Source: an uncultured Gammaproteobacteria bacterium (GTDB taxonomy: Bacteria; Patescibacteriota; Patescibacteriia; Magasanikbacterales; GWA2-37-8). From it: a DNA stretch of 64,000 nt. The position numbers and the translations under genes were made by a program. Positions within the stretch are counted from its first letter, which is position 1; each line of letters starts with the position of its first letter. The notes below the pieces were generated by a model, which saw nothing but the letters and a program-made list of their open reading frames with translations, was not told the origin of the DNA and searched no databases. The DNA lies in NCBI GenBank assembly GCA_964641245.1, contig CAZXML010000003.1:17395-81394 (forward strand), given 5' to 3'. Positions 1 through 64,000 of the stretch are shown here, piece after piece.

Positions 1-653
1 TCGGCCAAAGGAATAAGACTGCCCAAGGCACCACGCTCGCCGGCCAAAAAACCGCTGTTGCCGGACAGATTTTTATCCCAAAAACCCTCTATGCCATAAC
101 GGCCGGATAAATCACCGTTTATATTTTGCCCGGTAAAGCCCAAAATATTTGAGGCCAGATTTCCCTCCGGATAATAACGAAACTCCTGTCCGGTTGTATT
201 TATCCCAGCAAGATTTGCCGATTCAATTTCATTTTTAATTTCTTCGGAAACTTTTTTCGCTATCGGTTCATAAGGGTCGCCGTTCTTGGATAATTTGGCC
301 AGCAAATTAGTTTTTTCTTCCGGAGTGAAATTTAAAATACCTGCTAAAAAATCGGTGGTGGTATTTATTTTGTCGGCGGGGATGTCTCGAGGCACAGCAT
401 ACAACAAATAATATTGCCGGTTTACGGCCGCCGGATATTCTTTGGTTTTATCGCGGGTGTCCTGAAAAAAAACGCTGCCCCGGCGCGGATAAAGTTGTTT
501 GTATATTTCGTGATTATTTAACGCCAACGCCGAATAATATTTCCGGTCCACACCCTGCAAAACAAAAAGTCTGGCAATGATGATGAATGCCGCCAGCAAT
601 GTTAACACAGAAATAACACGGAGTGAATTGTCTGTTTCTTTTTTATCACGCAT
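1..653 (-). CDS. Penicillin-binding protein 2 / FtsI-like transpeptidase, N-terminal part (partial; runs off the window start)
   Basis: Reverse translation from ATG at 651-653 gives MRDKKETDNSLRVISVLTLLAAFIIIARLFVLQGVDRKYY...RYYPEGNLASNILGF...GRYGIEGFWDKNLSG. This matches the TM anchor plus dimerisation-domain motifs of PBP2/FtsI (YPxG..ASHxLGY; GxxGIEK). It is absent from the ORF track only because it lacks a stop inside the window. Confidence 0.6.
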   Translation of the reverse strand, partial: MRDKKETDNSLRVISVLTLLAAFIIIARLFVLQGVDRKYYSALALNNHEIYKQLYPRRGSVFFQDTRDKTKEYPAAVNRQYYLLYAVPRDIPADKINTTTDFLAGILNFTPEEKTNLLAKLSKNGDPYEPIAKKVSEEIKNEIESANLAGINTTGQEFRYYPEGNLASNILGFTGQNINGDLSGRYGIEGFWDKNLSGNSGFLAGERGALGSLIPLA

Positions 654-659
654 TGTGTC

Positions 660-1718
660 CTAACTTAAATTTTTTAAAAATTTTTCTATTCCTATTTGAG
701 GAGATACACTGCCACAGATTATTCTATAGATAGTGTCGGCAAGCGGAGTTTTTAGTTTATATTTTTTGGATAATTTAATTAAAACTCTTGCGGCCGCAAC
801 TCCCTCTACCACCTGGCCGACTTTGGCCATAGCCTCTTCAAAACTTAGTCCGCCGGCCAAAAATTCTCCCAGCCTTCTGTTTCGGCTGGCGGAAGCTAGA
901 CCGGTGCCAATTAAATCTCCTAATCCGGCCAACCCGTAAACCGTTTCCGGACGGCCGCCCATTTTTTTAACCAGCAAACTAATCTCCTGAAGCGCTGATA
1001 CAAATAAAACCGCTTTGGTATTTGTCGGTATTTTTAAACCGTCGCACATGCCCATAGCAATGGCGTAAACATTTTTAAACGAACCGGCCACTTCTACCCC
1101 CACAACGTCGCCGGTAGCAATTAATTTTAAATTTTTATTTTCCATTACTTTTTTTACCAGCCGGATTGCGCGTTCGTCATTTGACGCCACATTCATAGCC
1201 GTAAAATTTCCCTTTACCATTTGTCCGGCAATGGCTGGGCCGGAAATGGCGACAATTTTATTTTTTTGTCCCGATTCCGCCTTTGCCGGCGAAATCGCGG
1301 ATCCTCGATTTTCCGCGGGTGAAAATCGGGACAGACTTTGTTTAATAATATCGGTAATTAAACAAAGAGATTTTTCATCTAAACCTTTGGAAGCATCCAC
1401 ACAAACTGCCGACTTATTTATATACATGGCCGCCTGTTTTAAAATAGGCGCAATGTGGCCGCTGGGAACAGTAATAAAAATAACATCTGCTTTTGCTACG
1501 GTTTTAGCGATGTCCTGTTCCGGAAATATATTTCCGGATAATTTTATACCCGGTAAATATTTTGTATTTTCCCCTTTTTCCTTAATCTGTTTTAACGGCT
1601 CCAAATCACCGCTGTAATTCCACAAATTTACCTTAAACCCATTTAAGGCCACCACTTGCGCAATAGCCGTACCCATATTCCCCGCTCCTAAAACAGCTAC
1701 TAGTTCTTTTTTTTGCAT
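660..1718 (-). CDS. gpsA: Glycerol-3-phosphate dehydrogenase [NAD(P)+]
   Basis: 352 aa. N-terminal GAGNMGTA Rossmann motif and GpsA-like C-terminal domain. Confidence 0.9.
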   Translation of the reverse strand: MQKKELVAVLGAGNMGTAIAQVVALNGFKVNLWNYSGDLEPLKQIKEKGENTKYLPGIKLSGNIFPEQDIAKTVAKADVIFITVPSGHIAPILKQAAMYINKSAVCVDASKGLDEKSLCLITDIIKQSLSRFSPAENRGSAISPAKAESGQKNKIVAISGPAIAGQMVKGNFTAMNVASNDERAIRLVKKVMENKNLKLIATGDVVGVEVAGSFKNVYAIAMGMCDGLKIPTNTKAVLFVSALQEISLLVKKMGGRPETVYGLAGLGDLIGTGLASASRNRRLGEFLAGGLSFEEAMAKVGQVVEGVAAARVLIKLSKKYKLKTPLADTIYRIICGSVSPQIGIEKFLKNLS

Positions 1719-1735
1719 ATTTTAAATATTATTTT

Positions 1736-1840
1736 TGTCATCCTGACTCGCAAATTGTCATTCTGAGTGAAACGAAGAATCTCTGTCTGGTCTGTTTGAA
1801 AACTACAAGATAGAGATCCTTCATTGCATTCAGGATGACA
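1736..1840. repeat. Family B palindromic MITE-like element (inverted orientation) with an extra partial arm
   Basis: tgtcattctgagtgaaacgaagaatctctgtc ... gatagagatccttcattgcattcaggatgaca. Same arms as copies at 3512, 15455 and 32171. Confidence 0.8.
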
Positions 1841-1884
1841 AGAGGTTAAGTTAATTGTACACTATTAAACTCCGATTTTCAAAC

Positions 1885-1925
1885 AAAAAACAGTCGCTAT
1901 TCGAGACTGTTTTTGTTTATTTTTT
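1885..1925. terminator. Bidirectional rho-independent terminator
   Basis: Hairpin acagtcgctattcgagactgt flanked by an A-run on the 5' side and a T-run on the 3' side. Lies between gpsA and ndk. Confidence 0.7.
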
Positions 1926-2527
1926 TACTCTAAAATTCCGTCTAAATTTACATCGTAAAGTATTTCCTCATTCAATTGGCGGTAATTTACCAGTTCTTCC
2001 GGTTTGAACCAAATTTTCATTTCTCTTTCGGCTTCTTCAGGCTTATCGGAAGCATGAATAAGATTACGAACCGCGCGTTCGTCTAAACTGGAAAGAGCGT
2101 AGGAATCTAAAGTATAATCTCCGCGAATTGTGCCGACGTCCGATGTTAACGGCTCGGTGCCGCCAACCAGTTTAGCCACAATTCCCACCGCCTGATTACC
2201 GGACAAAACCATAGCTACTACCGGCCCGGAGGTCATAAACTTCACCAATGCGCGCACGATATCTTTGCCGTATTCTACAGCCTCTTTATCTACCGACAAA
2301 CCGGCGGCCTGGCGGTCGGCCATAGTTCGTTCGCCTTTTTTGGCAAACCACGCTTCATCTTTATTATAATGAGTCCAGCACTGTTCTTCGGTAGGAACAA
2401 CCATTTTTAAAGCCACAATCTTCAAACCAACGCGTTCAACCCGTTTCAAAATTTCTCCGACTAAACCACGCTGTACGCCGTCCGGTTTTATCATGACAAA
2501 ACTTCTTTCTTTAGAAGGATGGGACAT
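1925..2527 (-). CDS. ndk: Nucleoside diphosphate kinase (long form)
   Basis: 200 aa. Canonical NDK N-terminal signature MIKPDGVQRGLVGEI. Confidence 0.9.
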   Translation of the reverse strand: MSHPSKERSFVMIKPDGVQRGLVGEILKRVERVGLKIVALKMVVPTEEQCWTHYNKDEAWFAKKGERTMADRQAAGLSVDKEAVEYGKDIVRALVKFMTSGPVVAMVLSGNQAVGIVAKLVGGTEPLTSDVGTIRGDYTLDSYALSSLDERAVRNLIHASDKPEEAEREMKIWFKPEELVNYRQLNEEILYDVNLDGILE

Positions 2528-2609
2528 ATTAGCTTTTTAGCTTGTAGCTTCTTAGGCCGATCGGCCCCATAGCTTTTTAGTTAATTTATAATCGAAATGA
2601 GTGAGTTAA

Positions 2610-2700
2610 ATAATTTATGAGAAAATAATGAGCTTGCTTGATTATTTTTGAATTAAATTATTTATGAGCGAATGAGATTATATGGACTTTAGCCCATATT
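2610..2700. repeat. Conserved promoter/leader element L (degenerate copy) upstream of ndk
   Basis: Shares ...gagcgaatgagattatatggactttagcccatattgtg and aaataat...ctcactcatttcg blocks with the copies at 6541-6633 and 55767-55853. Confidence 0.6.
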
Positions 2701-2731
2701 GTGTTCATGATAATACAAAACACATCAAAAG

Positions 2732-3088
2732 TCAACACATCACACAAAAACGGAAGCTAACTTTACCCTCGCTTCTTTTTAGCTCCACAATCAATCCGGC
2801 GGTAATTAAGGACTTGTCTATAATTTTCCGGCTGTAACAATAGGCGCGGATTGCTTTGGCCAGTTTTCTTTTTTGAAAATATGAAATGGCGTCGTCGTGG
2901 GCGAACTCGCTGCCGGTTCTGGTTTTTACTTCTATAAAATAATAATCATCGCCTTTGGCGGCGATGACGTCTATTTCTCCCAGAGTGGTGTGATAATTGC
3001 GTTCAATAATCTTAAAACCGTGCCGTTCCAGAAACTTGCAGGCCTGCTCTTCGCCCCAATCACCCAGGTCTTTGTTTCTTCGCGACAT
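2732..3088 (-). CDS. YraN-family endonuclease (UPF0102)
   Basis: 118 aa. Pattern GEEQACKFLERHGFKIIERNY...GEIDVIA...EVKTR is typical of UPF0102/YraN. Confidence 0.75.
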   Translation of the reverse strand: MSRRNKDLGDWGEEQACKFLERHGFKIIERNYHTTLGEIDVIAAKGDDYYFIEVKTRTGSEFAHDDAISYFQKRKLAKAIRAYCYSRKIIDKSLITAGLIVELKRSEGKVSFRFCVMC

Positions 3089-3090
3089 AA

Positions 3091-3498
3091 CTATTTACTT
3101 GAGTGCGGTAAATATTTTTCCACGTTGGCGCGTCTGGCTTCTTCAGATTTAATTTCGGGAATTCTTTTTATTGCGTAGCGGGCCAAACGGTAGGCCCAGA
3201 ATACTACCACTGCCAACCATAACAACAACCAAAAACGCCAAGCTAAAAAAGCGACTCTTTCCTGACGAAAAAACATCCAAAGCAACCCCAAAAAGCCCAT
3301 CGTAATTCCCAAACTGCCGGCTCTTTTTAAAATTAATCTTTTTGATTTTTCGTTTTGATATTGGGATAAAATTTTAGAAACCAAACCGGCCACAATAAAA
3401 AATAAAAAACCACCGATCAGCATCCACAAAGCGGATCCGCGGGCGGTGAAAGGTTGATTAAACCAGTAATCCAGGTAAAACAAGTTTTGTATATTCAT
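3091..3498 (-). CDS. Hypothetical membrane protein
   Basis: 135 aa with 3-4 hydrophobic helices. No recognisable family. Confidence 0.5.
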   Translation of the reverse strand: MNIQNLFYLDYWFNQPFTARGSALWMLIGGFLFFIVAGLVSKILSQYQNEKSKRLILKRAGSLGITMGFLGLLWMFFRQERVAFLAWRFWLLLWLAVVVFWAYRLARYAIKRIPEIKSEEARRANVEKYLPHSSK

Positions 3499-3511
3499 AG
3501 TGTTCGTTAAT

Positions 3512-3589
3512 TGTCATCCTGAATGCAATGAAGGATCTCTGTCTCAATCGCCGAACGGACAGAGATTCTTCGCTTCACTCAGAATGACA
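3512..3589. repeat. Family B palindromic MITE-like element (compact copy)
   Basis: tgtcatcctgaatgcaatgaaggatctctgtc + 14 nt + gacagagattcttcgcttcactcagaatgaca. Confidence 0.85.
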
Positions 3590-3598
3590 GGCGGTGAT

Positions 3599-4147
3599 TT
3601 AAACTTTCTCAAAGATTAATGAATAATGATATTCTCCGGCGTCAACTTTATCTATAAACTTTAAATTTGCCTGCGCGGCCAAGCGCATCGCTTCATCCGG
3701 ATTCAACATGGCTTCATCAGCCGGGCCCAATGTTCCCAGTTTTTTTGCCCAATCCACTACCACCAAATAACCACCGGGTTTTAGCATGCGCGCGGCTTCC
3801 TTGATGGCGCCGGCTTTGTTCTTCAGTTGAAATAGTACATTAACATAAAAGCATGCGTCAAGGGAGTTGTCTGGAATGGGAGTTTTGCCCGGCATTTCTA
3901 TGTCGGACCAAACCGTCTGCACGTTGTCGTAACCCTCGCTCCGGGCCATGCTTTTTATGCTGTCCAAAATATTTTTTACCACATCTACGGCGTAAACAAT
4001 GCCTTTTTCACCCACTATTTTAACCGCTGGAAAAACAAAATGGCCGGTGCGTCCGCAACCCAAATCCGCCACCCTTTTTCCTTCGGATAGCGATATCTTT
4101 TCAAAAATTTTATACGGGTCAACTAGGGCGGTGCCGGAGTGAGACAT
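3599..4147 (-). CDS. Class I SAM-dependent methyltransferase
   Basis: 182 aa. Motif I VADLGCGRTGH and motif post-I YAVDV. Confidence 0.7.
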   Translation of the reverse strand: MSHSGTALVDPYKIFEKISLSEGKRVADLGCGRTGHFVFPAVKIVGEKGIVYAVDVVKNILDSIKSMARSEGYDNVQTVWSDIEMPGKTPIPDNSLDACFYVNVLFQLKNKAGAIKEAARMLKPGGYLVVVDWAKKLGTLGPADEAMLNPDEAMRLAAQANLKFIDKVDAGEYHYSLIFEKV

Positions 4148-4227
4148 AAATGATTAAGTGATATGGAAATTAGGAAATAGAGAAATTGATTTCTAAGTTT
4201 CTTAATTTCATTAATTTCTATTATTAT

Positions 4228-4470
4228 TTATCGTACGAATATCTTCCCAACCGTGCCGACTAAAAATCCGTTTATCATGTTGGTAATGGCCAGGAATCCA
4301 AAAAAAATAAAAAGAATGCCGATTAATTTATACATTAAACGGGTACCGCCATTATAACCTAAATGTTCTTCGGCCCAAGCGTTGGTGCCAAAATTCTGAA
4401 TAAACCATTCGGTTTTAAGAACCAGAAATACACCTACGATTACCATTACAATGCCGATAAAATAGCGCAT
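4228..4470 (-). CDS. Small hypothetical membrane protein
   Basis: 80 aa with two predicted TM helices. Confidence 0.4.
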   Translation of the reverse strand: MRYFIGIVMVIVGVFLVLKTEWFIQNFGTNAWAEEHLGYNGGTRLMYKLIGILFIFFGFLAITNMINGFLVGTVGKIFVR

Positions 4471-4630
4471 AACATTAAACTTAACACTAAACTTTCTACT
4501 TAAAATTTTACCATTTTACAGAAAAAAAAGAAAGCCCCCAGGCTATATAACAGATGTCGCCTCAAGTTTAATTTAAAATGGCTAAAAGGCCAATCTGCCT
4601 GCCGGCAGGCAGGTGTTTTATTTAATTAAA

Positions 4631-4666
4631 TTGACAGGGTATAAACGGGTTTGATATATTTAATGT
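4631..4666 (+). promoter_or_regulatory. Sigma70-like promoter (TTGACA-17-ATATAT) for the 4696 ORF
   Basis: ttgacagggtataaacgggtttgatatattt, followed by RBS aaaggagc 6 nt before ATG 4696. Confidence 0.55.
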
Positions 4667-4695
4667 GTTCACAACCCCACAAAAAGGAGCGGCAG

Positions 4696-5034
4696 ATGAG
4701 CGACGACAAGAAAACCGAAAAACCGTTGGAAAACCCGCAGATTTATGTAGAAGTTGTCCCAAGAAATAAGACTAATCCGGCGCATCAGGAGGCTGCAAAA
4801 AACCTTGAGGAAAAACTTGAGGAAAATGTAAAAAAGGCCCTTGAGGAAAATAAGGACGGTGGCAAGGACAAGCAGTTCAGAGCGGCGGAGCAGGAAACGA
4901 AAAAGGCCGGTGAGGCAACCAGCAGCGAGAAAATAAAAAAAATTAAAGTTGGTGTGGGCGGCCATGACGAAGCCGGAGACCATGAAGAACGCGATTGGTC
5001 GGTGAACCCCAAAGAAGGCAAGCCGGCGCCATAG
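4696..5034 (+). CDS. Hypothetical small highly charged (K/E-rich) protein
   Basis: Start MSDDKKTEKP is preceded by AAAGGAG. The antisense ORF 4669..5043 was rejected. Confidence 0.45.
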   Translation: MSDDKKTEKPLENPQIYVEVVPRNKTNPAHQEAAKNLEEKLEENVKKALEENKDGGKDKQFRAAEQETKKAGEATSSEKIKKIKVGVGGHDEAGDHEERDWSVNPKEGKPAP

Positions 5035-5176
5035 CTCTTTCAAGAATTTATTGTTATTTCAGTACAATCCCTCAACCGGGGTTGTTTTTTTAAAAGGCCG
5101 CCACACTCAAACCGCCACAAATCCGAACCACCGTTTCGCTCATCGTCCCCTCCGTCGTGAATGTTGTTTTTCCTTC

Positions 5177-5260
5177 TGGTGCCCGGAAGAGGATTCGAAC
5201 CTCCACACCTTACGGCATATGCACCTCAAGCATACGTGTATACCATTTCACCACCCGGGC
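5177..5260 (-). tRNA. tRNA-Leu (anticodon GAG)
   Basis: Reverse complement is gcccgggtggtgaaatggtat...cttgaggtgcata...long variable arm...ggttcgaatcctcttccgggcacca. It has a 7 bp acceptor, a TTCGAAT T-loop, a long variable arm and anticodon loop ttGAGgt. Confidence 0.8.
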
Positions 5261-6024
5261 TAAAACTTCCGATCTCTGCCCACAATCATTTCCACCTTGC
5301 TATGAGCTAATTTTATTTTTACTTTTATTTCTTTGGACATCTTGCCGTCCGCCTCTACGGCAAACGGTTCCTTGCCGGAAATTATCATTTCTTCAAATGG
5401 AAAGATGCTGGGCTCCTCGTATTTATATCCCCACCAGCCACTCTTTGTCAATGGGCGGATAAAGGCTTCCAGCTTTCCGTCTTGCGGATGCACAACACTT
5501 TGTTCCTTGTCTTTTTTATCTCTTTTCCAAAAAAACGGTTGGAGATTACAAACTATCACTTCCATTTTATCTACGGCGGTTACTTTAAACCGTTCATCAT
5601 AGACAACTTCCAATTTAGCCGGCATGACCTTTAATTGAGAAACAAAATAACGATTGTTCATCCAGCCCACATCCAAAAATTCTTTGCGGCGGCGGGATAA
5701 AACCGTGCACGCTTCTATGCCTACCGGAATACCCAAAACTTCGGCAATAGTATTATTCGGACCAACCGGTAAAAAACCAAATGTGCAGTCGCAAGTGGCG
5801 CTGCGCGAAAGTATCTGCCCAAAAGTGGCGTCGTTGCCGACGATAACAATAGTTTTGGCGCCGCGTTTTATTTCGTCTTCAATAACGGCTTTGGAATCGG
5901 TGTAATTCTGCAAACGCAAAATTTTACCGGCTATGCCGTAATCGGTGAGGATGACTTCCATTGCGTGAATGGTGGAGAGAAAGTTTTTTTTGCGTAAAAA
6001 ATTGTCGTAGATATAAACATACAT
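5260..6024 (-). CDS. Diacylglycerol-kinase catalytic domain family lipid kinase (YegS/BmrU-like)
   Basis: 254 aa. IVIVGNDATFGQIL resembles the GGDGT loop of DAGK_cat. Confidence 0.5.
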   Translation of the reverse strand: MYVYIYDNFLRKKNFLSTIHAMEVILTDYGIAGKILRLQNYTDSKAVIEDEIKRGAKTIVIVGNDATFGQILSRSATCDCTFGFLPVGPNNTIAEVLGIPVGIEACTVLSRRRKEFLDVGWMNNRYFVSQLKVMPAKLEVVYDERFKVTAVDKMEVIVCNLQPFFWKRDKKDKEQSVVHPQDGKLEAFIRPLTKSGWWGYKYEEPSIFPFEEMIISGKEPFAVEADGKMSKEIKVKIKLAHSKVEMIVGRDRKF

Positions 6025-6063
6025 AATTTAAAATAACACCGAAATTACGAAATATTTCGAAAA

Positions 6064-6540
6064 CTACGAACCGAATTGCGGCGTGGCATCATCGGTCTTG
6101 CGGAAGGTTTTTGTTTTTACGGATTTCTCGCCAACCTCAATGCCCGGCATGGAAATTTTACCAAATACCAGCGCGCCTGATTCAACTTTTAAATTCTTAA
6201 CATCTATATCACCAACAACTCTGGAAGTGGAAACCAATTCCAGCGTTTCTTTTATTTTCATGTTTCCTTTTACTTCTCCGGCAATGGTGGCGCTACCCGC
6301 CCGGACGTTGGCAATAATTTTTGCGCCCATTTCTACCGTTAAGTGTTTGCTGGTGAATACGCTTCCCGAGACCGTTCCTTTTACCACAATATTTCCTTCC
6401 GAAGCAAAATCACCCTCTACGTTTACCGAAGGACCGACTACGGTTTCCACCTCATCCTGAACATGCTGGTGAGCGTGTTCATTCACTTCCGGTTCATTGC
6501 TTTCTTCTGTGGTTTTTTGAGCAGGCCTTTGGAATATCAT
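6064..6540 (-). CDS. Bactofilin-family cytoskeletal protein
   Basis: 158 aa. Repetitive V.G.V.G beta-helix pattern (GNIVVKGTVSGSV..GAKIIANVRAGSATIAGEVKGNM) with an acidic N-terminus. Confidence 0.6.
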   Translation of the reverse strand: MIFQRPAQKTTEESNEPEVNEHAHQHVQDEVETVVGPSVNVEGDFASEGNIVVKGTVSGSVFTSKHLTVEMGAKIIANVRAGSATIAGEVKGNMKIKETLELVSTSRVVGDIDVKNLKVESGALVFGKISMPGIEVGEKSVKTKTFRKTDDATPQFGS

Positions 6541-6633
6541 ATTCGCGATAAATGAGAGAAATAAGCAAATGTTTTTGATTATTTCCGAGTGAATGAGAAT
6601 ATATGGACAAAGCCCCTATATTTATATATATAA
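6541..6633. repeat. Conserved promoter/leader element L, copy upstream of the bactofilin gene
   Basis: About 85% identical to the reverse complement of 55767-55853. Contains inverted repeat aaataagcaaa-tgtt-tttgattattt (6559-6584) and the TGGACAaagcccctatattt motif. Confidence 0.8.
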
Positions 6634-6642
6634 TGAATAATA

Positions 6643-6708
6643 TGTCATCCTGAACTTGTTTCAGGATCTAATCGAGATACCAGATGCTGAACTAAATTCA
6701 GCATGACA
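6643..6708. repeat. Family A palindromic double-hairpin element
   Basis: gtcatcctgaacttgtttcaggatc ... gatgctgaactaaattcagcatgaca. Confidence 0.85.
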
Positions 6709-6746
6709 ATAACGTTATTATACACCTTTATTTTAAAAAAACCAAT

Positions 6747-8363
6747 TTACCTCGGTTGGACTACCTGCTTAAACGGAATCCAAAAACCAAACTCGCTTCC
6801 CTTGCCCAAACCGTCGCTAAGCGCCCAAACACGCCCGTCGTGAGCTTCAATAAATTTACGGCAAACATACAAGCCCAGCCCGGTGCCGATGACGTTCTTT
6901 GCCTTTACATTATCTCCGCGATAAAATTTCTGATAAAAATTAACTCCGTCTTTCTTTTCAAATCCGATGCCCTGATCGGTAACACGCACCGCCACGCCGC
7001 CCTCTTCTTCGGCAAACATTACTTTTATAATTCCTTTATCGCTATACTTAACGGCATTATCTATAAAATTAAATATTACATGGTGAATTTTTTCTTTATC
7101 GCAGTAAATATTTTTTATTTCTTTTGGACACGCCCACTTAATTTTCATTTTCTTCTGCTCGGCTTTGATTTTAAGATCGTTCATCGCGCTGTCTATTAAG
7201 CCGCAAATATTCACCGTATTAAATTCATATTTAGTACGATCTTGTTCTATGCGGGAAATATCCAAAAATTCGTCCACTAACTTTACCAGATGCTCATTGT
7301 TAGTATCCATGCGGGCCAGCGCTTTCACGGTCAGCGGATCCACATTGCCGTAGGCGCCGTCTTTAATAAGTTCTATATAGCCCTTTAAAATGGAAAGCGG
7401 CGTGCGTAATTGATGCGAAGCAATTGATAGAAATTCGGTTTTTTGCTTGTCCAGTTCCTGCAGGCGGATATTGGCGCTTTCTAAAGATTCCGCCAGCTTG
7501 GTAACTTCTTGGCGGCGAATGACCTCTCTTTTTACAGACTCGACAAACAGGAAGCCGACCAGCGCGATAACAGCGGCAAACAAAATGCTTTCCAAAATTT
7601 GAACCTGCGACTGGGAAAAAAAGATTTGCATGACTACAAAAAAATCAAGAACTCCAACCAAAACTTCGGTGGCTATTACTTTGGTGCCCAGCAATCCATG
7701 CTTGGTAACCGCGTAAAACAGCATGACCGGAAAAATTAAACCGGTAATATACGCAAAAGGAAATTTAGTATCTATGCCGTACGCGTAAAGATAAGCGGTC
7801 CCGCCGATAAGCATTACCTGCGCAAAAGCAATTAATACATAAATGGTCTGCACTCTAAAAATACGATCCTTTGATTTGCGGTAGCCGCGGAAAAGATTCG
7901 TGAAAAATATTCCCACGCTCAAAAAGAAATATCCTAAAAAAATATTGTGCAATATGCGGGCTTGAGAATGCGCGCCCCAGGAATAAACATTTAAGCCGTC
8001 GACAAAATAAGGCGTCCGGCTGGCAAAAAGGAAAAATATGCCTATAAGATAATTTACAAACAATAAAATTCTTTGTTTTGTCCGGGCGCTTTTGGTAAAA
8101 ACCAAACTAAAATGATGCATTAGCGACGGCATCATGATGACGCCCAAATAAACAAACCTGTCCCAGAAAATTGCCCTGGCAATATTATCACGCGTATCAA
8201 ACATCATAAACGTGCCGAACAGCCAAAAAAACATGCAGATATTAAAAGCAAACAATAATTGGTTCATGCGCGAGCGCGGATCTTTAAAAAAGATAAACAC
8301 ACCCAACATGGCCACGAATATAGCGCAGATTAAAGGGAGAACTGTGAAGATGTCTAAAAACAT
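6747..8363 (-). CDS. Sensor histidine kinase with multi-TM N-terminal domain (orphan; no adjacent response regulator)
   Basis: 538 aa. About 7 TM helices, H-box ASHQLRTPLSIL, and HATPase_c G-boxes GTGLGLYVCRKFIEAHDGRVW. Confidence 0.85.
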   Translation of the reverse strand: MFLDIFTVLPLICAIFVAMLGVFIFFKDPRSRMNQLLFAFNICMFFWLFGTFMMFDTRDNIARAIFWDRFVYLGVIMMPSLMHHFSLVFTKSARTKQRILLFVNYLIGIFFLFASRTPYFVDGLNVYSWGAHSQARILHNIFLGYFFLSVGIFFTNLFRGYRKSKDRIFRVQTIYVLIAFAQVMLIGGTAYLYAYGIDTKFPFAYITGLIFPVMLFYAVTKHGLLGTKVIATEVLVGVLDFFVVMQIFFSQSQVQILESILFAAVIALVGFLFVESVKREVIRRQEVTKLAESLESANIRLQELDKQKTEFLSIASHQLRTPLSILKGYIELIKDGAYGNVDPLTVKALARMDTNNEHLVKLVDEFLDISRIEQDRTKYEFNTVNICGLIDSAMNDLKIKAEQKKMKIKWACPKEIKNIYCDKEKIHHVIFNFIDNAVKYSDKGIIKVMFAEEEGGVAVRVTDQGIGFEKKDGVNFYQKFYRGDNVKAKNVIGTGLGLYVCRKFIEAHDGRVWALSDGLGKGSEFGFWIPFKQVVQPR

Positions 8364-8380
8364 AACATATATTATATCAC

Positions 8381-8431
8381 AAAAAAAAGAGAGGAGCGAA
8401 CGGTCGTTTTTTTGACGACCACTCGCTCCTC
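8381..8431 (-). terminator. Rho-independent terminator for the 8444-9634 gene
   Basis: Long hairpin gaggagcgaacggtcg/cgaccactcgctcctc. On the minus strand it is followed by a T8 run. Confidence 0.7.
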
Positions 8432-8443
8432 GTTTAGATATGT

Positions 8444-9634
8444 TTACTTCTTAGCGCAAAAATCCTTTACGCCCTGCCAGCTAAGCGCTTTGCCGAATGA
8501 TGTTGGCGGCTGGGCCACAAAACCAATTTCTCGGAACCGATCACGGGACCAGATGAGCTCTTCGGTGGGAATATTAGTCCCAACCAAGTTCCCCTTCCAG
8601 CGAAACATGGCGCGCGCGATTGTTTCTCCGGCGCATCCCCAAAGCACATGCTCACGGCCGGCGCCGCAATCCACAATGTTATTTCCGAAGGCTTCGGGAA
8701 TAACGCTAAGGCGGGAAAATTCTCCACAGCCGGCATTTAATACCAGCCGGCCTTCCCAATCGGCGTGAGGCGAACAAGCCGGCGGCGTGGCCACATCCAA
8801 CACCAAGGCGCCCTCCGGAACTTCGTGCGGTTTTAGTTTCATGTTGCCGCCGGTCGCTACAATCACAACATTGATATTATGTTCCAGACAAGCTCGGGCT
8901 TTGTTCTGATGGGTGAACACCGGATATTTGGAACCGGCGCACTCCTCTACCACCCGCCTCTGCTGCTGAAGCTTATCAAACTTGTCGGTTTTTCCCTCTT
9001 CGTCTTTTTGACCGACGAGAAGGATTAATTCCGGGTTTAAAATTGACGCCGCCCGCGAAACAACACCGCCGATAGCGCCGTAAGCGCCGATGACGGCCAA
9101 TCGCGGATGTTCTATTCCGGACAGGCGCACCGCTTCCAAAGTAAGAGCGGCCGAACCGGCATCACCATGAGTCGTACTGACTCCGGGGCTGTCGGCCAGT
9201 TCTGGCCGTCTGTTTCTAAACAGATAACCATGATCCGTGGCTACTTTTGTATAGGCTCCCCAACCAATTACCAAATCTACATTATCCGGCTTGGCATCAT
9301 GCAGAATGGCGTATTCGGCGGCAGCTTCCACCCAGCTATACGCCTCATTACTGCGGATGGCCCCCAAAAATCGATCGGCAAAAACCGGAATAACATAAAA
9401 ATCCACCCAGACAGGACGACCGCCGCTTTCGGGAGGCGGCACCGCCGGAAAGCTAAGCCAGCGGATAAAACCTGGCGGTTCATGCTTGTCCGGCCAATCC
9501 CTGCCGATTTTATGCAAAGAGTCTTCGATTTGTTTTGATGACAAAAAACCCGGTACGAGCGCATGACCAAAAAAAGCCACCCGCGCCCAATTTTTTTCGG
9601 GCCAGTCTTTTCGGCGCTTCAGATGAGAATACAT
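8444..9634 (-). CDS. GC-rich hypothetical NAD(P)-binding Rossmann-fold protein (shikimate-DH-like fold suspected)
   Basis: Likely start MYSHLKRRKDW, with perfect AAGGAG 7 nt upstream; the longer track ORF is an upstream extension. Motifs AVIGAYGAIGGVVS and NVVIVATGG. GC content is clearly higher than in the flanking aaRS genes. Confidence 0.4.
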   Translation of the reverse strand: MYSHLKRRKDWPEKNWARVAFFGHALVPGFLSSKQIEDSLHKIGRDWPDKHEPPGFIRWLSFPAVPPPESGGRPVWVDFYVIPVFADRFLGAIRSNEAYSWVEAAAEYAILHDAKPDNVDLVIGWGAYTKVATDHGYLFRNRRPELADSPGVSTTHGDAGSAALTLEAVRLSGIEHPRLAVIGAYGAIGGVVSRAASILNPELILLVGQKDEEGKTDKFDKLQQQRRVVEECAGSKYPVFTHQNKARACLEHNINVVIVATGGNMKLKPHEVPEGALVLDVATPPACSPHADWEGRLVLNAGCGEFSRLSVIPEAFGNNIVDCGAGREHVLWGCAGETIARAMFRWKGNLVGTNIPTEELIWSRDRFREIGFVAQPPTSFGKALSWQGVKDFCAKK

Positions 9635-9697
9635 TGGCAGTCTCCTTGTGCAGTTGGGGGTTTTGAATTGAAATGAACGAACCAACGCTTAAATATA

Positions 9698-11422
9698 TTA
9701 CATTTCTTCAACTGTGTCAATAGTAAGAAGACTTAAAGCATTCTCTAAAACATTTTTTACGGCTCCGGATAAATGCAACCTGGCAGAAATTAAATCTTTA
9801 CTTTCCGCGCTTAAAATACTATGCTTATTGTAAAAATTATTGAACTGCTGAGCCAGATCAAAACAATAGCGGGTAATCGCGGACGGATTATATTCGCGCA
9901 AAGCTTCGGATACCACTTCTTCATACCGCGCTAAAAATAATAACAATTGTTTTTCTTCCGGTTTATCCAGCAATTCATATTTACTATTTGCTATCTGCTT
10001 CTTGCTATTTGCTTTTTTCAATATACTGTTAATCCTCGCCACCACATACAAAATATACGGACCGGTGAATCCGTCAAAAGAAGTGGCTTCTTTAATATCA
10101 AAAGTTATATTTTTAGCCGCTTCGTGTTTTTGCATATCAAACTTTAAAGCGGCCATAGTAAGAATACGCGAGGTTTGTATTATTTTTTTCTCGCTCCATT
10201 CCGGATGTCTTTGCGCCGATTCCAATTTTAGTTTTTCATAAATTTCATCGCGCAAATCTTCATATAAAATTACGTTGCCCAAACGGGAAGACATTTTTCC
10301 TTCCTTAAGATTTACCAAACCGTAACCAATGTGCGTAAGCTTATTTTTAAAACCGATTATTTCCAAAATTTTGTACAGTTGTTTAAAATAATGATTCTGC
10401 TCCGTGGCGGTTACCACAATACTTTCGTCAACATTAAATTTTTTAAATTTGGCCACCGCTAACGGCAGGTCGCTGGTTAAATACAAACCCGCGCCGTTTG
10501 ATTTGCGCAGCATAGCCACATCCAGATCGAATTTATTCAAATCAATTATAATCGCCCCGCCTTCGCCAACTTCGGCTACTCCCCGCAATAATAGGTCGTC
10601 TGTCATCTTTTGCCCTTTTTCTTTTAAATCTTTTTCATAAAATATTGCCGCGTGTTTTACGCCCAGTTGTTTAAATATTTCCGCAAATTTTTCTATGCTC
10701 CACTCTCTGGTTTCCATAAACAAAGGCCACAAATCCGGGTCATGCTCTTCCATTTTTTTCTGAATCTCGGCTACTTCTTTGCCGAAATCAGGATTGTCTT
10801 TTACCTGCCCGCTGGCCTCGGCATAAATATCGCCCAGCCATTTTTGTTTATTGGCCGGCGGTTTTTCATTTTTATGAAATTTGAGCAACCCCCACAAACA
10901 TTTAGCCACATGATTGCCAAAGTCATTTAAATAATTTACCGGATAAACTTTGTATCCGCTTTTTTGATAAAGCTGAACCAATGTATTGCCGATGCAAACA
11001 TTGCGCAAATGTCCGATGTGAAATTCCTTGTGAGTGTTGTTGGACGGATACTCAATTAAAACCCTCTTGCCTTTACCGGATTTATTGTTACCGTATTTTT
11101 CTTTTTGTTTTTGTATTTCACTAATTATTGTTTTTGCTAATTCCCCACTATTTAATGTTATATTAACATATGGACCAACGCTATGAACTTTTTCTATAAA
11201 AGGTAGGCCCATTTTGTTATTTCCTAATAACCTAACCATATTTTCAGCCACCAGCACATTCCCATCAGCGAGCGCAGTTTTTAATTTTAGTTTAAAACAC
11301 GGTATTGCAATGTCGTAGCCATAAACATCCAGAATTTTTTTGTCTGGCTCTTTAAAAGTCACTTCACCCTCAACGCCGGCGGCAACCAAAAATTCCACAA
11401 TTTTCTTTTTTATTTCCCGCAT
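9698..11422 (-). CDS. argS: Arginyl-tRNA synthetase
   Basis: 574 aa. HIGH-like motif HIGHLRN, MSSRLGN (KMSKS-like) and C-terminal DALR anticodon-binding region. Confidence 0.9.
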   Translation of the reverse strand: MREIKKKIVEFLVAAGVEGEVTFKEPDKKILDVYGYDIAIPCFKLKLKTALADGNVLVAENMVRLLGNNKMGLPFIEKVHSVGPYVNITLNSGELAKTIISEIQKQKEKYGNNKSGKGKRVLIEYPSNNTHKEFHIGHLRNVCIGNTLVQLYQKSGYKVYPVNYLNDFGNHVAKCLWGLLKFHKNEKPPANKQKWLGDIYAEASGQVKDNPDFGKEVAEIQKKMEEHDPDLWPLFMETREWSIEKFAEIFKQLGVKHAAIFYEKDLKEKGQKMTDDLLLRGVAEVGEGGAIIIDLNKFDLDVAMLRKSNGAGLYLTSDLPLAVAKFKKFNVDESIVVTATEQNHYFKQLYKILEIIGFKNKLTHIGYGLVNLKEGKMSSRLGNVILYEDLRDEIYEKLKLESAQRHPEWSEKKIIQTSRILTMAALKFDMQKHEAAKNITFDIKEATSFDGFTGPYILYVVARINSILKKANSKKQIANSKYELLDKPEEKQLLLFLARYEEVVSEALREYNPSAITRYCFDLAQQFNNFYNKHSILSAESKDLISARLHLSGAVKNVLENALSLLTIDTVEEM

Positions 11423-11424
11423 AA

Positions 11425-12813
11425 TTATTTTATTTTCACAAAAAAACGACTTCCTTTTTGTATCACATCTCCACTCTTAACTTTTTCATCAATTGTTTCT
11501 GCTTTTTTATCGTTAATTTTTACTCCGCCTTGGGCGATTACCTGCCGCGCCTCGGATTTACTTTTACAAATTTTTGCTTCTACCAGAACCGTGATTAAAT
11601 CCATGGTGCTTGGCTTGAGTTCGATAATATCGTGTGGTTTTTCTTTCTGTTGAAATACAGTGTGAAAATGGTCAGCACCTTTACTCGCCCCGTTTTTGCC
11701 GTGATATATTGAAGTAATTGCAAACGCTAGATCCATTTTTATATCGCGTGGATTCTTCCCTTTATTTAATTCGGCTTCATATTTTTTTATTTCTTCTAAC
11801 GGTACATCTGTTGTTAGCTCAAAATATTTAGTAATCAAACTATCAGGTAGACTCATTATCTTGCCATACATATCCACAGGAGAATCAGTTATCGCTATAT
11901 AATTATCAAGGCTCTTGCTCATTTTTTCTTTACCATCCAAACCTTCAAGCAGTTTGAATGATAAAACCGCCTGACGTTCTTCTTCACCACAGATTTTCAT
12001 AACGTCTCTTCCAATAAGCATATTAAAAGTTTGGTCTGTTCCCCCCACCTCTAAATCACAACTCCCGTATATCCTCGCTAATACATGAGAGTCAATTCCT
12101 TGAAGAACAGGATACATCATTTCGTGCATATATAATTGATCCCCATTCTTAATTCGCTCTTGAAACATGTCACGTTCAAGTAAACGTGCGTGGGTAATTT
12201 GCCTCAGCACTGCCAAAAAAGTCCGTAATGATACCCCGTAAATTCTTCCTGATTCTATTTTTCCCATCATTCTTGTTTCCTCCCATTTAACTGTCTTTGC
12301 CATATAAGTATCTGGGGGTAGCGATATATGTTGATTACCATTAGTATATGGCACAGGAGCGCCACCTTGTACCAATATATCCCCCATGGAAATAAACCAA
12401 TCGGAATTACTAATCCAAGAAAAAACGTTCGAATTTTCTTTTCCTGTTAATAAAATTTTATCAATTTGATCTAAATAGGATTGCATGTTCTTTTCAACTT
12501 CTGCTTGTGCAATCTCGGGTCTCACCTTGCTCTTACCTGTAGGATCGCCTATTTGTGCTGTAAAATCACCGATCAAAAAAACTACCTTGCACCCCAACTC
12601 TTGCAATTGTCTAAGTTTACGGAATACGACCGCATGCCCTAAATGAATATCCGGACGTGTTGGGTCAACTCCAAATTTAATAATAATATCCTTATCGTAT
12701 TTTCCTTCTTGTTTTTTAACAAGTTTAGCTTTAAAACTACCTTCTGGGTCAATAAATTCACCCACTCCTCTTGTCAATATTTCTTCTATTTTTTTTAGAT
12801 CTACTTTAGGCAT
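11425..12813 (-). CDS. tyrS: Tyrosyl-tRNA synthetase
   Basis: 462 aa. FGVDPTRPDIHLGH, KMSKSLDN and a C-terminal S4 domain. Confidence 0.8.
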   Translation of the reverse strand: MPKVDLKKIEEILTRGVGEFIDPEGSFKAKLVKKQEGKYDKDIIIKFGVDPTRPDIHLGHAVVFRKLRQLQELGCKVVFLIGDFTAQIGDPTGKSKVRPEIAQAEVEKNMQSYLDQIDKILLTGKENSNVFSWISNSDWFISMGDILVQGGAPVPYTNGNQHISLPPDTYMAKTVKWEETRMMGKIESGRIYGVSLRTFLAVLRQITHARLLERDMFQERIKNGDQLYMHEMMYPVLQGIDSHVLARIYGSCDLEVGGTDQTFNMLIGRDVMKICGEEERQAVLSFKLLEGLDGKEKMSKSLDNYIAITDSPVDMYGKIMSLPDSLITKYFELTTDVPLEEIKKYEAELNKGKNPRDIKMDLAFAITSIYHGKNGASKGADHFHTVFQQKEKPHDIIELKPSTMDLITVLVEAKICKSKSEARQVIAQGGVKINDKKAETIDEKVKSGDVIQKGSRFFVKIK

Positions 12814-12818
12814 ATTTA

Positions 12819-15440
12819 TTATAATTTATTAAGTTGCTCTTCTAATTTTGCTCGTTTTAATTTAGCTTCGCTTAATTTGTCCTTTTCTTTATCAATAATT
12901 TCATTGGGCGCATTTTTGACAAATTCTGTGTTGGCCAGTTTATTTTCCAAACTGAAAATATATTTTTTTAATTCCTGAATTTCTTTTTCCAGTCTAGATT
13001 TTTCTTTAACCGCATCTACCGCACCATCCATGTATAAGGAAATCTCAGCGCCGGATTTTACAAATTCTAATTTTTCTAATCTGGCCAAAGATTTAATAAT
13101 TTCTTCATTTTCTTTCAACAATTTTTCTTTACTACCAGCATTGATATACGCACCAATTTTTTTTGCGGGTTCAATTTTAAACTCAGCCCGCAGGGAACGA
13201 ATGCCTGCTATCACATTTCTTACATTATCAAACGCTGTCTTTCCTGTCGCGGATGTTGTTTTGATACCACCAAACTCCTCATGCTTAATTCCAGGCCAGT
13301 CTTGCACCATTAACATATGTTTCACCCCATACACTTCTTGCCATATTGTTTCTGTAACAAACGGCATAAACGGATGCCAAAGTTTTAAAATTGTGTTTAG
13401 TGTATAATTTAGGATCTCAGACTTTTCGCCCTCAACTTTAGCGGCCTCTAAATACCAGTCCGCCAAATCTCCCCATGTAAAATCGCGCAGCTGCTCACCG
13501 GCCATAGAAAAATTAAATGTTTCAACTTGTTCTCTAACCTTATTTTTGACAGCGCGCAAACGATTGAGTATCCACTCATCCGCCAAGGTTTTTGCTCTTG
13601 GTTCGGCAACATCCATTTTCGGATTTTCAATATTGAGCAACATAAACCGGGAAATATTCCAAAGTTTATTGGTAAAATTTCTAAAGCCGGCGATTTTTTC
13701 TTCAGATAATTTCATATCATTTCCGGGAGTGTTCCCCAGCAACAAAGACAAACGCGTGGCATCGGTACCGTATTTGGCAATCATATCCAGCGGATCTATT
13801 ACATTACCGAGTGACTTACTCATTTTTCTGCCCTGCTCATCCCGCACCAGGCCGTGCAAATATACTGTCTTAAACGGAATATCGCCCAAAACATAAGTGG
13901 TCATGAGTATCATTCTGGCCACCCAGAAAAATAAAATATCATAGCCAGTTTCCATTACCGAAGTAGGGTGATAATTTTTTAAATCATCAGCTTTCAAATC
14001 CGGATATCCCAATGTGGAAAATGTCCACAGTCCGGAAGAAAACCAGGTATCCAAAGTATCTTGGTCTTGTTGCCAGCCTTCTTCTTTTGGCGGATTAACA
14101 TCAACAAAAATTTCATCGCCTTTGTACCAAACCGGGATCTGATGCCCATACCAAATCTGACGACTAATGCACCAGTCGCGCAAATTATCTATCCAGTGAA
14201 AATAGGTTTTTTCAAAATGATCGGGAATAATTTTAATCTGACCGTCTTTATTTCCAACAGACTTCTGCATCAATTGTTTTAATGATTTTTTACCACGGCT
14301 TTTAATGGGCTTGTTTACATCTATGAACCATTGTTTGGATGGCAATGGTTCAATCGGCGTATCACAACGATAACAAACGGACAAATTGTTCTGTACTTCC
14401 TCTTCCTTCTCCATTAAATTATTCGCCTTTAAATATTCAACTACTTTCCGGCGCGCCTCCTTAACACTTAACCCAACGAAATTCTTACCTGCCTCCGCCG
14501 TAATTTTTCCGTCTTCACCAATAACTTTTATTACTGGAAGTTTATTTTTCTGCGCCATTTCGTAGTCCACCAAACTGTGCGCCGGAGTAACACCGAGCGC
14601 GCCAGTACCAAAATTCATATCCACTTCCGCGCTGGCGATAATTTTAATTTTTAAATCCGGTCCATTGGCAAAACTTTTAACTGTGATTGTTTTACCAATA
14701 AATTTTTTATACCGTTTATCTTTCGGGTTAACCGCCACGGCCGTATCGCCCAGCTTTGTTTCCGGACGGGTGGTGGAAATAGCGACGGGAAAATCTTTGT
14801 CGTATTTAAAAGTGTAAAGTTTTGCCATCTGTTCTTTATAAACAACCTCATCGTCGGCCAGAGTGGAAAGACAATGCGGACACCAGTTCACAATCCGGGA
14901 GCCGCGATAAATTAATCCGTCATCATACATTTTTTTAAATACCGTACGCACGGCCAGATTTCTTGGTTCGTCCAAAGTAAACGCTTCGCGCGACCAATCC
15001 AAAGACGCGCCCATTTTGCGGGATTGATTAACTATGATGTCATGAGATTCTTGCGCGAACTTTTTCACTTCGTCTAAAAATTTTTCCTTACCCAATTCCT
15101 GACGGGGATTTTTGGCGCCTTTACCTATCAACAACTTCTCTACTTTTGCCTGCGTGGCAATGGCGGCGTGATCTGTGCCCGGAACCCACAACGTTCGGTC
15201 GCCTTTCATGCGGTGATAGCGTACCATTACATCCTGAATAGCCAACATAGCCGCGTGCCCCATATGCAAGGTACCGGTAACATTTGGTGGTGGCAAAACG
15301 ATGGAAAAATGCTCTGCTTTTGCCTTGGTGACGCCTTTGGAAACACAAACATCAGGATTAAATAATCCTGATTCTTCCCATTTTTTATAAATTGCGTCTT
15401 CGTAATTTTTCGGCTCGTAAGCCTTGGACAGTTCTTTCAT
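12819..15440 (-). CDS. valS: Valyl-tRNA synthetase
   Basis: 873 aa. PPPNVTGTLHMGHA, KMSKSLGN and a C-terminal coiled-coil. Confidence 0.95.
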   Translation of the reverse strand: MKELSKAYEPKNYEDAIYKKWEESGLFNPDVCVSKGVTKAKAEHFSIVLPPPNVTGTLHMGHAAMLAIQDVMVRYHRMKGDRTLWVPGTDHAAIATQAKVEKLLIGKGAKNPRQELGKEKFLDEVKKFAQESHDIIVNQSRKMGASLDWSREAFTLDEPRNLAVRTVFKKMYDDGLIYRGSRIVNWCPHCLSTLADDEVVYKEQMAKLYTFKYDKDFPVAISTTRPETKLGDTAVAVNPKDKRYKKFIGKTITVKSFANGPDLKIKIIASAEVDMNFGTGALGVTPAHSLVDYEMAQKNKLPVIKVIGEDGKITAEAGKNFVGLSVKEARRKVVEYLKANNLMEKEEEVQNNLSVCYRCDTPIEPLPSKQWFIDVNKPIKSRGKKSLKQLMQKSVGNKDGQIKIIPDHFEKTYFHWIDNLRDWCISRQIWYGHQIPVWYKGDEIFVDVNPPKEEGWQQDQDTLDTWFSSGLWTFSTLGYPDLKADDLKNYHPTSVMETGYDILFFWVARMILMTTYVLGDIPFKTVYLHGLVRDEQGRKMSKSLGNVIDPLDMIAKYGTDATRLSLLLGNTPGNDMKLSEEKIAGFRNFTNKLWNISRFMLLNIENPKMDVAEPRAKTLADEWILNRLRAVKNKVREQVETFNFSMAGEQLRDFTWGDLADWYLEAAKVEGEKSEILNYTLNTILKLWHPFMPFVTETIWQEVYGVKHMLMVQDWPGIKHEEFGGIKTTSATGKTAFDNVRNVIAGIRSLRAEFKIEPAKKIGAYINAGSKEKLLKENEEIIKSLARLEKLEFVKSGAEISLYMDGAVDAVKEKSRLEKEIQELKKYIFSLENKLANTEFVKNAPNEIIDKEKDKLSEAKLKRAKLEEQLNKL

Positions 15441-15454
15441 GCTACACTTTAAGT

Positions 15455-15538
15455 TGTCATCCTGAACGCAGTGAAAGATCCCTGTCAGTCATTGTTTGGT
15501 CAATCGGGGAGAGATTCTTCGCTATGCTCAGAATGACA
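15455..15538. repeat. Family B palindromic MITE-like element
   Basis: tgtcatcctgaacgcagtgaaagatccctgtc ... gagagattcttcgctatgctcagaatgaca. Confidence 0.8.
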
Positions 15539-15625
15539 ATTACGAGAACTTAACACTACCTCGTATGGCTTATATTGTACTGAAATAAGGCAAAAAAATC
15601 AAACGTATTCCTTGTTTATCAACAG

Positions 15626-15654
15626 TTGACAATATACGACAGGGCTGATATGAT
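15626..15654 (+). promoter_or_regulatory. Sigma70-like promoter TTGACA-17-TATGAT
   Basis: ttgacaatatacgacagggctgatatgat. Confidence 0.5.
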
Positions 15655-16834
15655 GAACTGTTCTACGAATTTATCGGAACACAGCCAAATTATGTCCCTT
15701 AACGAAACTCAACAACTTAACCAGCTTTTGGAGAAAAGCCGCCATATTCTATTGGTTCTAAACTCCACCCAGAATGCTGACTCTATTTGCGGAGCCGTGG
15801 CCTGGAAAAAATGGTTGGAAAAACAAAATAAACAGGTTGACATTATTGCCGATAATTTTGTCCTACCCAAAAATTTACGGTTTATTAACGGTGTGGAGGA
15901 AATTCAACCGCAGATTTCTCATCTGCAAAAATTTATCGTACGGGTGGATGTTACCAATATAAAAATTGATACTTTAAGTTATGACATCAAAAACAATTGG
16001 CTGTCCATTTATTTAACTCCCAAACAGGGAATTATTACCAAAAATGAACTTCGTACCGCCCAATCAACCTTAAAATACGATTTGATTATTACCATAAACG
16101 CTCAAGACCTGGAATCGTTGGGAAAGATTTTTTTCAATAATACGGATTTATTTTATAAAGTTCCCGTCATTAATTTTGACAATCACCCGGGCAACGAACA
16201 TTTTGGCCAGGTAAATTTTGTGGAACTGAACGCGACTTCGGTTTCGGAAATTATTTTTAAAACTCTAACCCAGCTGGCCGCGCCTCATATTGACGCCGAT
16301 ATTGCCACCGCCTTGCTGGCCGGAATGATAAGCCAAACCCAAAGTTTTAAAACTACCAATGTCACTCCCCACACGCTCAACACCGCCAGCCAACTGATGA
16401 ACCTGGGCGCGGACAGGGAAAAAATTGTTAAACATCTCTTTAGAACAAAATCAATTTCATCTTTAAAAATTTGGGGCGAAGCTTTAACCCACATGGAAAG
16501 CGATCCAAACCTGGGGCTGGTGTGGACCACCATTACCCGCGAAGATTTTGCCCGCGCCGGAGCCACCGAAGACGAACTTAAAGAATTGATAGACGAACTG
16601 GTAAATAATTCACCGGAAGCAAAGCTGATTCTGTTGTTGTACGAAAACACTAAAGGAGAAAATAAAGTGCACGGCTTTCTTTCCGTAGATAAACAGCGCG
16701 ACGCCAAAATGCTTCTGCAATCATTCCAACCCGAGGGAAACAAAAAAACCGCCTCGTTTACGATGGTTAATAAAACAATCAAAGAAGTTGAACTGGAAGT
16801 AGTGGAAAAAATTAAAAAGATGCTGGGCGCCTAA
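15626..16834 (+). CDS. DHH-family phosphoesterase (NrnA-like oligoribonuclease/pAp phosphatase)
   Basis: DHH and DHHA1 regions (NADSICGAVA; GGGH-like). The track start is the TTG of the -35 box. The true start is probably ATG 15650 or 15692 (MSLNETQQ). Confidence 0.7.
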   Translation: MTIYDRADMMNCSTNLSEHSQIMSLNETQQLNQLLEKSRHILLVLNSTQNADSICGAVAWKKWLEKQNKQVDIIADNFVLPKNLRFINGVEEIQPQISHLQKFIVRVDVTNIKIDTLSYDIKNNWLSIYLTPKQGIITKNELRTAQSTLKYDLIITINAQDLESLGKIFFNNTDLFYKVPVINFDNHPGNEHFGQVNFVELNATSVSEIIFKTLTQLAAPHIDADIATALLAGMISQTQSFKTTNVTPHTLNTASQLMNLGADREKIVKHLFRTKSISSLKIWGEALTHMESDPNLGLVWTTITREDFARAGATEDELKELIDELVNNSPEAKLILLLYENTKGENKVHGFLSVDKQRDAKMLLQSFQPEGNKKTASFTMVNKTIKEVELEVVEKIKKMLGA

Positions 16835-16871
16835 AAACAAAACGCCCGCCCCACACAAGTGTGGGGCGGGA
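16833..16871 (-). terminator. GC-rich hairpin terminator (gcccgccccacac/gtgtggggcgggc) followed on the minus strand by a T-rich tract
   Basis: Perfect 13 bp stem followed by cgttttgttttt on the minus strand. It sits 58 nt downstream of the 16929 ORF stop. Confidence 0.7.
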
Positions 16872-16928
16872 CGACCGAAGGGACCGAGTGACCGCGGAAA
16901 AGTTCCGAGGTACCAAGGATCCCATGGC

Positions 16929-17342
16929 TTACTTGATACGAGCGAAATAGGCACGGCTGTTGAAGCCGTTGACAAGCCAGTAGAAACGCGGGATCAAGCG
17001 ATTGCCGAGCCAGGAGAGGCCCGGGACGCGGAGGCCACCGCTAGGGACGGACAGAATAGTACGGGGTAGGAGAATGTACTTCTTGCCCCGCAACTTGGCG
17101 GGGATCTCTTCCTGATGCTCCAGCAAGTATTTGCTGTCGCGGAGGCCGAAGTTGGCCTTGAGCTTGACAGCTCGCCGGCACATGCTCTCGCCATCGATGG
17201 GCTCCTCACCCTCCTCTAGGACGGAGATGAACTCCAAGTCCTTGATCTGGAACTTCGTGGGCTCGACATCCGACAGCACACCACCGCTTCGTATCACCTG
17301 CTCGTGGAACTCGGTCAACTGCTCAAACATCGGTGTCGCCAT
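16929..17342 (-). CDS. GC-rich hypothetical protein (about 138 aa), unknown family
   Basis: Start MATPMFEQLTEFHEQ, 8 nt after AAGGAG. GC content and codon usage are unlike the neighbours (CTG/GCC/CGC-rich). No domain recognised. Confidence 0.5.
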   Translation of the reverse strand: MATPMFEQLTEFHEQVIRSGGVLSDVEPTKFQIKDLEFISVLEEGEEPIDGESMCRRAVKLKANFGLRDSKYLLEHQEEIPAKLRGKKYILLPRTILSVPSGGLRVPGLSWLGNRLIPRFYWLVNGFNSRAYFARIK

Positions 17343-17498
17343 TGTCATTGCTCCTTGGCAGCCATTGGAATCCTTACAAATATATCCGACATAATTGCCG
17401 AACATACCGAAGGTTGTCCAAATAGACACCGTCTTAGCTAGGAACCATTCCCAGCCTTCTTTGGGATTTATCTATATACTTATTGAAAAGAACACCAA

Positions 17499-17527
17499 AG
17501 TATACCACAAAATAGGGGCTTTGTCAA
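17499..17527 (-). promoter_or_regulatory. Consensus sigma70 promoter TTGACA-17-TATACT (extended -10 TGGTATACT) driving the GC-rich ORF
   Basis: Minus strand reads tttgacaaagcccctattttgtggtatact. It shares the TGGACA/TTGACA-aagcccctat motif with element L. Confidence 0.7.
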
Positions 17528-17562
17528 ATATCGATACTAAAAAGATTAAAATTGATTTTAGG

Positions 17563-19197
17563 CTAAATCAATGCCTGTCCCGTCATATCTTCCGGTTGCG
17601 GAACACCCAGTAATTTTAAAACAGTTGGCGCCACGTCTGCCAATACCCCTACCGGATGCATTAAACTCAAATCCCCTTCCGGCGCGTCTCCAGCCGGGCC
17701 GGCTTGTCCCATAAACTCTTTGCCGATAACAATAAGAGGCACCGGATTGGTGGAATGTTCTTTGTCTATGGCGCCAGTCTGCAAATTAGTCATTTCTTCC
17801 GCGTTGCCATGATCGGCGGTAATCACCACCACTCCGTTTTGCGCCAAAGTATGATCCACAATTTCTCCCAAACATTTGTCGGTGACTTCACAGGCTTTAA
17901 TACCCGCTTGCAAATCCCCGGTATGAGCGACCATATCCGCGTTGGCCAGATTTAAAACCACAAAATCATATTTGGCGCTGTCAATCATTTTGCTTACTTC
18001 TTTGGTAATTTCTATCGCGGACATTTCCGGTTTTTGATCGTAACTGGAAACTTTTGCCGAAGGAATCATTAATCTGTCTTCTCCGGCAAACGGATTCTCT
18101 ACCGTGCCGTTTAAAAAGAAAGTAACGTGGGCGTATTTTTCCGTTTCGGCCACATGCATTTGCTTTAAACCGGCTTTACTGATTACTTCCGCCAAACTGT
18201 TGTGTACCACTATCGGCGCGTAAGCCACCACCGCCGGCAGTTCTTTTTCGTACTCGGTCATGGTGACGAAAAATAAATCTTTTTGATATTCTTTGGTGAA
18301 TTTATTAAAGGAAGGAACCACAAATGCCTGGGTTAATTCCCGCGCGCGGTCCGGTCTGAAGTTAAAAAATATCACCGCGTCATTATTATCTATGGTGGCC
18401 ACCGGTTTATCCTTGGAAGTTATAACCGTGGGAATAAATTCTTCATCGTAATTTTTTTGCGCGTAAGCTTCATCTATTACTTTAATGGGGTCTTCGGCAT
18501 ACCGATCGGCTTTGCCTTCAGCCATAGCGCGGTAGGCTTTTTCGCATCTGTCCCAACGGTTGTCGCGGTCCATGGCATAATAGCGCCCGGATAGAGTGGC
18601 GATTTTTCCCACTTTTAATTCGGACATTTTACCCTGCAGTTCCTGAACAAATTCTTTTCCGGAATTATACAGAGCGTCGCGGCCGTCTAAAATAGCATGG
18701 ATAAATACATTCTTTGTTAATTTTTCTTTTTTACAAAGTTCCAGTAAAGCGTAAAGATGCGCATTGCTGGCATGCACATTTCCGGAACTGACCAAACCAA
18801 CCAAATGCAATTTTGGTTTAGCGAAACCATGCCGCGTACCGTCATTTGAAACGCGGCTTTCTTCTTTTACTTTGGCAATGGCCGATAAAAGCGCGGGGTT
18901 GGAAAAAAACGCCCCGCTTTCTATTTCCTGATTTATTCTTGGACAACTTTGATAATAAACCCGGCCGGCGCCGATGTTTAAATGACCCACTTCCGAGTTT
19001 CCCATCTCGCCAAACATTAACCCCACTTCACTGCCCGAAGCGTGGATAGTCATGGTGGGATAATTTTTTAGAAATTTTACAAAATTAGGCGTTTGCGCCT
19101 TGGTGATGGCGTTGCCGTCCGCGCCCGGAGCAACACCCCAGCCATCCATGATGATCAAAATAACTGGTTTATAATTCATACAATTTATAATTGTCAT
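17563..19197 (-). CDS. gpmI: 2,3-bisphosphoglycerate-independent phosphoglycerate mutase
   Basis: 544 aa. IIMDGWG N-terminus and metal-binding Ser/His/Asp pattern of iPGM. Confidence 0.9.
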   Translation of the reverse strand: MTIINCMNYKPVILIIMDGWGVAPGADGNAITKAQTPNFVKFLKNYPTMTIHASGSEVGLMFGEMGNSEVGHLNIGAGRVYYQSCPRINQEIESGAFFSNPALLSAIAKVKEESRVSNDGTRHGFAKPKLHLVGLVSSGNVHASNAHLYALLELCKKEKLTKNVFIHAILDGRDALYNSGKEFVQELQGKMSELKVGKIATLSGRYYAMDRDNRWDRCEKAYRAMAEGKADRYAEDPIKVIDEAYAQKNYDEEFIPTVITSKDKPVATIDNNDAVIFFNFRPDRARELTQAFVVPSFNKFTKEYQKDLFFVTMTEYEKELPAVVAYAPIVVHNSLAEVISKAGLKQMHVAETEKYAHVTFFLNGTVENPFAGEDRLMIPSAKVSSYDQKPEMSAIEITKEVSKMIDSAKYDFVVLNLANADMVAHTGDLQAGIKACEVTDKCLGEIVDHTLAQNGVVVITADHGNAEEMTNLQTGAIDKEHSTNPVPLIVIGKEFMGQAGPAGDAPEGDLSLMHPVGVLADVAPTVLKLLGVPQPEDMTGQALI

Positions 19198-19249
19198 GCT
19201 GAACTTGTTTCAGCATCTCTTGATAGATCCTGAAATGAATTCAGGATGA
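19192..19249. repeat. Family A palindromic element (its ATGACA terminus supplies the gpmI start codon)
   Basis: tgtcatgctgaacttgtttcagcatc ... gatcctgaaatgaattcaggatga. Confidence 0.8.
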
Positions 19250-19256
19250 TGTTGAT

Positions 19257-20807
19257 TTAAATCAAACTTTTCGCTGTCATTTCCGGTGGCTGTTTTATGC
19301 CCATCATTTTTAAAATAGTGGGAGCAACATTGGCCAGCTTGCCGTCCGGCAATTTAAGAGGCGCCGGCACGCGGCTGTTTATTAGAATAAACGGCACCGG
19401 ATTAAGTGAGTGTTCGGTATCAGGTTCGCCACTTTGCTCCTTTATCATTTCTTCTACATTTCCATGATCCGCAGTGACAACTGCCTGTCCGCCGTGTTTT
19501 GTTAAAACTTTAATTACGCGCGCCATTTCGGCATCGACAATACTTACTCCTTTTTGCGCGGAGGCAAAATTTCCCGTATGCGCCACCATATCCATATTGG
19601 CAAAATTCATGGCAATAAACTCGTATTCACCCGATTCAATGGCGCCAATTGCGTAATCGGCCAGCAGTTTGGCGCTCATCTCCGTATTGTTCTCATAATT
19701 TTTTACTCCCAATGAGGCGATTTTTACCCACTTTTCATTGCAAAAATGCTGCGCGTAACCGCCATTAAAAAAATAAGTAATATGCGCAAATTTTTCCGAT
19801 TCCGCTATGTACATTTGTTTTCTGGGACATAATACTTGCACCAAGCTATTGGTAACATCTCGGCTGGGAAAAGCGGTAAGTACCCCCGGTAAATCCGGGC
19901 CAAAATCACTAAGAGCTACAAAGCGGATATTTTTTGGATACTTTTCTCTTGTAAACGCTCCGGGATTAAGCTCTTTAAAATTTGGCTGCACAAAAACTTT
20001 GGTAATTTGCCGCGCCCGGTCGCTGCGTAAATTAAAAAAGAAAATAGCATCATTGTCTTTTATGGTGGCTACGGGATGATTATTTTCCATAATTACCGTG
20101 GGAGAAACAAATTCGTCCGTGTCTTCGTGATTATAGGCGTTTCTAAGACCGTCTTCAATGCTTGTGGCGCTAAATCCCTTGCCCAAAACCATAGCTTCAT
20201 AAGCTTGCTTGACGCGGTTCCAATCTTTATTTCTGTCCATAGCATAAAAACGGCCCATTACGGTGGCCACTTTTTCATTGCCATGAAAAAATTTTTCCAG
20301 AAGCCGCAAATGCTTGTGCGCTTCGTATTGGCCGGAATCCCGACCGTCCGTAAAAAGATGCAGATAAACCTTTTTTATTTTTTCGAGATGAAATAACTCC
20401 AACAAAGCCTGGAGATGCTCCGGGCAAGAATGCGCGCTGCTATGATTAGATAATAATCCCATTACGTGAACTGCGGTTTTATATTTTTTTACATGATGAA
20501 TCGCTTCGTGGAAGGCGTTATTTTTAAAAAACGTGCCGTCTTCAATTGAGTCGGATATATAAAGCGCGTCTTGTTTTACCACTCTGCCCGCGCCTAAATT
20601 TAAATGACCGGCTTCACTGTTGCCTGCCTGCCCCTTAAACAGCCCGACACTCTCACCGCTGGCCTCCAATTTGCAATTAGGATATTTTTTAAGCGCCCTA
20701 AAATAATTTGGCGCTGTTTTGGGAGTGATTGGATTGCCCGGTTCATGAGGGTTTCCAATTCCCCAACCATCTACAATCATTAAAAGTGTTGTTTTAAATT
20801 TTTTCAT
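19257..20807 (-). CDS. gpmI: iPGM paralog (second 2,3-BPG-independent phosphoglycerate mutase)
   Basis: 516 aa. LLMIVDGWGIG and homology throughout to the upstream copy. Confidence 0.85.
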   Translation of the reverse strand: MKKFKTTLLMIVDGWGIGNPHEPGNPITPKTAPNYFRALKKYPNCKLEASGESVGLFKGQAGNSEAGHLNLGAGRVVKQDALYISDSIEDGTFFKNNAFHEAIHHVKKYKTAVHVMGLLSNHSSAHSCPEHLQALLELFHLEKIKKVYLHLFTDGRDSGQYEAHKHLRLLEKFFHGNEKVATVMGRFYAMDRNKDWNRVKQAYEAMVLGKGFSATSIEDGLRNAYNHEDTDEFVSPTVIMENNHPVATIKDNDAIFFFNLRSDRARQITKVFVQPNFKELNPGAFTREKYPKNIRFVALSDFGPDLPGVLTAFPSRDVTNSLVQVLCPRKQMYIAESEKFAHITYFFNGGYAQHFCNEKWVKIASLGVKNYENNTEMSAKLLADYAIGAIESGEYEFIAMNFANMDMVAHTGNFASAQKGVSIVDAEMARVIKVLTKHGGQAVVTADHGNVEEMIKEQSGEPDTEHSLNPVPFILINSRVPAPLKLPDGKLANVAPTILKMMGIKQPPEMTAKSLI

Positions 20808-20815
20808 AGATTTTA

Positions 20816-22063
20816 TTACATTCCCAGTTCCAGCTCAATTTCCATTAAACGATTATACTTCTCTACTCTTTCGGAACGGGACATGGAGCCCGTTTTGATA
20901 AATTCGGAATTAACGGCTACCGCCAAATCGGCAATAAAAGTATCCGCAGTTTCTCCACTGCGGTGCGAAATAAAAATTTGATAATTGTTCTTGCGGGCTA
21001 AGCTGATGGCGTTTATGGTTTCGGTAAGAGAGCCAATCTGATTAACTTTTATAAGCACGGTATTCGCGACATGCTCGTTTATTCCCCGCTGAATCCGCTC
21101 TACGTTAGTAACAAACAAATCATCGCCGACTAAATTTATTTTTTTGCCCAATTCTTTTGTGAGTAACTGCCAATTCTCCCAATCGTCTTCCGCCAAACCG
21201 TCTTCAATGGAAACAATGGGATATTTTTTTACCCATTGTTTTAGCACCTCTATCATTTTTGCCGGACGCCAGCCTTGTTTTTTACCGAGGAAATAATAAT
21301 TGCCGTGGCGGTAGAATTCCGAAGCAGCCACATCCAGCGCCAAAAAAACATGTTTGCCCGGTTCCCAGCCAGCCAGTTTTATGGCTTCAAGAATTAATTG
21401 GACGCCGCGTTCGTTATTTAACAACTCCGGCGCAAACCCGCCTTCATCGCCAACACCGGTTGAATACCCTTTTTGGCTAAGTAGATTGGCCAGTGAATGA
21501 AAAATTTGCGAACCCATACGAACACGTTCGCGCAATAATTTATGCCTGGGCATTATCATAAACTCCTGAATGGAAAGACCGTTGTCGGCATGGCGTCCGC
21601 CATTTATTATATTCATGCCCAAAACCGGCAAGCGATAATCTTTTTCCGGAATTTTATAAACATGCCGGATGTATTTATAAAGTGGCATATTCATCGCCAT
21701 TGCTCCGGTGCGCGCAACCGCCAAAGATACGGCTAAAATCGCATTGGCGCCCAGTCTGGATTTGGTTTTGGTTCCATCCAGCGCAATCATTGCGTTGTCT
21801 ATTTCCTGGATTTTAGCAACTTCCATTCCGCAAATTGCTTTGGCGATTTCGGTGTTAACATTTTTTACAGCCCGAAGAACACCTTTGCCGCCATAGCGCT
21901 TACCGCCATCCCGCAATTCCAAAGCTTCGTGCGTGCCGGTAGAAGCCCCGGAAGGAACTTTGGCCGCCGCGCTGATGCCATTTTCCAGAACAACTTTCGC
22001 TTCCACTGTCGGATTACCGCGCGAGTCCAGTATTTCACGGGCAACAATTTGTTTAATCTGCAT
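20816..22063 (-). CDS. eno: Enolase
   Basis: 415 aa. [22 protein letters not shown]. Confidence 0.95.
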
Positions 22064-22088
22064 AACTTTTAAAAAGTGAATTAAAGTA

Positions 22089-22157
22089 TGTCATGCTGAA
22101 CTCGTTTCAGCATCTACTGTACACTTGATTAGATCCTGAAACAAGTTCAGGATGACA
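22089..22157. repeat. Family A palindromic element
   Basis: tgtcatgctgaactcgtttcagcatc ... gatcctgaaacaagttcaggatgaca. Confidence 0.85.
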
Positions 22158-22242
22158 TGCGAAGTGTAAAACCTTCAGCCATTATATCACACCACCTTTA
22201 AACAAAAAAGAGCCTTTTTGGGCCCTCTTTTGTATAAAATTT

Positions 22243-23118
22243 TTACTGTATAATTTCGAAAGTAATGCTTACATTCATGGACACATCCTTACTGCCGCCG
22301 GATATTGCGGCCGGGGCAGATACGCCGCCTCCGCCCATTCCTTCCGCGTACATCATTTTAGGCTGATACAAATCATTACCGCCTTCATATTCATTGTAAC
22401 TGACGACTCCGCCCAATCGGACTCCGATAGAATTGGCTAAATGCGCCGCTCTAACCTTTACATCCGCCAACGCTTTATCGCGCGCCTGCGATTTTAAATT
22501 TTCCGGTTCGTCTATTGTAAAACTTAAACCGCTAACTTCGGTGGCTCCGTATTTTCCGGCCAAAGATAGTACCGAGCTAATTTTACCTAAATCTCTAATT
22601 TTTATAGTCAAACTATTGCTGACGCGATAACCCTTCAGCTCTTGCCCTTTATCTTGGGTGTAATTATAATCCGGATAAATAGAGTAATTGCTTTGCATGT
22701 CTTTGTCGGCAATGCCCATCTTTTTTAATTCCGCAAAAATTTGGTCCATTACTTTTTTGTTATCGGCCTGCGCTTGGGCCACATCTTTGCTGGTATTAGA
22801 ATAACCCATAGTGGTGACGGCGATGTCGTTGTTGCCGTTTACTTTGCCAAAACCATTTACCGTAATGGTTCTTTCCATTCGGTCGGCTTTGCCGATAAAA
22901 TTATACTTCTGAACATTGTTGCGAATAAGTGTACCCACATAAAACACCAAATAAACCAACAAGATACCGACAATAGTCATGATTATTTTTTTGGCGAAAT
23001 GATTATGAAAACCATGCCCACCCTTGCCGCAACATGATTTTTCCGTCATTGGTTCCTGTTTAATTCCTCCTGTTGGTAATGCCATATGTTTAAAATTAAG
23101 AATTATGAATTTAGGCAA
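22243..23118 (-). CDS. SIMPL-domain (DUF541) membrane-anchored protein
   Basis: 291 aa. N-terminal TM helix and SIMPL-like body. C-terminal low-complexity G-rich tail. Confidence 0.6.
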   Translation of the reverse strand: MPKFIILNFKHMALPTGGIKQEPMTEKSCCGKGGHGFHNHFAKKIIMTIVGILLVYLVFYVGTLIRNNVQKYNFIGKADRMERTITVNGFGKVNGNNDIAVTTMGYSNTSKDVAQAQADNKKVMDQIFAELKKMGIADKDMQSNYSIYPDYNYTQDKGQELKGYRVSNSLTIKIRDLGKISSVLSLAGKYGATEVSGLSFTIDEPENLKSQARDKALADVKVRAAHLANSIGVRLGGVVSYNEYEGGNDLYQPKMMYAEGMGGGGVSAPAAISGGSKDVSMNVSITFEIIQ

Positions 23119-23123
23119 TTGGT

Positions 23124-23211
23124 TGTCATTGCGAGGAGCCGTAGCGACGTGGCAATCCCATTGTCGGTACTACCAGTACTTTGGGATTGCTTCGCTAAGC
23201 TCGCAATGACA
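23124..23211. repeat. Family C palindromic element (gtcattgcgag...gcaatccc / gggattgc...ctcgcaatgac)
   Basis: Near-reverse-complement twin at 63668-63756. Confidence 0.85.
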
Positions 23212-24376
23212 GCGCTTCTATTCCCGGTAATTTCTTCCCACTTAGGTATTCTATCATAGATCCGCCTCCGGTTGAAGCCAGGTCAATATCTCCGATAAGT
23301 CGCAGTTTTTTTAATATTTCTATGGTTTCTCCGCCGCCCGTAACACCAAAGGCTTTTCCTTTTGCCCTGGCGGCAATTAAATGAGCAACGGAATAAGTGC
23401 CATATTCATACGGATGCTGTTCAAAATAACCCACGGCTCCGTTCCAAACCAAGGTTTGCGCTTTTTTTATGTATTTAGAAAATAATTTTATAGTTTTTGG
23501 CCCGATATCAAATATGGATTGGCTTTTATTTCTTAGATTTAAATTTTTAACATCTACCGCGTGCGCCAACTTTCCATCTTTTGTGCCTACTATTACATCT
23601 ACCGGTAAAATCACGCCTCTTTTGGAACAATACTTTAAAATTTCTTTTTTTAAATTTTTATCTACAAATGAACCGCCGACGTTATAACCTTTTGCCCACA
23701 GATAAGTATTTAAAATTCCGCCGCCCACCAAAATATGATTCGCTTTTTTTAACAAACTTTTTAAAACCGGAATTTTGGTTTCTGTTTTTATGCCAGCCAA
23801 AACGACTACAAATGGTTTTCTGGGGCTTTTTAGAACACAACTTAAACCCTCGATTTCTTCTTCCAGCAATAATCCTGCGTAAGACGGCAAATATTTGGTA
23901 ACGCCTGTTACTGAAGCCGCCCAGCGATGAGCAACGGCAAACCCGTCTAACACAAACACATCGGCCAAGCGGGCCAGTTCTTTGGAAAATTGCTCGGAAC
24001 ATTCTTCTTCCCCTTTTACAAAACGGATGTTTTCCAGCATTACTACCGCGCTGGGGAATAATTTCTCTATTTGAATTTTAGCTTTTTTTAAATCTTTAAC
24101 GTCCAGCAATTTAACGTTTTTCTGCAAAAACTTTCCTAACTCGCCCGCTACCGGTTTTAAACTTAATTTTTTATCTACTCCATTTGGCCTGCCCAAATGG
24201 CTGACTAAAATAATCTTAGCGCGTTTTTCCATTAAAAATTTAATGGTCGCCAAGCTTTTTTTTATTTTATAATTATCCAAAACCTTTCCGCCTTTTATTG
24301 GCACATTAAAATCCACGCGCACCAGCACATTTTTATTGGCTAAATTCTTTAGATGTTGAATAGATTTTATTTTCAC
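23195..24376 (-). CDS. pgk: Phosphoglycerate kinase (GTG start)
   Basis: 393 aa. VRVDFNVP N-terminal signature. Confidence 0.95.
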   Translation of the reverse strand: MKIKSIQHLKNLANKNVLVRVDFNVPIKGGKVLDNYKIKKSLATIKFLMEKRAKIILVSHLGRPNGVDKKLSLKPVAGELGKFLQKNVKLLDVKDLKKAKIQIEKLFPSAVVMLENIRFVKGEEECSEQFSKELARLADVFVLDGFAVAHRWAASVTGVTKYLPSYAGLLLEEEIEGLSCVLKSPRKPFVVVLAGIKTETKIPVLKSLLKKANHILVGGGILNTYLWAKGYNVGGSFVDKNLKKEILKYCSKRGVILPVDVIVGTKDGKLAHAVDVKNLNLRNKSQSIFDIGPKTIKLFSKYIKKAQTLVWNGAVGYFEQHPYEYGTYSVAHLIAARAKGKAFGVTGGGETIEILKKLRLIGDIDLASTGGGSMIEYLSGKKLPGIEALSLRA

Positions 24377-24451
24377 ACAAAGTGAGAGAAATTAAAATTT
24401 ATTTTTATTTCCGAACGTGTATAGAATATACCTTAGTATACCATGAAAAGA

Positions 24452-25504
24452 TTACTCCGTTAAATTTTCATACCCAACCTCATCCGGCCACAAATAATGG
24501 TCAAAAGTCCATTCCGCCAAATCACGCGCTTCGCTGAATCTGGCTTCATTGGTGGCGGCGCCGAATATTACCACCGTGATGCCGTGTTTTTTTTCATTGC
24601 TTAAACTGACAACAAAATTATAGCCGGAGTCGTCTATGTAGCCGGTTTTGCCGGCGATGTTTTCCACTTTAAAATTATTGGGAATCCAGTTTGTTAACAG
24701 CCAGTTGGTTGTCCAAACTCTTCTGAGTTTATTGCCGTTTAGCGGTTGGACGTAATACTCTCCGGTCTGCACAGTGGTAAAAATTTTATCAAATTTTAAA
24801 GCGTCTATGAGCAGTTTGGCCGTATCCAGCGCATTGGCCATATTTTTACCGGATAACCCGGTTGGCTCGCTAAAACGGGCCGACGCCAGACGCAAATCTT
24901 TTGCTTTGGCGTTCATCAAACCGACAAACGCCTCTTTGGAAATTCCGGAATTTCTTACTAGCGCGTTAATAGATGCGTTGGAAGAACCAATTAATGCTAC
25001 ATGCCACAAATCTTCCAAGGTGAATTTTTCGCCCACATTAACATGATGATCCCCGGCCACATCGTCGTCCATAATTACGGTTGTTGACGCCCAATCAACC
25101 GGCAAATCCATTAATACCATGGCGGTCATTAATTTAGTAATGCTGGCCAGTGAACGAACTTCGCCGGTATTTTTACTGAATAAAACAGTTTTTGTTTTGG
25201 TGTCTACCACGATCGCCTCGGCGGCCGTGCTGGAACCGGAAAAAACAACCTTATCTTTTGCCAGAGGAACAGCTGGTTTGCTGGCCGGTAAATTTTCCAG
25301 ATAAACATCCCCGCCGGCCATTACTCTTTTACCGCCTGCCTGGCCGGCAGGCAGGCTGGCGGGAAATTTAAGAAAACTAAGATTATTTCCGGGAGCAAAA
25401 AAAACCGAAGAAAAAAATAACAATAAAACGCCGGCCAGCATTATGCCGAAGGATGATAAAAAATCTGTGACTTTGTTGGACATACTTTTCGCGCGGTTTG
25501 TCAT
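24452..25504 (-). CDS. D-alanyl-D-alanine carboxypeptidase (peptidase S11, PBP5/6-like)
   Basis: 350 aa. SxxK (SITK), SxN (SSN) and KTG motifs. N-terminal TM anchor. Confidence 0.8.
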   Translation of the reverse strand: MTNRAKSMSNKVTDFLSSFGIMLAGVLLLFFSSVFFAPGNNLSFLKFPASLPAGQAGGKRVMAGGDVYLENLPASKPAVPLAKDKVVFSGSSTAAEAIVVDTKTKTVLFSKNTGEVRSLASITKLMTAMVLMDLPVDWASTTVIMDDDVAGDHHVNVGEKFTLEDLWHVALIGSSNASINALVRNSGISKEAFVGLMNAKAKDLRLASARFSEPTGLSGKNMANALDTAKLLIDALKFDKIFTTVQTGEYYVQPLNGNKLRRVWTTNWLLTNWIPNNFKVENIAGKTGYIDDSGYNFVVSLSNEKKHGITVVIFGAATNEARFSEARDLAEWTFDHYLWPDEVGYENLTE

Positions 25505-25559
25505 GCTGAACTTGTTTCAGCATCTTTCGTGTAGATCCTGAAACAAGTTCAGGATGACA
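25499..25559. repeat. Family A palindromic element (ATGACA terminus is the dacA-like start codon)
   Basis: tgtcatgctgaacttgtttcagcatc ... gatcctgaaacaagttcaggatgaca. Confidence 0.85.
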
Positions 25560-25562
25560 GTA

Positions 25563-26132
25563 TTATTCTAAATCTAAATTTGTGATATACGGGTGTTTGT
25601 GCAATTCCGGGTAATTCGGCAATTCTTCCAAACTATTTAAACCCAGATGCCTTAGATAATCCATGGTAACTTCGTACGCCGGCAAGAGGTTGGCGCTGTC
25701 TTCGTTTTCTTTTACCAAACCACGCAACATTAAATTGCGTAAAATAAGACTGCAATTTACCCCGCGGATTTGTTCCAGTTCCGGCTTGGTGATTGGCCCG
25801 CAATAGGAAACTACCGTTAAAGTTTCCAGCTGCGGCCTGGTTAACTCTCCCGAAACTTCTGCTTTCAAAAAATTCTCGGATACTTCTTTATTGTCCGCGC
25901 TGGCCACCATTTGCCACTCGTCTCCGTTTTGTAAAACAGTTACACCGGAATCTTCGTTATTATATTTTAATTGTATCTCTTTTAATAATTCCAACACTTC
26001 TTCTTCGCGGTTTTTGCCGCCCCGAGGCGGCACCCCGCCCGCCGGCGGTGGCAAAACAACCACTATTTTTTTTACGGATAAAGGTTTGGAAGCGACAAAT
26101 AATATGGATTCAATTTTTGATTTATTGGACAT
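25563..26132 (-). CDS. scpB: Segregation and condensation protein B
   Basis: 189 aa. IESILFVASKPLS. Contains an in-frame GC-rich hairpin insertion encoding PPPAGGVPPRGGKN (about 25995-26045). Confidence 0.8.
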   Translation of the reverse strand: MSNKSKIESILFVASKPLSVKKIVVVLPPPAGGVPPRGGKNREEEVLELLKEIQLKYNNEDSGVTVLQNGDEWQMVASADNKEVSENFLKAEVSGELTRPQLETLTVVSYCGPITKPELEQIRGVNCSLILRNLMLRGLVKENEDSANLLPAYEVTMDYLRHLGLNSLEELPNYPELHKHPYITNLDLE

Positions 26133-26133
26133 G

Positions 26134-26844
26134 CTAGTTTTTAGTAACTAATAAATCTTCAAACGCGTTTACCTGCCGGAAACGAACCGATTGCTGTTTG
26201 ACTAATTCCAGAATGGCTAAAAAACTGACTATGACTTCGGTTTTATTTTGCGCCGAGGACAGCAAATTTTTAAAGCTGAATTCTTTTCCGCTTTTTAATA
26301 ACTCACGGATGGAGTCTATTTTTTGCTTGATGGAAATAGAATGATCGATGCTTACCTTTGGCAACGGCTCCAGCGGTTTTAAGCGGTTAAGCAGAAAAAC
26401 CATGGAGTTGTACAAATTATTCGTAGTGGCATTGACCGGTAAAACAAATTCTTTAGACTTTATCGGCGGCTCAATTCTGCCGTAAGCAATTTTATTGGCC
26501 TCCCACAAACTATTTACGGTCTTACTGGCCTCTACATACTGTTTGTATAATTTTAACTGATCCGCCAGCCCCGGACCAGTATCCTCTTCTTCGGGAAACG
26601 CGTACTGCAACAAGCTATGCGATTTTAAATAAATAAGCCGGGCGGCAACAACCAAAAAATCTGCCAGTTCTTCGGGACGATTTTTTTCCAGCTTGTCTAA
26701 ATAGGAAAAAAACTGCTCGGTAACTTTGGCTAAGGCAATTTCGGTGATGCTTAACTTTTCCTGATCAACCAGTTGCAACAATAAATCCAAAGGCCCTTCA
26801 AATTTTTCCAGTTTTAGTTCTTGCATATAACTTACTTTTGTCAT
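26134..26844 (-). CDS. scpA: Segregation and condensation protein A
   Basis: 236 aa. LELLLQLVDQEKLSITEIALAKVTEQF. Confidence 0.8.
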   Translation of the reverse strand: MTKVSYMQELKLEKFEGPLDLLLQLVDQEKLSITEIALAKVTEQFFSYLDKLEKNRPEELADFLVVAARLIYLKSHSLLQYAFPEEEDTGPGLADQLKLYKQYVEASKTVNSLWEANKIAYGRIEPPIKSKEFVLPVNATTNNLYNSMVFLLNRLKPLEPLPKVSIDHSISIKQKIDSIRELLKSGKEFSFKNLLSSAQNKTEVIVSFLAILELVKQQSVRFRQVNAFEDLLVTKN

Positions 26845-26910
26845 CCTGAACTTGTTTCAGGATCTTTCGAATCTGACGGCGATAGATGCTGAAACAAGTT
26901 CAGCATGACA
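26839..26910. repeat. Family A palindromic element (ATGACA terminus is the scpA start codon)
   Basis: tgtcatcctgaacttgtttcaggatc ... gatgctgaaacaagttcagcatgaca. Confidence 0.85.
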
Positions 26911-26921
26911 ACTACCTTGCC

Positions 26922-28307
26922 TTATTCTGCTAATCGTATATGCACATCTTTTAGCGCCTGCGCCGGCAACTCCGACGGCGCGCTCATCATTAAATCTCTG
27001 GCATCACCTGTTTTTGGGAAGGCCATTACCTCGCGGATATTTTCTTCACCCTGCAAAATCGCAATTATTCTGTCTAAGCCCAAAGCAATGCCTCCGTGCG
27101 GTGGCGGACCAAAAGTAAATGCTTCAAGAATATGCCCAAAACGTGATTGTATTTCCGCTTCCGATAAACCCAGCAATTCAAAAACTTTTTTCTGCAATTC
27201 TCTTTCAAAAATTCTTAAACTACCGCCGCCGATTTCAAAACCGTTCAGCACAATATCGTAGGCCGCGGCTCTGGCTTGCGTGGGTTCGCTGTCCAACAAA
27301 CTTAAATCGTCATTGTTTGGCCTGGTAAACGGATGATGCACGGCGCCCAAATTTCCGTCTTTGTCTTTTTCAAACATGGGGAAATCTACCACCCAGCCGA
27401 AGGCCAGATTGTTGGCATCATTGTTTTTTCTTAAATCCGGTTTGTCGTTGCCGTATTTTTCCATAGCTTCCTTATAGGTAAGCCGGGGAAACGGACGCTC
27501 CTGAATTTGCAGATGAGGAAATTGTTCTTCCACCAGGGCTATCATGGCTTTTTCGATTAACTGCATGATGTCTTCCTGGGAAATAAAAGACATTTCCACA
27601 TCAAATTGAGTGAATTCCGGCTGACGGTCGCCACGCTGGTCTTCGTCGCGGAAACAGCGGGCCACCTGAAAATATTTTTCCATTCCCGCCACCATTAACA
27701 ATTGTTTAAATTGCTGGGGAGATTGCGGCAAGACATAAAAATTATACTTGTGCAAACGGGACGGCACAATAAATTCGCGCGCGCCTTCGGGAGTGCCTTT
27801 GGTAAGGCTGGGAGTTTCTATTTCCAAAAAATCCTTCTTGGAAAAATAATTTCGTAAAAATAAAATCAAATCATGGCGGACTTTGATATTTTTTTGCAAA
27901 CGCTGGGAACGCAAATCCAAATAGCGGTATTTTAACCGCATTTCTTCGTTTATAACTTTGGTATCTGTACTGACATCAAACGGCATGGCCTCGGACTCGG
28001 TTAAAACTTTCATGGCCTTGGCCAAAATTTCCACATTGCCGGTGGCCATTTCCGGATTTTTTTGCTTGGCCCCGCGTTCTTGCACTATTCCTTTTATTTC
28101 CACGCAATATTCCAAGCGGGTTTTTTTAACATCCTCATTGGAAGTTTCATCCATTTCATTTGGCACGCAAACCACCTGCACAATCCCCGACCGGTCGCGC
28201 AAATCAAAAAAAGTAATCTTGCTCATATTCCGCCGGGCATTTACCCAGCCTTTAAGCAAAACTTCCTCGCCTATTTTATTTACCGTTTCGGTTGCGTTTG
28301 TTTTCAT
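26922..28307 (-). CDS. aspS: Aspartyl-tRNA synthetase (short form without the bacterial GAD insertion domain)
   Basis: 461 aa. FRDEDQRGDRQPEFTQ (motif 2) and GGGSLR...GLDR (motif 3). Confidence 0.85.
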   Translation of the reverse strand: MKTNATETVNKIGEEVLLKGWVNARRNMSKITFFDLRDRSGIVQVVCVPNEMDETSNEDVKKTRLEYCVEIKGIVQERGAKQKNPEMATGNVEILAKAMKVLTESEAMPFDVSTDTKVINEEMRLKYRYLDLRSQRLQKNIKVRHDLILFLRNYFSKKDFLEIETPSLTKGTPEGAREFIVPSRLHKYNFYVLPQSPQQFKQLLMVAGMEKYFQVARCFRDEDQRGDRQPEFTQFDVEMSFISQEDIMQLIEKAMIALVEEQFPHLQIQERPFPRLTYKEAMEKYGNDKPDLRKNNDANNLAFGWVVDFPMFEKDKDGNLGAVHHPFTRPNNDDLSLLDSEPTQARAAAYDIVLNGFEIGGGSLRIFERELQKKVFELLGLSEAEIQSRFGHILEAFTFGPPPHGGIALGLDRIIAILQGEENIREVMAFPKTGDARDLMMSAPSELPAQALKDVHIRLAE

Positions 28308-28390
28308 ACTTATACACTTGACAAATGTTTAATTATACTGTATTCTATATTCAGAATTCATATTTAAAAGCACCTCTTAATGGTTCGTCC

Positions 28391-28885
28391 TTAAGCGGTG
28401 TTTTTTCTTTTATACTCCAATTTTCGCCTTAAATTATCCATAAATACAATCTTTTCACAGGCAGATTTCTTCAGCAGTGTTGAACAAGTTTCCTTATATG
28501 GACTCATCACCGCGCCAAGCCTGCCTTTTTGATATAAGAAATTAACTAAACTGTAAAAATCGCCGTCACTTGTTATAATTACTGCCTTATCAAAATGATT
28601 TTCATAATAATCAATCATGCTTTGCAAAACTAAATCTGCATCTATATTCCCTTTATGAGAGCCGTCTTTATGGGGCAGTACCGGTTTAAATTTTAAAACA
28701 TAACCCGCCTTTTGTAAACTATCATATAGATCCTGATTTTGGGGTATGTAGCCAATGAATAGATAAGCAATTTCGACTTTATACTTATCCTTTAAGTATA
28801 CTCTAAATCTTTTAAAATCAAGATTCCAACCCAAACTTTGAACACCAAGATTTAAATTTTGGCTATCAATAAACGCGTAATTCAT
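28391..28885 (-). CDS. NYN-domain (LabA/DUF88-like, PIN-fold) putative RNase
   Basis: 164 aa. AFIDSQNL...IITSDGDF pattern. Confidence 0.65.
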   Translation of the reverse strand: MNYAFIDSQNLNLGVQSLGWNLDFKRFRVYLKDKYKVEIAYLFIGYIPQNQDLYDSLQKAGYVLKFKPVLPHKDGSHKGNIDADLVLQSMIDYYENHFDKAVIITSDGDFYSLVNFLYQKGRLGAVMSPYKETCSTLLKKSACEKIVFMDNLRRKLEYKRKNTA

Positions 28886-29057
28886 ACTGCTATAAATAGA
28901 TTATTACTGCCTCAAGCCACCACCACAAAGCGCAAATAGACAGCTCTGCCCGCATAATTTTATCTGGCAACTAATACTATAATACCTCAACTTGGTTTAC
29001 TTTTGAAATTGCTAAAGTGTCCGAGAATCAAAGTATCAAGAATCAAAGCACAAAGTA

Positions 29058-30314
29058 TCAATGACTGCGGGAAAAGGAAACGCCGATGTCATCATTGGAG
29101 ACGTCCGGATTCCAGGAGCTGACGATCGCGCCGCCAACATCGAACCCACCAACGCAGACGAGCTTACCATACGAAGAAAGGCGCCCTGTCCATGTTTGCG
29201 TTTTTTCTAATAAACGATCCTTATTGGGACCGGATTGAAAAAGAACGAGTAAATCATAGATTACCTCTGTTGGCGATTGTCGCGTAAGCCGGGTTAATTT
29301 AAGTTCAGAAAGTTGTTTTGCCGCTTTTTGCCAATTTGAACCGATCAATTGCTCCAGCGCGACTTTCTTCTTTTCAAACTCACCAATTGCCTCTTGATAT
29401 TGTTTTGGCAAAGGCCCGCCTTTGAATACTTTATCTTTCAAGTAACCGGCTAAAATGGCGGTTTGATTGATAAAATTTTTATTAGTTGAATCTGGAATAA
29501 CGTTCTTGGCCACCAATGCCCAACCAAGTTTCGGCGTGTCTTTTTTAAAAAAATCTTGATTTTTATACCAATCGGTGGAATAGAGAATTTTGCCGGACTT
29601 TTCCTTGTCCAGCTTTGGCTGGAGCGTTTCTTGCATTTTCTCCACAGTCAAAGGCTGGCCACCGGCTGTTTTGTCCACGCGCAATATCAAAAACTGACCA
29701 AGCTCTTTCGCTCGCTCTAAATCTTCTTTGGAAAATGGGATTTCCGGAATGTTCTCCGCTTCTAGCCGGATGCCAAAAGTTTTTTCCACTTCTTCGGGGC
29801 CAAAGACATTTTGCTTGCCGATGGTTTCAATGGCTGTTGTGATTTGTTCCGTACTGGCGGATTCCGAATTTATTTTGGAAGTGAGTGTTTCCAACTCACT
29901 TCTTATACCTCTTACCTCGTTAAGCCTGCCAGCCATCTCGGCCGCGTATTCCGGACCAAGTTTAGAAGCGAGCTCGGCTTGCTCCCGGCGTAATTCTTTA
30001 ATTTGTTCCGCTATCAATTGGCGTCCTTCTTTAATATCATCAAAATTTATTTGCGGCGGAATTTTTTCTTCTTTTTTTTCTTTGTGAAAAAATTTCTTTT
30101 TTTGTTTTGGCCGCGCCGATTCTTCGGTTTTCAAGACATCATTCATGATAGCCAGCTCTTCTGCCAAATCAAAAATTTGCTTGTCAATTTTAAACAATTC
30201 TTTTTCAATGACCTTTTTTTCTTCATCCGTCAAACTAGGCCTGCTCTCCGGAAATTTTATGATCTCCCCGGCAAATTCGGGGCGAAGATTTATAAATTTT
30301 GAATTTTCTGACAT
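29058..30314 (-). CDS. Hypothetical 418-aa protein with a long N-terminal coiled-coil and a C-terminal globular domain
   Basis: No family recognised. Contains A8/A7 homopolymer tracts encoding KQKKKFFHKEKKEEK. Translationally coupled to the upstream MazG-like ORF (4 nt gap). Confidence 0.5.
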   Translation of the reverse strand: MSENSKFINLRPEFAGEIIKFPESRPSLTDEEKKVIEKELFKIDKQIFDLAEELAIMNDVLKTEESARPKQKKKFFHKEKKEEKIPPQINFDDIKEGRQLIAEQIKELRREQAELASKLGPEYAAEMAGRLNEVRGIRSELETLTSKINSESASTEQITTAIETIGKQNVFGPEEVEKTFGIRLEAENIPEIPFSKEDLERAKELGQFLILRVDKTAGGQPLTVEKMQETLQPKLDKEKSGKILYSTDWYKNQDFFKKDTPKLGWALVAKNVIPDSTNKNFINQTAILAGYLKDKVFKGGPLPKQYQEAIGEFEKKKVALEQLIGSNWQKAAKQLSELKLTRLTRQSPTEVIYDLLVLFQSGPNKDRLLEKTQTWTGRLSSYGKLVCVGGFDVGGAIVSSWNPDVSNDDIGVSFSRSH

Positions 30315-30318
30315 AAAA

Positions 30319-30663
30319 TTAATTATATTTTCCTATTCTAGCCGCCACCGCGTACTGATAAAAATATTTTTCTAACGCTTCCGGTGAATCTTTATATTGA
30401 TTATCACCATAAAAAACATCCGCCAAAACTTCACGCGACCGGCACAGTTCTTTTACACGCGCGCCACTCCAACGAGCGTCGGCAATCGTAAAATCCAATA
30501 ACTCCAGTCCTCTTTCTAGCGCTTTTTTGGTCTGTTCTAAATTACCTTTTTTGCGCCAATTAGCTGCGCGCCCCACTTCACTCCCAACATTTCCAAGTTG
30601 TTCGCTCAAAGACATTTCTAACCATCTGCCTTCGGATAAATTTTTATGAATGTAGTCAGGCAT
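30319..30663 (-). CDS. MazG-like all-alpha nucleotide pyrophosphohydrolase domain protein (putative)
   Basis: 114 aa. LSEQLGNVGSEV...LERGLELLDFTIADARW resembles the two EExGE / EEIGD helices of small MazG/YpjD proteins. Catalytic Glu residues are partly substituted. Confidence 0.4.
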   Translation of the reverse strand: MPDYIHKNLSEGRWLEMSLSEQLGNVGSEVGRAANWRKKGNLEQTKKALERGLELLDFTIADARWSGARVKELCRSREVLADVFYGDNQYKDSPEALEKYFYQYAVAARIGKYN

Positions 30664-30686
30664 ATTTTAATTGTTTACGCAACATA

Positions 30687-30770
30687 CCCCTCTCTCTGTC
30701 TCTCCCCTAAAAGGGGAGAGGACGATTGAGTGAATTGACATTGCCTGTCGTGGTCGTTCCTCCCCGCTTT
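30687..30770. repeat. Family E palindromic element (cccctctctctgtctctcccctaaaaggggagagg) plus a related tcgttcctcccc half
   Basis: Other copies at 43515-43625 and 45792-45886. Confidence 0.8.
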
Positions 30771-30795
30771 TAAAAAAAACAAAATAAAAATATTT

Positions 30796-31143
30796 TCAAC
30801 CAACTAACTTATTAACAACTTCCAAAATTTTATGTCGTATTGCTTCGTTTTCTACACCACGCGACCGATTATTTTGTCTCGGCCGGATGTTAATCATTGA
30901 ATCAAACTCCACCAAATCTTCGCCTGTATTATCAGGATACAGGTTAATTCCCCACAAATCAGCCTGCTTTGAGCCACTCTCAAGCAACACCGCTTCCTCA
31001 TCGGCATGCATTTCGCCGCCAATAGCCATCATACCATTCGCTAAATCAACAACACACTTTACCATATCACCAAAACGTTCCTCGGCCTTTTTTTTAAGCT
31101 CGGAATGGCTAATTTTTTCGGTGATAATTTTTATCTCAGACAT
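30796..31143 (-). CDS. Conserved hypothetical small protein (DUF5674-like)
   Basis: 115 aa. MSEIKIITEKISHSELKKKAEERFGDMVKCVVDL...AIGGEMHADEEAVLLESGSKQADLWGINLYP. Confidence 0.4.
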   Translation of the reverse strand: MSEIKIITEKISHSELKKKAEERFGDMVKCVVDLANGMMAIGGEMHADEEAVLLESGSKQADLWGINLYPDNTGEDLVEFDSMINIRPRQNNRSRGVENEAIRHKILEVVNKLVG

Positions 31144-31149
31144 AAAATA

Positions 31150-32145
31150 TTAAGAATACAACTCCGCCAACTCCACCAACCGGTGCGCGTAGCCGACTTC
31201 GTTGTCGTACCAGGCAACTACTTTTACCAGATTTCCACCCACCACGTTGGTTAAAGACAAATCAACCGTGGCGGAATAAGCGCTGCCTCTGAAATCAGAG
31301 GAAACCAACGGTTCGCTTGTGGTGGTTAGTACGCCGGCAAAACGATCGGTTTTGGCCGCTTTCATAAAAGCCTCATTTACTTCTTCTTTGGTGACATTTT
31401 TTTTAAGCAAAACTGTAATATCGGAAAGAGAACTGACAAGCACCGGTACGCGCAATGCCAAACCGTCAAAAGCTCCGGACAAATCCGGAATTACTTCGGC
31501 GGTAGCAGTGGCCGCGCCTGTGCTGGTGGGCACAATATTTTCCGCCGCGGCTCTGGCCCGGCGTAAATCTTTATGCGGGCCGTCCTGCAAATTTTGATCC
31601 GCGGTATAGCCATGCACCGTGCTCATCATGGCTTTTTCAATTCCAAAATTTTCATGCAAAACCGCCATTACCGGAGCGATACAATTGGTGGTGCAAGAAG
31701 CGTTATTTATTACCGAAGATTTTTCTTCCCCTACTTTACCGCAATTTACCGCGCGCACATAAGTTGGCACATCGCCACCCTTTGCCGGAGCGCTAATAAT
31801 TACTTTTCTTGCCCCCGCCTTAATATGCATTTCTGCGCCTTCCTTATTTGTAAACCGGCCGGTACATTCCAAAACAACATCCACCTTCAACTTTCCCCAA
31901 GGCAATATAGTTGGGTCTTTTTCCGCAAAGACCGGAATTTTTTTACCGTTTACAATTAAATTTTTCTCATCAAATTCTACCGGCAGATTATAATGACCGT
32001 AGGCAGTATCATATTTTAATAAATGCGCCAATGTTTTGGTGTCGGTTAAATCGTTGATGGCGACAACTTTTATATCTTTTTTAGTGATGGCAACTTTGAA
32101 AGCCTGTCTTCCTATCCTTCCAAACCCGTTTATTGCAATATTCAT
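31150..32145 (-). CDS. gap: Glyceraldehyde-3-phosphate dehydrogenase, type I
   Basis: 331 aa. NGFGRIGR and active site ASCTTNCIAPV. Confidence 0.95.
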   Translation of the reverse strand: MNIAINGFGRIGRQAFKVAITKKDIKVVAINDLTDTKTLAHLLKYDTAYGHYNLPVEFDEKNLIVNGKKIPVFAEKDPTILPWGKLKVDVVLECTGRFTNKEGAEMHIKAGARKVIISAPAKGGDVPTYVRAVNCGKVGEEKSSVINNASCTTNCIAPVMAVLHENFGIEKAMMSTVHGYTADQNLQDGPHKDLRRARAAAENIVPTSTGAATATAEVIPDLSGAFDGLALRVPVLVSSLSDITVLLKKNVTKEEVNEAFMKAAKTDRFAGVLTTTSEPLVSSDFRGSAYSATVDLSLTNVVGGNLVKVVAWYDNEVGYAHRLVELAELYS

Positions 32146-32170
32146 AATATTTTTAATAAATTATTTTAAT

Positions 32171-32534
32171 TGTCATCCTGAATGAAATGAAGGATCTCTG
32201 TCTTGTCCAATTAACTGATTATACAAGTCCTGCCATCTAAAATTTTGTTTTGTTATGATTTCCACTTTTCTATTACGCTTCCAGCCTTTCAATTCTTTTT
32301 CTCTTTTAATAGCATCATTTATATTAAAAAAGTGTTCATAATATACCAATTTTTTACACTTATATTTTTTCGTAAAGCCATCGATTATTCCGGCTCTGTG
32401 TTCTTCTACTCGTCTAATAAGGTCATTTGTCACTCCTATATAATACACAACTTACACTAGCCATTATGTATACATAATAATTGTGATTGGCCATAAGAAA
32501 CAGACAGAGATTCTTCGCTTTGCTCAGAATGACA
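32171..32534. mobile_element. Family B element, full-length form: its terminal inverted repeats enclose a GIY-YIG ORF
   Basis: Left arm tgtcatcctgaatgaaatgaaggatctctgtc (32171-32202) and right arm gacagagattcttcgctttgctcagaatgaca (32503-32534). These are the same arms that bound the about 80 bp MITE copies. The ORF stop TGA lies inside the left arm. The right arm is followed by a 3x atgggaca tandem. Confidence 0.6.
32173..32448 (-). CDS. GIY-YIG nuclease family protein (UPF0213/YhbQ-like), N-terminally truncated
   Basis: YYIGVTNDLIRRVEEHRAG = YxG...TxDLxRRxxEH core. GTG start with in-frame TAA two codons upstream. The first beta-strand (GIY) is missing. Confidence 0.65.
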   Translation of the reverse strand: MYYIGVTNDLIRRVEEHRAGIIDGFTKKYKCKKLVYYEHFFNINDAIKREKELKGWKRNRKVEIITKQNFRWQDLYNQLIGQDRDPSFHSG

Positions 32535-32560
32535 ATGGGACAATGGGACAATGGGACAAT
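32535..32560. repeat. Tandem repeat (atgggaca)x3 abutting the family B right terminus
   Basis: Seen directly. The unit resembles the element terminus (attgtca / attgtccc on the minus strand). Confidence 0.7.
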
Positions 32561-32578
32561 ACCGAAATTATACCGCAA

Positions 32579-33934
32579 CTAAACGACTTTCGCAAATATA
32601 CATTTCAAATACTCCCCTTCGGTAAAAGCCACCAATTCCGGATGGTCTATGCCGTGGGTATAGGTTTCCAAAACCTGCAAAGTCTGGCGCGCCCGGCCGG
32701 CTGATTCGGATAACATATATCTAAAATCAGATAAAGTAACGTGGGCCGAACAAGAGGCTGTAATCAGTACGCCACCTGGTGATAATAATCGTAAAGACGC
32801 TTCGTTTATTTTTTTATAACCAATTAATCCTTCCTGAACTTTGCGCCTGTCTTTTACAAAGGCCGGCGGATCCAGGATGATGATGTCAAATTGACTTGAA
32901 CCTGACCTCACCCTGCCCTCTCCTCGCAGGAGAGGATTTATCGACTCCTTCTCCTTTGAGGAGAAGGTTGGGATGAGGTCTGGATTATTCAAATACTGCT
33001 TCACATCCCCGCAAATAAATTCGCATTTTTTTAAATCTAATTTATTAAGTTTTACGTTTTCTTGGGCCAATTCCAAGGCGCTCTGAGAAGAATCCACGCT
33101 AATCACATGCTTGGCTCCCCCGCCCAAAGCATAGACGCTAAACCCGCCGGAATAAGAAAAACAGTTCAAAACATTTTTATCTTCCGCGTATTTCATCAAC
33201 GCCTGTCTTTTATCGCGCTGGTCCAGAAAAAAACCGGTTTTTTGCCCGCCAATCACATCCACCCAGAACTTAAATCCGTTTTCAATAATTTTTATTCTCT
33301 CAGGCACTTTGCCATACAATAGGCCTGCGAGCGCTGTTTTATTTGTCATTCCGACGTCGAAGGAGGAATCTCTGTCTGGTTGTTTCGCGGAAGGGTGAGA
33401 CAGAGATCCCTCGTCGGCTACGGCCTCGCTCGGGATGACAATGTGCCGCTTAAGCCTCTGCGCCACATCCGATCTTTCATAAATACCGGTTGGTTTTAAG
33501 ATTTTTTTTAAGGCGTCAACGATTTTATCTTTCCACACTTCCATGCCCTGCGTATGAAACTGCAACACCAAATAATCCGCGTATTTGTCTACAATCAACC
33601 CGGGCAACAAATCGTTTTCACTGTGAACCATGCGGTAAGAATCCGTATTTTTACTAGCCACAAAATTCTTTCTGATGGCATAGGCCTGATTAATTCTTTT
33701 TTCAAAAAATTTGTCATCCACCGTTTCCTGTTCGTCCCAACTCCAAAGCCGCACCGCTATTTGCGAATAAGAATTAAAATATCCCTGCGCCAGAAATTGA
33801 CCTTCTTCGTTTACCAAAATCACCGCTTCGCCGCTTTTTAGGCCTTCGGGAATCTGTTTGAGCGCGCCAGAAAATACCCACGGGTGACGGCCAAGGATAG
33901 GACCAATTCTTTGTTTTTGAACAACCAACTTCAT
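32579..33934 (-). CDS. rlmI: 23S rRNA m5C methyltransferase RlmI-like (PUA + class I MTase) with two in-frame palindromic-repeat insertions
   Basis: Start MKLVVQKQRIGPILGRHPWVF. FDIIILDPPAF and SAM-binding GGFS motifs. Insertions at 32903-32979 and 33344-33440. Confidence 0.75.
   Translation of the reverse strand: MKLVVQKQRIGPILGRHPWVFSGALKQIPEGLKSGEAVILVNEEGQFLAQGYFNSYSQIAVRLWSWDEQETVDDKFFEKRINQAYAIRKNFVASKNTDSYRMVHSENDLLPGLIVDKYADYLVLQFHTQGMEVWKDKIVDALKKILKPTGIYERSDVAQRLKRHIVIPSEAVADEGSLSHPSAKQPDRDSSFDVGMTNKTALAGLLYGKVPERIKIIENGFKFWVDVIGGQKTGFFLDQRDKRQALMKYAEDKNVLNCFSYSGGFSVYALGGGAKHVISVDSSQSALELAQENVKLNKLDLKKCEFICGDVKQYLNNPDLIPTFSSKEKESINPLLRGEGRVRSGSSQFDIIILDPPAFVKDRRKVQEGLIGYKKINEASLRLLSPGGVLITASCSAHVTLSDFRYMLSESAGRARQTLQVLETYTHGIDHPELVAFTEGEYLKCIFAKVV
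32903..32979. repeat. Family F palindromic element inside rlmI (in-frame)
   Basis: gacctcaccctgccctctcctcgcaggagagg ... ctccttctcctttgaggagaaggttgggatgaggtc. Encodes PTFSSKEKESINPLLRGEGRVRSGSS. Confidence 0.75.
33344..33440. repeat. Family B2 palindromic element inside rlmI (in-frame)
   Basis: tgtcattccgacgtcgaaggaggaatctctgtc ... gagacagagatccctcgtcggc...cgggatgaca. Related copy at 35529-35624. Confidence 0.8.
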
Positions 33935-34019
33935 CATGATAAATGGATTATTAATAATTGAGAGTATACCAAACAAAAACACCCAGCGCAATGGCCGGGT
34001 GTTTTCTTAATATAAATTT

Positions 34020-35384
34020 TTAGAGACTGTTAAGCGCGGCACGGGTGGCTGGACCAACCCAACCTGGGTATGGTTTGAGGCTCTGCGCTTTCTGAAAGGC
34101 TACCACCGCGGCTCTAGTAACTCCGCCAAAGAATCCGGTATCGGTAGGATAGGTGAAATAACCCAACTCTCTAAGTTTGGCTTGTAACGCCTTTACCTCG
34201 TTGCTTCTGGAACCTACTCTAAGCTGCGTACGGAACACGGCAACCGAAGAAGCGGTTGATGGAAGTGAAACTGAAGCTGGGGTTGCAGGTGTGGCTGGTG
34301 TGGCAGGAACAGCAGGAGAAACACCGGGAACTGCCGGAGTAGCCGGTGTGGCCGGAGTAGCGGGTACCCCAACGTTTCCACCGCCAACCATTGGTGCTCC
34401 ACAACCTTCGGTGGTCGCGCTGACAGTTGAAGACCAAGCTGTTTCTACAAGATCCCCATTCCGTCCCTTAACGCGGAATGAATGAGAAGTATTGCATGGA
34501 ATTTGAAGCACACTTAAACTGGTGGCTGTAGTCCATCCGGTATTAGTACCGGCGGTGATGTCTTCAGCATAGTAAGCGGTAGATTCTCCGGTCCATGAAA
34601 AAGCAAAATTATTTGACCCGGCAGTAACCGCTGCAGAAGAAGGGGTGTTGGCAAGAGTATACGCGCTAACACCAGTGCTGTAACTCGTTGTCTGGGTACT
34701 ATTACCATTAACGGCAGCCACCTGAATGGTATGCAAGGTATTCGCGGTTAATCCAAGAGTGGTAGTCCCACTGTTAGACCCAAGGTCCACAAATTCTATA
34801 GTGGCGGTAGCCGCTCCCCAAGTACTGTTGGATTGTAAGTACAAACCCTGAGCAGAATCAAAAACTATATAACTTGTCCCTACCGGATTGGTTGACGAGT
34901 TAACAGTTAATGTAAAGGTAGTGGGAGCGGTGGAAGTTGCGGTGGAAACTGTGCCCGGTGTAGCGGCATAAGTCCAAGCAGTGGTGCTGGCAAAAGGAGC
35001 TGATGAAGAAGCGACCGCGTCGCCACCACCTGCTCTAAAGTAGTAAAGTGTGTCTGTTGCCAAACCCACGAACATAAAAGCTCCCCAATAACCTTCAGTT
35101 ACTGTGGTGGTCGCTTGCGTGGTTGTTGGACCCCAGGTAGTGCCATTAGTAGAACTGCTGAAACCGAAAATCTGACTGGAGTCGTTGGAACTGGTGGAAA
35201 ACCGAAACAGAATCGCGTTCGTGGTGGTTACGGTAGCTGTTCCGGTAGTGGAATTTATCGCCGTTGCGGCGTTGGCGCTACTAATTTTCCAAACCAAAAA
35301 AGTTAGACTTAAAAGCCCAACCAAAAAGGCGAACACTAACATTTTAGATGTGTTTATTTTTTCCCGCAGAGAAGACAATGTCAT
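34020..35384 (-). CDS. Secreted/anchored Thr/Ser-rich surface protein with Fn3-like region, PAT-repeat linker and C-terminal peptidoglycan-binding domain (PG_binding_1)
   Basis: N-terminal TM/signal. (PATPAT)n linker. C-terminus VKALQAKLRELGYF...GFFGGVTRAAVVAFQKA. Confidence 0.55.
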   Translation of the reverse strand: MTLSSLREKINTSKMLVFAFLVGLLSLTFLVWKISSANAATAINSTTGTATVTTTNAILFRFSTSSNDSSQIFGFSSSTNGTTWGPTTTQATTTVTEGYWGAFMFVGLATDTLYYFRAGGGDAVASSSAPFASTTAWTYAATPGTVSTATSTAPTTFTLTVNSSTNPVGTSYIVFDSAQGLYLQSNSTWGAATATIEFVDLGSNSGTTTLGLTANTLHTIQVAAVNGNSTQTTSYSTGVSAYTLANTPSSAAVTAGSNNFAFSWTGESTAYYAEDITAGTNTGWTTATSLSVLQIPCNTSHSFRVKGRNGDLVETAWSSTVSATTEGCGAPMVGGGNVGVPATPATPATPAVPGVSPAVPATPATPATPASVSLPSTASSVAVFRTQLRVGSRSNEVKALQAKLRELGYFTYPTDTGFFGGVTRAAVVAFQKAQSLKPYPGWVGPATRAALNSL

Positions 35385-35528
35385 AGATTAAAAGTTTAAT
35401 CCCAAATTAAGTTTGGGAATGAGATTTTTAAAGTTGATAATATTATAACACATAATTAAAAGCGCTACCAAATACAACCTGTGGATAACTAACAAAAAAG
35501 ACCCGCCGAGCGGCGGGTCTTTTTTGTT

Positions 35529-35624
35529 TGTTATTCCGACAACGAAGGAGGAATCTCTGTCCTCTTCGCTTCGAAACCACCAGACAGAGATCCCTCGTCG
35601 GCGCGAGCCTCGCTCGGGATGACA
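35529..35624. repeat. Family B2 palindromic element
   Basis: ttattccgacaacgaaggaggaatctctgtc ... cagacagagatccctcgtcggcgcgagcctcgctcgggatgaca. Confidence 0.75.
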
Positions 35625-35627
35625 AAA

Positions 35628-36485
35628 CTATTTCAACTGCGCCTCTACTTCCGAAGCAAAGTCACAGCCGACTTTGGTTAGGCCTTCGCCTAACTCAAAT
35701 CGTTCCATTCTGGCAATGGTAACATCGGCTCCGAGTAATTTCTGAATTGTTTTTTCTTCATCTTTGATAAACGGCTGTTCCAACAAACAAACTTCGCTGT
35801 AAAACTTGTCTAGCTTGCCTATTAGGATTTTTTCGATGGCGGCTTCCGGTTTGCCTTGTTGTTTTAGCTGTTCGGTGTAAATTTCTTTTTCTTTTTCTAC
35901 AACTTCTACCGGGACTTCGTCGCGACTGATATATTTTGGATTGGCCGCGGCGGCGTGCATGGCAATATCATTGGCCAAAGCAGAATCGGTAGTATTTTTT
36001 AATAGTATCAAAACCGAAATCTTTCCGCCCAAATGAGAATAGGCGCCAAAAACATCGGCGTCGGTTTTTTCCACCACAGCGAAACGGCGCAGAACAATTT
36101 TCTCTCCGATTTTTGCGGTGAGATTATTTATTTTTTCGGTAACAACCGGAGACATTGCCTCTTCCGTTGAAGCCGGCTTGTTCTCCAGTAAATTATCGGT
36201 TAATTCATTTACCAATTTTTTGAAGTCTTCGTTTTGCGCCACAAAATCGGTTTCGGAATTCACCTCTAAAACCACAGCGGTGTTGCCGCTTACTTTTACT
36301 TGCGTAGCGCCTTCGGCCGCAATTTTGTCTGTGCGTTTGGCCGCTTTCACAATCCCTTTTTTGCGGAGCAATTCCCCGGCCTTTTCCATATCCCCTTCGG
36401 CTTCATCCATCGCTTTCTTGCAATCCATCATACCGGCGCCGGTAAGGGAACGAAGTTTTGCTACGTCTGATGCGCTTATTGACAT
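35628..36485 (-). CDS. tsf: Elongation factor Ts
   Basis: 285 aa. LRSLTGAGMMDCKKAMDEAEGDMEKA. Confidence 0.9.
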   Translation of the reverse strand: MSISASDVAKLRSLTGAGMMDCKKAMDEAEGDMEKAGELLRKKGIVKAAKRTDKIAAEGATQVKVSGNTAVVLEVNSETDFVAQNEDFKKLVNELTDNLLENKPASTEEAMSPVVTEKINNLTAKIGEKIVLRRFAVVEKTDADVFGAYSHLGGKISVLILLKNTTDSALANDIAMHAAAANPKYISRDEVPVEVVEKEKEIYTEQLKQQGKPEAAIEKILIGKLDKFYSEVCLLEQPFIKDEEKTIQKLLGADVTIARMERFELGEGLTKVGCDFASEVEAQLK

Positions 36486-36596
36486 ATTAAAATAAAATTA
36501 TGATTATGAAATTAAGAAATTTACTCACCAACGCTCGCTGAAATTATTTCCTAATTTCTTAATTTCGCGAGGCTAGCCGAGCATATTTCCGGTTAT

Positions 36597-37379
36597 TTAC
36601 ACCGACTCATCTTTCTTCAGCGCCCGTCTCTCAATCTTTACCGCGTCGTGCTTTACCGGTTCTTCCTTGGCGCGTTCCAACTTTTTCTTTTCAAATTCTT
36701 TACGGCCTTCGTTTACGGCTTCGGCTACCATTTCCACAATTAATTTTATGGAGTTGACGGCATCGTCGTTGGCCGGGATGGCGTAGTTTACCTGTTCCGG
36801 ATTAACGTTGGTGTCGCAGACGGCCACGGTTGGCACTTCGGTTCTGGTAGCTTCGGCTAAAGCGGTTTTTTCGGTGCGCATATCGGCAATGTAAAGCGCG
36901 TCCGGCATTTTATCCAAAGAAGTTAAACCGATTAAATATTTATCCAATTTTTCCAATGTTTTTTTCATGGTGACCTGTTCTTTTTTGGTATATTTTTCGA
37001 TTTCTCCGGTGGCAAACATTTCTTTTAAGTTGTGATATTTTTTCAAACGGCGTTTCACTTCATCAAAATTTGTTAACAATCCGCCGATCCAGCGTTCTAC
37101 CAAATAAGGCATTTCACAACTGATGGCGGCCGCTTTGGTGATTTCTCTGGCCTGACGTTTGGTGCCGACAAATAAAATAACTTGACCTTTTGCGGCCAAA
37201 TTTTTGACGTAATTCAGAGCCTTCTCAAGCTGTTCTTGAGTTTTTTCCAAATCGATAATATGCACGCCGTTGCGTACGCCAAAGATGTATTGTTCCATCT
37301 TGGGGTGCCAGCGTGATTTTTGATGGCCAAAGTGTACTCCGGCCTTCAACATTTCCAACAATGTTGGCATTTTACTCAT
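36597..37379 (-). CDS. rpsB: 30S ribosomal protein S2
   Basis: 260 aa. LLEMLKAGVHFGHQKSRWHPKM. Confidence 0.95.
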   Translation of the reverse strand: MSKMPTLLEMLKAGVHFGHQKSRWHPKMEQYIFGVRNGVHIIDLEKTQEQLEKALNYVKNLAAKGQVILFVGTKRQAREITKAAAISCEMPYLVERWIGGLLTNFDEVKRRLKKYHNLKEMFATGEIEKYTKKEQVTMKKTLEKLDKYLIGLTSLDKMPDALYIADMRTEKTALAEATRTEVPTVAVCDTNVNPEQVNYAIPANDDAVNSIKLIVEMVAEAVNEGRKEFEKKKLERAKEEPVKHDAVKIERRALKKDESV

Positions 37380-37516
37380 ATTTTCCTTATAATTGCCTCC
37401 TAGCCTTGCCCCGGAATGGTCCGTAGGGAGGAAAAAAGTGGCTAGCGAGAGATTAAATTAAGATACGGACAGTATATATGAAGGAAAGAAATGAGTCAAG
37501 AGGTGTGTAAGCTGGT

Positions 37517-37544
37517 TTGACAAACCGCTAAAAAGTGATAGACT
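37517..37544 (+). promoter_or_regulatory. Sigma70-like promoter TTGACA-16-TAGACT for the TPR protein gene
   Basis: ttgacaaaccgctaaaaagtgatagact. RBS AAAGGAGGG 7 nt before ATG 37605. Confidence 0.55.
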
Positions 37545-37604
37545 ATGCAGTTGTCCGGGAAGGCGTTTTCCGGACAAAAAGTTTACCCAAAGGAGGGTCG
37601 AAAA

Positions 37605-39671
37605 ATGAGCAAGTTCATGCTGGTTTGTGTGGTCGTGGCAGTGGCGTCTTTTTCTTCAGCGAAGGATGCGGCCGCGCAGGACACGGCCCCAACCAAGCTG
37701 ATGGTGGCTCCGTTCCAAAATACGGGGTATGTGCGCGGGCAGGACTACATGCAGTTGCAGTTTGCGGCCACGGTGGCCGAACGTTTGGAAGACGTTTCCG
37801 GCTACGAGGTGGCCGACGGACCGCTAGTTCTGACTGCGGATTTGGCCGAACTGGCCACCATTCGCAACAACAAGGGCAAGATGTCGGATTTCAACTTGGC
37901 CGAAGCCAATCGGCTGGCCATGTCACTCGGCGCTTCTGTTTTCATCACCGGCCGTTACAACGGAACGGAGGAAAAGTGGTCGCTCACCGCCGAAGTCTAC
38001 TCGGCCCAAACAAACGGCCCGCGCCTAATTGGTAGCGCCACGGTGCATGGCAGTCTCATGACCAAAATCATGGTTCGCAAGCGAGCCAGATACATCGTGG
38101 ACATTCGCGCCATTCACAACCTGCTTTCGCAAGCGGTGGCCGGTGCCATGCGCGATGCCGGGTTGCCGAATTGTGACCTGGTTCAAACGACTCTGGAAAC
38201 TCCGTCCACCAACGATTCATGGGCGTTCATCCAACTGGGTCTGGCCTACATCCGCTACTTTAACCCGCCGGACGTAAAGCATCATCGCAGTACTTTTGAA
38301 CTCGCAAAGTATGCGGTACTGGTGGATCCAAAGTATGCGGAAGCGCAACGGTTCTACTCGGTCATGCTGGAAAAGCGCGCCGAAGAAAAACCGGCGGACC
38401 GTGGAAAAATTCTGGGACTCGTCCGTCTGCATTACGAAATGTCGCTGGCCCTCCGGCCAAACGACACGCGTACTCTGATTCCGCTGGCGAAAGTGGAATT
38501 GCAGTCAAAAAACGAAGTCATCGCCAAGGAGTACCTGGTACGCGCGGTGACAATTCATCCCAAGGACCCGGAACCGCACTTCTGGCTGGCCAAGGTTTAC
38601 CTGAAGCTGGAAAACTCGGATGCGGCCATTGCCGAATTTGAGATTGTGCGCACTCTGTCCCCCGCCCGTCTGGACGCGCGGAGAGAATTGGTCCGGCTTT
38701 ACAATGTACGGCTTCGGTACCTGGACTCGGCCACGGAGCTTCGTGTTATCGTTGCCGCCGAACCAAGCGATTTGCAGGCGGCCTTTGCTCTGCCGGCAGT
38801 TCTGCGCGCAGCCGATGAAATTCATTTGGCCGTGCAAGCCTACACAGACGCGGAACAACGGTTCCCCAAAGAAAAACGGTTCGCCAAATTCCGCGCCGAT
38901 GTGGAGCGGAGAGAAGGCGGATTGTTCGTCTGGGTAGATGCAATTAACGAAGGCAAATATACCGTTGAGAACATCAACGATATCCGCGATATTTTTCAAC
39001 TGGCCGCCAACGATGCCGCTATGGACTTTAGCCTGAACGGCAAAGAAGCCTGCGTCAACGGCCGCGGCGCGTCATCTATGTTGCTGGCGCAAGAAAATGA
39101 ACGGGTTCACTTGGAGGAACTGCAAGCCTTGCGCGCGTACGCGAATACTATCAGAACGGTCATTAAGCAAGGCAACGACACCGCGTTCACCACCAACGAA
39201 CGCGACGATGCCGTAACTTTGCTGACCGCTCTGAAAACATCCGAACGCGACAGCCGCGAAATGCAAATGCAGACCGCCAAGACCATTCAATCGCTGATGC
39301 GGAAAAAGAGCTGCAAAGAAATTGGCCCGGACGTTCGCATGGCGACGGTTAACGAACTGGAAAAACGGAACCTAAATTGGCAAGTGGTATTGCCGCCCGT
39401 AAAGTCAAAATCGTACGTACTGGAGATTCCCACATCTTCGGTCCGGCCGATTCACTTATTCGTGAACAATAAGACCGGACATTCCAAATGTTATTTGTTC
39501 CTGGACGGCAAACAGTTAGGCGTTATTGCCGCCGGCCAAACGAATAAGGACTTTACCGTCAGTATCGGCAATCACACCTACTGCCTGGAAGAAAAAGCGG
39601 AAGACTGTGACAAGCCAGGAACTATCCGCCAGATGTTCTTTTCCGAAGGAATTATTTTGGAGAGAAAGTAG
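37605..39671 (+). CDS. GC-rich secreted TPR-repeat protein
   Basis: Start MSKFMLVCVVVAVASFSSA (signal peptide). Central TPR-like helical repeats (KVYLKLENSDAAIAEFEIV...). GC about 57%. Confidence 0.55.
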   Translation: MSKFMLVCVVVAVASFSSAKDAAAQDTAPTKLMVAPFQNTGYVRGQDYMQLQFAATVAERLEDVSGYEVADGPLVLTADLAELATIRNNKGKMSDFNLAEANRLAMSLGASVFITGRYNGTEEKWSLTAEVYSAQTNGPRLIGSATVHGSLMTKIMVRKRARYIVDIRAIHNLLSQAVAGAMRDAGLPNCDLVQTTLETPSTNDSWAFIQLGLAYIRYFNPPDVKHHRSTFELAKYAVLVDPKYAEAQRFYSVMLEKRAEEKPADRGKILGLVRLHYEMSLALRPNDTRTLIPLAKVELQSKNEVIAKEYLVRAVTIHPKDPEPHFWLAKVYLKLENSDAAIAEFEIVRTLSPARLDARRELVRLYNVRLRYLDSATELRVIVAAEPSDLQAAFALPAVLRAADEIHLAVQAYTDAEQRFPKEKRFAKFRADVERREGGLFVWVDAINEGKYTVENINDIRDIFQLAANDAAMDFSLNGKEACVNGRGASSMLLAQENERVHLEELQALRAYANTIRTVIKQGNDTAFTTNERDDAVTLLTALKTSERDSREMQMQTAKTIQSLMRKKSCKEIGPDVRMATVNELEKRNLNWQVVLPPVKSKSYVLEIPTSSVRPIHLFVNNKTGHSKCYLFLDGKQLGVIAAGQTNKDFTVSIGNHTYCLEEKAEDCDKPGTIRQMFFSEGIILERK

Positions 39672-39725
39672 ATATTATAAATTAGACTACTCCCTTCCGA
39701 CGCATTTTGTCGGGGGGGAATTTTT

Positions 39726-40679
39726 TTATTTAGATATTTTTCGCTGTCTCGTTCTATTTTTTAGGTACCGCTCAACGGCTTCTTTTGAAGTTAACCAATC
39801 TCTGCCTTCTTTGTACGCTTCCAACTTTCCTTGCCTGGCAAGCAAGTTTAGATATTTTGCAGAAAATGGAGTTATTTTCGATATTTCAACCAGCGATACA
39901 AATTTTTCTTGTTTTGTAGTTGCCGGAGTTAAAGTTTTTAGATAAATATCAAGCGATCGCTCTATGGATTGAGCGATAAATTTTACTAGCGGTTCATATT
40001 TGCCTTTGTCCGCCTTATCCAGCACATCATAATATTTTTTTCGGTCGGTTTTCATAATGACCACTAATGGGTACCCGGCTTGCATCAAAAACAGATTCAT
40101 CGTCAAGCGCGCGGTTCGGCCATTGCCGTCAAAAAAAGGATGGATATGGACTAGTCTATGATGTAACAAAGCAGAAAGTTCAATAATATTCAACTTGTTT
40201 TTTTGTGAATTCAGCCAAATAATTAAATCCCTCATCAGATTAGGTATTTGTAATGCGTCCGAAGGAGTATGATCAGCGCCGCCAATAATTACATTGGCAT
40301 TTCTGTATCGGCCGGCCCACTCTTTGTCGGTCTCCTGCAAAATAATTTGGTGTAGATTTTTTATAAGCATTTCAGAAACAGTGTGCTTTTTGTCTTTATC
40401 TATCAAGTCATATAGATATTCCAGCGCGGCGTGGTGGTCTTTTGCCTCCAGATGATCTTTTAGGGGTTTTCCTTTCACCGTCAGACCCTCGTTTATGACC
40501 AAAAAAGTCTCCTTTAAAGTTAAAGAGTTGCCTTCAATAGCATTGGAGTTATATGTCATTTCGATTTGAAATTTTTCTCGAAGTTTTTGTACCGCAGATT
40601 TCGGTAACGGACGAAGTTTGTTAAGTTTGGCGAGTTTTTCTTCTAATCGAGCTTTTATGATTGGTGATAGGTAAGTCAT
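39726..40679 (-). CDS. Fic-family protein (AMPylase-type Fic/DOC domain with C-terminal wHTH)
   Basis: HPFFDGNGRTARL core motif. N-terminal SNAIEGN matches the (S/T)xxxE(G/N) intrinsic inhibitory motif. Confidence 0.85.
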   Translation of the reverse strand: MTYLSPIIKARLEEKLAKLNKLRPLPKSAVQKLREKFQIEMTYNSNAIEGNSLTLKETFLVINEGLTVKGKPLKDHLEAKDHHAALEYLYDLIDKDKKHTVSEMLIKNLHQIILQETDKEWAGRYRNANVIIGGADHTPSDALQIPNLMRDLIIWLNSQKNKLNIIELSALLHHRLVHIHPFFDGNGRTARLTMNLFLMQAGYPLVVIMKTDRKKYYDVLDKADKGKYEPLVKFIAQSIERSLDIYLKTLTPATTKQEKFVSLVEISKITPFSAKYLNLLARQGKLEAYKEGRDWLTSKEAVERYLKNRTRQRKISK

Positions 40680-40714
40680 ATAAAATGCTTAATATGGTTT
40701 AGTTAGATATTCAC

Positions 40715-40743
40715 AGTATACCATATTAAGGAATTGCGGTCAA
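40715..40743 (-). promoter_or_regulatory. Sigma70 promoter TTGACC-17-TATACT (extended TGG) for fic
   Basis: Minus strand reads ttgaccgcaattccttaatatggtatact. Confidence 0.6.
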
Positions 40744-40881
40744 GTTTTATATTGATGCCTATCATAACACAAAAGACTGACGTTAAGCAAACCAGTCTCC
40801 ATTGACTTTTTTCCCTTTTTGGAGTAAAACTAGACTAGCTAATACTCTTTGACAATTGAACGAAAAAAAGGAGAAACGTCA

Positions 40882-43473
40882 ATGTGGAACAAGGTTCGGG
40901 CAGTAGTTTGGTTTTTTGTTATTGTAGCAATTACCTGCTGGATTTGGGACTGTTTTCAAACCACAATTTCACCTGGATTGGTGTGGATTACCCTGCCGAC
41001 GATAGAATTCGCCCGGTGGTCTTTCACCCTAAAGATCCCACCCCTGCCCTTCTACCCAGCCGCCATTTTCTTTTTGTCGGCAATCAGAGCCCGCCCGCCC
41101 TACTTCCGGGAAAACCCGAACATGATTCGGTTCTACCGGTTGCGAAATCTGTCATACGCGATATCAGTCGTGGTTACAACTCTCTTTGTGGTATCTCTCC
41201 AAAATAACATAATCGCCGACTACCATCAGGAACTCGCGGATGTGTTGGCGTTCAAACCGCCAATTTCCACCCGGGTCTATGACAGTACCGGATGGGAAGA
41301 AATCTGCCGGTTCAGTATGGAAGACCGCGACTACATTTCCATTGACGAAATTCCCCAAATTGTACGCTATGCGGTGGTGGCGGCCGAAGATCAGCGCTTT
41401 TACGAACACGACGGCGTTGATCCAATTGCCGTCATCCGGGCGGCGCGCAAAAATTACGAAAATGACCAAATCAAGCAGGGTGGTTCTACTATCACCCAGC
41501 AGGTCATCAAACTAAAGGTAATTAAGTCTAATGAGCAAACCAAGGCGCGCAAGATTCGGGAAGTGTTTCTGGCTACCAAGCTGGAACAAATGGCTTCCAA
41601 GGACAAAATCCTGGAAATCTACCTGAATCACGTTTATCTGGGACGCGCCTACGGCATCAAAGCCGCGGCCATGGCCTATTACGGCAAGAACGTAAAAGAC
41701 ATGACCATCGGCGAAGCCGCCTTTTTGGCCGGCATGCCCAAAGCGCCATCCAACTTTTCTCCTTCTATGAACTTTGCCCGCGGCAAAGAACGGCAAGCCT
41801 ATGTGCTGGGCCGGATGCGCGAGCAGGGTTTCATTACTGAAGAAGAGATGCGGACGGCGCTCCATGAAGCGACAGTTGTAATTAACAATCAGCGTCCGCT
41901 GAACCGAACCTCCGCCCCCTACTTCTGCGAGCACCTGCGTCAACAATTAGAGCGGGAATATGGTCAGGACCTGATATACAAAAAGGGACTGGTTGTTTTC
42001 ACCACTCTAAATATGAAGATGCAACGCGCCGCCGAAGCCGCGGTCCAAAACGGACTAGTGGATTTGGAACGCCGGCTTGGCTTCAACGGTCCGGAAGGAC
42101 ACGATGAAGCTTTTACCGGTGTCTGTGATTCTATTGGCGAAGATGTTGCTGACGGCAGTTTTGAGAACGCGCAAGTGGTCTCAAACACCGGCGACAAAAT
42201 CATGGTCTGCGCGCGCGGAAACGTTTTCCCGATGTATCAGGAAGATGTAAAGCATATTCAGACATGGGAAAAAAATACCGACAGCCAATTGGTTGCCGGC
42301 GACAACATGACGGTACGAATTATTACTGTTGCAGAGAAAGTGCTGAAGAAGAAAAAGGAAACTCACGAAGTCCGCTACGCCATTTCGGCGCGCCGGACCG
42401 GCGGGGCCAATAACGCGGAAGCTCTGCAGGCGGCCATGGTGGTGGTTGATCCAAAAAACGGCGCCCTACTGGCGCTGATTGGCGGATACGACTACAACGA
42501 AAACCAATTCAACATGGCCATTCAGGCAAAACGCCAGCCCGGATCGTCGGTCAAGATATATTTCTACCTGGCCGCGCTGATGCACGGTAAAACGGTAACC
42601 GATATCGTAAACGATCACGCTGTTTGTTACCCGTCCGCATCCGGAATTTGGTGTCCGACAAACTACGTCGGCCCAAACACTAAGAATCAATATATGGGAG
42701 CGGTCGACCTTCGCACCGCCCTGGCCAAATCGCTCAACTCCATCTCGGTGCAATTGCTTCACGAGGTTGGAGTGGATGAAGGCATCCGGACAATGCGCAA
42801 GCTGGGAATTACCTCGCCCATTGAACGGGTTCTGCCCATTGCGGTTGGCGCTATCGACATTACACCATGGGAGCACACTTACGGATACGCAACGGTAGCG
42901 GCACAAGGCCGTAAAATGCCACACCAGTGTTATCATCCGGGCCAAAAAGTCTGCGATGCCAATTCCGGTGTGTTTATTCTGAAAGTATTGAACGCGGCTA
43001 ACGGAGAAGTAATTTACGAATACGTTCCGCCAAAACCGGAACAAGCCGTCCCCGCCGCCGACGCCTACACCATGACTTATCTGATGGAAGGCGTGGTGCA
43101 ATTCGGCACCGGACGCAAGGCGCAGGAACTGCAAAGACCGGTGGCCGGAAAAACCGGCACCACCAATGAATTCAAGGACACTTGGTTCATGGGTTTCACC
43201 ACCGACGTGGTGGTGGGAGTCTGGGTTGGACGACAGCGTCCGATTACGATTGCCAAAGAGGCAACCGGCGGTACCGTGGCTCTGCCCATCTGGCTGGCCT
43301 TCATGAAAGAGGCTCATCCGGACACGCCGGCCCGCGAGTTCCCGGTTCCCAACGACATCATATTTGTAGCCGACCCGGACGGCAAGCTCATTCCCTACCG
43401 GCGCGGAACAGTTCCCGCCAAAAACCTAAGCAGTACAACTACTCCGATAGTTATTGAATCAAACGAATTCTAA
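40882..43473 (+). CDS. Class A penicillin-binding protein (PBP1A-type: GT51 transglycosylase + transpeptidase), GC-rich
   Basis: Start MWNKVRAVVW, 8 nt after AGGAG. EDQRFYEHDGVD (GT51). SSVK, SLN and KTGTT transpeptidase motifs. Confidence 0.85.
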   Translation: MWNKVRAVVWFFVIVAITCWIWDCFQTTISPGLVWITLPTIEFARWSFTLKIPPLPFYPAAIFFLSAIRARPPYFRENPNMIRFYRLRNLSYAISVVVTTLFVVSLQNNIIADYHQELADVLAFKPPISTRVYDSTGWEEICRFSMEDRDYISIDEIPQIVRYAVVAAEDQRFYEHDGVDPIAVIRAARKNYENDQIKQGGSTITQQVIKLKVIKSNEQTKARKIREVFLATKLEQMASKDKILEIYLNHVYLGRAYGIKAAAMAYYGKNVKDMTIGEAAFLAGMPKAPSNFSPSMNFARGKERQAYVLGRMREQGFITEEEMRTALHEATVVINNQRPLNRTSAPYFCEHLRQQLEREYGQDLIYKKGLVVFTTLNMKMQRAAEAAVQNGLVDLERRLGFNGPEGHDEAFTGVCDSIGEDVADGSFENAQVVSNTGDKIMVCARGNVFPMYQEDVKHIQTWEKNTDSQLVAGDNMTVRIITVAEKVLKKKKETHEVRYAISARRTGGANNAEALQAAMVVVDPKNGALLALIGGYDYNENQFNMAIQAKRQPGSSVKIYFYLAALMHGKTVTDIVNDHAVCYPSASGIWCPTNYVGPNTKNQYMGAVDLRTALAKSLNSISVQLLHEVGVDEGIRTMRKLGITSPIERVLPIAVGAIDITPWEHTYGYATVAAQGRKMPHQCYHPGQKVCDANSGVFILKVLNAANGEVIYEYVPPKPEQAVPAADAYTMTYLMEGVVQFGTGRKAQELQRPVAGKTGTTNEFKDTWFMGFTTDVVVGVWVGRQRPITIAKEATGGTVALPIWLAFMKEAHPDTPAREFPVPNDIIFVADPDGKLIPYRRGTVPAKNLSSTTTPIVIESNEF

Positions 43474-43476
43474 CCT

Positions 43477-43517
43477 TCCCCTCCGTTAGCGCAGTGCTGG
43501 CGGAGGGGTTTTTTTTA
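43477..43517 (+). terminator. Rho-independent terminator
   Basis: cccctccg...cggagggg stem followed by T8. Confidence 0.75.
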
Positions 43518-43625
43518 TACTTCGTCGTTCCTCCCCCTTTTAGGGGGAGGGCAGGGTGGGGGTATTTGTTCGTGGTACAACCGCCGATATACCCCTCTCT
43601 CTATCTCTCCCCTAAAAGGGGAGAG
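43515..43625. repeat. Two family E palindromic elements (ccccctttta ggggg / cccctctctctatctctcccctaaaaggggagag)
   Basis: Seen directly. Same family as 30687 and 45792. Confidence 0.8.
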
Positions 43626-43652
43626 AACCCCACCGAGTCCAGTCGGCTCTTA

Positions 43653-43681
43653 TTGACAACCAAAACAAATAATGCTACACT
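43653..43681 (+). promoter_or_regulatory. Sigma70 promoter TTGACA-17-TACACT for rpmE
   Basis: ttgacaaccaaaacaaataatgctacact. Confidence 0.55.
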
Positions 43682-43794
43682 TTAGGCACTAATTACGCTT
43701 TACCTCATTCTTTTATAATTGTAACGAAGAGAGAGAAAAGGTCGCTCGTGACCTTTTCCGAACGAGTTGCAATTATATGAAATCTTAATTTCAT

Positions 43795-44100
43795 ATGCAG
43801 AAAAAAATACATCCGGAATACAACAATGACACAGAGGTTTCATGCGCTTGCGGCAATAAATTTATTACCGGCAGTACCATGAAGACCATCCGCGTGGAAC
43901 TTTGCAACAAGTGCCATCCTTTTTATACCGGCAAACAAAAATTTGTAGACACTGCCCGCCGTGTAGAAAAATTCCAAGAACGCACCGACAAGAAAACTGC
44001 CGCTTCCGCTGTCCGCAAAGGCAAGAAAGTAAAGAAAGCAGCCACAGCTGTAAAGAAGACCGCCAAGAAAGCGGAGAAAAAAGAAAAATCCAAAGCTTAG
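43795..44100 (+). CDS. rpmE: 50S ribosomal protein L31 with K-rich C-terminal extension
   Basis: [19 protein letters not shown]...[12 protein letters not shown]. Confidence 0.9.
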
Positions 44101-44116
44101 CTTTATCAAATTTAAA

Positions 44117-44156
44117 AAACAGACTACAATATCTTCGGGTTGAGTCTGTTTTTTAG
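44117..44156 (+). terminator. Rho-independent terminator
   Basis: aacagactacaatatcttcgggttgagtctgtt + T6. Confidence 0.75.
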
Positions 44157-44228
44157 TAAATAGCAATAAACAATGAACAAAAAGCAACCGACCGTTTAAT
44201 TTGTTAATTGTTAATTGCTAATTGTTAG

Positions 44229-45323
44229 TTGCTAATTAATCCTATGAACAACAAATATAAAGATCTACAATCCAAATTCGCCAAGCTGGAAGCCGATTTG
44301 CAAAATCCGGTTGTGCTTGGTGATTCCAGAAAAGTAAAAGAAGTTGCCCAGGAATATAATGAATTAAAACCGGCCATGGAAAAAATAAAAGAACTGGCCG
44401 GAGTGGAAAACAGCATCGCGGAAACGGAACTGATTATAAAAGGCAATGATGAAGAAATGAAAGAAATGGCCACTGCAGAAATTGATGATTTAGAAATTAA
44501 GAAATTAAATTTAGAAAAAGAGCTGGACGAAATGACCCGTCCGCAGGATCCGTTTGATAAAAAAAATGTGATTGTGGAAATACGCGCCGGCGTGGGTGGA
44601 GATGAGTCCGCTCTTTTTGCCGCGGATTTGTACCGCATGTACAGCCGTTATGCCGAAAATAAAGGCTGGAAAGTAAACACGCTGGATTCAAACAAAATCG
44701 GCATCGGCGGTTTCAAAGAAATTATATTTTCCATAAAAGGCAAGAACGTCTACAAAGATTTAAAATATGAAATGGGCGTGCACCGCGTGCAAAGAGTTCC
44801 GGACACGGAAAAAGCCGGACGCATTCATACCTCCACCGCCACGGTAGCTGTGATGCCGGAAATAGAAGAAACCGAATTTAAAATTGATCCAAAAGATTTG
44901 CGCATAGACACTATGACAGCCGGCGGACACGGCGGTCAAAGCGTGAACACCACTTACTCTGCCGTGCGCCTTGTGTATATTCCAACCGGCATGATCGTGC
45001 AGTGCCAAGACGAACGTTCACAAACCGCCAACCGCGAAAAAGCCATGGCCGTAATGCGCTCCCGCTTGTTTGCCATAGAACAGGAAAGAAAAATGAAAGA
45101 ACTGACCGAAAAAAGGCGCGCCCAAATTGGCAGCGGCGACAGAAGCGAAAAAATCCGCACCTACAATTTCCCTCAAGATCGCATTACCGACCACCGCATT
45201 CACCAAAGCTGGAACAGCATCCCCCGAATTTTAGACGGCGAACTAGAACCGATTATTTTGGCCGTGCGCGCGGCGGATTACGCGGGGTTGGATTATTCCG
45301 GCACGGATGAAGACGAAGAATAA
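44229..45323 (+). CDS. prfA: Peptide chain release factor 1
   Basis: GGQ motif ([18 protein letters not shown]). Followed by prmC. The true start may be MNNKYKDLQ at 44247. Confidence 0.85.
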
Positions 45324-46182
45324 TATGTTGGATTTTGATTTGCTAAAGGCGCATGCCATAAAAAAACCAAAAGAATTTTTATACTCTCATCCCGAATATC
45401 GTTTATCAGTTTGGCAAAAACTGCGTTTAAAATATTTTCTCTCCCTGCGCAAAAAGGGCTATTCCGTAGCCGTCATTACCAAGCATAAAGAATTTTACGG
45501 CTTGGATTTTTTTGTGAATAAACACGTTTTAATCCCCCGCCCCGACACCGAGTTGATGGTGGCAGAAGCGATCGAAGAAATTAAAAAAAATGATAAGATA
45601 ATTTTAGTTGATGTTGGTACCGGAAGCGGGTGCATACCAATTTCTATTTTAAAAAATATACCAAACCAAATACAAACATTTGCGACCGATATTTCGAACG
45701 CGGCTTTGCGAGTAGCGAAAAAAAATGCCCGAATACATAATGTGAACATTAAATTTTTCCACGGTAACTTGCTTGAACCAATTTTCAAAAACCCCTCTCT
45801 CTGTCTCTCCCCTTATAGGGGAGAGAGGAACGAACTCCTCTCTGTAGTTCCCTCCCCTATAAGGGGAGGGGCGAAGGGTGGGGTTTTCATCACCGCCAAC
45901 CTCCCCTACCTTACCAAACAACAATTTCAATCCGAACCGAGCATTCAAAAAGAACCAAAAATCGCACTCACGGCAAAAAATAACGGCTTGGCTTTATACG
46001 AAGAATTATTTAATCAAATAAAAAATGCCGGTCTGACAGCAACTATACTTACAGAAATCGACCCTTCTCAAACCGATGCAATCTCCCAACTTATAAACCA
46101 ATATCTTCCCGGCTCAAAAATTGAAATAAAAAAAGACCTCGCCGGGCGAGATCGTTTAGTAAAAATTGTCATGTCATCCTGA
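45307..46182 (+). CDS. prmC: Release factor glutamine methyltransferase PrmC/HemK with in-frame repeat insertion
   Basis: VLIPRPDTE and VGTGSGCI motifs. The NPPY box reads NLPY. A 30-aa insertion ([30 protein letters not shown]) is encoded by a family E palindrome. The stop codon is supplied by a family A repeat. Confidence 0.8.
45792..45886. repeat. Family E palindromic element pair inside prmC (in-frame)
   Basis: cccctctctctgtctctccccttataggggagagg ... ttccctcccctataaggggaggggcgaagggtgggg. Confidence 0.8.
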
Positions 46183-46237
46183 ACTTGTTTCAGGATCTGT
46201 CACCAACCAAAGATGCTGAAATAAATTCAGCATGACA
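46173..46237. repeat. Family A palindromic element
   Basis: tgtcatcctgaacttgtttcaggatc ... gatgctgaaataaattcagcatgaca. Confidence 0.85.
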
Positions 46238-46243
46238 ATTGAT

Positions 46244-47323
46244 TTAATTCGTCACCAAAACATTAACATTGGCCGGCACCACTTCCACCCACGTATTGCC
46301 GGGAATTAAAACTACTTCTCTCCCTATGGGAGATCCCCCGGAGGGGGATTTTTCATAAGTGTAAAATCTGGTGCGGGCGGTAAGTGAACTTTTCTTCCAG
46401 GTTCCATAAATAACCGCGCCTTTCTTTAAAATTATCGCCTCACCGCTACCAACAGTGGTAACATCCACTCGCCCCTTATCGTCGCCATTTATTTCTCTTA
46501 CGCCGGTAATTTGCACTAAAATATTCCGCGCCCGAACCTCGGACCCGTCTTTGTCTGTTTCTTTAATACCATTTCTGGCGCGGCTGTAATTTAAATTTTT
46601 GGCGTCATACGTCCAAACGACTTCGTAACTTTCGCTAAAAGGAATTTTTAACCCGCCTTTTTTACCAATTGTCTGCCCCACCAAACGGGAATACTTCCAG
46701 GCTTTGTCCGCGGTAAACAAAGAACTTTTGTTGCCGTATTTATTAATAATTTCTAACCAATTACCATTTCCGGTATAAAGATTGTGCGGCGCCGGCCGTT
46801 CTTGGCTTCTATTGTAATACTGTCCCCAAAAAAATTCGTTGGCATCAAAAATATTTCTTACTTTAATTAAATTTAAAGCTTCCGGCGAACCGCCCGAGTG
46901 CATATATAATCCCCGGCCGTATTCCTGCATCCAGTCCAAAAAGTAAGCACGGGCGCTGCGCACCGGGCCGACTTCCGCCACCGCTTGCTTACTGTCAAAA
47001 ATAGCCAGGTAGCGGGTAAGGCCGCCTTCTACCGGCGCTTCGTAAACTATTTTGGCTTTGGAAACTCCGGATTCCAGACGAGCGTCTGGATGATTGTCTA
47101 CCATTACTCCCACCACCTGCAAAACTGAATCTACTTTTTTATTCACCGCTTTTCCGTCTAACGGATTTACATATTTAACGGCGGTGATTGTAAAATCGTT
47201 ATTGCTTATAGCCTGCAATGATTCTTTGGAAGGATATAAATAAAAAAACACCACCCCAATTCCGATTACGGAAATTAGAATTAAAACAATGATTGGCGGA
47301 ATTGGCCAGGGCTTACGCTTCAT
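46244..47323 (-). CDS. DUF3048-like (YerB-type) lipoprotein/secreted protein
   Basis: 359 aa. N-terminal TM. APVEGGLTRYLAIF motif. Confidence 0.45.
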   Translation of the reverse strand: MKRKPWPIPPIIVLILISVIGIGVVFFYLYPSKESLQAISNNDFTITAVKYVNPLDGKAVNKKVDSVLQVVGVMVDNHPDARLESGVSKAKIVYEAPVEGGLTRYLAIFDSKQAVAEVGPVRSARAYFLDWMQEYGRGLYMHSGGSPEALNLIKVRNIFDANEFFWGQYYNRSQERPAPHNLYTGNGNWLEIINKYGNKSSLFTADKAWKYSRLVGQTIGKKGGLKIPFSESYEVVWTYDAKNLNYSRARNGIKETDKDGSEVRARNILVQITGVREINGDDKGRVDVTTVGSGEAIILKKGAVIYGTWKKSSLTARTRFYTYEKSPSGGSPIGREVVLIPGNTWVEVVPANVNVLVTN

Positions 47324-47334
47324 AATTATAAAGC

Positions 47335-47419
47335 TGTCATCCTGAACTTGTTTCAGGATCTTCGTTATTGTTCCGTAGATGCTGAAACAAGTAGATCCTG
47401 AAACAAGTTCAGGATGACA
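47335..47419. repeat. Family A palindromic element (three-hairpin variant)
   Basis: tgtcatcctgaacttgtttcaggatc..gatgctgaaacaagtagatcctgaaacaagttcaggatgaca. Confidence 0.85.
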
Positions 47420-47423
47420 TTAA

Positions 47424-47466
47424 GAAAACAGACTATACAATTTATAGTATAGCCTGTTTTTAAAAT
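47424..47466. terminator. Bidirectional terminator after rplY
   Basis: aacagactatacaatttatagtatagcctgtt with T-runs on both strands. Confidence 0.6.
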
Positions 47467-47477
47467 TTATTAAAGGT

Positions 47478-48197
47478 TTATTTCTTTTCCTCTTTCTTTT
47501 CTTCCTTCTTAGCTCCGGCTTCCGGTTTAGCGGCGCCTTCAGCGGCAGCTCCTTCTGCGCCCTCTTCTTCTTTCTTCTTGCCGGCAGATTCAATCTTGCT
47601 TAAGTCAACCGGTTTGGAAGCTGTTTCCATGGCCTTAATTTCATCTTCGGTTAAGGCGGCGGTGGCTTTGGCGATTAAATCTTCAGCATGAGGACTGGTG
47701 ATGGTGATTCCGGCCGGTACAACCAAATCTTTAATTTTGATAACATCGTCGAATGTTTTTAAAGCGGTCAAATCAACATCGATGTGGGAAACCAAATCTT
47801 TCGGCAAACATTTTACTTCCACATTTTCCACACTGCGCATTAAAGTTCCGCCTTGAGCTTTAATAACCGATGATTCGCCCACAAAGCGTAACTCTACCGT
47901 AGCAGTCATAACTTTGTTCATGTCGATACGGCGCAAGTCAACGTGCACAATGCGGTCGGAAACCGGATCGTACTGAATATCCTGAATCAAAACTTTTCCG
48001 TCGGCTTTGTCGCCCAAAAGCAAATCAATCAAACTGGCCTCGCCGGCTTCGGCGTAAAGTTTTACAAACTCATCATGATTTAAAGCAACGGAAGTGGCCG
48101 GCGCGCCCATACCGTAAACTACGGCCGGGATAAGGGTCTTGGTGCGCATTTTTTGTCCTTGTTCTGTTCTGGCGGTGGCGGATATTTTGAGGGACAT
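47478..48197 (-). CDS. rplY: 50S ribosomal protein L25 / general stress protein Ctc with acidic/K-rich C-terminal tail
   Basis: MSLKISATARTEQGQKMRTKTLIPAVVYG. Confidence 0.85.
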   Translation of the reverse strand: MSLKISATARTEQGQKMRTKTLIPAVVYGMGAPATSVALNHDEFVKLYAEAGEASLIDLLLGDKADGKVLIQDIQYDPVSDRIVHVDLRRIDMNKVMTATVELRFVGESSVIKAQGGTLMRSVENVEVKCLPKDLVSHIDVDLTALKTFDDVIKIKDLVVPAGITITSPHAEDLIAKATAALTEDEIKAMETASKPVDLSKIESAGKKKEEEGAEGAAAEGAAKPEAGAKKEEKKEEKK

Positions 48198-48222
48198 ATG
48201 ATAATATTATTTTGTCATGCTG

Positions 48223-48270
48223 AATTTATTTCAGCATCTACGTAGATCCTGAAACTAGTTCAGGATGACA
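48223..48270. repeat. Family A palindromic element
   Basis: tgtcatgctgaatttatttcagcatc..gatcctgaaactagttcaggatgaca. Confidence 0.85.
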
Positions 48271-48593
48271 GTTAAAAAATTTGGACTGTTGATAAATTTA
48301 TGCCCTTCAATTGTTTCATCAATCGTAAGGGGCGGCAGTTTGTATAATTTTTGGACGTCTTTTAAACTTAGGTCAGTAATCATTCCTACCGTGCTCATGC
48401 CTTTGGGCATCATCATTACCATGGCCATAAAGTGGCTTTGGCAATGCGCGCAGGTAAAATGGACAAATCTGGCGTCGCTTTCATTTATAAACAACTTGCC
48501 GGCAGATTTGTAGTCATGACCGCAAATCGGACAATGGCTAATCAGTTTTAAAGTTTTTCGCCAAGAATCGGCTTTGCTATTGTTTGGCAACAT
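48255..48593 (-). CDS. Hypothetical zinc-ribbon protein
   Basis: 112 aa. CPICGH...CAHCQSH Cys4-type motif. Confidence 0.4.
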   Translation of the reverse strand: MLPNNSKADSWRKTLKLISHCPICGHDYKSAGKLFINESDARFVHFTCAHCQSHFMAMVMMMPKGMSTVGMITDLSLKDVQKLYKLPPLTIDETIEGHKFINSPNFLTVILN

Positions 48594-48850
48594 AATATAT
48601 TATGTACGAAATACGAAAATTGCGAAAATACGAAATTTTACATACCGATCAGTTTGCGTTTTCGTAGCTTTCGTATTTCGTACATCCGCCTTAATATTAA
48701 AGGATTTTGCGGATTTTGTCAATAGTTTAAATACTAAGGTATTTTTCACACACGCTCGGAAAAGAAAAAGCGTTTTCTTTTCTCTCACTTTGTGTAAAAA
48801 ATAAAGAAGCCCCGGGCAACCAATAATGGCGCAGGGGGCCGATGGAAAAA

Positions 48851-49129
48851 CTACTTTTTACCTAGTTGGATAGTTTCGTTGAGAATCTTGATGTTCTCCT
48901 TTTGCACAACGAGCTTGAGTTGGAGCTTGTCGCCCTCTACCTGACAGCGTTTGTCGATTAGAGGGTGAAGGGTGGGCGATTTTTGATACGGCGGTTCACC
49001 CTCAATAACGATTTCTTTCCTCTGTCCCGGCCCGGTCTCAATAAAGTAATGAAATCGTTTTTGTTTCCTTCCATCTGCTCCGTCTACCTCTAAAACCTGC
49101 CCCACAATTTTTCCGACGAGCTTTTCCAT
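48851..49129 (-). CDS. Hypothetical small protein
   Basis: Start MEKLVGKIVGQ, 7 nt after perfect AGGAGG. Promoter TTGACC-15-TATAAA at 49151-49177 (minus). Confidence 0.45.
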   Translation of the reverse strand: MEKLVGKIVGQVLEVDGADGRKQKRFHYFIETGPGQRKEIVIEGEPPYQKSPTLHPLIDKRCQVEGDKLQLKLVVQKENIKILNETIQLGKK

Positions 49130-49218
49130 GATTTTCCTCCTGATTATCAGTTTATAGCAAAGTGGCTGGTTGGTCAATTGTCTTCCACCTTTTATTTGCA
49201 CAAAAGGTGAAAATAACT

Positions 49219-50313
49219 TTAGTATCTCTTCACCAACATACTCTCCAAAATCCCGACCAATAGAAGATTTATCACCAAAGAAGACCCGCCGTAACTTACA
49301 AAAGGCAACGTTACGCCGGTAATTGGTAGAAGACCCAAATTTGCTCCCAAATTGGTAATTAATTGCGCGAAAAATAAAATTAAAATTCCGGTGGCGGTGG
49401 CGGCTACAAAATCATCGTCGGATTTTTTGATTATGAGCAGTAGGCGCCAAAATAAAAGTGAAAATAAAATTAGCAAGGCCACTACTCCGGCTAGCCCCAG
49501 CTCTTCACCGATAACCGAAAACACAAAGTCTGTCTGTGCTTCCGGCAAAAAACGCAACTGGCTTTGCGAGCCAAATCCCAAACCGCGCCCAAATATTTTT
49601 CCGGCGCCAACGGCAATAATAGACTGGGTGACATTGTAGCCGCTGCCCAGCGGATCGCGTCCGGGATCAATAAAATTCGCCAAGCGGTCTTTTTGATAAT
49701 CTTTTAAAAAGAAAAACCAACCGGAAACCGCCAGGAGTATTATGGCGACGGTAAGCAAAAATAAATACAAACGACGCGCGCCCACCGCCCACACCATGCC
49801 AAACCAGATAGCGCCTAGTAGCACCGCCGAACCCAAATCCGGTTGCATCATGGTTAAACCCAAAAGCAAAAACGCCACAATGCCCGTGCCAAAGAAAAAT
49901 AAAGGCCGGTCAAATCTTCTGCCAAAGCGGGAAATTATATAAGCAATCATTAAAATCAATCCGATTTTGGCCATTTCTACTGGTTGAAAAGAAAATCCAA
50001 CCAAATTAAACCATCCTTTGGTGCCGCGGACAGTATGCCCAAAAATTAAAACCGAAGCCATTAATAATAAAGAAAACAGATACCACCATTTGGCCACATA
50101 ACGCCAAAGAGTATGCTGGCTGGTGGCGGCCACAAATAATAAAACCAAGCCAATGCTTAACGCCAATAATTGTTTTTTGAAAAAAAATAAATTTGAACTG
50201 CGCGATAAATCCACGCTGTAAACTGCGGCCATACCCATCAGCACCAACAAAATAACCGCCGTAAAAAGCGGCCAGTCAAAACTGCGCGAGGATAATTTTT
50301 GGAAGTTTAACAT
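49219..50313 (-). CDS. SEDS-family peptidoglycan glycosyltransferase (FtsW/RodA)
   Basis: 364 aa. 10 TM helices. Conserved FtsW/RodA loop motifs. Confidence 0.85.
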   Translation of the reverse strand: MLNFQKLSSRSFDWPLFTAVILLVLMGMAAVYSVDLSRSSNLFFFKKQLLALSIGLVLLFVAATSQHTLWRYVAKWWYLFSLLLMASVLIFGHTVRGTKGWFNLVGFSFQPVEMAKIGLILMIAYIISRFGRRFDRPLFFFGTGIVAFLLLGLTMMQPDLGSAVLLGAIWFGMVWAVGARRLYLFLLTVAIILLAVSGWFFFLKDYQKDRLANFIDPGRDPLGSGYNVTQSIIAVGAGKIFGRGLGFGSQSQLRFLPEAQTDFVFSVIGEELGLAGVVALLILFSLLFWRLLLIIKKSDDDFVAATATGILILFFAQLITNLGANLGLLPITGVTLPFVSYGGSSLVINLLLVGILESMLVKRY

Positions 50314-50386
50314 AGGCCGAGTAGCAAGTATTAAGTATTATGTATTAAGCAGTGTCCGCTCGATACTTAATACTTGATACATAATA

Positions 50387-51358
50387 CTAAATACCTGGCG
50401 TTGCGTACACCCCCTCATCATAAAGATTTATGATGGGATAGAGCGCGATTTCGGTGGCGCTTAATCCGGAGGAAAAATTGCGGAGGTCAATGTCTTTTGT
50501 TTCCATAGAATTTATGGAATCCAAATGCAGGGGAAGAATACCAACCATCTGTCCGTTTTGCAACAGCCCCACATAAAAATCCGCATTTACATAACTGTAC
50601 GGGCTGGCGTTGGTAAGTTTAAACTGAAGCGCGTCCGTGTTGGTTCCTTCCTGCGCCAATGATTTAAGAAAAACAAAATCGCTGACCGAAAAATTTAACC
50701 GGTAATCCTGCCAGCTTTTGGTGTCGGGAATTGTGTGCGCGGAAATTCGTTCGTATTTTATATTTTCCAAAACAATCACGGGTTTAACCCACGCCTCTCC
50801 ACCAACTGGCAGATCAAATCCCAAATACGCCACCAACCGGCTTTCCCCGGGCATTAAAAAACTTTTTTGCGTTGGAGTTTTTTCCCCGCTGATTACAAAA
50901 TAATAATCAAAGGTGGCCAGAAACCGGCTATTTGGATTTATTAAATCCGCCACCGCATCAAATTTATTTTCCCGGCTGGAAAAAATTTGCGAACTTATAG
51001 CCTGAACCGGCTGGGCGCTAAAGTGCGGATGAATGCCGGTGTAGTTTACCGAAGCGGACAAGCTGGCTTGCACCCGTTGCGCGTCCGGAATGCCCAACAA
51101 ATAAATCCCCCACTGCCACAAACCAAAAATTATAAAAACAGAATTTACAGCAATTAAACCAATTAACAATACTCTATATAGAAGCGCCTTATGTTTTACA
51201 TACCAAAAACCCCATTTTAATTCTTGGGAGGTAAATTCTTGGGTAGGGTCTTCGTACTTTGTAGCCCCTTTCTTTACGACAGGCGGGATTGAAGAGCCGT
51301 CGGCTAGCGGAGCGGTTTTGTCGCCGTCGTGATTGTTGGGATTATAAATGTTTAACAT
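50387..51358 (-). CDS. Hypothetical membrane-anchored protein
   Basis: 323 aa. One TM helix after residue 60. No family recognised. Confidence 0.5.
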   Translation of the reverse strand: MLNIYNPNNHDGDKTAPLADGSSIPPVVKKGATKYEDPTQEFTSQELKWGFWYVKHKALLYRVLLIGLIAVNSVFIIFGLWQWGIYLLGIPDAQRVQASLSASVNYTGIHPHFSAQPVQAISSQIFSSRENKFDAVADLINPNSRFLATFDYYFVISGEKTPTQKSFLMPGESRLVAYLGFDLPVGGEAWVKPVIVLENIKYERISAHTIPDTKSWQDYRLNFSVSDFVFLKSLAQEGTNTDALQFKLTNASPYSYVNADFYVGLLQNGQMVGILPLHLDSINSMETKDIDLRNFSSGLSATEIALYPIINLYDEGVYATPGI

Positions 51359-51922
51359 AACTTATTTATTATATCACAAAAATAACGTTCCGAAAAATTG
51401 TTACTCCACCTTTTGTGCAAACAAAAGGTGGAGCCCAAAATTGCCGAGCTGATGAACTTTGCCTCGAACTGCCATCAACTCACCTTTGTTCGTGTTCAGA
51501 AGAGCAAGCAATCGCACTTCACACGTCTCCCTACGGGAGACCACAAAGCCTCATCGTGGCCAGTTCGGGCGAAAGTTCAAATGCTCGGACGGTGTCTGTT
51601 GGTGATTGTCTGTTGTCCACCGGTGTCCGGGCGAGCATTGGACAAGGTGAAGTTAAATTTAGAGATGAGTTGGGAACGGTCTTCCCGAAGGGAGACTGGT
51701 TGTGCTGTTTGAGACTACCTGTTAGAAACAGGTAGTTGAGTTCACAACCAGAGTGACAACGAGTCCTAAATTTTCTGAAGCTTTCCACCGCGAGCGCTTC
51801 TTGGTTACTTCTTCTGAAGAAGTGACGAAAGACCAGTTTGCTTGTCCGGAAAAGGCAACAAAGTGTTTTGCTTACGCAAATATAAATTAAAAAACCCGCC
51901 TTCCGAAGAAGAACGGGCCGTG

Positions 51923-52504
51923 TTAATTGTTCGGAATTTTCCGTCGTACCATCCGGCATTCATGATGCAAGCGACACATCATTTTAACGTCCAGAGGTAA
52001 AACAAATGTCGGGTGCTCATATGACATCACCGAATCGGTTCCGGCTGGAACATCGTTGTCGTCCCTATCAAGAGTGTGGCCAAACTCGTGCGCCACAATG
52101 CGCGGGATAATCTGGTTTGAACTTTCAAACACAATCTTGGGATAAGAAAATGGCTCCCAATTGTAGCATGCGGCAAAACCTTTTCCGCCGCAAGCTCCTT
52201 TCTGAATCTGCAAATGAATGACATCGTTAAACATATACAGTGGAAGTTCATCCACCGTATGAACAATTACCACTCTTGGACGATTGGTGGCGTCAAAATA
52301 ATGAAACCACTGATGAACCCCGGCATAAATCTGGCGTTCGCGGGATTCACGACAGGCTTCATAGCCAAACGCGTAATCTTCGCAACCGGACCAAAAACTG
52401 TCATCAGTCACCATGTAGACTGGGTGACGCAAATCCATGTAGGGAGCCCGACTGGCGCAACTACAAGTAATACAAAGAACAATTGCCATGAAAAGAGCGC
52501 GCAT
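51923..52504 (-). CDS. GC-rich secreted zinc metalloprotease (HExxH + Met-turn, metzincin/snapalysin-like)
   Basis: N-terminal signal/lipobox (LCITCSC). HEFGHTLDRDD followed by SVMSY. Confidence 0.55.
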   Translation of the reverse strand: MRALFMAIVLCITCSCASRAPYMDLRHPVYMVTDDSFWSGCEDYAFGYEACRESRERQIYAGVHQWFHYFDATNRPRVVIVHTVDELPLYMFNDVIHLQIQKGACGGKGFAACYNWEPFSYPKIVFESSNQIIPRIVAHEFGHTLDRDDNDVPAGTDSVMSYEHPTFVLPLDVKMMCRLHHECRMVRRKIPNN

Positions 52505-52608
52505 GTTTCTACTCCTTATATACTAAGGTAGCACTATGTGAAAAATATAGCAAAAAAACGGCCCGCCTTCCGAAGAAAGCGAACCTAATTGGCATTCGGG
52601 TTGACATG

Positions 52609-53151
52609 TTAGTCATTGTCCAGTACATCAACCGCCGACTTCAGTACAACGAGCAATCTGCCTAAATCATCCAGTGGCAAGTTGTGCAAACAAGTACTAT
52701 GTTTAGCGCACAAAACCTTAACTATATAACGAATCAACTCCGGCTGGCCCTTTAATATTTCGCCCCAAAGATACTGGTCGGCAAATTTGGGATGCGCAGA
52801 CGCAACTTTCTTTATTAACTCATGATTAGCCAGAAACGCCGCAATGAGCTCGGCGGAATCTATACGACGAACTGTCCAACCGGCCAAACGAAATGTATCA
52901 AAAATCACTTCGCTAAGAAAAAGACCAACCGGCTGACTCTCGTCGCTAAGCACCATTGTAAAAACCAGAAAGAACTGCAACAGTCCAGGCTGATCGCGCT
53001 CAAGGACTTTGAACGCCTGCTTTCCGGCCTCTTCCAGCACAGTTGCGTTGGCGTCCGCCGGAAGCAGTTTAGACGAATACAAATCATTCCGATTATGAAG
53101 ACTTGTCGCCACCCGTTCCACAAGTGATTTACTAATTACCAGCTTGCCCAT
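52609..53151 (-). CDS. GC-rich hypothetical all-alpha protein adjacent to the metalloprotease
   Basis: Start MGKLVISKSL. No family recognised. Same 3' motif ccgccttccgaagaa as the protease gene. Confidence 0.45.
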   Translation of the reverse strand: MGKLVISKSLVERVATSLHNRNDLYSSKLLPADANATVLEEAGKQAFKVLERDQPGLLQFFLVFTMVLSDESQPVGLFLSEVIFDTFRLAGWTVRRIDSAELIAAFLANHELIKKVASAHPKFADQYLWGEILKGQPELIRYIVKVLCAKHSTCLHNLPLDDLGRLLVVLKSAVDVLDND

Positions 53152-53267
53152 TTTTTCACCTCCAACGTGATGTTGTTGCGTGTAACGTAACATCTATAAT
53201 ATTGTTGGTCAATAATTATGGCACGGACTACCCTTGCTCTCTTTATCTTTATATGATAAAATAATGA

Positions 53268-55586
<2,319 letters not shown>

Positions 55587-55737
55587 TTTTTAGTCATAAA
55601 TTTTATGGGAAATCCAGAGGGTGGACACGGTGAGAGAAGAGATGCGGAATACTTTAATCGAGAAATTCTAATCTATAGATGTGCACACCCCCTCTTGACT
55701 TATTCCCCGTAATAGGGTAATATTAACTCATCAAATA

Positions 55738-55765
55738 AAGACAGCCGCAAGGCTGTTTTAAAAAA
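55738..55765 (+). terminator. Terminator after gyrB
   Basis: acagccgcaaggctgt + tttta. Confidence 0.6.
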
Positions 55766-55766
55766 C

Positions 55767-55853
55767 CTAAAATATAGGGGCTTCGCCACATATATACTCA
55801 TTCGCTCGAAAATAATCAAAAACATTTGATTATTTCTCTCACTCATTTCGTAT
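55767..55853. repeat. Conserved promoter/leader element L, copy abutting the secE start codon
   Basis: Inverted repeat aaataatcaaa-aaca-tttgattattt at 55810-55835. ctcactcatttcgtatATG. Confidence 0.8.
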
Positions 55854-56042
55854 ATGATCAACGCAATCAAAAACTACTTTGTCGGGGCTTTTCAGGAAAT
55901 GAGAAAAGTTACCTGGCCTTCCAAAAGCCAGACTATAAATTACAGTGTATTGGTAATCGCTTTAAGCGTCGGCATGGCTCTATTTTTCGGCTTATTGGAT
56001 TACATATTTAGTTGGGGCGTTACAAATTTATTTTTAAAGTAA
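55854..56042 (+). CDS. secE: Preprotein translocase subunit SecE
   Basis: 62 aa. Single TM. Sits upstream of nusG. Confidence 0.8.
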   Translation: MINAIKNYFVGAFQEMRKVTWPSKSQTINYSVLVIALSVGMALFFGLLDYIFSWGVTNLFLK

Positions 56043-56048
56043 TTTAAC

Positions 56049-56189
56049 TGTCATCCTGAACTTGTTTCAGGATCTCTGTCCGTGAGTTGTCATTCCCGCC
56101 CGAGAGCGGGAATCCAGTCGACGATTGTCTGGATTCCCAATCAAGTTGGGAATGACATGCGCAGATGCTGAAATAAATTCAGCATGACA
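56049..56189. repeat. Family A element with a nested family D element (56088-56157)
   Basis: tgtcatcctgaacttgtttcaggatctctgtccgtgagt[tgtcattcccgcccgagagcgggaatccag...ggattcccaatcaagttgggaatgaca]tgcgcagatgctgaaataaattcagcatgaca. Confidence 0.8.
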
Positions 56190-56202
56190 AAAAACACATT
56201 AT

Positions 56203-56748
56203 ATGGCCAAACAAACACTCAACCTTGGCAAGCGCTGGTACGTGCTACACACTTACAGCGGTTACGAGGAAAACGTAAAAACAAATTTGGAACAACGCCG
56301 TGAATCTTTTGCCATGCAAGACAAAATTTTTAATATTTTGGTTCCTAAGGAAAAGAAAATAAAAATTAAAAACAGCAAACGGTTGGTTGTAGAAGAAAAA
56401 ATGTTCCCGGGTTATGTACTCGTAGAAATGATTGTGACCGATGATTCCTGGTACGTAGTCCGCAACACCCCAAACGTCACCGGCTTCGTTGGCTCCGGCA
56501 CCACCCCTACTCCAATAGACCAGGCAGAAGTAGACGGCTTGGTAAAAAGAATGTCCGCTTCCGAACCACAACATCAAATTAATTTTGAAATTAACGAATT
56601 GGTGCGGATTACCGATGGACCGTTCAAAAACTTTGAGGGTAAGGTCAGTAACGTTGATCAGGAGAGAGGCAAGGTTAAAGTTCTTATCACCATGTTCGGA
56701 CGCGAAACACCGGTAGAATTGGATGCGATGCAGGTAAAAAAAGCGTAA
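56203..56748 (+). CDS. nusG: Transcription termination/antitermination factor NusG
   Basis: 181 aa. WYVLHTYSGYE and KOW motif. Confidence 0.9.
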   Translation: MAKQTLNLGKRWYVLHTYSGYEENVKTNLEQRRESFAMQDKIFNILVPKEKKIKIKNSKRLVVEEKMFPGYVLVEMIVTDDSWYVVRNTPNVTGFVGSGTTPTPIDQAEVDGLVKRMSASEPQHQINFEINELVRITDGPFKNFEGKVSNVDQERGKVKVLITMFGRETPVELDAMQVKKA

Positions 56749-56773
56749 TTAAATAAAGAAAGTGATCGCGGAC

Positions 56774-56912
56774 TGTCATTCTGAGCACAGCGAAGAATCC
56801 CTCTCTGTCATTCTCGCCAAAGCGGGAATCCAGTGTCCGATTGTCTGGATTCCCATTGTTATGGGAATGACAATTAAACGGACAGAGATCCTTCACTACG
56901 TTCAGGATGACA
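56774..56912. repeat. Family B element (inverted) with a nested family D element (56816-56872)
   Basis: tgtcattctgagcacagcgaagaatccctctc[tgtcattctcgccaaagcgggaatccag...ggattcccattgttatgggaatgaca]attaaacggacagagatccttcactacgttcaggatgaca. Confidence 0.8.
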
Positions 56913-56963
56913 AGTACCGGCTTCTCGGTCATAATTCTTAATTCATAATTCTTACTTAAATCT

Positions 56964-57389
56964 ATGGCAAAAAAATTAATGGCGCAAATCAAATTGCAGA
57001 TTGTCGGCGGAGCCGCTAACCCGGCCCCACCAGTCGGCCCGGCTTTGGGCCAGCACGGCGTAAATATCCAGGGCTTCTGTAAGGAATTCAACGAAAAGAC
57101 CCAGGATAAAAAAGGCGAAGTAGTGCCGGTAATCATTTCCGTTTACGAAGACCGCAGTTTCAGTTTCATAATGAAAACTCCTCCGGTTCCGGAATTGATT
57201 AAAAAAGCGGCGGGTATAGAAAAAGGTTCTGCCAAACCTTTGCAAGACAAAGTTGGCAAAATCACCAAAGCCCAAGTTCGCCAAATCGCCGAAAAGAAAA
57301 TGCCGGACTTAAACTGCCACACCGTAGAAGCCGCCATGAGTATGGTGGAAGGTACGGCCAGAAATATGGGTGTTACCATTGAGGGATAA
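56964..57389 (+). CDS. rplK: 50S ribosomal protein L11
   Basis: [32 protein letters not shown]. Confidence 0.95.
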
Positions 57390-57429
57390 CACGAATGCGC
57401 TTGAGCGCCACAAATAACACAAATAAAAA

Positions 57430-57462
57430 ATGAAGACGTCCCGGTTGGGGCGTCTTTTAGTT
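57430..57462. terminator. Rho-independent terminator
   Basis: agacgtcccggttggggcgtct + tttagtt. Confidence 0.7.
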
Positions 57463-57484
57463 GTGCTGTTTTAACGGAAATGTG

Positions 57485-58042
57485 TTACGGACAAACGCCG
57501 AGCGTGTCGCCGTGCGCCAGATGGGCGGGAACGGCTGGTGTGCCGACACAGATGTTGTGAAGATTGGCCGGATTGCCGGGTGGGTAATGGCAAAGAAGGG
57601 CCTTACCGGACGCGCAGGATTCATCATCCCCGTCGTCGCCGTCTCCGTCGCAGACGCACTGGCCGTCCACGCAGATTTGACCTTCGGGGCAGTCGTCGTC
57701 GGAGTAGCACCCCGGAACGCCGGCATCGGAAACGCCGACAACACCACCATCATGAACTTCGCCAACTCCTCCGTCAGAAGTGCCGATGACGACATTCGCA
57801 TCAGCAGTGTCAACAGTATTGCTGTCGGGCAGGCTGGCATCAGCGTTCATTTCACCTCCGTCAACCTGGGTCATGCTAGCATCGTCCTGGCTCTGCGTCG
57901 CATCCATACTATCTGCCGGCACCATGCCGTCAGCCAGCAATACCCCGCCATCCAGGTCATAGCCACCAGGAGGACTTTGGCCACAGCCAGCCATGAGCAC
58001 AAAAGCAAAGAGCGTTGTCATTCGGTTCATCATCGTTCGCAT
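57485..58042 (-). CDS. GC-rich acidic Cys-rich lipoprotein (Asp/Gly-rich, about 62% GC)
   Basis: Signal + lipobox LMAGC. AGGAG 6 nt before ATG. CPEGQICVDGQCVCDGDGDDG. Confidence 0.5.
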   Translation of the reverse strand: MRTMMNRMTTLFAFVLMAGCGQSPPGGYDLDGGVLLADGMVPADSMDATQSQDDASMTQVDGGEMNADASLPDSNTVDTADANVVIGTSDGGVGEVHDGGVVGVSDAGVPGCYSDDDCPEGQICVDGQCVCDGDGDDGDDESCASGKALLCHYPPGNPANLHNICVGTPAVPAHLAHGDTLGVCP

Positions 58043-58147
58043 CGGATTCTCCTTTTTGGTTCTGTGTTCGGAACAGGTTTGGGTTTATTCTATATAGCTC
58101 CACATATAACCTCACTCGCTCGGAAGTAGCCAAGCATGCTTGGCACT

Positions 58148-59311
58148 TCACTCACTCATGTCGGTTATCAGCATCGCATCGCCAAAACTAAAAAAACGAT
58201 ACTTTTCGGCAACTGCTTTATCGTAACATCTTAGCACAAACTCTCTATCATTTGCAAGCGCGCAAACCAACATCAGCAAAGTGGACTTTGGCAGATGGAA
58301 ATTGGTAATTAGCGCGTCTACAATTTTAAATTTAAAACCGGGATAAATAAAAATATTGATATCGCCGGAATACGGACGCAAAATTGGAAATTGGAAATTA
58401 GAAATTAGAAATTTTTGGGCAACGCCTTCCAATACTCGAACCGTAGTCGTCCCCACCGCCACCACTCGCCTACCTTCGGCTTTGGCCTGATTTATTAAAT
58501 CGGCATTTTTTGATGTCAGTTCTACCCACTCGCTATGCATACGATGTTCCTCCAAACTTTCGGTTTTCACCGGCAAAAACGTTCCCAATCCCACATGCAA
58601 AGTTACTTCCGCAAATTCCACCCCTTTATCCTTCAATTTTTCTATCAGCTCCGGAGTAAAATGAAACCCGGCCGTTGGCGCCGCCACCGACCCTTCTTCT
58701 TTGGCGTACACCGTTTGGTATCGGTTTGTTAATTGTTCATTGTTAATTGTTAACTGGTCAATATACGGTGGTGTCGGCACTTCCCCATATTTATTCGCTT
58801 TCGCCCGCACCAACATATCGTCCTCTTCAAACTGAATTAAAAAAGTGCCGTCATTTTCTCTTAACATTACTTCAGCGCTAAAGTCCGGAGCAAAAACAAT
58901 TTTCATTCCCAAGCGCAACTTTCTGCCCGGCTTAGCCAGCGCTTTCCACACTTTATTATTTTCCATTGGCTTGACCAAAAAAATTTCTACCGGCGTGGCG
59001 TTTAAAATTTTACCGGTAGTGACTACTTTTCCCACCAAACCATCCGTTTCTTCATCCAACATTATTTGACCGCGCAAACGGGCCTTAAAAACTTTGGTAT
59101 TATTCCAAACCAACAAATCCCCTTTTTTTAAACAATCAACAATATCAAAAAAATGTTTGTCTTCAACTTTTTTTGCTTTTCTATCTAAAACCATCAAACG
59201 CGAACTATCGCGCGGTTCCAACGGAATTTGCGCGATGAGCTGTTTGGGTAAATTATAATCAAAATCAGAGGCTAACATACTAGAGCTTTCTTTTATTCGC
59301 ATTATGCTCAT
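58148..59311 (-). CDS. queA: S-adenosylmethionine:tRNA ribosyltransferase-isomerase
   Basis: 387 aa. IFIYPGFKFKIVDALITNFHLPKSTLLMLV. Contains a (gaaattN)x5 tandem at 58379-58413. Confidence 0.9.
   Translation of the reverse strand: MSIMRIKESSSMLASDFDYNLPKQLIAQIPLEPRDSSRLMVLDRKAKKVEDKHFFDIVDCLKKGDLLVWNNTKVFKARLRGQIMLDEETDGLVGKVVTTGKILNATPVEIFLVKPMENNKVWKALAKPGRKLRLGMKIVFAPDFSAEVMLRENDGTFLIQFEEDDMLVRAKANKYGEVPTPPYIDQLTINNEQLTNRYQTVYAKEEGSVAAPTAGFHFTPELIEKLKDKGVEFAEVTLHVGLGTFLPVKTESLEEHRMHSEWVELTSKNADLINQAKAEGRRVVAVGTTTVRVLEGVAQKFLISNFQFPILRPYSGDINIFIYPGFKFKIVDALITNFHLPKSTLLMLVCALANDREFVLRCYDKAVAEKYRFFSFGDAMLITDMSE
58379..58413. repeat. Heptamer tandem repeat gaaattg/gaaatta x5 inside queA
   Basis: Seen directly. 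Encodes ISNFQFPI, extra relative to typical QueA. Confidence 0.7.
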
Positions 59312-60122
59312 CCAAGGTTTTGCCGTAATAAACCGTTCCGTCTTTGGCTGTTAAAAAATACCAATACGAATTTATTTCCGGATGAAGCGCGGCCTTGATG
59401 GAATCTAAGCCCGGATTGGCTATCGGCCCAAGCGGTAAACCGGGATATTTATATGTATTCCACAGAGAATCAAAGCTTCGTTCTTTGTTGGTGGTAAAAA
59501 CATCACCGGTTTTATTTACAACATAGTGCACGCTGGAATCCAACTGCAACGCCCAATTTTTTTGGTAACGGCGCCACAAAATATCCGCCACTCTGGCTTT
59601 ATCGGCCGGACTTTGCACTTCTTCTTCCAGCAAGCTGGCCATAGTCAAAATTTCAAAATAACTATGACCGGAATTTTTTACATCTTCCCACATCGCCGCG
59701 TCCATTTCCTTATCGCGCTGATTTATTAATTTTTTAAGCACATCCAAAAGAACGGCGTCTTTAAAAACCCGGTAAGTTTCCGGAGCCAAAAACCCTTCGT
59801 AAGAAACATAACCCGGTTTGTAAGACACAACTGAAGATTCATTAATTACCGGCAAACTAATTCCTTTGGTTCGGTAATCCACCGCCGACTTGCCGGTTAT
59901 TTTATAAACATCATCGGTGCTGGAGGCAATACCCAGTTTTACCAGATATTCCGCCACCTGGCGCAAGTTCCACCCGGGAATAATAGTAACGGTTAATTCC
60001 GGTTTGGGAGGAATGGGAGCGTAGTAGCGGACATGGGTTTTTTTGTAATATAAAATACCAGCCAAGGGAATAATTAGGATAAGAACTGCGGAAAATATTA
60101 AGATTTTTTTGTTTAAAGACAT
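59280..60122 (-). CDS. mltG: Endolytic murein transglycosylase MltG (YceG-like)
   Basis: Start MSLNKKILIF. TM anchor. YKYPGLPLGPIANPG signature. Overlaps the queA 5' end by 32 nt. Confidence 0.8.
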   Translation of the reverse strand: MSLNKKILIFSAVLILIIPLAGILYYKKTHVRYYAPIPPKPELTVTIIPGWNLRQVAEYLVKLGIASSTDDVYKITGKSAVDYRTKGISLPVINESSVVSYKPGYVSYEGFLAPETYRVFKDAVLLDVLKKLINQRDKEMDAAMWEDVKNSGHSYFEILTMASLLEEEVQSPADKARVADILWRRYQKNWALQLDSSVHYVVNKTGDVFTTNKERSFDSLWNTYKYPGLPLGPIANPGLDSIKAALHPEINSYWYFLTAKDGTVYYGKTLDEHNANKRKL

Positions 60123-60218
60123 ATTTTTTGGGATTTCACGAATGGGCTTGTGCCCCACGAATTATTCGAATACGATTAGCATTATTCGTGGCGCTCAAGC
60201 GCATTCGCATTATCCAAA

Positions 60219-60905
60219 TTACTCATTCCAGTTCTCTCTCGCCCACTGCAACCTTTCCGGCACGCCAATGTCTATCCACGGCTTGTCAGATTCATAAACA
60301 TACAAATCTTTCATTTTTGGAAAAACATCGTATTCAACACTAAAAGATTTTTCGGCCGGAAAATATTTTTTTGCTTTGGCATTAAACAAATAAATTCCGC
60401 CATTTTGATAGCCGGGCTGATGCAAACCTTCTTTTTCTTTAAACTTTTTTAAATGAAAATTTTTATCATACTCCAACGTGCCGTAGGTGGCGACGTCCTC
60501 CACTTTGGCTCCCAAAATAATTCCATCGCTTTCCGGAGGCAAACATTTTATCATATCTGCCAAATCAACGGCGCTCAAAACATCTCCGTTTAAAATTATG
60601 GTTAGTTCGTCCGGTTTAGAAACATATTCCCACGCATGCTTTATGGCGCCACCGGTTCCCAGTCTTTCTTGCTCAATCGCGTAAATCAAATCAACTCCGT
60701 CTTTGTGCAAGCCGATTTTTTGATGCAAAACTTCCGCCAAATGACCGGCGGCCAGCACAACTTCGGTAATACCCACACTTTTTAATTTTTCCAATTGCCA
60801 ATCCAAAACCGTTTTGCCTTTTATTTCCAGCAAAATTTTAGGAATAGTTTTTGTAATATCTCCCAACCTTGTTGATAATCCTCCGCAAAGAATAATGGCG
60901 TTCAT
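60219..60905 (-). CDS. NDP-sugar pyrophosphorylase (nucleotidyltransferase family)
   Basis: ILCGGLSTRLG + ERLGTGGAI motifs. Confidence 0.7.
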   Translation of the reverse strand: MNAIILCGGLSTRLGDITKTIPKILLEIKGKTVLDWQLEKLKSVGITEVVLAAGHLAEVLHQKIGLHKDGVDLIYAIEQERLGTGGAIKHAWEYVSKPDELTIILNGDVLSAVDLADMIKCLPPESDGIILGAKVEDVATYGTLEYDKNFHLKKFKEKEGLHQPGYQNGGIYLFNAKAKKYFPAEKSFSVEYDVFPKMKDLYVYESDKPWIDIGVPERLQWARENWNE

Positions 60906-60909
60906 ATGT

Positions 60910-61452
60910 CTATTTCTTTTTTAAATTATCCAGATAAGCTAACGCGCGATAAGCACAGATTTCCGCGAAAGCGTCAGGTAATTTGTGTTGTGATAATAAT
61001 TTCTTAAATTCAGGCATAGAAACGGTTAAAATTTCAATATCTTCCGCGTCTTCAAAATTCGGCTCCTGAATTTTGCTCGCGTCCAAGGCCAAAAAATGAT
61101 ACACATCGCCTGTGGTATATTTTCCTTTAATGCTTTTTCCTAAGGCAATAAACTTTTTAGCTGCATAGCCTGTTTCTTCCAGAAGCTCGCGCTTAGCTGT
61201 GGCTTTGGCCTGTTCGTTATCATCAATAATTCCCGCTACCAAAGAAATTAATTTTTTCTGCTGGCCAATGTAGTATTGTTTTAAAATAATCACCCTGCCT
61301 TTGGCGTCAATCGCCAAGACATCCACAAAACTATACCCGGCGGTAATAAAAAAATCCCGGGTCTTCCCATTCGGCAAACGCATTCGCCATGATTGTACTG
61401 AACTTTTATAAGTATTGAGTACAGTTTTCTTCCCAAATAATTTCCAACTCAT
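60910..61452 (-). CDS. NUDIX hydrolase
   Basis: Nudix box GIIDDNEQAKATAKRELLEETGY. Confidence 0.8.
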   Translation of the reverse strand: MSWKLFGKKTVLNTYKSSVQSWRMRLPNGKTRDFFITAGYSFVDVLAIDAKGRVIILKQYYIGQQKKLISLVAGIIDDNEQAKATAKRELLEETGYAAKKFIALGKSIKGKYTTGDVYHFLALDASKIQEPNFEDAEDIEILTVSMPEFKKLLSQHKLPDAFAEICAYRALAYLDNLKKK

Positions 61453-61979
61453 ATATTTAACAAGTTAGTTGTGTAATAGGCTAAAGCCGCTGTAAATGCC
61501 GCCACTCCCATTCCTCCTAAAATATCCAAAGGATAATGCAAACCCGCGTACACCCTGCCCCACATTACCCAGGCGGCCATTGGAATCATGGCCCAAGCGC
61601 CGGGCAAATGAAAAATATAAGCCATAAAAACCAAAAGCCAAGCGGACATGCTGTGATCGGATGGGAATGTTTTCCAACTCATTAAAGGTTGGAATAATAA
61701 TCTGGTTTGAGGGTTGGTAACGTATGGCCGCGGCTCATGCATGGTCATGCTGATTAACAGACTGATCAGCCAACCGACTGCCCAAGCGGCCGCAAAAAAA
61801 ATCAAAGGTAAAAAAACCAGGCGTTTATTCGGCATTCTATCTATTAAAACGCCGGCAATATACCACGCGCCCATAGCAATAACCACCCACTCCGCTCCCG
61901 CGCGCCCAAAACTATCCAGTAGCTTAGATTTGCCTACCAAACCGTTGATTTTGAGAAATATTTTAGTGTTTATGTCCAT
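61449..61979 (-). CDS. PAP2-family phosphatase (undecaprenyl-diphosphatase-like)
   Basis: KTFPSDHS, SAW and RVYAGLHYPLD motifs. 4-5 TM helices. Confidence 0.7.
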   Translation of the reverse strand: MDINTKIFLKINGLVGKSKLLDSFGRAGAEWVVIAMGAWYIAGVLIDRMPNKRLVFLPLIFFAAAWAVGWLISLLISMTMHEPRPYVTNPQTRLLFQPLMSWKTFPSDHSMSAWLLVFMAYIFHLPGAWAMIPMAAWVMWGRVYAGLHYPLDILGGMGVAAFTAALAYYTTNLLNI

Positions 61980-62064
61980 ATAGTTTGATGTATTCTAACA
62001 ACTAACATTCGCTTTGGCAACCCTTGAAATATTTATAAATAATGGTATACTTCTAACGATAAAT

Positions 62065-62138
62065 GCGCCCGTAGCTCAGTGGTTAGAGCACTGCCCTTAT
62101 AAGGCAGGGGTCCTCGGTTCAAGTCCAAGCGGGCGCAC
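62065..62138 (+). tRNA. tRNA-Ile with anticodon TAT (UAU)
   Basis: gcgcccg ta gctcagtggttagagc a ctgcc cTTATAa ggcag gggtc ctcgg ttcaagt ccaag cgggcgc a. Isoleucine-type D-arm. Perfect acceptor and anticodon stems. One C-A mismatch in the T-stem. No encoded CCA. Confidence 0.7.
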
Positions 62139-62152
62139 AAACAGAAGTCCAG

Positions 62153-62182
62153 AAAAAGCCTAAAAATGGGCTTTTTTTGTTT
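62153..62182 (+). terminator. Terminator after tRNA
   Basis: aaaagcctaaaaatgggcttttttt. Confidence 0.6.
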
Positions 62183-62699
62183 AGACTGTATCAATCGGAG
62201 CGACCTCTTTTCTTTTTCAAGGAAAAATGGTACACTTTTTCTATCTTTAGGCAAAAAGGATCCACGCCAAATAACCTGGGATAAGCATATTTTTATGAGC
62301 ATAACACCGGTTCCAAAAAATAGATTCACTGGGAATCAGAGCCTAGGCAGTCAGTTCCGTAAAGGTTCGCTCCACAATAACCCCAAAGCTATGGATGAAC
62401 AAAGCGGCCTTTTAAAATCACAAAGAAATTCCGTTACCAATAAACCCGGACAATTCATATACAAAGGAAATAGAAACTTAAATCCCGCCATAAGAAATCA
62501 CAACGAACATGCCATAACAAGTATTTCTGCAAAGTTCAACACAGCTACTGTTCACGCGATGGGAGACAAAACAACGCTCGCGAGAAAAGGTGAAGAACGC
62601 GCGCATATTTCCGGTAGTGTAAGCGGGCTAATCAAAAAAAGAGCATCGCTAAGCGCCACCACCCCGGTCAAGCCAAGCGCGCCTAAATTACAATTTTAA
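62166..62699 (+). CDS. Doubtful hypothetical ORF (N/S/K-rich, low complexity)
   Basis: Only ORF filling the 520 bp tRNA-rluD gap. No RBS, no domain. It overlaps the tRNA terminator. The region may be noncoding. Confidence 0.2.
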   Translation: MGFFCLDCINRSDLFSFSRKNGTLFLSLGKKDPRQITWDKHIFMSITPVPKNRFTGNQSLGSQFRKGSLHNNPKAMDEQSGLLKSQRNSVTNKPGQFIYKGNRNLNPAIRNHNEHAITSISAKFNTATVHAMGDKTTLARKGEERAHISGSVSGLIKKRASLSATTPVKPSAPKLQF

Positions 62700-62712
62700 A
62701 TTTAAAAATTAA

Positions 62713-63660
62713 ATGCCCTCTCCAGCCAAATTTCAAATACTCAAAAAAGATGATGGCAAAAGGCTGGATGTTTTTTTGGCTAAAAAATTAAAGATAAGCC
62801 GGTCGCAGGCGCAAAAAATGATTGGGATGGAGCAGGTTTATGTGAATAAAAAATTGCCCAAAAAACCGGGCGACAATTTAACCGAGGGCGGTACTATAGA
62901 AATAAAAAAACCTAAATTAACCGTGGCGGCTTCGGAAAAAAAGGCGGCCGGGCAGGTTAAATATGATGTTGAGATAATCTCCGTAACGCCGGACTATGTG
63001 GTGGTAGACAAACCCACCGGCATGCTTTCCCACGCCACCATGGCCGGAGAAAAAAATACTTTGGCGAATTTCATTACCAAAAAATACCCGGGCGTAAAAA
63101 AGGTCGGCGACGACCCCATGCGCCCGGGCATAGTGCACCGGTTAGATAAAGAAGCTTCCGGTTTAATGGTAATCGCGCGAACACAAAAAATGTTCAACCA
63201 TTTAAAGGAACAATTTAAAAACAGAACAATAGAAAAGGAATACCTGGCCTTAGCGCACGAACCAATGGCCCGAAATTGGGATGAAATTAATTTTCCTATT
63301 TCCCGCTCGGAAACATCGGACCGCATGGCCGCTATTCCCGCTGGTGAAGCCAGCCGGGGCAAAGAAGCAAAAACGGAATTTTCGGTAGAGAAAAACTTTA
63401 TTAATTTTTCCCTCATACGCGTAAAAATCCACACCGGCCGTATGCACCAAATTCGCGTACACCTGTTGGCCTACAACCATCCGATAGTTGGCGATCCGCT
63501 TTACTTCCAAAAAAAACAAAAACGCAACTGGGATGAAAGACTGGGTCGGCTTTTTTTACATTCCACAAAATTAGGCTTCACGGATTTGGATGGAAACCGT
63601 CAGACTTTCGAGTTACCACTACCAAAGGAATTAGACGAATTTCTGACACTACTTAAGTAA
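62713..63660 (+). CDS. rluD: RluA-family 23S rRNA pseudouridine synthase (RluD-like) with N-terminal S4 domain
   Basis: HRLDKEASGLMVIAR catalytic motif. Confidence 0.85.
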   Translation: MPSPAKFQILKKDDGKRLDVFLAKKLKISRSQAQKMIGMEQVYVNKKLPKKPGDNLTEGGTIEIKKPKLTVAASEKKAAGQVKYDVEIISVTPDYVVVDKPTGMLSHATMAGEKNTLANFITKKYPGVKKVGDDPMRPGIVHRLDKEASGLMVIARTQKMFNHLKEQFKNRTIEKEYLALAHEPMARNWDEINFPISRSETSDRMAAIPAGEASRGKEAKTEFSVEKNFINFSLIRVKIHTGRMHQIRVHLLAYNHPIVGDPLYFQKKQKRNWDERLGRLFLHSTKLGFTDLDGNRQTFELPLPKELDEFLTLLK

Positions 63661-63667
63661 TTTAAAT

Positions 63668-63756
63668 TGTCATTGCGAGCAAAGCGAAGCAATCCCAAAG
63701 TACTGGTAGTGCCGGACAGTGGGATTGCCGCGTCGCTACGGCTCCTCGCAATGACA
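63668..63756. repeat. Family C palindromic element (twin of 23124-23211)
   Basis: tgtcattgcgagcaaagcgaagcaatccc...gggattgccgcgtcgctacggctcctcgcaatgaca. Confidence 0.85.
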
Positions 63757-63766
63757 ACTAAATTGT

Positions 63767-64000
63767 ATGCAAAATAACCCCGGATTATTAATAATCATCT
63801 CCTCCCCCACTGGCGGCGGCAAAGACGCGGTAATCGCCCGTCTTTTAAAAATGTTCCCTAATGCCATCCGTTTAGTCACCACCACCTCGCGCCCTCCCCG
63901 CCCTACAGACAAGGAAGGCGTGACATATAATTTTTTATCACAGGAGGAATTTGAAAATAAAATAAAACAGGGATACTTTTTGGAATACAACAACTGCGTC
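63767..64000 (+). CDS. gmk: Guanylate kinase (partial; runs off the window end)
   Basis: MQNNPGLLIIISSPTGGGKDAVIARLL...VTTTSRPPRPTDKEGVTYNFLSQEEFENKIKQGYFLEYN matches the P-loop GxxGxGK region and the TTRxPRxGE region of Gmk. Confidence 0.6.
   Translation, partial: MQNNPGLLIIISSPTGGGKDAVIARLLKMFPNAIRLVTTTSRPPRPTDKEGVTYNFLSQEEFENKIKQGYFLEYNNCV

Follow-up and report, generated by a model that had tools for sequence, protein, structure and literature searches.

REPIN/RAYT systems, also called REPtrons, were reportedly described by Nunvar in 2010, Bertels and Rainey in 2011 and Ton-Hoang in 2012. They combine the gene of an IS200/IS605-type Y1 (HUH) tyrosine transposase with GTAG-tagged repeats. 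The repeats reported here are members of the CGTC/TGTC-tagged REP superfamily (Di Nocera, De Gregorio and Rocco 2013, BMC Genomics 14:522, PMC3733652), which includes Neisseria dRS3 and Rickettsia RPE-4/-6 and is defined by a stem of 8-9 bp, a loop of 4-5 nt and a CCA-like 3-nt tail. No dedicated enzyme was found for these REPs in the 2013 study. The GIY-YIG proteins called Ssn cut ssDNA at specific sites and bind hairpins of the form GTC + AT-palindrome + C (NTS/SRM), usually bordering their own gene (Chenal et al. 2025, Nat Commun 16:2388, PMC11893778). According to that work, cleavage and binding depend critically on the GTC and the 3' C, the characterised proteins cut ssDNA only, and SsnA of N. 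meningitidis, with catalytic residues Y6, Y17 and E64, does not bind RNA. The family was delimited there as single-domain GIY-YIG proteins shorter than 150 aa with cd10448 (GIY-YIG_unchar_3) as top CDD assignment, similar to SsnA (CAX49033.1) in BLASTP at E<=1e-10 and at least 75% coverage, and with the SRM regex HGTCWYN(0-2)YYVSBRHN(0-5)WNVSBRGN(0-2)RNCYNB within 500 bp on both sides; in the genome-wide survey 42% of the homologues were flanked on both sides. The Discussion of the same paper already proposed NTS-ssnA-NTS as an analogue of IS and REP-RAYT. Both the gene-repeat partnership and the analogy are known since 2025, and the locus described below is a further example of the published Ssn/hairpin-repeat partnership, not a new category or a new kind of element.

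The locus was found in the metagenome-assembled genome of a groundwater Candidatus Magasanikbacteria (Patescibacteria, CPR), within a 64-kb stretch of DNA that was analysed as a whole and is called here the window (coordinates in Table 1). We are fairly confident that it is an ssn cassette, that is, an Ssn-family GIY-YIG gene bracketed by two cognate hairpin repeats. As read, the minus-strand ORF at 32173-32448, annotated with 91 aa, contains a GIY-YIG domain (Pfam PF01541, E=2.6e-11) and is enclosed, as the initial annotation had observed, by inverted arms of 32-35 nt at about 32169-32203 and 32502-32536, 80% complementary to each other and with 298 nt between them. The stop codon (TGA, 32173-32175) and the last 9-10 codons (QDRDPSFHSG) fall within the left arm, also as described there. 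That annotation took the first GIY strand to be missing, whereas it is encoded in a different frame ('NYYVYIMAS'; MANHNYYVYIMASVSCVLY at 32438-32494), two nt having been lost from a TATATA run (about 32437-32443), which shifts the frame of a 107-aa gene. When the TA dinucleotide is restored, the 107-aa protein aligns over its whole length with intact homologues, whose N-terminus (MANHNYYVYIMASVSxVLYIGVTNDL) supports the repaired one, and PF01541 is found at residues 5-77 with E=1.5e-13, other domains being absent (Pfam). The NCBIfam search of the protein matched no model. The GTG start and the in-frame TAA upstream, which were taken initially as signs of decay, are by-products of the frameshift.

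The same deletion is present in an independent JGI contig (L001, 99.96% identical, 6 SNPs). Both assemblies are metagenomic, and an assembly error is unlikely since a contig differing by 6 SNPs agrees. A programmed frameshift was rejected, since nothing more than the loss of 2 nt from a run of TA is seen and the close homologues are all in frame. The catalytic residues of the GIY and YIG tyrosines and the glutamate (Tyr9, Tyr19 and Glu66) are present in the repaired protein and invariant or nearly so in the homologue alignment, and the spacing of 47 between Tyr19 and Glu66 is that between Y17 and E64 of N. meningitidis SsnA. Since the frameshift cuts Y9 off from the remaining protein, the family B nuclease of this genome is, judging by its reading frame, inactive. 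We advise that the 91-aa ORF be annotated as a frameshifted ssn gene and its 'DRDPSFHSG' tail as repeat-encoded.

Both cassette arms, assigned to a repeat family called here B, read tGTC-AT...AT-C and face inward to the gene, with a 5-bp stem, an 11-nt GA-rich loop and the tail CTC. The differences between the T-type arm upstream and the C-type arm downstream are compensatory and keep each arm's own hairpin. Covariation is seen in 27 of 29 loop-anchored B-type arms, whose inner stems are complementary and include 4 pair types. Under standard DNA parameters the folding of single family B arms does not exceed that of shuffles. The 32-nt pattern of the left arm occurs 4 times in the window vs 0 expected. 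The three 8-nt repeats noticed beside the right arm are indeed present at 32531-32560, and on the gene strand this stretch reads (CC)ATTGTC four times, with the arm starting at the final copy. It is a lineage-specific 16-nt expansion, since L003 and L007, two of the related genomes compared below, have about 15 nt at this site and no repeat. The TATAAT upstream of the cassette is kept in L003, L007 and the cassette-free L024. At the cassette, T-tracts of the terminator type are absent. The arm terminus ATGACA, considered as a -35 box for the GAPDH gene, was dropped because its 9/12 consensus match is no better than those of shuffles.

Table 1. Coordinates of the cassette, its neighbouring signals and the hairpin doublets in the window.
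Feature	Position	Strand	Details
ssn-type GIY-YIG nuclease gene, pseudogene here	32173..32494	-	ATG 32494-32492; TGA 32175-32173
Upstream (5') arm, family B T-type	32502..32534	-	tGTC-ATTCT-gagcaaagcga-AGAAT-Ctctgtc; end 8 nt before ATG
Downstream (3') arm, family B C-type	32171..32203	+	tGTC-ATCCT-gaatgaaatga-AGGAT-Ctctgtc; inverted relative to gene
Tandem 8-nt repeat GACAATGG x3	32531..32560	.	begins within outer end of upstream arm
Promoter-like site TTGCGA-17-TATAAT	32567..32595	-	immediately upstream of cassette; 10/12 consensus positions, consensus match only
Family B doublet	1737..1840	.	T-type 1757-1781 (+), C-type 1815-1839 (-), 21-nt spacer; extra partial arm at 1737
Family B doublet	3512..3589	.	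C-type (+), T-type (-), 14-nt spacer
Family B doublet	15455..15538	.	T-type arm and degenerate C-type arm, stem broken
Family B doublet	56774..56912	.	T-type (+), C-type (-); family C (NTS-like) doublet nested in spacer 56805-56872
Family A doublet	6643..6708	.	8-bp stems; one C-type arm and one G-type arm
Family A doublet	19192..19251	.	between two iPGM genes; absent at orthologous site in L036
Family A doublet	22089..22157	.	upstream of enolase; absent in L036
Family A doublet	25499..25559	.	absent in L024
Family A doublet	26839..26910	.	between AspRS and ScpA; absent in L024
Family A doublet	46172..46237	.	arm detection
Family A doublet	47335..47419	.	two C-type arms and a truncated G-type arm inside
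Family A doublet	48213..48270	.	arm detection
Family A doublet	56049..56189	.	family C doublet nested in spacer at 56088-56157
Family E doublet	23124..23211	.	tGTC-ATTGC-...-GCAAT-Ccca; overlaps PGK gene 3' end; absent in L036
Family E doublet	63668..63756	.	arm detection
Doublet, family D/B-like arms	33344..33441	.	in frame within PUA-methyltransferase CDS; translated ...HIVIPSEAVADEGSLSHPSAKQPDRDSSFDVGMT...; absent in L024
Single family D arm GTCATCCCGAG...CGAGGGATCT	35588..35624	-	immediately downstream of EF-Ts gene

The repaired protein has 7959 homologues of 87-142 aa, the closest intact ones showing 75-86% identity. Other arm-bounded GIY-YIG genes, which the initial annotation had proposed to look for, do exist. 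The arm-gene-arm arrangement is present in four other genomes (L002, L003, L007 and L010) and two genomic contexts, the second context of these closely related ssn genes being RF1-domain gene - ssn - GIY-YIG - PIF1. In these genomes the ATG is preceded at 10-15 nt by a T-type arm (L002, L003 and L007) and a C-type arm abuts or overlaps the stop codon (all four). An alphaproteobacterial MAG (L039) has the same arrangement with another arm family, and the inward pattern of GTC, palindrome and 3' C is common to all five. Among 71 metagenomic homologue loci, arms in the expected orientation were found upstream in 24, downstream in 30 and on both sides in 19, which, with a background density of 0.56 arms per kb, represents an orientation-specific enrichment of about 8-fold; the arm families at the 19 doubly flanked loci differ from family B. 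Many homologues bear arm-encoded tails or heads, e.g. DRDPSLRSG and CHSEQSEESLS. The literal SRM regex flanks only 13 of the 71 loci. Homologues with literal SRM/NTS matches on their flanks are 52-60% identical to the window protein over the matched 80-95% of the protein, and two of these have the exact Neisseria NTS consensus. Since the same arm types occupy the same positions in four genomes and two contexts, the arms are supported as belonging with the gene, against a chance insertion of two MITEs.

The label UPF0213/YhbQ-type, given initially, proved imprecise. E. coli YhbQ yields a local BLASTP match of 31 residues (30 bits), and the assignment was rejected for its failure in full-length similarity; Ssn-type relatives reach E of 1e-29 to 1e-56. 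A sequence search of the PDB gave UPF0213 structures alone and none of an Ssn protein, the nearest being BH0048 of B. halodurans (1ZG2, profile E=2e-9), followed by EF2693 of E. faecalis (1YWL, profile E=7e-6). The UPF0213-like gene adjoining ssn in L002 is 34% identical to the window ssn. A GIY-YIG homing endonuclease was ruled out as well, the protein having a single domain and its gene lying between housekeeping genes.

Gene-less copies of the repeats are frequent. We used an arm detector (GTCAT followed by a stem of at least 5 bp) substituted for the literal SRM regex of Chenal et al., which has no exact match in the window, the flanks of the gene included. With 2 mismatches the regex fits the upstream arm and fails to fit the downstream one, and at this setting it gives 81 matches in the window vs 56 in shuffles, barely above. 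The detector found 38 tGTC-AT-stem arms in 64 kb vs 2.2 +/- 1.5 in shuffles. At least five families (A to E) cover 36 of them, all 36 beginning with tGTC-AT, and the doublets are head-to-head. Doublets occur about once per 3.5 kb and nearly always at gene boundaries, occupying gene ends and the gaps between convergent or tandem genes, while arm copies exist in both orientations and some lie within coding sequence.

The short family B doublets consist of the same two arm variants as the cassette, in the same inward orientation and with no gene. Of the short copies listed in the initial annotation, three agree with this description (1757-1839, 3513-3588 and 15456-15537, spacers of about 14-22 nt), the first having an additional partial arm, but in the fourth (56775-56911) the arms enclose about 87 nt, including a doublet of another family. 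Arms of families A and C have an 8-bp stem and a 4-6-nt loop, those of family C ending in CCAG, and fold well as ssDNA (z = -3.6 to -4.8); families D and E have 5-bp stems like B, with loops of 11-19 nt across the three. The family A doublet at 6643..6708 has the arms tGTC-ATCCTGAA-cttgt-TTCAGGAT-C and tGTC-ATGCTGAA-..-TTCAGCAT-C, and the NTS-like family C doublet at 56088-56157 has arms of the form tGTC-ATTCCCGC-ccgaga-GCGGGAAT-CCAG, with 1 mismatch to the SRM regex. One arm of the doublet at 33344..33441 is 100% identical to an arm of L002. Pairwise identity is 86-87% among family B arms vs 91-94% among family A arms, in a small sample. The Rfam search of the window returned two tRNAs only and no RNA family for the repeats. 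No further GIY-YIG genes were found in the window by tblastn (E<=100), the matches being arm-encoded tails only.

The order methyltransferase-ssn-GAPDH is constant in three lineages with 86-90% GAPDH identity, and the identity of Ssn (82-86%) is similar to those of GAPDH and the methyltransferase (79-80%). Because it keeps this position in three lineages, the cassette therefore behaves as a resident, RAYT-like gene and not as a hopping IS. In a syntenic relative with about 80% nucleotide identity the cassette and five doublets are absent, and at the orthologous site in L024 it is the whole arm-bounded unit that is absent. Target-site duplications, whose search had been suggested in the initial annotation, were not seen at the six filled/empty comparisons, and none can be defined since the intergenic DNA is about 20% diverged. 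L003, L007 and L024 are roughly equidistant by GAPDH identity, which gives no order of gain and loss; the comparison with the relative shows presence/absence variation of the cassette and the doublets.

An active selfish transposon, with arm-gene-arm moving as an autonomous IS-like unit and the doublets being MITEs mobilised in trans, is an unlikely reading of this locus. It counts against this reading that GIY-YIG enzymes act as hydrolytic nucleases and are not known to carry out strand transfer. In its favour are the terminal-inverted-repeat architecture common to cassette and doublets, the relative lacking both, the doublets nested in doublets at 56050-56188 and 56775-56911, and the second context of related ssn genes. 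It is opposed by the shared methyltransferase-GAPDH position with an Ssn divergence like that of the flanking genes, the single GIY-YIG gene in 64 kb, the frameshift in the window copy, the ssDNA-only cleavage by characterised Ssn proteins (PMC11893778) and the filled sites, where no target-site duplication is seen. An autonomous IS with derived MITEs was rejected on similar grounds, namely no transposase domain, no target-site duplication, one copy and a syntenic position. Of the initial proposal, the structural side is supported, the doublets being in structure the cassette minus its gene; a selfish element and non-autonomous derivatives of it find no support in a single copy of fixed position.

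The hairpins could also act at the level of RNA or transcription, as terminators, mRNA stabilisers or regulators, the link to the gene then being regulatory and not that of a nuclease to its substrate. Although the doublets sit at gene ends, a whole doublet folds strongly (-16 kcal/mol, z = -4.1) and REPs of other bacteria have such roles (PMC3733652), we consider this improbable: the cassette is without terminator-like T-tracts, Rfam gives no match, both orientations occur, also inside coding sequence, the compensatory arm differences keep the local hairpins while weakening the long inter-arm stem, and N. meningitidis SsnA does not bind RNA (PMC11893778). Even less credible, to the point of being almost negligible, is a coincidental flanking of an unrelated resident gene by two independent MITE/REP insertions, the case that the initial annotation had named as refuting its own interpretation. 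In its favour are the density of doublets and their preference for gene boundaries, yet the two arm variants recur at the same start and stop distances in four other genomes and two contexts, the enrichment over the 71 loci is orientation-specific, the unit is absent as a whole in L024, and the double flanking of homologues is published (PMC11893778).

For the ssn cassette, the preferred reading, a mechanism may be proposed by analogy with characterised Ssn proteins (PMC11893778). Binding of the folded arm by an intact protein would occur on ssDNA only and depend on the palindrome and the C directly 3' of it. Cleavage would fall a few nt 5' of the GTC tag, in the DNA that immediately borders the cassette or doublet, the cuts at the two ends being on opposite strands. 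Nicking together with host repair or replication might then spread or maintain the doublets in a REPIN/RAYT-like manner, and the cassette itself would keep a fixed chromosomal position. With the cognate gene dead, nothing in the window should now be able to act on family B repeats; these are probably relics, since the family B nuclease of this genome appears inactive. Other ssn paralogues, encoded beyond the window, would act on families A, C and E, which are better conserved. As a natural 'dead nuclease' case, with family B arms more diverged than family A arms, the locus hints, from a small sample, that the maintenance of the repeats depends on the enzyme.

We suggest only tentatively, considering it rather doubtful, a broader interpretation: that Ssn cassettes and two-variant doublets form a REPIN/RAYT-like replicating partnership driven by a hydrolytic GIY-YIG ssDNA nickase instead of a HUH transposase, which would recently have filled gene boundaries and even coding sequence of this CPR lineage. 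The six filled/empty sites would then be insertions, the frameshifted family B gene the death of one partnership, and the arms with 5-bp stem and GA-rich loop a recognition class beyond the published SRM motif. If true, such a partnership would be a mode of DNA mobility without characterised chemistry. The orthologous filled and empty sites, for cassette and doublets, are the type of data with which an Ssn-driven spread of repeats can be tested. The system is shown here in Patescibacteria, with at least five co-resident repeat families in 64 kb. Its cognate arm class (5-bp stem, 11-nt GA-rich loop) escapes the published search motif, and motif-based surveys therefore undercount the association.

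Compared with known systems, the window protein shares with UPF0213/YhbQ a small stand-alone GIY-YIG domain, and we know of no report of hairpin repeats associated with YhbQ. With REPIN/RAYT the locus has in common a single-copy, vertically inherited gene flanked by palindromes, inverted doublets genome-wide, and doublet presence or absence that differs between relatives. It differs in having a hydrolytic GIY-YIG nuclease instead of the HUH/Y1 transposase and the tag GTC instead of GTAG, with nothing pointing to transposition chemistry, and its membership among the REPtrons fails for this gene and tag. The arms have the features of CGTC-REPs, with the unpaired CGTC/TGTC tag, stems starting with AT, short 3' tails (CCA in family C), head-to-head dimers that are often heterodimers, and some intragenic copies; families A and C also fit the stem and loop described, and family C the tail as well (CCAG); B (around the gene), D and E lie outside. 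Unlike the CGTC-REPs of 2013, these have an associated gene, the GIY-YIG ssn, as in Chenal et al. 2025. From the Ssn systems described, our case, known from sequence alone, differs in its host, the Patescibacteria (CPR) being unmentioned in the text of PMC11893778, in the family B stem and loop missed by the regex, in the at least five arm families found together, in the strict two-variant heterodimers and in the frameshifted gene. It resembles them in other features: a single-domain GIY-YIG protein of about 100 aa (107 aa when repaired, below the 150-aa limit) with its catalytic Y9, Y19 and E66, bracketed by inward (C/T)GTC + AT-palindrome + C hairpins with GTC 5' of the palindrome and C directly 3', towards the gene, the same repeats scattered through intergenic DNA, and family C arms that almost equal the Neisseria NTS (TGTCATTCCCGC..GCGGGAATCCAG vs CGTCATTCCCGCGMAVGCGGGAATCYRG).

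A GIY-YIG gene, most likely of the ssn type (Ssn, site-specific single-stranded DNA nucleases), lies between two inverted hairpin arms, as the initial annotation had proposed. The arms are 80% complementary, with 298 nt between them, and the ORF they enclose matches the GIY-YIG domain (Pfam PF01541, E=2.6e-11). The 32-nt pattern of the left arm occurs 4 times in the window and never in shuffles. Two arm variants of family B bound this cassette: upstream a T-type arm (stem ATTCT), which stops 8 nt short of the ATG, and downstream an inverted C-type arm (stem ATCCT). We also recovered the TGA stop and the last 9-10 codons (QDRDPSFHSG) within the left arm, and the three-fold 8-nt repeat outside the right one, both described before. 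The tandem expansion has no counterpart in two loci with close homologues (L003 and L007) and falls where an Ssn nick would be placed; slippage during nick-and-repair is only a guess as to its origin.

Coordinates of the cassette, the repeat families and neighboring features in the window
Feature	Position	Strand	Description
Left arm	32169-32203		35 nt
Right arm	32502-32536		35 nt
Region bound by arms	32171-32534
GIY-YIG ORF	32173-32448	minus	91 aa, GTG start, between arms
Second ORF	32423-32578	minus	ends '...MANHNYYVYIMASVSCVLYRSDK', contains GIY strand
8-nt unit, three copies	32531-32560
Promoter-like site with TATAAT	32595-32567		precedes cassette; 10/12 consensus positions
Family A			8-bp stem ATCCTGAA or ATGCTGAA, 5-nt loop
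Family B			around ssn gene; 5-bp stem ATCCT or ATTCT, 11-nt GA-rich loop, then CTCTGTC
Family C			ATTCCCGC/GCGGGAAT, then CCAG
Family D			inside or adjoining coding sequence
Family E			ATTGC...GCAAT
Family B doublets	1757-1839, 3513-3588, 15456-15537, 56775-56911
Family A doublet with nested family C doublet	56050-56188
PUA-domain SAM methyltransferase	32579-33991	minus
In-frame doublet in methyltransferase	33344-33441		translated ...HIVIPSEAVADEGSLSHPSAKQPDRDSSFDVGMT...
Family D arm	33404-33442		39 nt
Second in-frame insert in methyltransferase	32890-32990		~72 nt; palindromes CCTTCTCCTCAAAGGAGAAGG and CCTCTCCTGCGAGGAGAGG, translated FSSKEKESINPLLRGEGRVRS
PGK 3' end	23195-23211		enters family E doublet
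Tandem iPGM genes	17563-20807		544 and 516 aa
Palindrome TCTCCCCT-NNN-AGGGGAGA	30701-30719, 43606-43624, 45806-45824, 45851-45869
Three GC-rich hairpins ending GGGACCCCG	53277-53444		upstream of 750-aa ORF at 53334

The first GIY strand, previously reported as missing, is encoded in another frame, and the gene is frameshifted rather than truncated. By tblastn, residues 1-19 map to 32494-32438, while residues 16-107 map to 32451-32176 in another frame. Restoring TA in a TATATA run (~32437-32443) yields a 107-aa protein that aligns without gaps to intact homologues (75-86% identity), whose consensus N-terminus is MxNHNYYVYIMASVSxVLYIGVTNDLIRRVEEH; the Pfam match then reaches E=1.5e-13 and covers profile positions 1-76 of 78. 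The identical frameshift is present in a JGI metagenome contig (L001; 15.5 kb aligned at 99.96% identity, 6 mismatches), where the gene call is again the 91-aa fragment, which makes an assembly artefact unlikely. This ssn copy is therefore a recent pseudogene.

Searches with the protein returned 7959 homologues at E<=0.001, and among those with a named source Candidatus Magasanikbacteria and the Patescibacteria group come closest; Magasanikbacteria MAGs also emerged when species genomes were scanned with PGK. Of the solved structures, UPF0213 proteins are nearest (profile E=2e-9), but E. coli YhbQ (UPF0213) matches over only 31 residues, so that the label 'YhbQ-type' given earlier is too loose. 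Arm pairs do enclose intact GIY-YIG genes elsewhere: the same design is seen around intact close homologues in four independent loci (L002, L003, L007 and L010), all with a T-type-loop arm 10-15 nt upstream of the ATG. The C-type arm abuts the stop codon in L007 and L010 and overlaps it in the window, L002 and L003, and thus the arm-encoded tail is a variable by-product. Such tails or heads occur in many homologues (e.g. DRDPSLRSG, IDPSSA, VDAETSSA and the N-terminal CHSEQSEESLS). A homologue from an alphaproteobacterial MAG (P0107, 55% identity) is likewise flanked by family A-like 8-bp arms with compensatory differences. We examined 71 metagenomic loci in which the homologue has at least 150 nt of sequence on either side. 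In the expected orientation, an arm is present upstream in 24, downstream in 30 and at both ends in 19, against ~0.045 expected per search window (background of 0.56 arms per kb, both strands). Arms resembling families A, B, C and E of the window each adjoin some homologue in this sample.

All repeats share one plan, tGTC followed by a palindrome with AT at both ends and then C. Requiring GTCAT and a stem of at least 5 bp, we detected 38 arms in the window (36 assigned to families), against 2.2 +/- 1.5 in dinucleotide shuffles. Almost all are arranged as head-to-head doublets (arm pairs without the gene) at gene boundaries, consistently joining two unlike variants: a C-G with a G-C arm in 8 of 9 family A doublets, a C-G with a T-A arm in family B. 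The differences between variants are compensatory within each arm, keeping the local hairpin while the long inter-arm stem gains mismatches. In ssDNA folding, family A and C arms perform well (z = -3.6 to -4.8). Under standard parameters this is not the case for family B, and the evidence for its hairpin is therefore covariation: in a loop-anchored search not requiring pairing, 27 of 29 B-type arms have complementary inner stems, of four pair types. The T-type/C-type pair of the cassette is exactly that of four doublets, as had been noted; these were all described as short, but the one at 56775-56911 holds a nested family C doublet instead of a short spacer. Pairwise arm identity is 86-87% in family B versus 91-94% in family A (n = 5-10), which is compatible, weakly, with decay after the death of the family B gene. 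Family C doublets, which are NTS-like, are nested in the spacers of one family A and one family B doublet, suggesting insertion into existing doublets or a spacer preference. A separate palindrome without the GTC tag, unrelated to the arm families, has 4 copies versus 0.01 expected, and three GC-rich hairpins gave only weak matches in a fuzzy SRM scan.

In the window and in the loci of two homologues, P0001 (L003-L006) and P0004 (L007-L009), the cassette has the methyltransferase gene on one side and the GAPDH gene on the other. Identities there are 86-90% for GAPDH, 79-80% for the methyltransferase and 82-86% for Ssn, flanks and Ssn diverging to a similar extent. Homologues P0003 and P0005 have another context (RF-1-domain gene, ssn, UPF0213-like GIY-YIG gene, PIF1 helicase). 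In two other Magasanikbacteria MAGs (L002, 10001-12280; L010, 9287-11626), the closest ssn relatives are directly followed by a UPF0213-like GIY-YIG gene, 34% identical to Ssn, and by a PIF1-family helicase that would supply the ssDNA Ssn needs. The syntenic relative Patescibacteria bacterium H51-bin093_1 (L024 and L036; ~78-86% nucleotide identity in genes) contains no arms in 13.7 kb. By a count from the alignment, 58 nt separate its methyltransferase and GAPDH genes, versus ~430 nt with arm-gene-arm in the window, and the relative also lacks the doublets at 19193, 22090, 23125, 25500 and 26840 and the in-frame methyltransferase inserts. We could not define a target-site duplication in this filled/empty comparison. 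Cassette and doublets vary by presence and absence; as GAPDH identities would allow this relative to branch either outside or among the cassette-bearing lineages, the variation could reflect gain or loss. The promoter-like site upstream is kept in the cassette-free relative, which suggests that the cassette may sit within what is otherwise the GAPDH leader.

Repeats are also found within coding sequences. Methyltransferase orthologues in L003 and L007 have another insert in the loop occupied by the in-frame doublet (...VGAQNLVPT.../...WARHALP...) and L024 only ~43 nt; it looks like a surface loop repeatedly tolerating palindromic inserts. The second insert is present in L007 and absent from L024. 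The family D arm is 100% identical to L002 8138-8176, from a MAG (GCA_013558295.1) whose genes otherwise show no DNA-level alignment to the window, implying that arms are either strongly constrained or spread horizontally. The PGK frame takes its last codons and stop from the family E doublet; the L036 orthologue, free of the repeat, stops a few codons sooner. Only a family A doublet separates the two paralogous iPGM genes, which belong to a glycolysis cluster (iPGM x2, enolase, PGK, GAPDH) interleaved with repeats.

By analogy with characterised Ssn enzymes, the intact protein would recognise each arm extruded as an ssDNA hairpin. Its nicks would fall 5' of GTC, immediately beyond the unit, with opposite strands cut at either end. 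More speculatively, such nicking might help to copy or maintain doublets. That ssn is present once and at a constant genomic position favours a resident, RAYT-like gene over a hopping IS.

In N. meningitidis, SsnA (94 aa, a single GIY-YIG domain, CDD family cd10448) binds the NTS repeat CGTCATTCCCGCGMAVGCGGGAATCYRG solely in single-stranded form and cleaves a few nucleotides upstream of it; binding depends critically on the C directly following the palindrome, and cutting on the three nucleotides GTC in front of the palindrome (Chenal et al. 2025, PMC11893778). In that survey, SRM repeats were near 71% of Ssn homologues and on both sides of 42%, and NTS-ssnA-NTS was explicitly likened to IS elements and REP/RAYT. 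The same repeats had been catalogued as CGTC/TGTC-tagged REPs with 'no dedicated transposase'; their stems begin with AT, they form head-to-head dimers, often of two different units, and some copies are intragenic (Di Nocera et al. 2013, PMC3733652). Arms of family C are in essence NTS copies (1 mismatch to the published SRM regex), whereas family B arms retain the GTC/AT/C determinants yet fail the literal regex. Literal SRMs flank 13 of the 71 loci, with homologues 52-60% identical to the window protein, and at two of these loci (L074 and L089) the flanks match the NTS consensus exactly. The main value of this locus is in its filled and empty sites and the contrast of a dead nuclease, which bear on whether Ssn spreads its repeats. 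It most likely belongs to the already known Ssn/SRM system, here in a Patescibacteria host, where the arms are of a variant class and the gene is frameshifted.

Follow-up and report, generated by a model that had tools for sequence, protein, structure and literature searches.

In-frame palindromic repeats of two families in an RlmI-family methyltransferase gene of a Patescibacteria genome

Selfish palindromic DNA that routinely resides inside protein-coding genes is, to our knowledge, classically known from Rickettsia and from almost nowhere else. The Rickettsia palindromic elements (RPEs) were reportedly described by Ogata et al. 2000 (Science 290:347) and Ogata et al. 2002. According to two papers (PMC10969869, PMC3184786), RPEs form several short palindromic families dispersed in a small genome, and lie in frame in unrelated housekeeping genes, where the encoded peptides occupy positions compatible with fold and function. 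The same papers also review bacterial MITEs with in-frame fusions, namely ERIC, BOX, RUP, Correia and Nezha (PMC3184786, PMC10969869).

We analyzed a stretch of 64,000 nucleotides (the window) in which an initial annotation had placed two different palindromic repeats, B2 and F, inside an rlmI gene (Table 1). Neither is a chance palindrome: B2 has a sibling in the window, and close copies of F were found in other contigs, besides F-like copies in the window. In a Magasanikbacteria-like genome (Patescibacteria, as judged from named homologues), members of two unrelated hairpin-forming mobile repeat families would have inserted into two loops of rlmI that tolerate them, an interpretation that we regard as quite probable; both inserts would be translated, judging from the intact frame and motifs. 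A literature search for such repeats in Patescibacteria/CPR returned nothing relevant.

Table 1. Positions of the host gene, the repeat elements and related features in the window.
Feature	Position	Strand	Details
RlmI-family class I SAM-dependent rRNA (cytosine-C5) methyltransferase gene, host of both insertions	32579..33937	minus	PF17785, PF10672, 3c0k, AF2
B2, TGTCAT...ATGACA palindromic element, exactly 97 bp	33344..33440	minus	in-frame peptide (I)VIPSEAVADEGSLSHPSAKQPDRDSSFDVGMT, net +34 aa
B2 arm 1, local hairpin TGTC-ATTCC-loop-GGAAT-CTCTGTCT	33344..33377	plus	
B2 arm 2, AGACAGAG, then local hairpin ATCCC/GGGAT, then GACA	33398..33440	plus	
Intergenic B2 sibling	35529..35624	plus	arms ~90% identical, spacer unrelated
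F, 83-bp element, terminal inverted repeats and two CT/GA hairpins	32901..32983	minus	in-frame peptide PDLIPTFSSKEKESINPLLRGEGRVRSG, net +24 aa
GIY-YIG-bearing TGTCAT-family member, directly downstream of rlmI	32171..32534	minus	arms 32171-32204, 32503-32534
F-like double hairpin, in frame in prmC/hemK (ORF 45307-46182)	45788..45887	plus	
Intergenic F-like copy	43527..43628	.	GGAGGGCAGGGTG(G/A)GG unit common with F

Like RPEs, B2 and F belong to multi-copy, dispersed palindromic families and lie in frame in unrelated housekeeping genes (rlmI, prmC and, twice in contig L090, tgt), compatibility with the host fold being predicted. There are also clear differences. The phylum is Patescibacteria, and the elements measure 83-97 bp, whereas RPEs measure about 105-150 bp; since both phylum and length differ, sequence homology to the RPE families is unlikely. 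Unlike RPEs, the present elements have no dedicated peptide frame, F being read in two, and their architecture is that of two local hairpins within terminal inverted repeats. Moreover, one family has arms in common with GIY-YIG nuclease genes, and the same two loops of one gene hold different families across orthologues, with evidence of exchange between lineages.

The host open reading frame (32579..33991, minus strand) is uninterrupted through B2 and F. Its likely start is the ATG at 33937 (452 aa) or at 33934; the NCBI call has 451 aa. The product consists of an N-terminal PUA-like domain (PF17785 PUA_3, 2e-18) followed by a class I SAM methyltransferase domain (PF10672 Methyltrans_SAM, 1.1e-27). 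Its best match in the PDB was E. coli RlmI (3c0k, 1.7e-89 by phmmer). The AF2 model was equivalent in fold to 3c0k_A over the whole chain (TM 0.89, normalised on the target), and the motifs VLNCFSYSGGF, DPPAF and SCS are all present in the alignment with 3c0k. The score against the NCBIfam RlmI equivalog NF011707, however, was 342.7 bits, under the cut-off of 712, with the match broken into three stretches by the insertions. The product was therefore filed under the RlmI family (23S rRNA m5C1962 methyltransferases) in the broad sense: the earlier naming of the host gene as rlmI is justified by Pfam, 3c0k and fold at the level of the family, and not at that of the equivalog. The product was found in independent assemblies (a 97-kb NCBI contig and a 21.6-kb JGI contig), and its orthologues P0003, P0004 and P0008 are each present in two assemblies.

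The element at site 1, B2, proved to be a 97-bp in-frame palindrome as annotated, with TGTCAT...ATGACA termini and an intergenic sibling; the rlmI frame stays open through it. Its inner arms (33363-77/33398-412) are 93% complementary, and the DNA fold z-score of the coding strand is -4.65. The sibling lies 2 kb away, zero matches being expected in shuffled sequences, and is adjoined by a terminator-like hairpin (35485-35534). For F, at site 2, the in-frame position before FDIIILDPPAF was borne out, but the length of 77 bp given earlier covers only the inner part; with the terminal inverted repeats (10-13 bp, arms CCTGACCTCACCC/GGATGAGGTCTGG) the element reaches 83 bp. Two perfect inner hairpins (32917-35 and 32947-67) were found, and the fold z-score is -6.3. 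The F family would be a CT/GA-rich double hairpin with 10-bp terminal inverted repeats, occurring between genes as well as in frame in other housekeeping genes. The elements have a G+C content of 57%, compared with 42% in the remainder of rlmI, a difference that supports a foreign origin of both.

Since the loops at both sites vary naturally in length within the RlmI family, the segments might be taken for ordinary loop expansions by small indels, with incidental palindromy, or else for assembly artefacts. This explanation is scarcely credible: near-identical copies occur at unrelated loci and in unrelated contigs, the fold z-scores (-4.7 and -6.3) and the jump in G+C speak against it, and the same sequence was recovered in independent assemblies.

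As the initial annotation had proposed, the product was aligned with RlmI orthologues and structures. Both segments are insertions relative to the nearest orthologue, P0005, which has 394 aa and neither insertion, and the alignment breaks at both sites against 3c0k, 2as0 and 1wxw (against 3c0k at query residues 168->205 and 316->344). The earlier statement that the insertions add loops is correct in part. The net gains given in Table 1 hold against P0005 and every solved RlmI structure, and the added segments come out as disordered in the prediction. The insertions are, however, not purely additive, since roughly 9-12 residues of the ancestral loops were replaced. The predicted peptides across the junctions include ...LKRHIVIPSEAVADEGSLSHPSAK... 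and ...ESINPLLR / GEGR.... In the AF2 model, pLDDT is about 90 in the core and below 50 at residues 157-201 (B2) and 322-346 (F), so that the RlmI fold is modelled with confidence except in the two inserts, which come out as disordered loops. Site 1 is at the junction of the central and methyltransferase domains, probably as the linker between them. Site 2 is three residues ahead of strand beta4 and motif IV (FDIIILDPPAF). The loop leading into this strand would be on the opposite side of the Rossmann sheet from SAM and the catalytic site.

As rlmI carries two insertions, and F lies three residues from motif IV, the gene might be supposed to be inactivated, a young pseudogene with a frame intact by chance. 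Patescibacteria genomes are reduced, and gene loss is tolerated in them. The 452-codon frame is nevertheless whole, the SAM-binding and catalytic motifs are all conserved, and the modelled core is confident. In addition, F-carrying rlmI alleles from four lineages combine strong amino-acid conservation (83-91% identity) with saturated synonymous sites (51-60% identity at third codon positions). We consider inactivation very improbable. Purifying selection appears to act on the host gene, and the enzyme is presumably active.

It is also conceivable that the elements are removed before the mature protein is formed, by RNA excision, intein-like splicing or translational bypassing, so that the enzyme does not contain them. 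The strong hairpins in coding sequence recall bypass elements and intervening sequences, and intervening sequences are a known feature of the rRNA genes of candidate-phyla bacteria. Such removal is extremely improbable in this case. A stop-free frame runs through the elements in the window and in all orthologues for which DNA was compared, which would be needless if the segments were removed. Segments of 83-97 nt (24-34 aa) are far below the size of group I/II introns or inteins, intein junction residues are absent, and Rfam searches at gathering and permissive thresholds brought no family above threshold, the weaker matches being to generic hairpins such as microRNA precursors. Identification of either segment as an intron, intein or bypass element was accordingly rejected.

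The initial annotation had attributed the open frames to selection for frame-neutral copies or to tolerance of surface insertions. Frame neutrality was rejected, as three of the six frames are open in B2, three of six in F and from one to four in the intergenic copies, and F is read in another frame in tgt. Tolerance, combined with a selective filter, fits the data better. Survival of the frame may be explained by three factors: each element has three stop-free frames out of six, selection on a conserved gene would purge insertions that break frame or fold, and the two sites would tolerate extra disordered residues. F also occurs outside rlmI. One contig (L089) carries an intergenic copy, and the tgt gene of L090 contains two in-frame copies in the other reading frame; these copies differ from those in rlmI no more than the latter differ among themselves. 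The peptide reads PDLIPTFSSKEKE..PLLRGEGRVRSG in rlmI and RPHPNLLLKGEGN..RRGQGEVR in tgt, which rules out a single conserved peptide frame per family. The F-like copy in prmC, the third in-frame insertion within the window, immediately precedes an NPPY-type motif IV, in a loop topologically equivalent to site 2 of rlmI.

We then compared the 120 closest orthologues, collected by protein searches that would miss copies disrupted by out-of-frame elements. An insertion of at least 8 aa was present at site 1 in 34 of these 120, at site 2 in 21 and at either site in 43, and only three internal insertions were found outside the two sites. Several repeat families occupy the same two loops across the orthologues; palindromes at the same sites were seen in the DNA of L010 and L011. 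The content of the loops is wholly different between close relatives, some of which have no insertion. The two rlmI loops would therefore act, across the clade, as landing pads with content that turns over.

Retention of an insertion in about a third of orthologues raises the possibility that the insertions have been exapted, with the loops, or the DNA or RNA hairpins that encode them, being functional and kept by selection. The basic F peptide and the RDRKR flank might provide extra contacts with rRNA or in ribosome assembly, or else the hairpins might control how stable the mRNA is or how it is translated. The insertion alleles at site 1 indeed have a basic RDR(K/N/Q)R flank in common. The orthologues that carry the F peptide (L004, L006 and L008) all keep the palindrome at the nucleotide level; no peptide of this kind without a palindrome was found among them, in line with the initial annotation. 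In these three, the palindrome is better conserved than the synonymous sites of rlmI, and across the four F-carrying lineages the third-position identity is 82-93% in F versus 51-60% in rlmI (p = 0.0002-0.02). This could mean that the DNA or RNA hairpin is under selection. However, the nucleotide sequence of F is equally conserved in the intergenic copies and in the tgt copies read in the other frame. The conserved entity is therefore the DNA family and not the peptide. Together with the wholly different loop content of close relatives, in some cases without any insertion, and the disorder predicted by AF2 for the loops, these facts make exaptation unlikely.

A single ancestral insertion followed by vertical descent was rejected, as sister genes carry the ancestral loop or another element. 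In neighbour-joining trees of this single gene (357 columns; sequences from metagenome contigs, with possible strain chimeras), the F carriers were monophyletic in none of 300 bootstraps, and support was 97% for P0001+P0005, 100% for P0002+P0008 and 93% for P0003+P0013+P0018. The pair L008 and L093 is a mosaic: identity is about 100% over ~840 aligned nt, which take in the 5' part of rlmI (~650 nt, site 1 included), and about 70-85% over ~400 nt around site 2, where the two have different elements. This pair alone gives a direct view of a recent transfer of a whole segment. L097 and L004, which fall in different clades supported at 93%, have one common element at one junction with an identical arm of 45 nt, as seen by DNA alignment; MAFFT at the protein level misaligned these elements. 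The conflict in the gene tree and the L008/L093 mosaic point to exchange by recombination. We infer that the alleles spread by recombination and not by re-insertion, the insertion-bearing loop alleles passing between lineages by homologous recombination. No co-conversion tract was found around F among the four F-carrying lineages; conservation ends at the element borders, with the exception of a shared AATAAT on the left.

As for the insertion itself, no target-site duplication was found at the junctions of B2 and F in rlmI, in tgt or at the intergenic copies. Simple cut-and-paste transposition would not predict the loss or replacement of ancestral loop residues observed at both insertions.

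The arms of B2 provide a further clue. The window contains 36 TGTCAT arms, all perfect local hairpins, with six compensated stem variants among them, whereas such a stem was found at 5.4% of control sites; the repeat copies of the window are mostly intergenic. Downstream of rlmI, a GIY-YIG ORF (32173-32448; PF01541, 2.6e-11) sits between two such arms. This copy is frameshifted, a 2-nt deletion relative to L008 separating its N-terminal 19 codons. The arms bracket the GIY-YIG ORF in all four independent loci examined (the window, L008, L098 and L099), and arm 2 of B2 is identical (37/37) to the arm beside a GIY-YIG gene in L098. In at least 20 of 120 GIY-YIG homologues the C-terminal tail reads into an arm; among these tails is DRDPSSARASLGMT, which the B2 arm encodes as well. 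The small GIY-YIG protein has thousands of homologues. The identity of the B2 arms with those bracketing GIY-YIG genes suggests that B2 is a miniature, without the ORF, of an element the full form of which would be a gene for a ~97-aa GIY-YIG protein between TGTCAT-hairpin-CTCTGTC and GACAGAG-hairpin-ATGACA. The nuclease may mobilise the arms. For F, no nuclease partner was found.

This arrangement resembles REP/BIME sequences and their RAYTs: hairpin units are single or in inverted pairs and highly multiplied, stem changes are compensated, and a small nuclease gene is itself bracketed by the repeats. The bracketed protein, however, is a GIY-YIG nuclease of ~97 aa and not an HUH/Y1 transposase, and the present elements enter coding sequence, whereas REPs are extragenic by definition. 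Like MITEs, the elements are small, have terminal inverted repeats, no ORF and many copies, and in some cases form in-frame fusions with host ORFs; B2, with its arms like those around the GIY-YIG genes, may also derive from a longer element that has the same ends. Unlike MITEs, they lack a target-site duplication, the partner gene does not encode an IS-type transposase, and a few host codons are replaced. Resemblance to GIY-YIG homing endonucleases (I-TevI and the Seg proteins of T4) is found in the catalytic domain, in the patchy presence among close relatives and in the mosaic flanks, as predicted by gene-conversion repair. In contrast to I-TevI and Seg, the present protein has the catalytic domain only, with no domain for DNA binding, and is flanked by hairpins, and the arms multiply without it. 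A literature search for GIY-YIG genes tied to hairpin repeats found nothing relevant.

These comparisons allow a tentative reading, which we put forward as possible but doubtful. The TGTCAT arms and the ~97-aa GIY-YIG nuclease may constitute an undescribed class of mobile element, a counterpart of REP/RAYT, the miniatures of which colonise coding sequence in frame. Breaks made by the nuclease would lead to homing-like gene conversion, and loop cassettes, each consisting of the element and a few flanking codons such as RDRKR, would spread between lineages.

The phenomenon known from RPEs is thus extended to another phylum, in which the repeat families are new and a GIY-YIG nuclease is the likely partner of B2. 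With different elements in the same two loops of dozens of orthologues, the rlmI genes form a natural map of insertion tolerance, and the loop before beta4 is occupied in PrmC, a second class I methyltransferase, as well. The apparent movement of alleles bears on the extent of recombination in uncultivated, reduced genomes. For annotation, the repeats inflate and fragment the proteins of metagenome-assembled genomes, giving spurious tails (...DRDPSFHSG) and spurious small ORFs. The small GIY-YIG nuclease, as the candidate mobilising enzyme, suggests a role for its protein family and a testable mechanism of mobilisation. If the arms and the nuclease do form one mobile element, particular protein loops would be landing pads that are inherited and exchanged, and from which candidate-phyla bacteria would gain new protein segments.

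The rlmI gene of the window carries two palindromic repeats in frame, B2 in one loop of the encoded protein (site 1) and F in a second loop before motif IV (site 2). The initial annotation had described both repeats and had correctly given a length of 97 bp for B2; its observation was confirmed as a whole and its interpretation was supported. Both palindromes are real, and the reading frame runs across them, with the predicted peptides VIPSEAVADEGSLSHPSAKQPDRDSSFDVGMT from B2 and PDLIPTFSSKEKESINPLLRGEGRVRSG from F. The fold of single-stranded B2 DNA (coding strand) was 4.65 standard deviations better than that of shuffled sequences, and the fold z-score of F was -6.3. The G+C content of B2 and of F is 57% each, compared with 42% in the remainder of rlmI.

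Coordinates of the repeats and of the genes associated with them, in the window and in the compared metagenome contigs
Feature	Sequence	Coordinates	Strand	Remarks
rlmI ORF	window	32579..33991	minus	probable start ATG at 33937, giving 452 aa; NCBI 451 aa
B2	window, rlmI	33344-33440		97 bp, TGTCAT to ATGACA; inner arms 93% complementary
F	window, rlmI	32901-32983		83 bp including terminal inverted repeat CCTGACCTCACCC/GGATGAGGTCTGG; two perfect hairpins
B2 sibling	window, intergenic	35529-35624		arms ~90% identical to B2, spacer unrelated
Terminator-like hairpin	window	35485-35534		near-perfect, 24 bp
Other TGTCAT arms (positions include)	window	1756, 6643, 22089, 25499, 47335, 56049, 63668
GIY-YIG ORF	window, directly downstream of rlmI			PF01541, 2.6e-11; bracketed by arms 32171-32204 and 32503-32534
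prmC/hemK	window	45307-46182
F-like double hairpin	window, prmC/hemK	45788-45887		read in frame, 33 residues
tgt gene	L090	2150-3568	minus	two F copies in frame
Region with two F copies	L089	464-1157
DUF559/Vsr-like ORF	L089	697-1068		between the two F copies
Tandem truncated arms	L098	1866-1990		four copies of 29 nt, TGTCATCCCGAGCGAGGCCGTAGCCAGAC
Back-to-back GIY-YIG genes	L099	1501-2165		different subfamilies

The product of rlmI contains PUA-like and class I SAM methyltransferase domains (PF17785, 2e-18; PF10672, 1.1e-27). Among solved structures the best match was E. coli RlmI (3c0k, 1.7e-89), and an AlphaFold2 model computed from 46 orthologues gave a target-normalised TM-score of 0.89 against 3c0k_A. 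The gene scored 343 bits, below the 712 that NCBIfam requires of an RlmI equivalog, since its match falls into three stretches; it is therefore named here as an RlmI-family gene only, with no target base assigned. The VLNCFSYSGGF, DPPAF and SCS motifs are undamaged. Pairs of F-bearing genes are 83-86% identical at the protein level and just 51-60% identical at third codon positions; sequence comparison thus indicates that purifying selection acts on the host gene.

That the repeats are insertions was established by two comparisons. Alignments with three solved structures (3c0k, 2as0 and 1wxw) are each broken at query 168->205 and 316->344, and both insertions are absent from P0005, the nearest orthologue. 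P0005 (394 aa) groups with the window gene with 97% bootstrap support and is 91% identical to it outside the inserts. Its site 1 loop reads RTRGIEGAVKQA, against 46 residues in the window gene, and its site 2 loop reads FEQQQARVN, against 33; the net gains of 34 and 24 aa make up the whole 58-aa length difference. The ancestral 9-12 loop residues are unrecognisable in the window gene at both sites, which therefore points to insertion plus loop replacement or rapid divergence and not to a clean addition.

In the model, the pLDDT of the core is about 90. It falls below 50 over a long segment at two places only, residues 157-201 around B2 and residues 322-346 at F. Site 1 lies between the final helix of the central domain and the opening strand of the methyltransferase domain. 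Strand beta4 with motif IV (FDIIILDPPAF) begins three residues after site 2. Rossmann-type methyltransferases bind cofactor and substrate at the C-terminal strand ends. A loop leading into the N-terminal end of beta4 therefore faces away from the active site. The release-factor methyltransferase gene of the window, prmC/hemK, also contains an in-frame F-like double hairpin, and the alignment with T. maritima HemK is broken at query 159->195, directly before the NPPY-type motif IV. This loop is the topological equivalent of site 2 in RlmI, and the case supports a permissive position in the methyltransferase fold.

The initial annotation had proposed either selection for frame-neutral copies or tolerance of surface insertions. 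Three of the six frames are stop-free in B2 and three in F, with one to four in intergenic relatives; for random stretches of equal length taken from the same DNA, the open share is about one third. B2 and F are thus not constructed as coding-neutral. Tolerance combined with selection fits better: a considerable part of random insertions, though less than half, would preserve the frame, and selection retains only those.

The same two loops are occupied in many orthologues. The 120 closest orthologues are from Patescibacteria, mostly labelled Magasanikbacteria, with a baseline length of 394 aa. Insertions of at least 8 aa were found at site 1 in 34 of them, at site 2 in 21, at both sites in 12 and at either site in 43, and only three other internal insertions were found. 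The inserted peptides are signatures of several repeat families: VILSEAKNPL...RDPS..QDD and VIPSE... from TGTCAT arms in one frame, CHCEE... from the same type of arm in another frame, IPNQVGND, and PLLRGEGRVRS, PPLQGEGQ and GGARGGG from CT/GA hairpins. Palindromes at both sites were verified in the DNA of two contigs, L010 and L011. In nearly all insertion-bearing site 1 alleles, irrespective of repeat family, RDR(K/N/Q/D)R replaces the ancestral RTRGIEG; this flank could reflect either a shared cassette origin or convergent change. A rarely used third insertion point near RlmI-core residue 95 was seen in the orthologues P0059 and P0062, with F-like peptides (TPSPLQSPSGRG; FATPATPVALGDHPSSGRRGQR).

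The distribution of the insertions conflicts with the gene tree. In neighbour-joining trees (357 columns outside the loops, 300 bootstraps), the four F-carrying genes never cluster (0/300); the support is 97% for P0001 with P0005, 100% for P0002 with P0008 and 93% for P0003 with P0013 and P0018. The nearest neighbours change from one gene segment to another. The F junction is identical in all four carriers, with AATAAT in common on the left, and codons for identical residues are alike in 84-92% of cases inside F versus 53-63% elsewhere (one-sided Fisher p 0.0002-0.02). The nucleotides of F are more conserved than the synonymous sites of rlmI. The contigs encoding P0002 and P0008 (L008 and L093) are ~100% identical over ~840 aligned nt, which take in the last part of the gene upstream, the spacer and, with site 1, ~650 nt of rlmI. 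Identity is ~70-85% for ~400 nt around site 2, where F in one contig stands opposite a TGTCAT-type element in the other, and 90-95% again downstream. The divergent stretch of P0002 is closest to P0010 and P0004 from another clade. At site 1, the contigs encoding P0006 and P0003 (L097 and L004), whose genes belong to different 93%-supported clades, have the same TGTCATTGCGA element, the same junction and a 45-nt identical arm; the insertion-free sister L096 retains RTRGIEGVEKQV. The simplest reading would be that loop alleles, each consisting of an element and a few flanking codons, pass by homologous recombination, and that the loop content is replaced over time. This reading is based on single-gene neighbour-joining trees and metagenome contigs, several alleles being present in two independent assemblies.

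No close second copy of F was found in the window, only F-like copies sharing the unit GGAG(A/G)GGCAGGGTG(A/G)GG. Outside the window, close copies were recovered from metagenomes with one F hairpin as the query: two intergenic in L089, a solo half-unit in L091, and the two in the tRNA-guanine transglycosylase gene (tgt) of L090, which count as insertions when compared with Z. mobilis Tgt and use another frame than rlmI (RPHPNLLLKGEGN...RRGQGEVR). The copies in rlmI, L089 and L090 align without gaps over 83 nt, and the similarity of the L089 and L090 copies to those in rlmI equals that seen among the rlmI copies themselves. No partner gene for F was found; the DUF559/Vsr-like endonuclease of L089 is a possible candidate for a nuclease partner.

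The window contains 36 TGTCAT arms, all of which form perfect local hairpins, TGTC-ATxxx-loop-x'x'x'AT-C(T/C)C; a comparable stem was found at 5.4% of control sites. There are six compensated stem variants (ATCCT/AGGAT, 12; ATGCT/AGCAT, 8; ATTCT/AGAAT, 5; ATTCC/GGAAT, 5; ATTGC/GCAAT, 4; ATCCC/GGGAT, 2), and in most elements one arm has a different variant from the other. What is conserved is therefore the local hairpin rather than the long palindrome, and the differing arms suggest that the left end is distinct from the right and that both are recognised in the form of structured DNA. Among the listed TGTCAT-family elements of the window, the rlmI copy is the only one within a recognised gene. 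The B2 sibling, with TGTTAT instead of TGTCAT at its terminus, begins within the 3' arm of the terminator-like hairpin, as if inserted at or into it.

The GIY-YIG copy of the window is probably a pseudogene; compared with L008, a 2-nt deletion cuts off its first 19 codons and detaches MANHNYYVYIMASVSCVLY from the remainder. L008 has the homologous element in the same position; L093 and L006 lack it there. At two unrelated loci, L098 and L099, a GIY-YIG ORF lies between TGTCAT-hairpin-CTCTGTC upstream and GACAGAG-hairpin-ATGACA downstream. The L098 arms match those of the window, one being identical to a B2 arm (37/37); for the 3' arm of the GIY-YIG gene, the match is to its counterpart in the B2 sibling. 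Of the 120 closest GIY-YIG homologues, at least 20 have a C-terminal tail that runs into an arm (e.g. ...DRDPSFHSG); among these tails, DRDPSSARASLGMT is the peptide that B2 and its sibling encode in their arm. Since GIY-YIG genes are bracketed by B2-like arms, B2 is best described as an arm-spacer-arm miniature, without an ORF, of a GIY-YIG-bearing hairpin element. We infer that the GIY-YIG nuclease mobilises the TGTCAT arms. The exchange of loop alleles could be passive recombination or homing driven by the nuclease. Target-site duplications were sought at the element junctions and none were found. The tandem copies downstream of the L098 GIY-YIG gene show that head-to-tail amplification of arms is also possible. 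In L099, the two GIY-YIG genes adjoin a Pif1-type helicase gene, with a stack of three TGTCAT arms upstream of the first GIY-YIG gene.

In-frame palindromic repeats within housekeeping genes are the hallmark of the Rickettsia palindromic elements, and in-frame fusions are also on record for ERIC, BOX, RUP and other MITEs (PMC10969869, PMC3184786). The elements of the window behave like the Rickettsia elements, but they belong to another phylum and differ in sequence and length. They also differ in having no dedicated peptide frame, in their two-hairpin architecture, in the GIY-YIG association, and in occupying the same loops recurrently and exchangeably. The layout of the GIY-YIG association is similar to that of REP/RAYT, while the enzyme differs. 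An Rfam search of the elements matched no family, and the literature that we searched reported neither repeats of this type in Patescibacteria nor GIY-YIG genes enclosed by multiplied hairpin arms. The in-frame palindromes in rlmI are a new instance of a known phenomenon, in which the landing-pad loops, the probable exchange of alleles and the candidate nuclease partner are worth following up.

Follow-up and report, generated by a model that had tools for sequence, protein, structure and literature searches.

A GC-rich TPR-PBP1A gene pair as the probable old resident and an AT-rich fic cassette as the probable newcomer at a Patescibacteria locus

Introduction

Class A PBPs of Escherichia coli have Lpo-type activators (LpoB and LpoA), and the N-domain of LpoA is TPR-like. 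In Streptococcus and Neisseria, mosaic pbp genes have arisen via homologous exchange between related species. GC-biased gene conversion has been described in bacteria (Lassalle et al. 2015, PMC4450053). SoFic is a single-gene anti-phage defence based on a class II Fic protein (reviewed in PMC12249575), and the E. coli SoFic gene has a small AS1-like gene downstream (PMC12249575). FICD/HYPE is the metazoan ER AMPylase and deAMPylase of BiP (PDB 4u04, 6i7g). A literature search on Fic in CPR/Patescibacteria returned nothing specific.

The locus described here lies in the window, the whole 64-kb stretch of DNA that was analysed, and consists of a gene for a secreted TPR protein and a class A PBP gene with a fic gene between them. 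In the original prediction, the TPR and PBP genes were the horizontally acquired part. Comparison with relatives favors the reverse, with the TPR-PBP pair as old residents and the fic cassette as the newcomer, at a probability of about 0.75.

Materials and methods

Gene identities in the interval were assigned from Pfam and NCBIfam profile matches. Composition z-scores were calculated against the remaining 53 window ORFs (GC 0.434 +/- 0.040, GC3 0.446 +/- 0.055). All relatives (labeled L001 to L173) are metagenome contigs with taxonomy given as Patescibacteria, and the absence of fic from a relative refers to this locus. The N-domain of the TPR protein was modelled on its own for fold comparison.

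Results

The genes of the interval, in the order tsf-rpsB-(slot 1)-TPR-(slot 2)-PBP1A-rpmE-prfA, make up a conserved piece of chromosomal backbone, and the profile matches agreed with the earlier gene calls (rpsB-tsf, TPR protein, fic, class A PBP, and rpmE-prfA; Table 1). Slot 1 holds hyp120 in L001, hyp111-TrmB-hyp143 in L170, and, in L169, three AT-rich genes that match REase and MTase weakly. The tRNAs closest to the interval are at 5177 and 62065 of the 64-kb window, with none at the TPR-PBP borders, no integrase was found in the interval with Pfam, and no flanking repeats were found around the pair.

Table 1. Features of the interval, in window positions.
Feature	Position	Strand	Basis or remark
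tsf	35628-36485	-	Pfam EF_TS; left conserved flank
rpsB	36597-37379	-	Pfam Ribosomal_S2; left conserved flank
rpsB-TPR spacer (variable slot 1)	37380-37604	+	Empty in window; carries TPR promoter-like site and RBS
TPR gene	37605-39671	+	Secreted 688-aa protein
TPR terminator	39691-39719 (region to 39728)	+	Hairpin and T-run; left junction of fic insertion
fic CDS	39726-40679	-	317 aa; Pfam Fic and weak HTH_17 match
fic cassette	39728-40758	-	1,031 bp; blastn indel vs L005
fic promoter and putative operator	40680-40752	-	Conserved across fic loci
PBP upstream region	40759-40881	+	Right junction of variable slot 2; homology to L005, L007
Class A PBP (PBP1A family)	40882-43473	+	863 aa; Pfam Transgly and Transpeptidase, TIGR02074
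PBP terminator	43478-43508	+	Hairpin scan; 14-bp stem, then T-run
rpmE	43795-44100	+	Pfam; right conserved flank
prfA	44229-45323	+	Pfam; right conserved flank
prmC	45307-46182	+	Pfam; right conserved flank

Both the TPR gene and the PBP gene had been credited with TTGACA promoters, RBSs, and strong terminators. The promoter claim held for the TPR gene, which has the promoter-like site TTGACA-16-TAGACT at 37517-37544, and failed for the TTGACA at ~40849, for which the scan found no -10 partner. The RBSs were found as described, with AAGGAGG 7 nt ahead of the TPR ATG and AAAGGAGAA ahead of the PBP ATG, as were the terminators, a hairpin followed by a T-run behind each gene; the TPR hairpin is also kept in L005 and L169. 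Aligned by eye, the PBP upstream region contains TATCATAACACAAAAGA..., a conserved TTGACT...TAAAAC that sits upstream of the ~40849 TTGACA, and the RBS.

The predicted composition mosaic of GC-rich TPR and PBP genes around an AT-rich fic was recovered: GC, GC3, and GC3 z-score are 0.543, 0.646, and 3.6 for the TPR gene, 0.523, 0.600, and 2.8 for the PBP gene, and 0.382, 0.368, and -1.4 for fic. The pair thereby has the atypical composition of a genomic island. The actual GC levels had been misjudged, as the pair measures 52-54% rather than 55-58% (0.55-0.58 is reached only in peak 500-bp windows) and the ribosomal flanks ~44% rather than ~40%. Slightly over half of the GC excess of the pair comes from GC3 and the remainder from GC1 and GC2 (Ala and Arg up, Lys down). 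Leu CTG makes up 0.53 in the pair vs 0.15 elsewhere, Leu TTA 0.02 vs 0.29, and Arg CGG 0.33 vs 0.14, and of the codons said to be enriched, CTG was so and GCG was not (0.31 vs 0.29). The large GC3 and codon-usage shift, with CTG as an example, weighs against a simple native-residence reading.

Close relatives have the TPR-PBP pair at this site as well: it stands beside rpsB in L169, L170, and L001. In L007, the PBP gene precedes rpmE. The gene order is tsf-rpsB-(three AT-rich genes)-TPR-PBP in L169, rpsB-(three genes)-TPR-PBP in L170, and tsf-rpsB-hyp120-TPR-PBP-rpmE-prfA-prmC-DUF3048-L25, without fic, in L001 (PBP 69% aa identity). In L005, TPR and PBP are adjacent; in L003, L171, and L172, which are genomes of 63-66% GC, they are found beside mur genes or a PUA methyltransferase. 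With the divergently oriented TPR gene of L173 included, the TPR gene adjoins PBP in the window (with fic between) and in eight relatives (L001, L003, L005, and L169-L173), and the two stay adjacent where the surrounding gene order or orientation changes. In a small Patescibacteria clade, the pair thus forms an ancestral cell-wall module that is specific to the lineage, although GC-rich genomes are its deepest relatives, which counts against this reading.

Window RpsB is identical at 97.7% of aa positions to that of L169 and at 88.8% to that of L001. Compared with L169, the window has diverged at four-fold sites by 0.298 in tsf, 0.312 in rpsB, and 0.307 in the TPR gene, which points to joint inheritance of TPR and its flanks. 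Between the window and L001, dN of PBP (0.216) is like that of the envelope or unknown genes DUF3048 (0.232) and hyp322 (0.218). PBP identity is 0.687 to L001 and 0.653 to L003 (63% GC), and that of a putative DUF3048 orthologue is 0.67 and 0.33; a tentative argument for cross-lineage transfer of the module, drawn from L003, sets PBP (0.65) against this marker (0.33), the only other one shared.

Table 2. GC of the TPR and PBP genes and of their neighbours in relatives.
Relative	TPR GC	PBP GC	Neighbours GC
L005	0.547	0.523	0.467, 0.512 (downstream genes)
L007		0.518	
L169	0.524	0.529	0.42-0.46
L170	0.451	0.458	0.38-0.44
L001	0.465	0.472	~0.40
L173	0.430	0.451	0.30-0.36 (4 of 6), 0.42-0.54 (other 2)
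GC-rich relatives	0.64-0.71	0.66-0.67	0.60-0.69

Every low-GC relative examined has a higher GC in the pair than in the genes around it, with a smaller excess in the same direction in the more distant L001, L170, and L173 (Table 2); in the GC-rich relatives, the excess is small and not at GC3. In these low-GC relatives, the excess, above all that at GC3, is a constant trait of the module.

The second gene of the pair encodes, by its intact motifs and curated cut-off, a class A PBP of the PBP1A family. The GT51 motifs are EDQRFYEHDG at aa 169, GGSTITQQ at aa 200, and RKIRE at aa 223 (Pfam Transgly E 1.6e-59), the transpeptidase motifs are SSVK at aa 555, SLN at aa 617, and KTG at aa 757 (Pfam Transpeptidase E 4.3e-24), and NCBIfam TIGR02074 (PBP_1a_fam) scores 553.6 bits vs a cut-off of 508.75. 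The window has no other class A PBP gene. The N-terminal region has two hydrophobic segments, and Pfam at E <= 10 gave nothing useful for the N-terminus and the inter-domain region.

For the 5' half of PBP, there are two allele types that have diverged deeply and are distributed at odds with TPR and rpsB; relatives thus do replace alleles at the locus by homologous exchange. In L169, TPR is window-like (0.75), yet the PBP 5' half is L001-like (0.70 vs 0.575 to the window), four-fold divergence is 0.48 for this half vs 0.30 for the flanks, and a recombination breakpoint is located near the TPR 3' end. Of the horizontal exchange that the original prediction placed here, swapping of PBP 5' alleles among relatives was found and acquisition from a foreign donor was not; the former differs from gaining new functions from such a donor.

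An old introgression, in which the TPR-PBP alleles of a GC-richer clade member overwrote the resident ones before the window/L005/L007/L169 radiation, with crossovers in the conserved rpsB and rpmE flanks and the GC3 excess as incompletely ameliorated donor composition, is unlikely. It would fit the allele exchange seen in L169, the presence of the module in clade members of 63-66% GC, a PBP nearly equidistant to L001 and L003, and an excess that is greatest in the window group and lower in L001 and L170. Against it, GC3 is ~0.6 for either PBP allele type in the window group and ~0.45-0.48 in L001/L170, so that composition goes with host lineage and locus and not with the origin of the allele. 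The independent low-GC lineage L173, with a different gene arrangement, has the same kind of excess, and the TPR, PBP, and rpsB topologies are concordant except for L169. For the pair as old residents, the preferred guess for the GC3 excess is a recombination hot spot at the locus, which might keep GC3 high via GC-biased gene conversion or repeated allele import from GC-richer relatives.

Gain of both genes from a GC-rich donor, with fic and the ribosomal genes as native background, is very improbable. The GC3 z-scores, the strong codon shift, and a promoter-like site and terminator for each gene would suit it, and the closest non-Patescibacteria PBPs among the matches listed are from Myxococcales and Deltaproteobacteria (~35-41%); a contig scan with the PBP alignment, based on motifs universal to PBPs, gave, among the matches listed, Proteobacteria and Desulfobacterota at 31-38% identity and no Patescibacteria. 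However, L001, L169, and L170 have the pair at this locus, L005 has its two genes side by side, TPR diverges at four-fold sites as tsf and rpsB do, and the borders are without tRNA, integrase, or flanking repeats. The close relatives L005, L007, and L169 have the same genes at the same GC at the locus, which had been named beforehand as the finding that would speak for native heterogeneity, and the piece absent from relatives is fic.

The alignments place the horizontally variable piece of the locus in slot 2, where it consists of the AT-rich fic cassette of 1,031 bp. In blastn against L005, L007, and L001, homology to L005, the closest relative, ends at 39727 and restarts at 40759, and the cassette stands in place of an unrelated 56-bp spacer. 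Homology to L007 restarts at 40760, and directly to the left of that point L007 has a Bro-N gene that matches PADLOC PDC-S13, a defence candidate (E 5.4e-129). Among 80 metagenome fic loci, homology is confined to ~1,030 bp (39723-40752), ending at the fic stop codon and including ~70 bp upstream of the ORF. Because the unit is the ORF plus ~70 bp across these loci, it has no space for another ORF. The largest family of fic neighbours is found at 4 of 77 loci, no neighbour is conserved, and 93% of fic locus pairs have no common flank homology; the claim that fic is not paired with a separate antitoxin was thus upheld. The stop codon (39726-39728) abuts the T-run of the TPR terminator. Target-site duplications and terminal repeats of the cassette were looked for and not found, and there is no recombinase gene within it. 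A 14-nt near-repeat (39725-39738 and 40698-40711) inside the cassette is probably due to chance.

The fic copies have a median pS of 0.71, dN of 0.08, and dN/dS of ~0.04 or lower, and fic is more conserved than rpsB at comparable dS, values that indicate very strong purifying selection. Such extreme conservation fits poorly with a defence role. A recent sweep of fic by transfer was rejected because synonymous sites are saturated. The GC3 of fic tracks flank GC weakly (slope 0.42, r 0.54). Viral contigs and GenBank phages gave no close copy (best 42%), so there is no evidence for a phage vehicle. That fic was ancestral at the site and independently deleted in relatives is scarcely credible: the copies are old, the nearest being 84% nt identical to the window fic, and fic is very widespread in Patescibacteria, but it is missing between TPR and PBP in seven independent relatives, which each have a short spacer of their own (an unrelated one in L005), and the 77 loci have the same sharp ends in unrelated contexts.

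The fic promoter is sigma-70-like, with -35 TTGACC (40743-40738) and -10 TATACT (40720-40715), and is overlapped by an 11-bp inverted repeat, CTTAATATGGT / ACCATATTAAG, with arms at 40720-40730 and 40688-40698, 21 bp apart. Of 67 distinct fic upstream sequences, 57 have exact copies of both 10-bp arm cores, always with the 21-bp spacer, and exact half-sites occur twice in the 64-kb window, both in the fic promoter.

The Fic motif HPFFDGNGRTAR is at aa 180 and follows the pattern HxFx(D/E)GNGRxxR (Pfam Fic 85.3 bits vs a cut-off of 24). N-terminal to it in the same chain, at aa 45, is the inhibitory motif SNAIEG, which aligns with TVAIEGN of FICD, and an HTH_17/excisionase-like domain at aa ~264-309 scores 23.9 bits with Pfam HTH_17, under the cut-off of 27. 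On these matches, the protein is a class II Fic, as had been proposed, with a FICD-like core, a SoFic-like architecture, and a C-terminal HTH.

The TPR protein has a signal peptide (...ASFSSAKDAAAQ) with no lipobox Cys and an alpha/beta domain, putatively TolB-N/LpoB-like, at aa ~30-185. Further along the chain are TPR repeats (190-435), long helices (439-588), and a beta-sandwich (615-688). A distant homologue (P0128, from L171) has ...LFIISCSS. Foldseek of the full model against PDB gave generic TPR proteins only (e.g., OGT and MamA), and with the N-domain model TolB, CsgG, and PelC outscored LpoB. At E <= 10, Pfam LpoB did not match the protein, and Pfam gave nothing useful for the N-domain and the C-terminal part. 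The TolB-N-like fold is common to many unrelated envelope lipoproteins, which counts against a specific PBP-partner reading.

Discussion

With its putative TolB-N/LpoB-like N-domain and constant PBP neighbour, the TPR protein may be a partner or regulator of the PBP, as judged from fold and gene neighbourhood. The Fic protein would be auto-inhibited until triggered and would then AMPylate a highly conserved cellular target, and its C-terminal HTH may bind the promoter inverted repeat and so autoregulate transcription. Its role could be abortive-infection defence as for SoFic or reversible regulation as for FICD.

Two wider readings, taken jointly, are tentative and less likely than not. In the first, fic would be a new minimal mobile or addictive Patescibacteria element, a 1-kb single-gene cassette without recombinase whose protein is more conserved than ribosomal protein S2 and whose promoter palindrome hardly varies between class-level lineages; it would act as an autoregulated FICD-like switch on a universal target, e.g., a chaperone or translation factor, in contrast to an ordinary fast-evolving defence gene. 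In the second, the TPR protein would be the first dedicated regulator of a CPR class A PBP, with the polymorphic PBP N-terminal region as an interaction or selection surface.

The locus shows how composition alone can mislead, as the genome is a low-GC Patescibacteria genome with GC-rich genes that are probably old and an AT-rich gene that is probably inserted, and island callers using GC or codon usage would wrongly flag core cell-wall genes. The two small slots for integration and the breakpoint of recombination beside PBP help in reading strain variation in uncultivated bacteria. Two leads are the narrow TPR-protein family, a candidate regulator of CPR peptidoglycan synthesis, and the widespread, unusually conserved Fic-HTH cassette with a candidate operator at hand.

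Compared with SoFic, the window Fic is likewise a class II Fic with an N-terminal inhibitory motif in the same chain and an additional C-terminal domain, and the PADLOC SoFic HMM (PDLC03963) matches it nearly full length (E 3.8e-37, aa 11-307). The window fic is also solitary, in variable contexts, and its slot holds the PDC-S13 defence candidate in L007. In contrast, the NCBIfam SoFic equivalog NF046030 gives 37.7 bits vs a cut-off of 550, PDB chains of S. oneidensis SoFic match aa 143-242 only (E ~6e-6), homology stops at the stop codon with no room for a downstream AS1-like gene, and the gene is extremely conserved with a nearly invariant promoter palindrome. Human FICD is the best PDB match (E 2.9e-46, aa 18-251), with an inhibitory motif of the same type (TVAIEGN in FICD, SNAIEGN in the window) and the Fic motif; the window Fic differs in being bacterial, with a C-terminal HTH in place of the N-terminal parts of FICD, as it has no N-terminal membrane anchor (no hydrophobic segment) and no TPR (no Pfam match).

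Like the Lpo activators, the TPR protein is extracytoplasmic, has TPR repeats, and is genetically tied to a class A PBP. It differs in lacking sequence similarity and a lipobox, in the better scores of TolB, CsgG, and PelC than LpoB, and in being much larger (688 aa), with extra helical and beta-sandwich domains. As in mosaic pbp genes, the PBP 5' alleles conflict in distribution with TPR/rpsB and a breakpoint is near the TPR 3' end; here, the N-terminal membrane region and glycosyltransferase half vary rather than the transpeptidase domain, and the alleles have no link to antibiotic selection. As would be expected by analogy with GC-biased gene conversion, the GC3 excess is limited to a locus where recombination is indicated independently, relatives have it whatever their allele type, and such conversion is a candidate cause of the excess.

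Native TPR-PBP pair

The two GC-rich genes of this locus, one encoding a secreted 688-aa TPR-repeat protein (TPR) and the other an 863-aa class A penicillin-binding protein of the PBP1A family (PBP), are native, and their GC-richness is a standing property. The original prediction had taken them for horizontally acquired genes around an AT-rich fic gene; that main inference is reversed, since close relatives carry the same pair at the same locus with the same GC, the observation that it had itself named as speaking against acquisition. The mosaic is genuine yet is ordinary genome dynamics, with a conserved backbone and two small variable slots, into one of which a fic cassette has moved.

Pfam and NCBIfam agreed with the gene identities first proposed, and the starts agreed with homologue lengths and ribosome-binding sites. 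Composition was scored against the window's 53 other ORFs (GC 0.434 +/- 0.040, GC3 0.446 +/- 0.055). The predicted GC contrast held but had been slightly overstated (52-54% rather than 55-58% for the pair; flanks about 44% rather than 40%). Third positions carry slightly more than half of the excess, and the remainder reflects an amino acid bias towards Ala and Arg and away from Lys; the codon shift is marked (Leu CTG 0.53 vs 0.15; Leu TTA 0.02 vs 0.29). Of the predicted signals, the promoter-like site upstream of TPR and the terminators of both genes were found, but no -10 partner accompanies the TTGACA immediately 5' of the PBP start.

Features of the window and of the rpsB-TPR spacer (slot 1) in relatives
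Feature	Sequence	Position	Strand	GC	GC3	GC3 z	Support or content
tsf	window	35628-36485	-				Pfam, NCBIfam
rpsB	window	36597-37379	-				Pfam, NCBIfam
TPR	window	37605-39671	+	0.543	0.646	3.6	Pfam, NCBIfam
fic	window	39726-40679	-	0.382	0.368	-1.4	Pfam, NCBIfam
PBP	window	40882-43473	+	0.523	0.600	2.8	Pfam, NCBIfam
PBP N-terminal region	window	40882-41220					aa 1-112
rpmE, prfA, prmC	window	3' of PBP					Pfam, NCBIfam
GC-rich ORF	window	8444-9685		0.531			no Pfam match
GC-rich ORF	window	16929-17429		0.551	0.725		no Pfam match
Insertion vs L001	window	28391-30663					aspS/gap interval
Insertion vs L001	window	34020-35384					PUA methyltransferase/tsf interval
nusG-rplK region	window	56203-58129
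Asp/Gly-rich ORF	window	57485-58042	-		0.60		no Pfam match
tRNA-Ile	window	62065-62138					anticodon TAT (UAU)
Slot 1	window	37380-37604					empty
Slot 1	L001	7267-7629					one hypothetical gene
Slot 1	L169	2088-4445		0.24-0.29			three very AT-rich genes, weak type II REase and N6-methylase matches
Slot 1	L170	818-2608					hyp111-TrmB-hyp143
Inverted copies of rpmE 3' region	L007	9-141, 5858-5990					ends of 6-kb contig

The two GC-rich ORFs at the left of the window extend its compositional heterogeneity beyond TPR-PBP. Farther right, rplA is not next after nusG and rplK; in its stead lies a GC-rich, Asp/Gly-rich ORF with a lipoprotein-like signal (...LMAGCGQ). AUA decoding by a tRNA-Ile with a UAU anticodon, as encoded here, is uncommon among bacteria. 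Relative to L001, the insertion in the aspS/gap interval holds an AT-rich NYN nuclease gene (GC 0.325) and three ORFs, and the one 5' of tsf at 34020-35384 codes for a secreted protein that is rich in Thr, Ser and Ala and has a PG_binding_1 domain.

Relatives were the metagenome contigs encoding the closest PBP and TPR homologues. L001 (PBP 69% identical) has the window order minus fic.

Gene order and GC of the TPR-PBP pair in relatives
Contig	Gene order	GC, TPR/PBP	Comparison
L005	TPR directly adjoins PBP	0.547/0.523	same as window
L007	PBP-rpmE (contig without TPR)	PBP 0.518	same as window
L169	tsf-rpsB-(three AT-rich genes)-TPR-PBP	0.524/0.529	tsf and rpsB 0.42-0.46
L170	rpsB-(three genes)-TPR-PBP	0.45/0.46	0.38-0.44
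L001	tsf-rpsB-hyp120-TPR-PBP-rpmE-prfA-prmC-DUF3048-L25	0.465/0.472	~0.40
L173	TPR and PBP adjoin in divergent orientation	0.43/0.45	four of six scored neighbours 0.30-0.36, other two 0.42 and 0.54
L003, L171, L172	TPR-PBP together near mur genes or PUA methyltransferase		deeper relatives, 63-66% GC genomes

In the distant low-GC relatives (L170, L001, L173), the excess has the same direction and is smaller; no GC3 excess of the pair was present in the GC-rich relatives. Four-fold-site divergence between the window and L169 is 0.307 for TPR, 0.298 for tsf and 0.312 for rpsB; TPR and its flanks have thus been inherited together since the window and L169 diverged. The PBP dN for the window-L001 pair is 0.216, typical of other nearby envelope or unknown genes (0.22-0.23). 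The spacer separating rpsB from TPR varies as well and forms a second slot. The inverted ends of L007 are either an assembly artefact or a genuine inversion.

The fic cassette

Homology between the window and L005 (blastn) ends at 39727 and restarts at 40759, and the intervening 1,031 bp stand where L005 has a 56-bp spacer. The break in L007 shares the right-hand point (40760), to the left of which lies an AT-rich Bro-N gene with a full-length match to the PADLOC candidate defence family PDC-S13 (E 5.4e-129). In seven relatives, fic is missing between TPR and PBP. A metagenome scan gave 80 fic loci, all with homology to the window limited to 39723-40752, i.e., the fic ORF and about 70 bp upstream. 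Flanking homology was absent in 93% of locus pairs, with no conserved neighbour gene (biggest neighbour family in 4 of 77 loci). Named matches were from Magasanikbacteria, Uhrbacteria, Kuenenbacteria, Buchananbacteria, Roizmanbacteria and Parcubacteria, and fic is AT-rich in every host (GC3 against flank GC: slope 0.42, r 0.54; flanks 0.28-0.54). The wide lineage spread, host-independent AT-richness, variable contexts and presence/absence polymorphism indicate that the cassette is mobile. Target duplication, terminal repeats, an integrase and a tRNA were looked for without success, and viral contigs and GenBank phages held no close copy that would mark a phage vehicle.

Nine additional Fic-like ORFs adjoin fic among the 77 loci, i.e., tandem copies in some genomes. 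The L126/L124 and L133 loci have in common a stretch of about 1.4 kb that includes fic (96.6% identical; fic CDS 99.4%), with scant other flank homology, which marks a recent relocation or exchange. About 20 loci (L089-L091, L093, L094, L099-L101, L105, L107-L111, L115, L116, L119, L120, L161) have an extra conserved hairpin, bordered by T- and A-runs (...GGTGTTTTTCGCCTGTGCGAACAGGCAAAAAACCGATT...), some 60 bp 5' of the fic -35; it may be the bidirectional terminator of a longer cassette version.

The 75 bp upstream of fic contain TTGACC-17-TATACT and an inverted repeat, CTTAATATGGT-N21-ACCATATTAAG, whose left arm adjoins the -10 and whose right arm lies about 10 nt 5' of the ATG. Of 67 distinct upstream sequences, 57 match both 10-bp arm cores exactly, invariably at a spacing of 21 bp, and the only two exact half-site copies in the 64-kb window are at the fic promoter. 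Arms that stay invariant while synonymous sites are saturated argue for recognition by a sequence-specific protein and not RNA pairing. The Fic C-terminus has an HTH_17/excisionase-like stretch, under the Pfam cut-off, which would be the obvious candidate for this role.

Among 77 complete copies, median amino acid identity was 0.86, pS 0.71 and dN 0.08 (dN/dS ~0.04); a recent sweep is ruled out by these pS and dN/dS values. Against its nearest relatives, window fic has dN 0.02-0.05 at dS 0.9-1.5, a tighter constraint than that on rpsB in the window-L001 comparison (dN 0.061 at dS 1.0). High pS with low dN means that fic is old and under very strong constraint.

Allele exchange and GC3 excess

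Over its first 353 shared columns, PBP occurs as two allele types, {window, L005, L007, L170} and {L169, L001}. The 5' part of L169 PBP has identity 0.70 to L001 and 0.575 to the window, yet L169 TPR (0.75) and rpsB (0.98) are window-like, so alleles have been exchanged at the locus. The switch lies near the TPR 3' end, and window-L169 four-fold divergence is 0.48 in the PBP 5' half vs 0.30 in the flanks. Allele exchange and cassette insertion thus fall at one and the same place.

Whichever allele type is present, GC3 is about 0.6 for members of the window group and about 0.45-0.48 for L001 and L170; it is thus lineage and locus, not allele origin, that the excess tracks. Candidate explanations are that the locus is a recombination hot spot subject to GC-biased gene conversion (PMC4450053), that GC-richer relatives have repeatedly donated alleles, or that the pair lags behind a shift of the whole genome away from a GC-rich ancestral state.

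Comparison with known systems

The locus is of moderate interest in two respects: its Fic-HTH cassette is unusually conserved and has an invariant palindrome, and its TPR family, specific to one Patescibacteria clade, is a candidate PBP partner. The 317-aa Fic protein carries SNAIEG, the inhibitory motif, at aa 45 and HPFFDGNGRTAR at aa 180, which bears out its earlier assignment to class II. Among solved structures, its best match is human FICD (E 2.9e-46). The match to the PADLOC SoFic model extends over nearly its whole length (E 3.8e-37), but its score for the NCBIfam SoFic equivalog is far under the cut-off. By analogy, it could be either a SoFic-like abortive-infection toxin, as described (PMC12249575), or a reversible, FICD-like regulator that acts on a conserved target.

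PBP has its full set of catalytic motifs intact. In its N-terminal region (aa 1-112), where the two allele types diverge deeply, hydrophobic segments lie at aa 3-29 and at aa 93-112; the usual PBP N-terminus has a single anchor. About 33 aa found there in L005 and L007 are missing from the window protein. The TPR protein begins with a signal peptide and an alpha/beta N-domain, continues with TPR repeats and a long helical region, and ends in a beta-sandwich (model pLDDT 83.6 at full length, 89.1 for the N-domain alone). Its family is small: a set of 5.8 billion proteins contained 9 close clusters, and one of 1.84 billion contained 31 representatives, which mostly share this layout at a length of 660-800 aa; all members with visible context adjoin this PBP lineage, one divergently oriented. 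The N-domain model scored 11.6 against TolB, 10.1 against CsgG, 9.9 against PelC and 8.4 against LpoB. From modelled fold and gene neighbourhood, it is reasonable to infer that the TPR protein is a PBP partner or regulator, a role proposed by analogy with the Lpo proteins.
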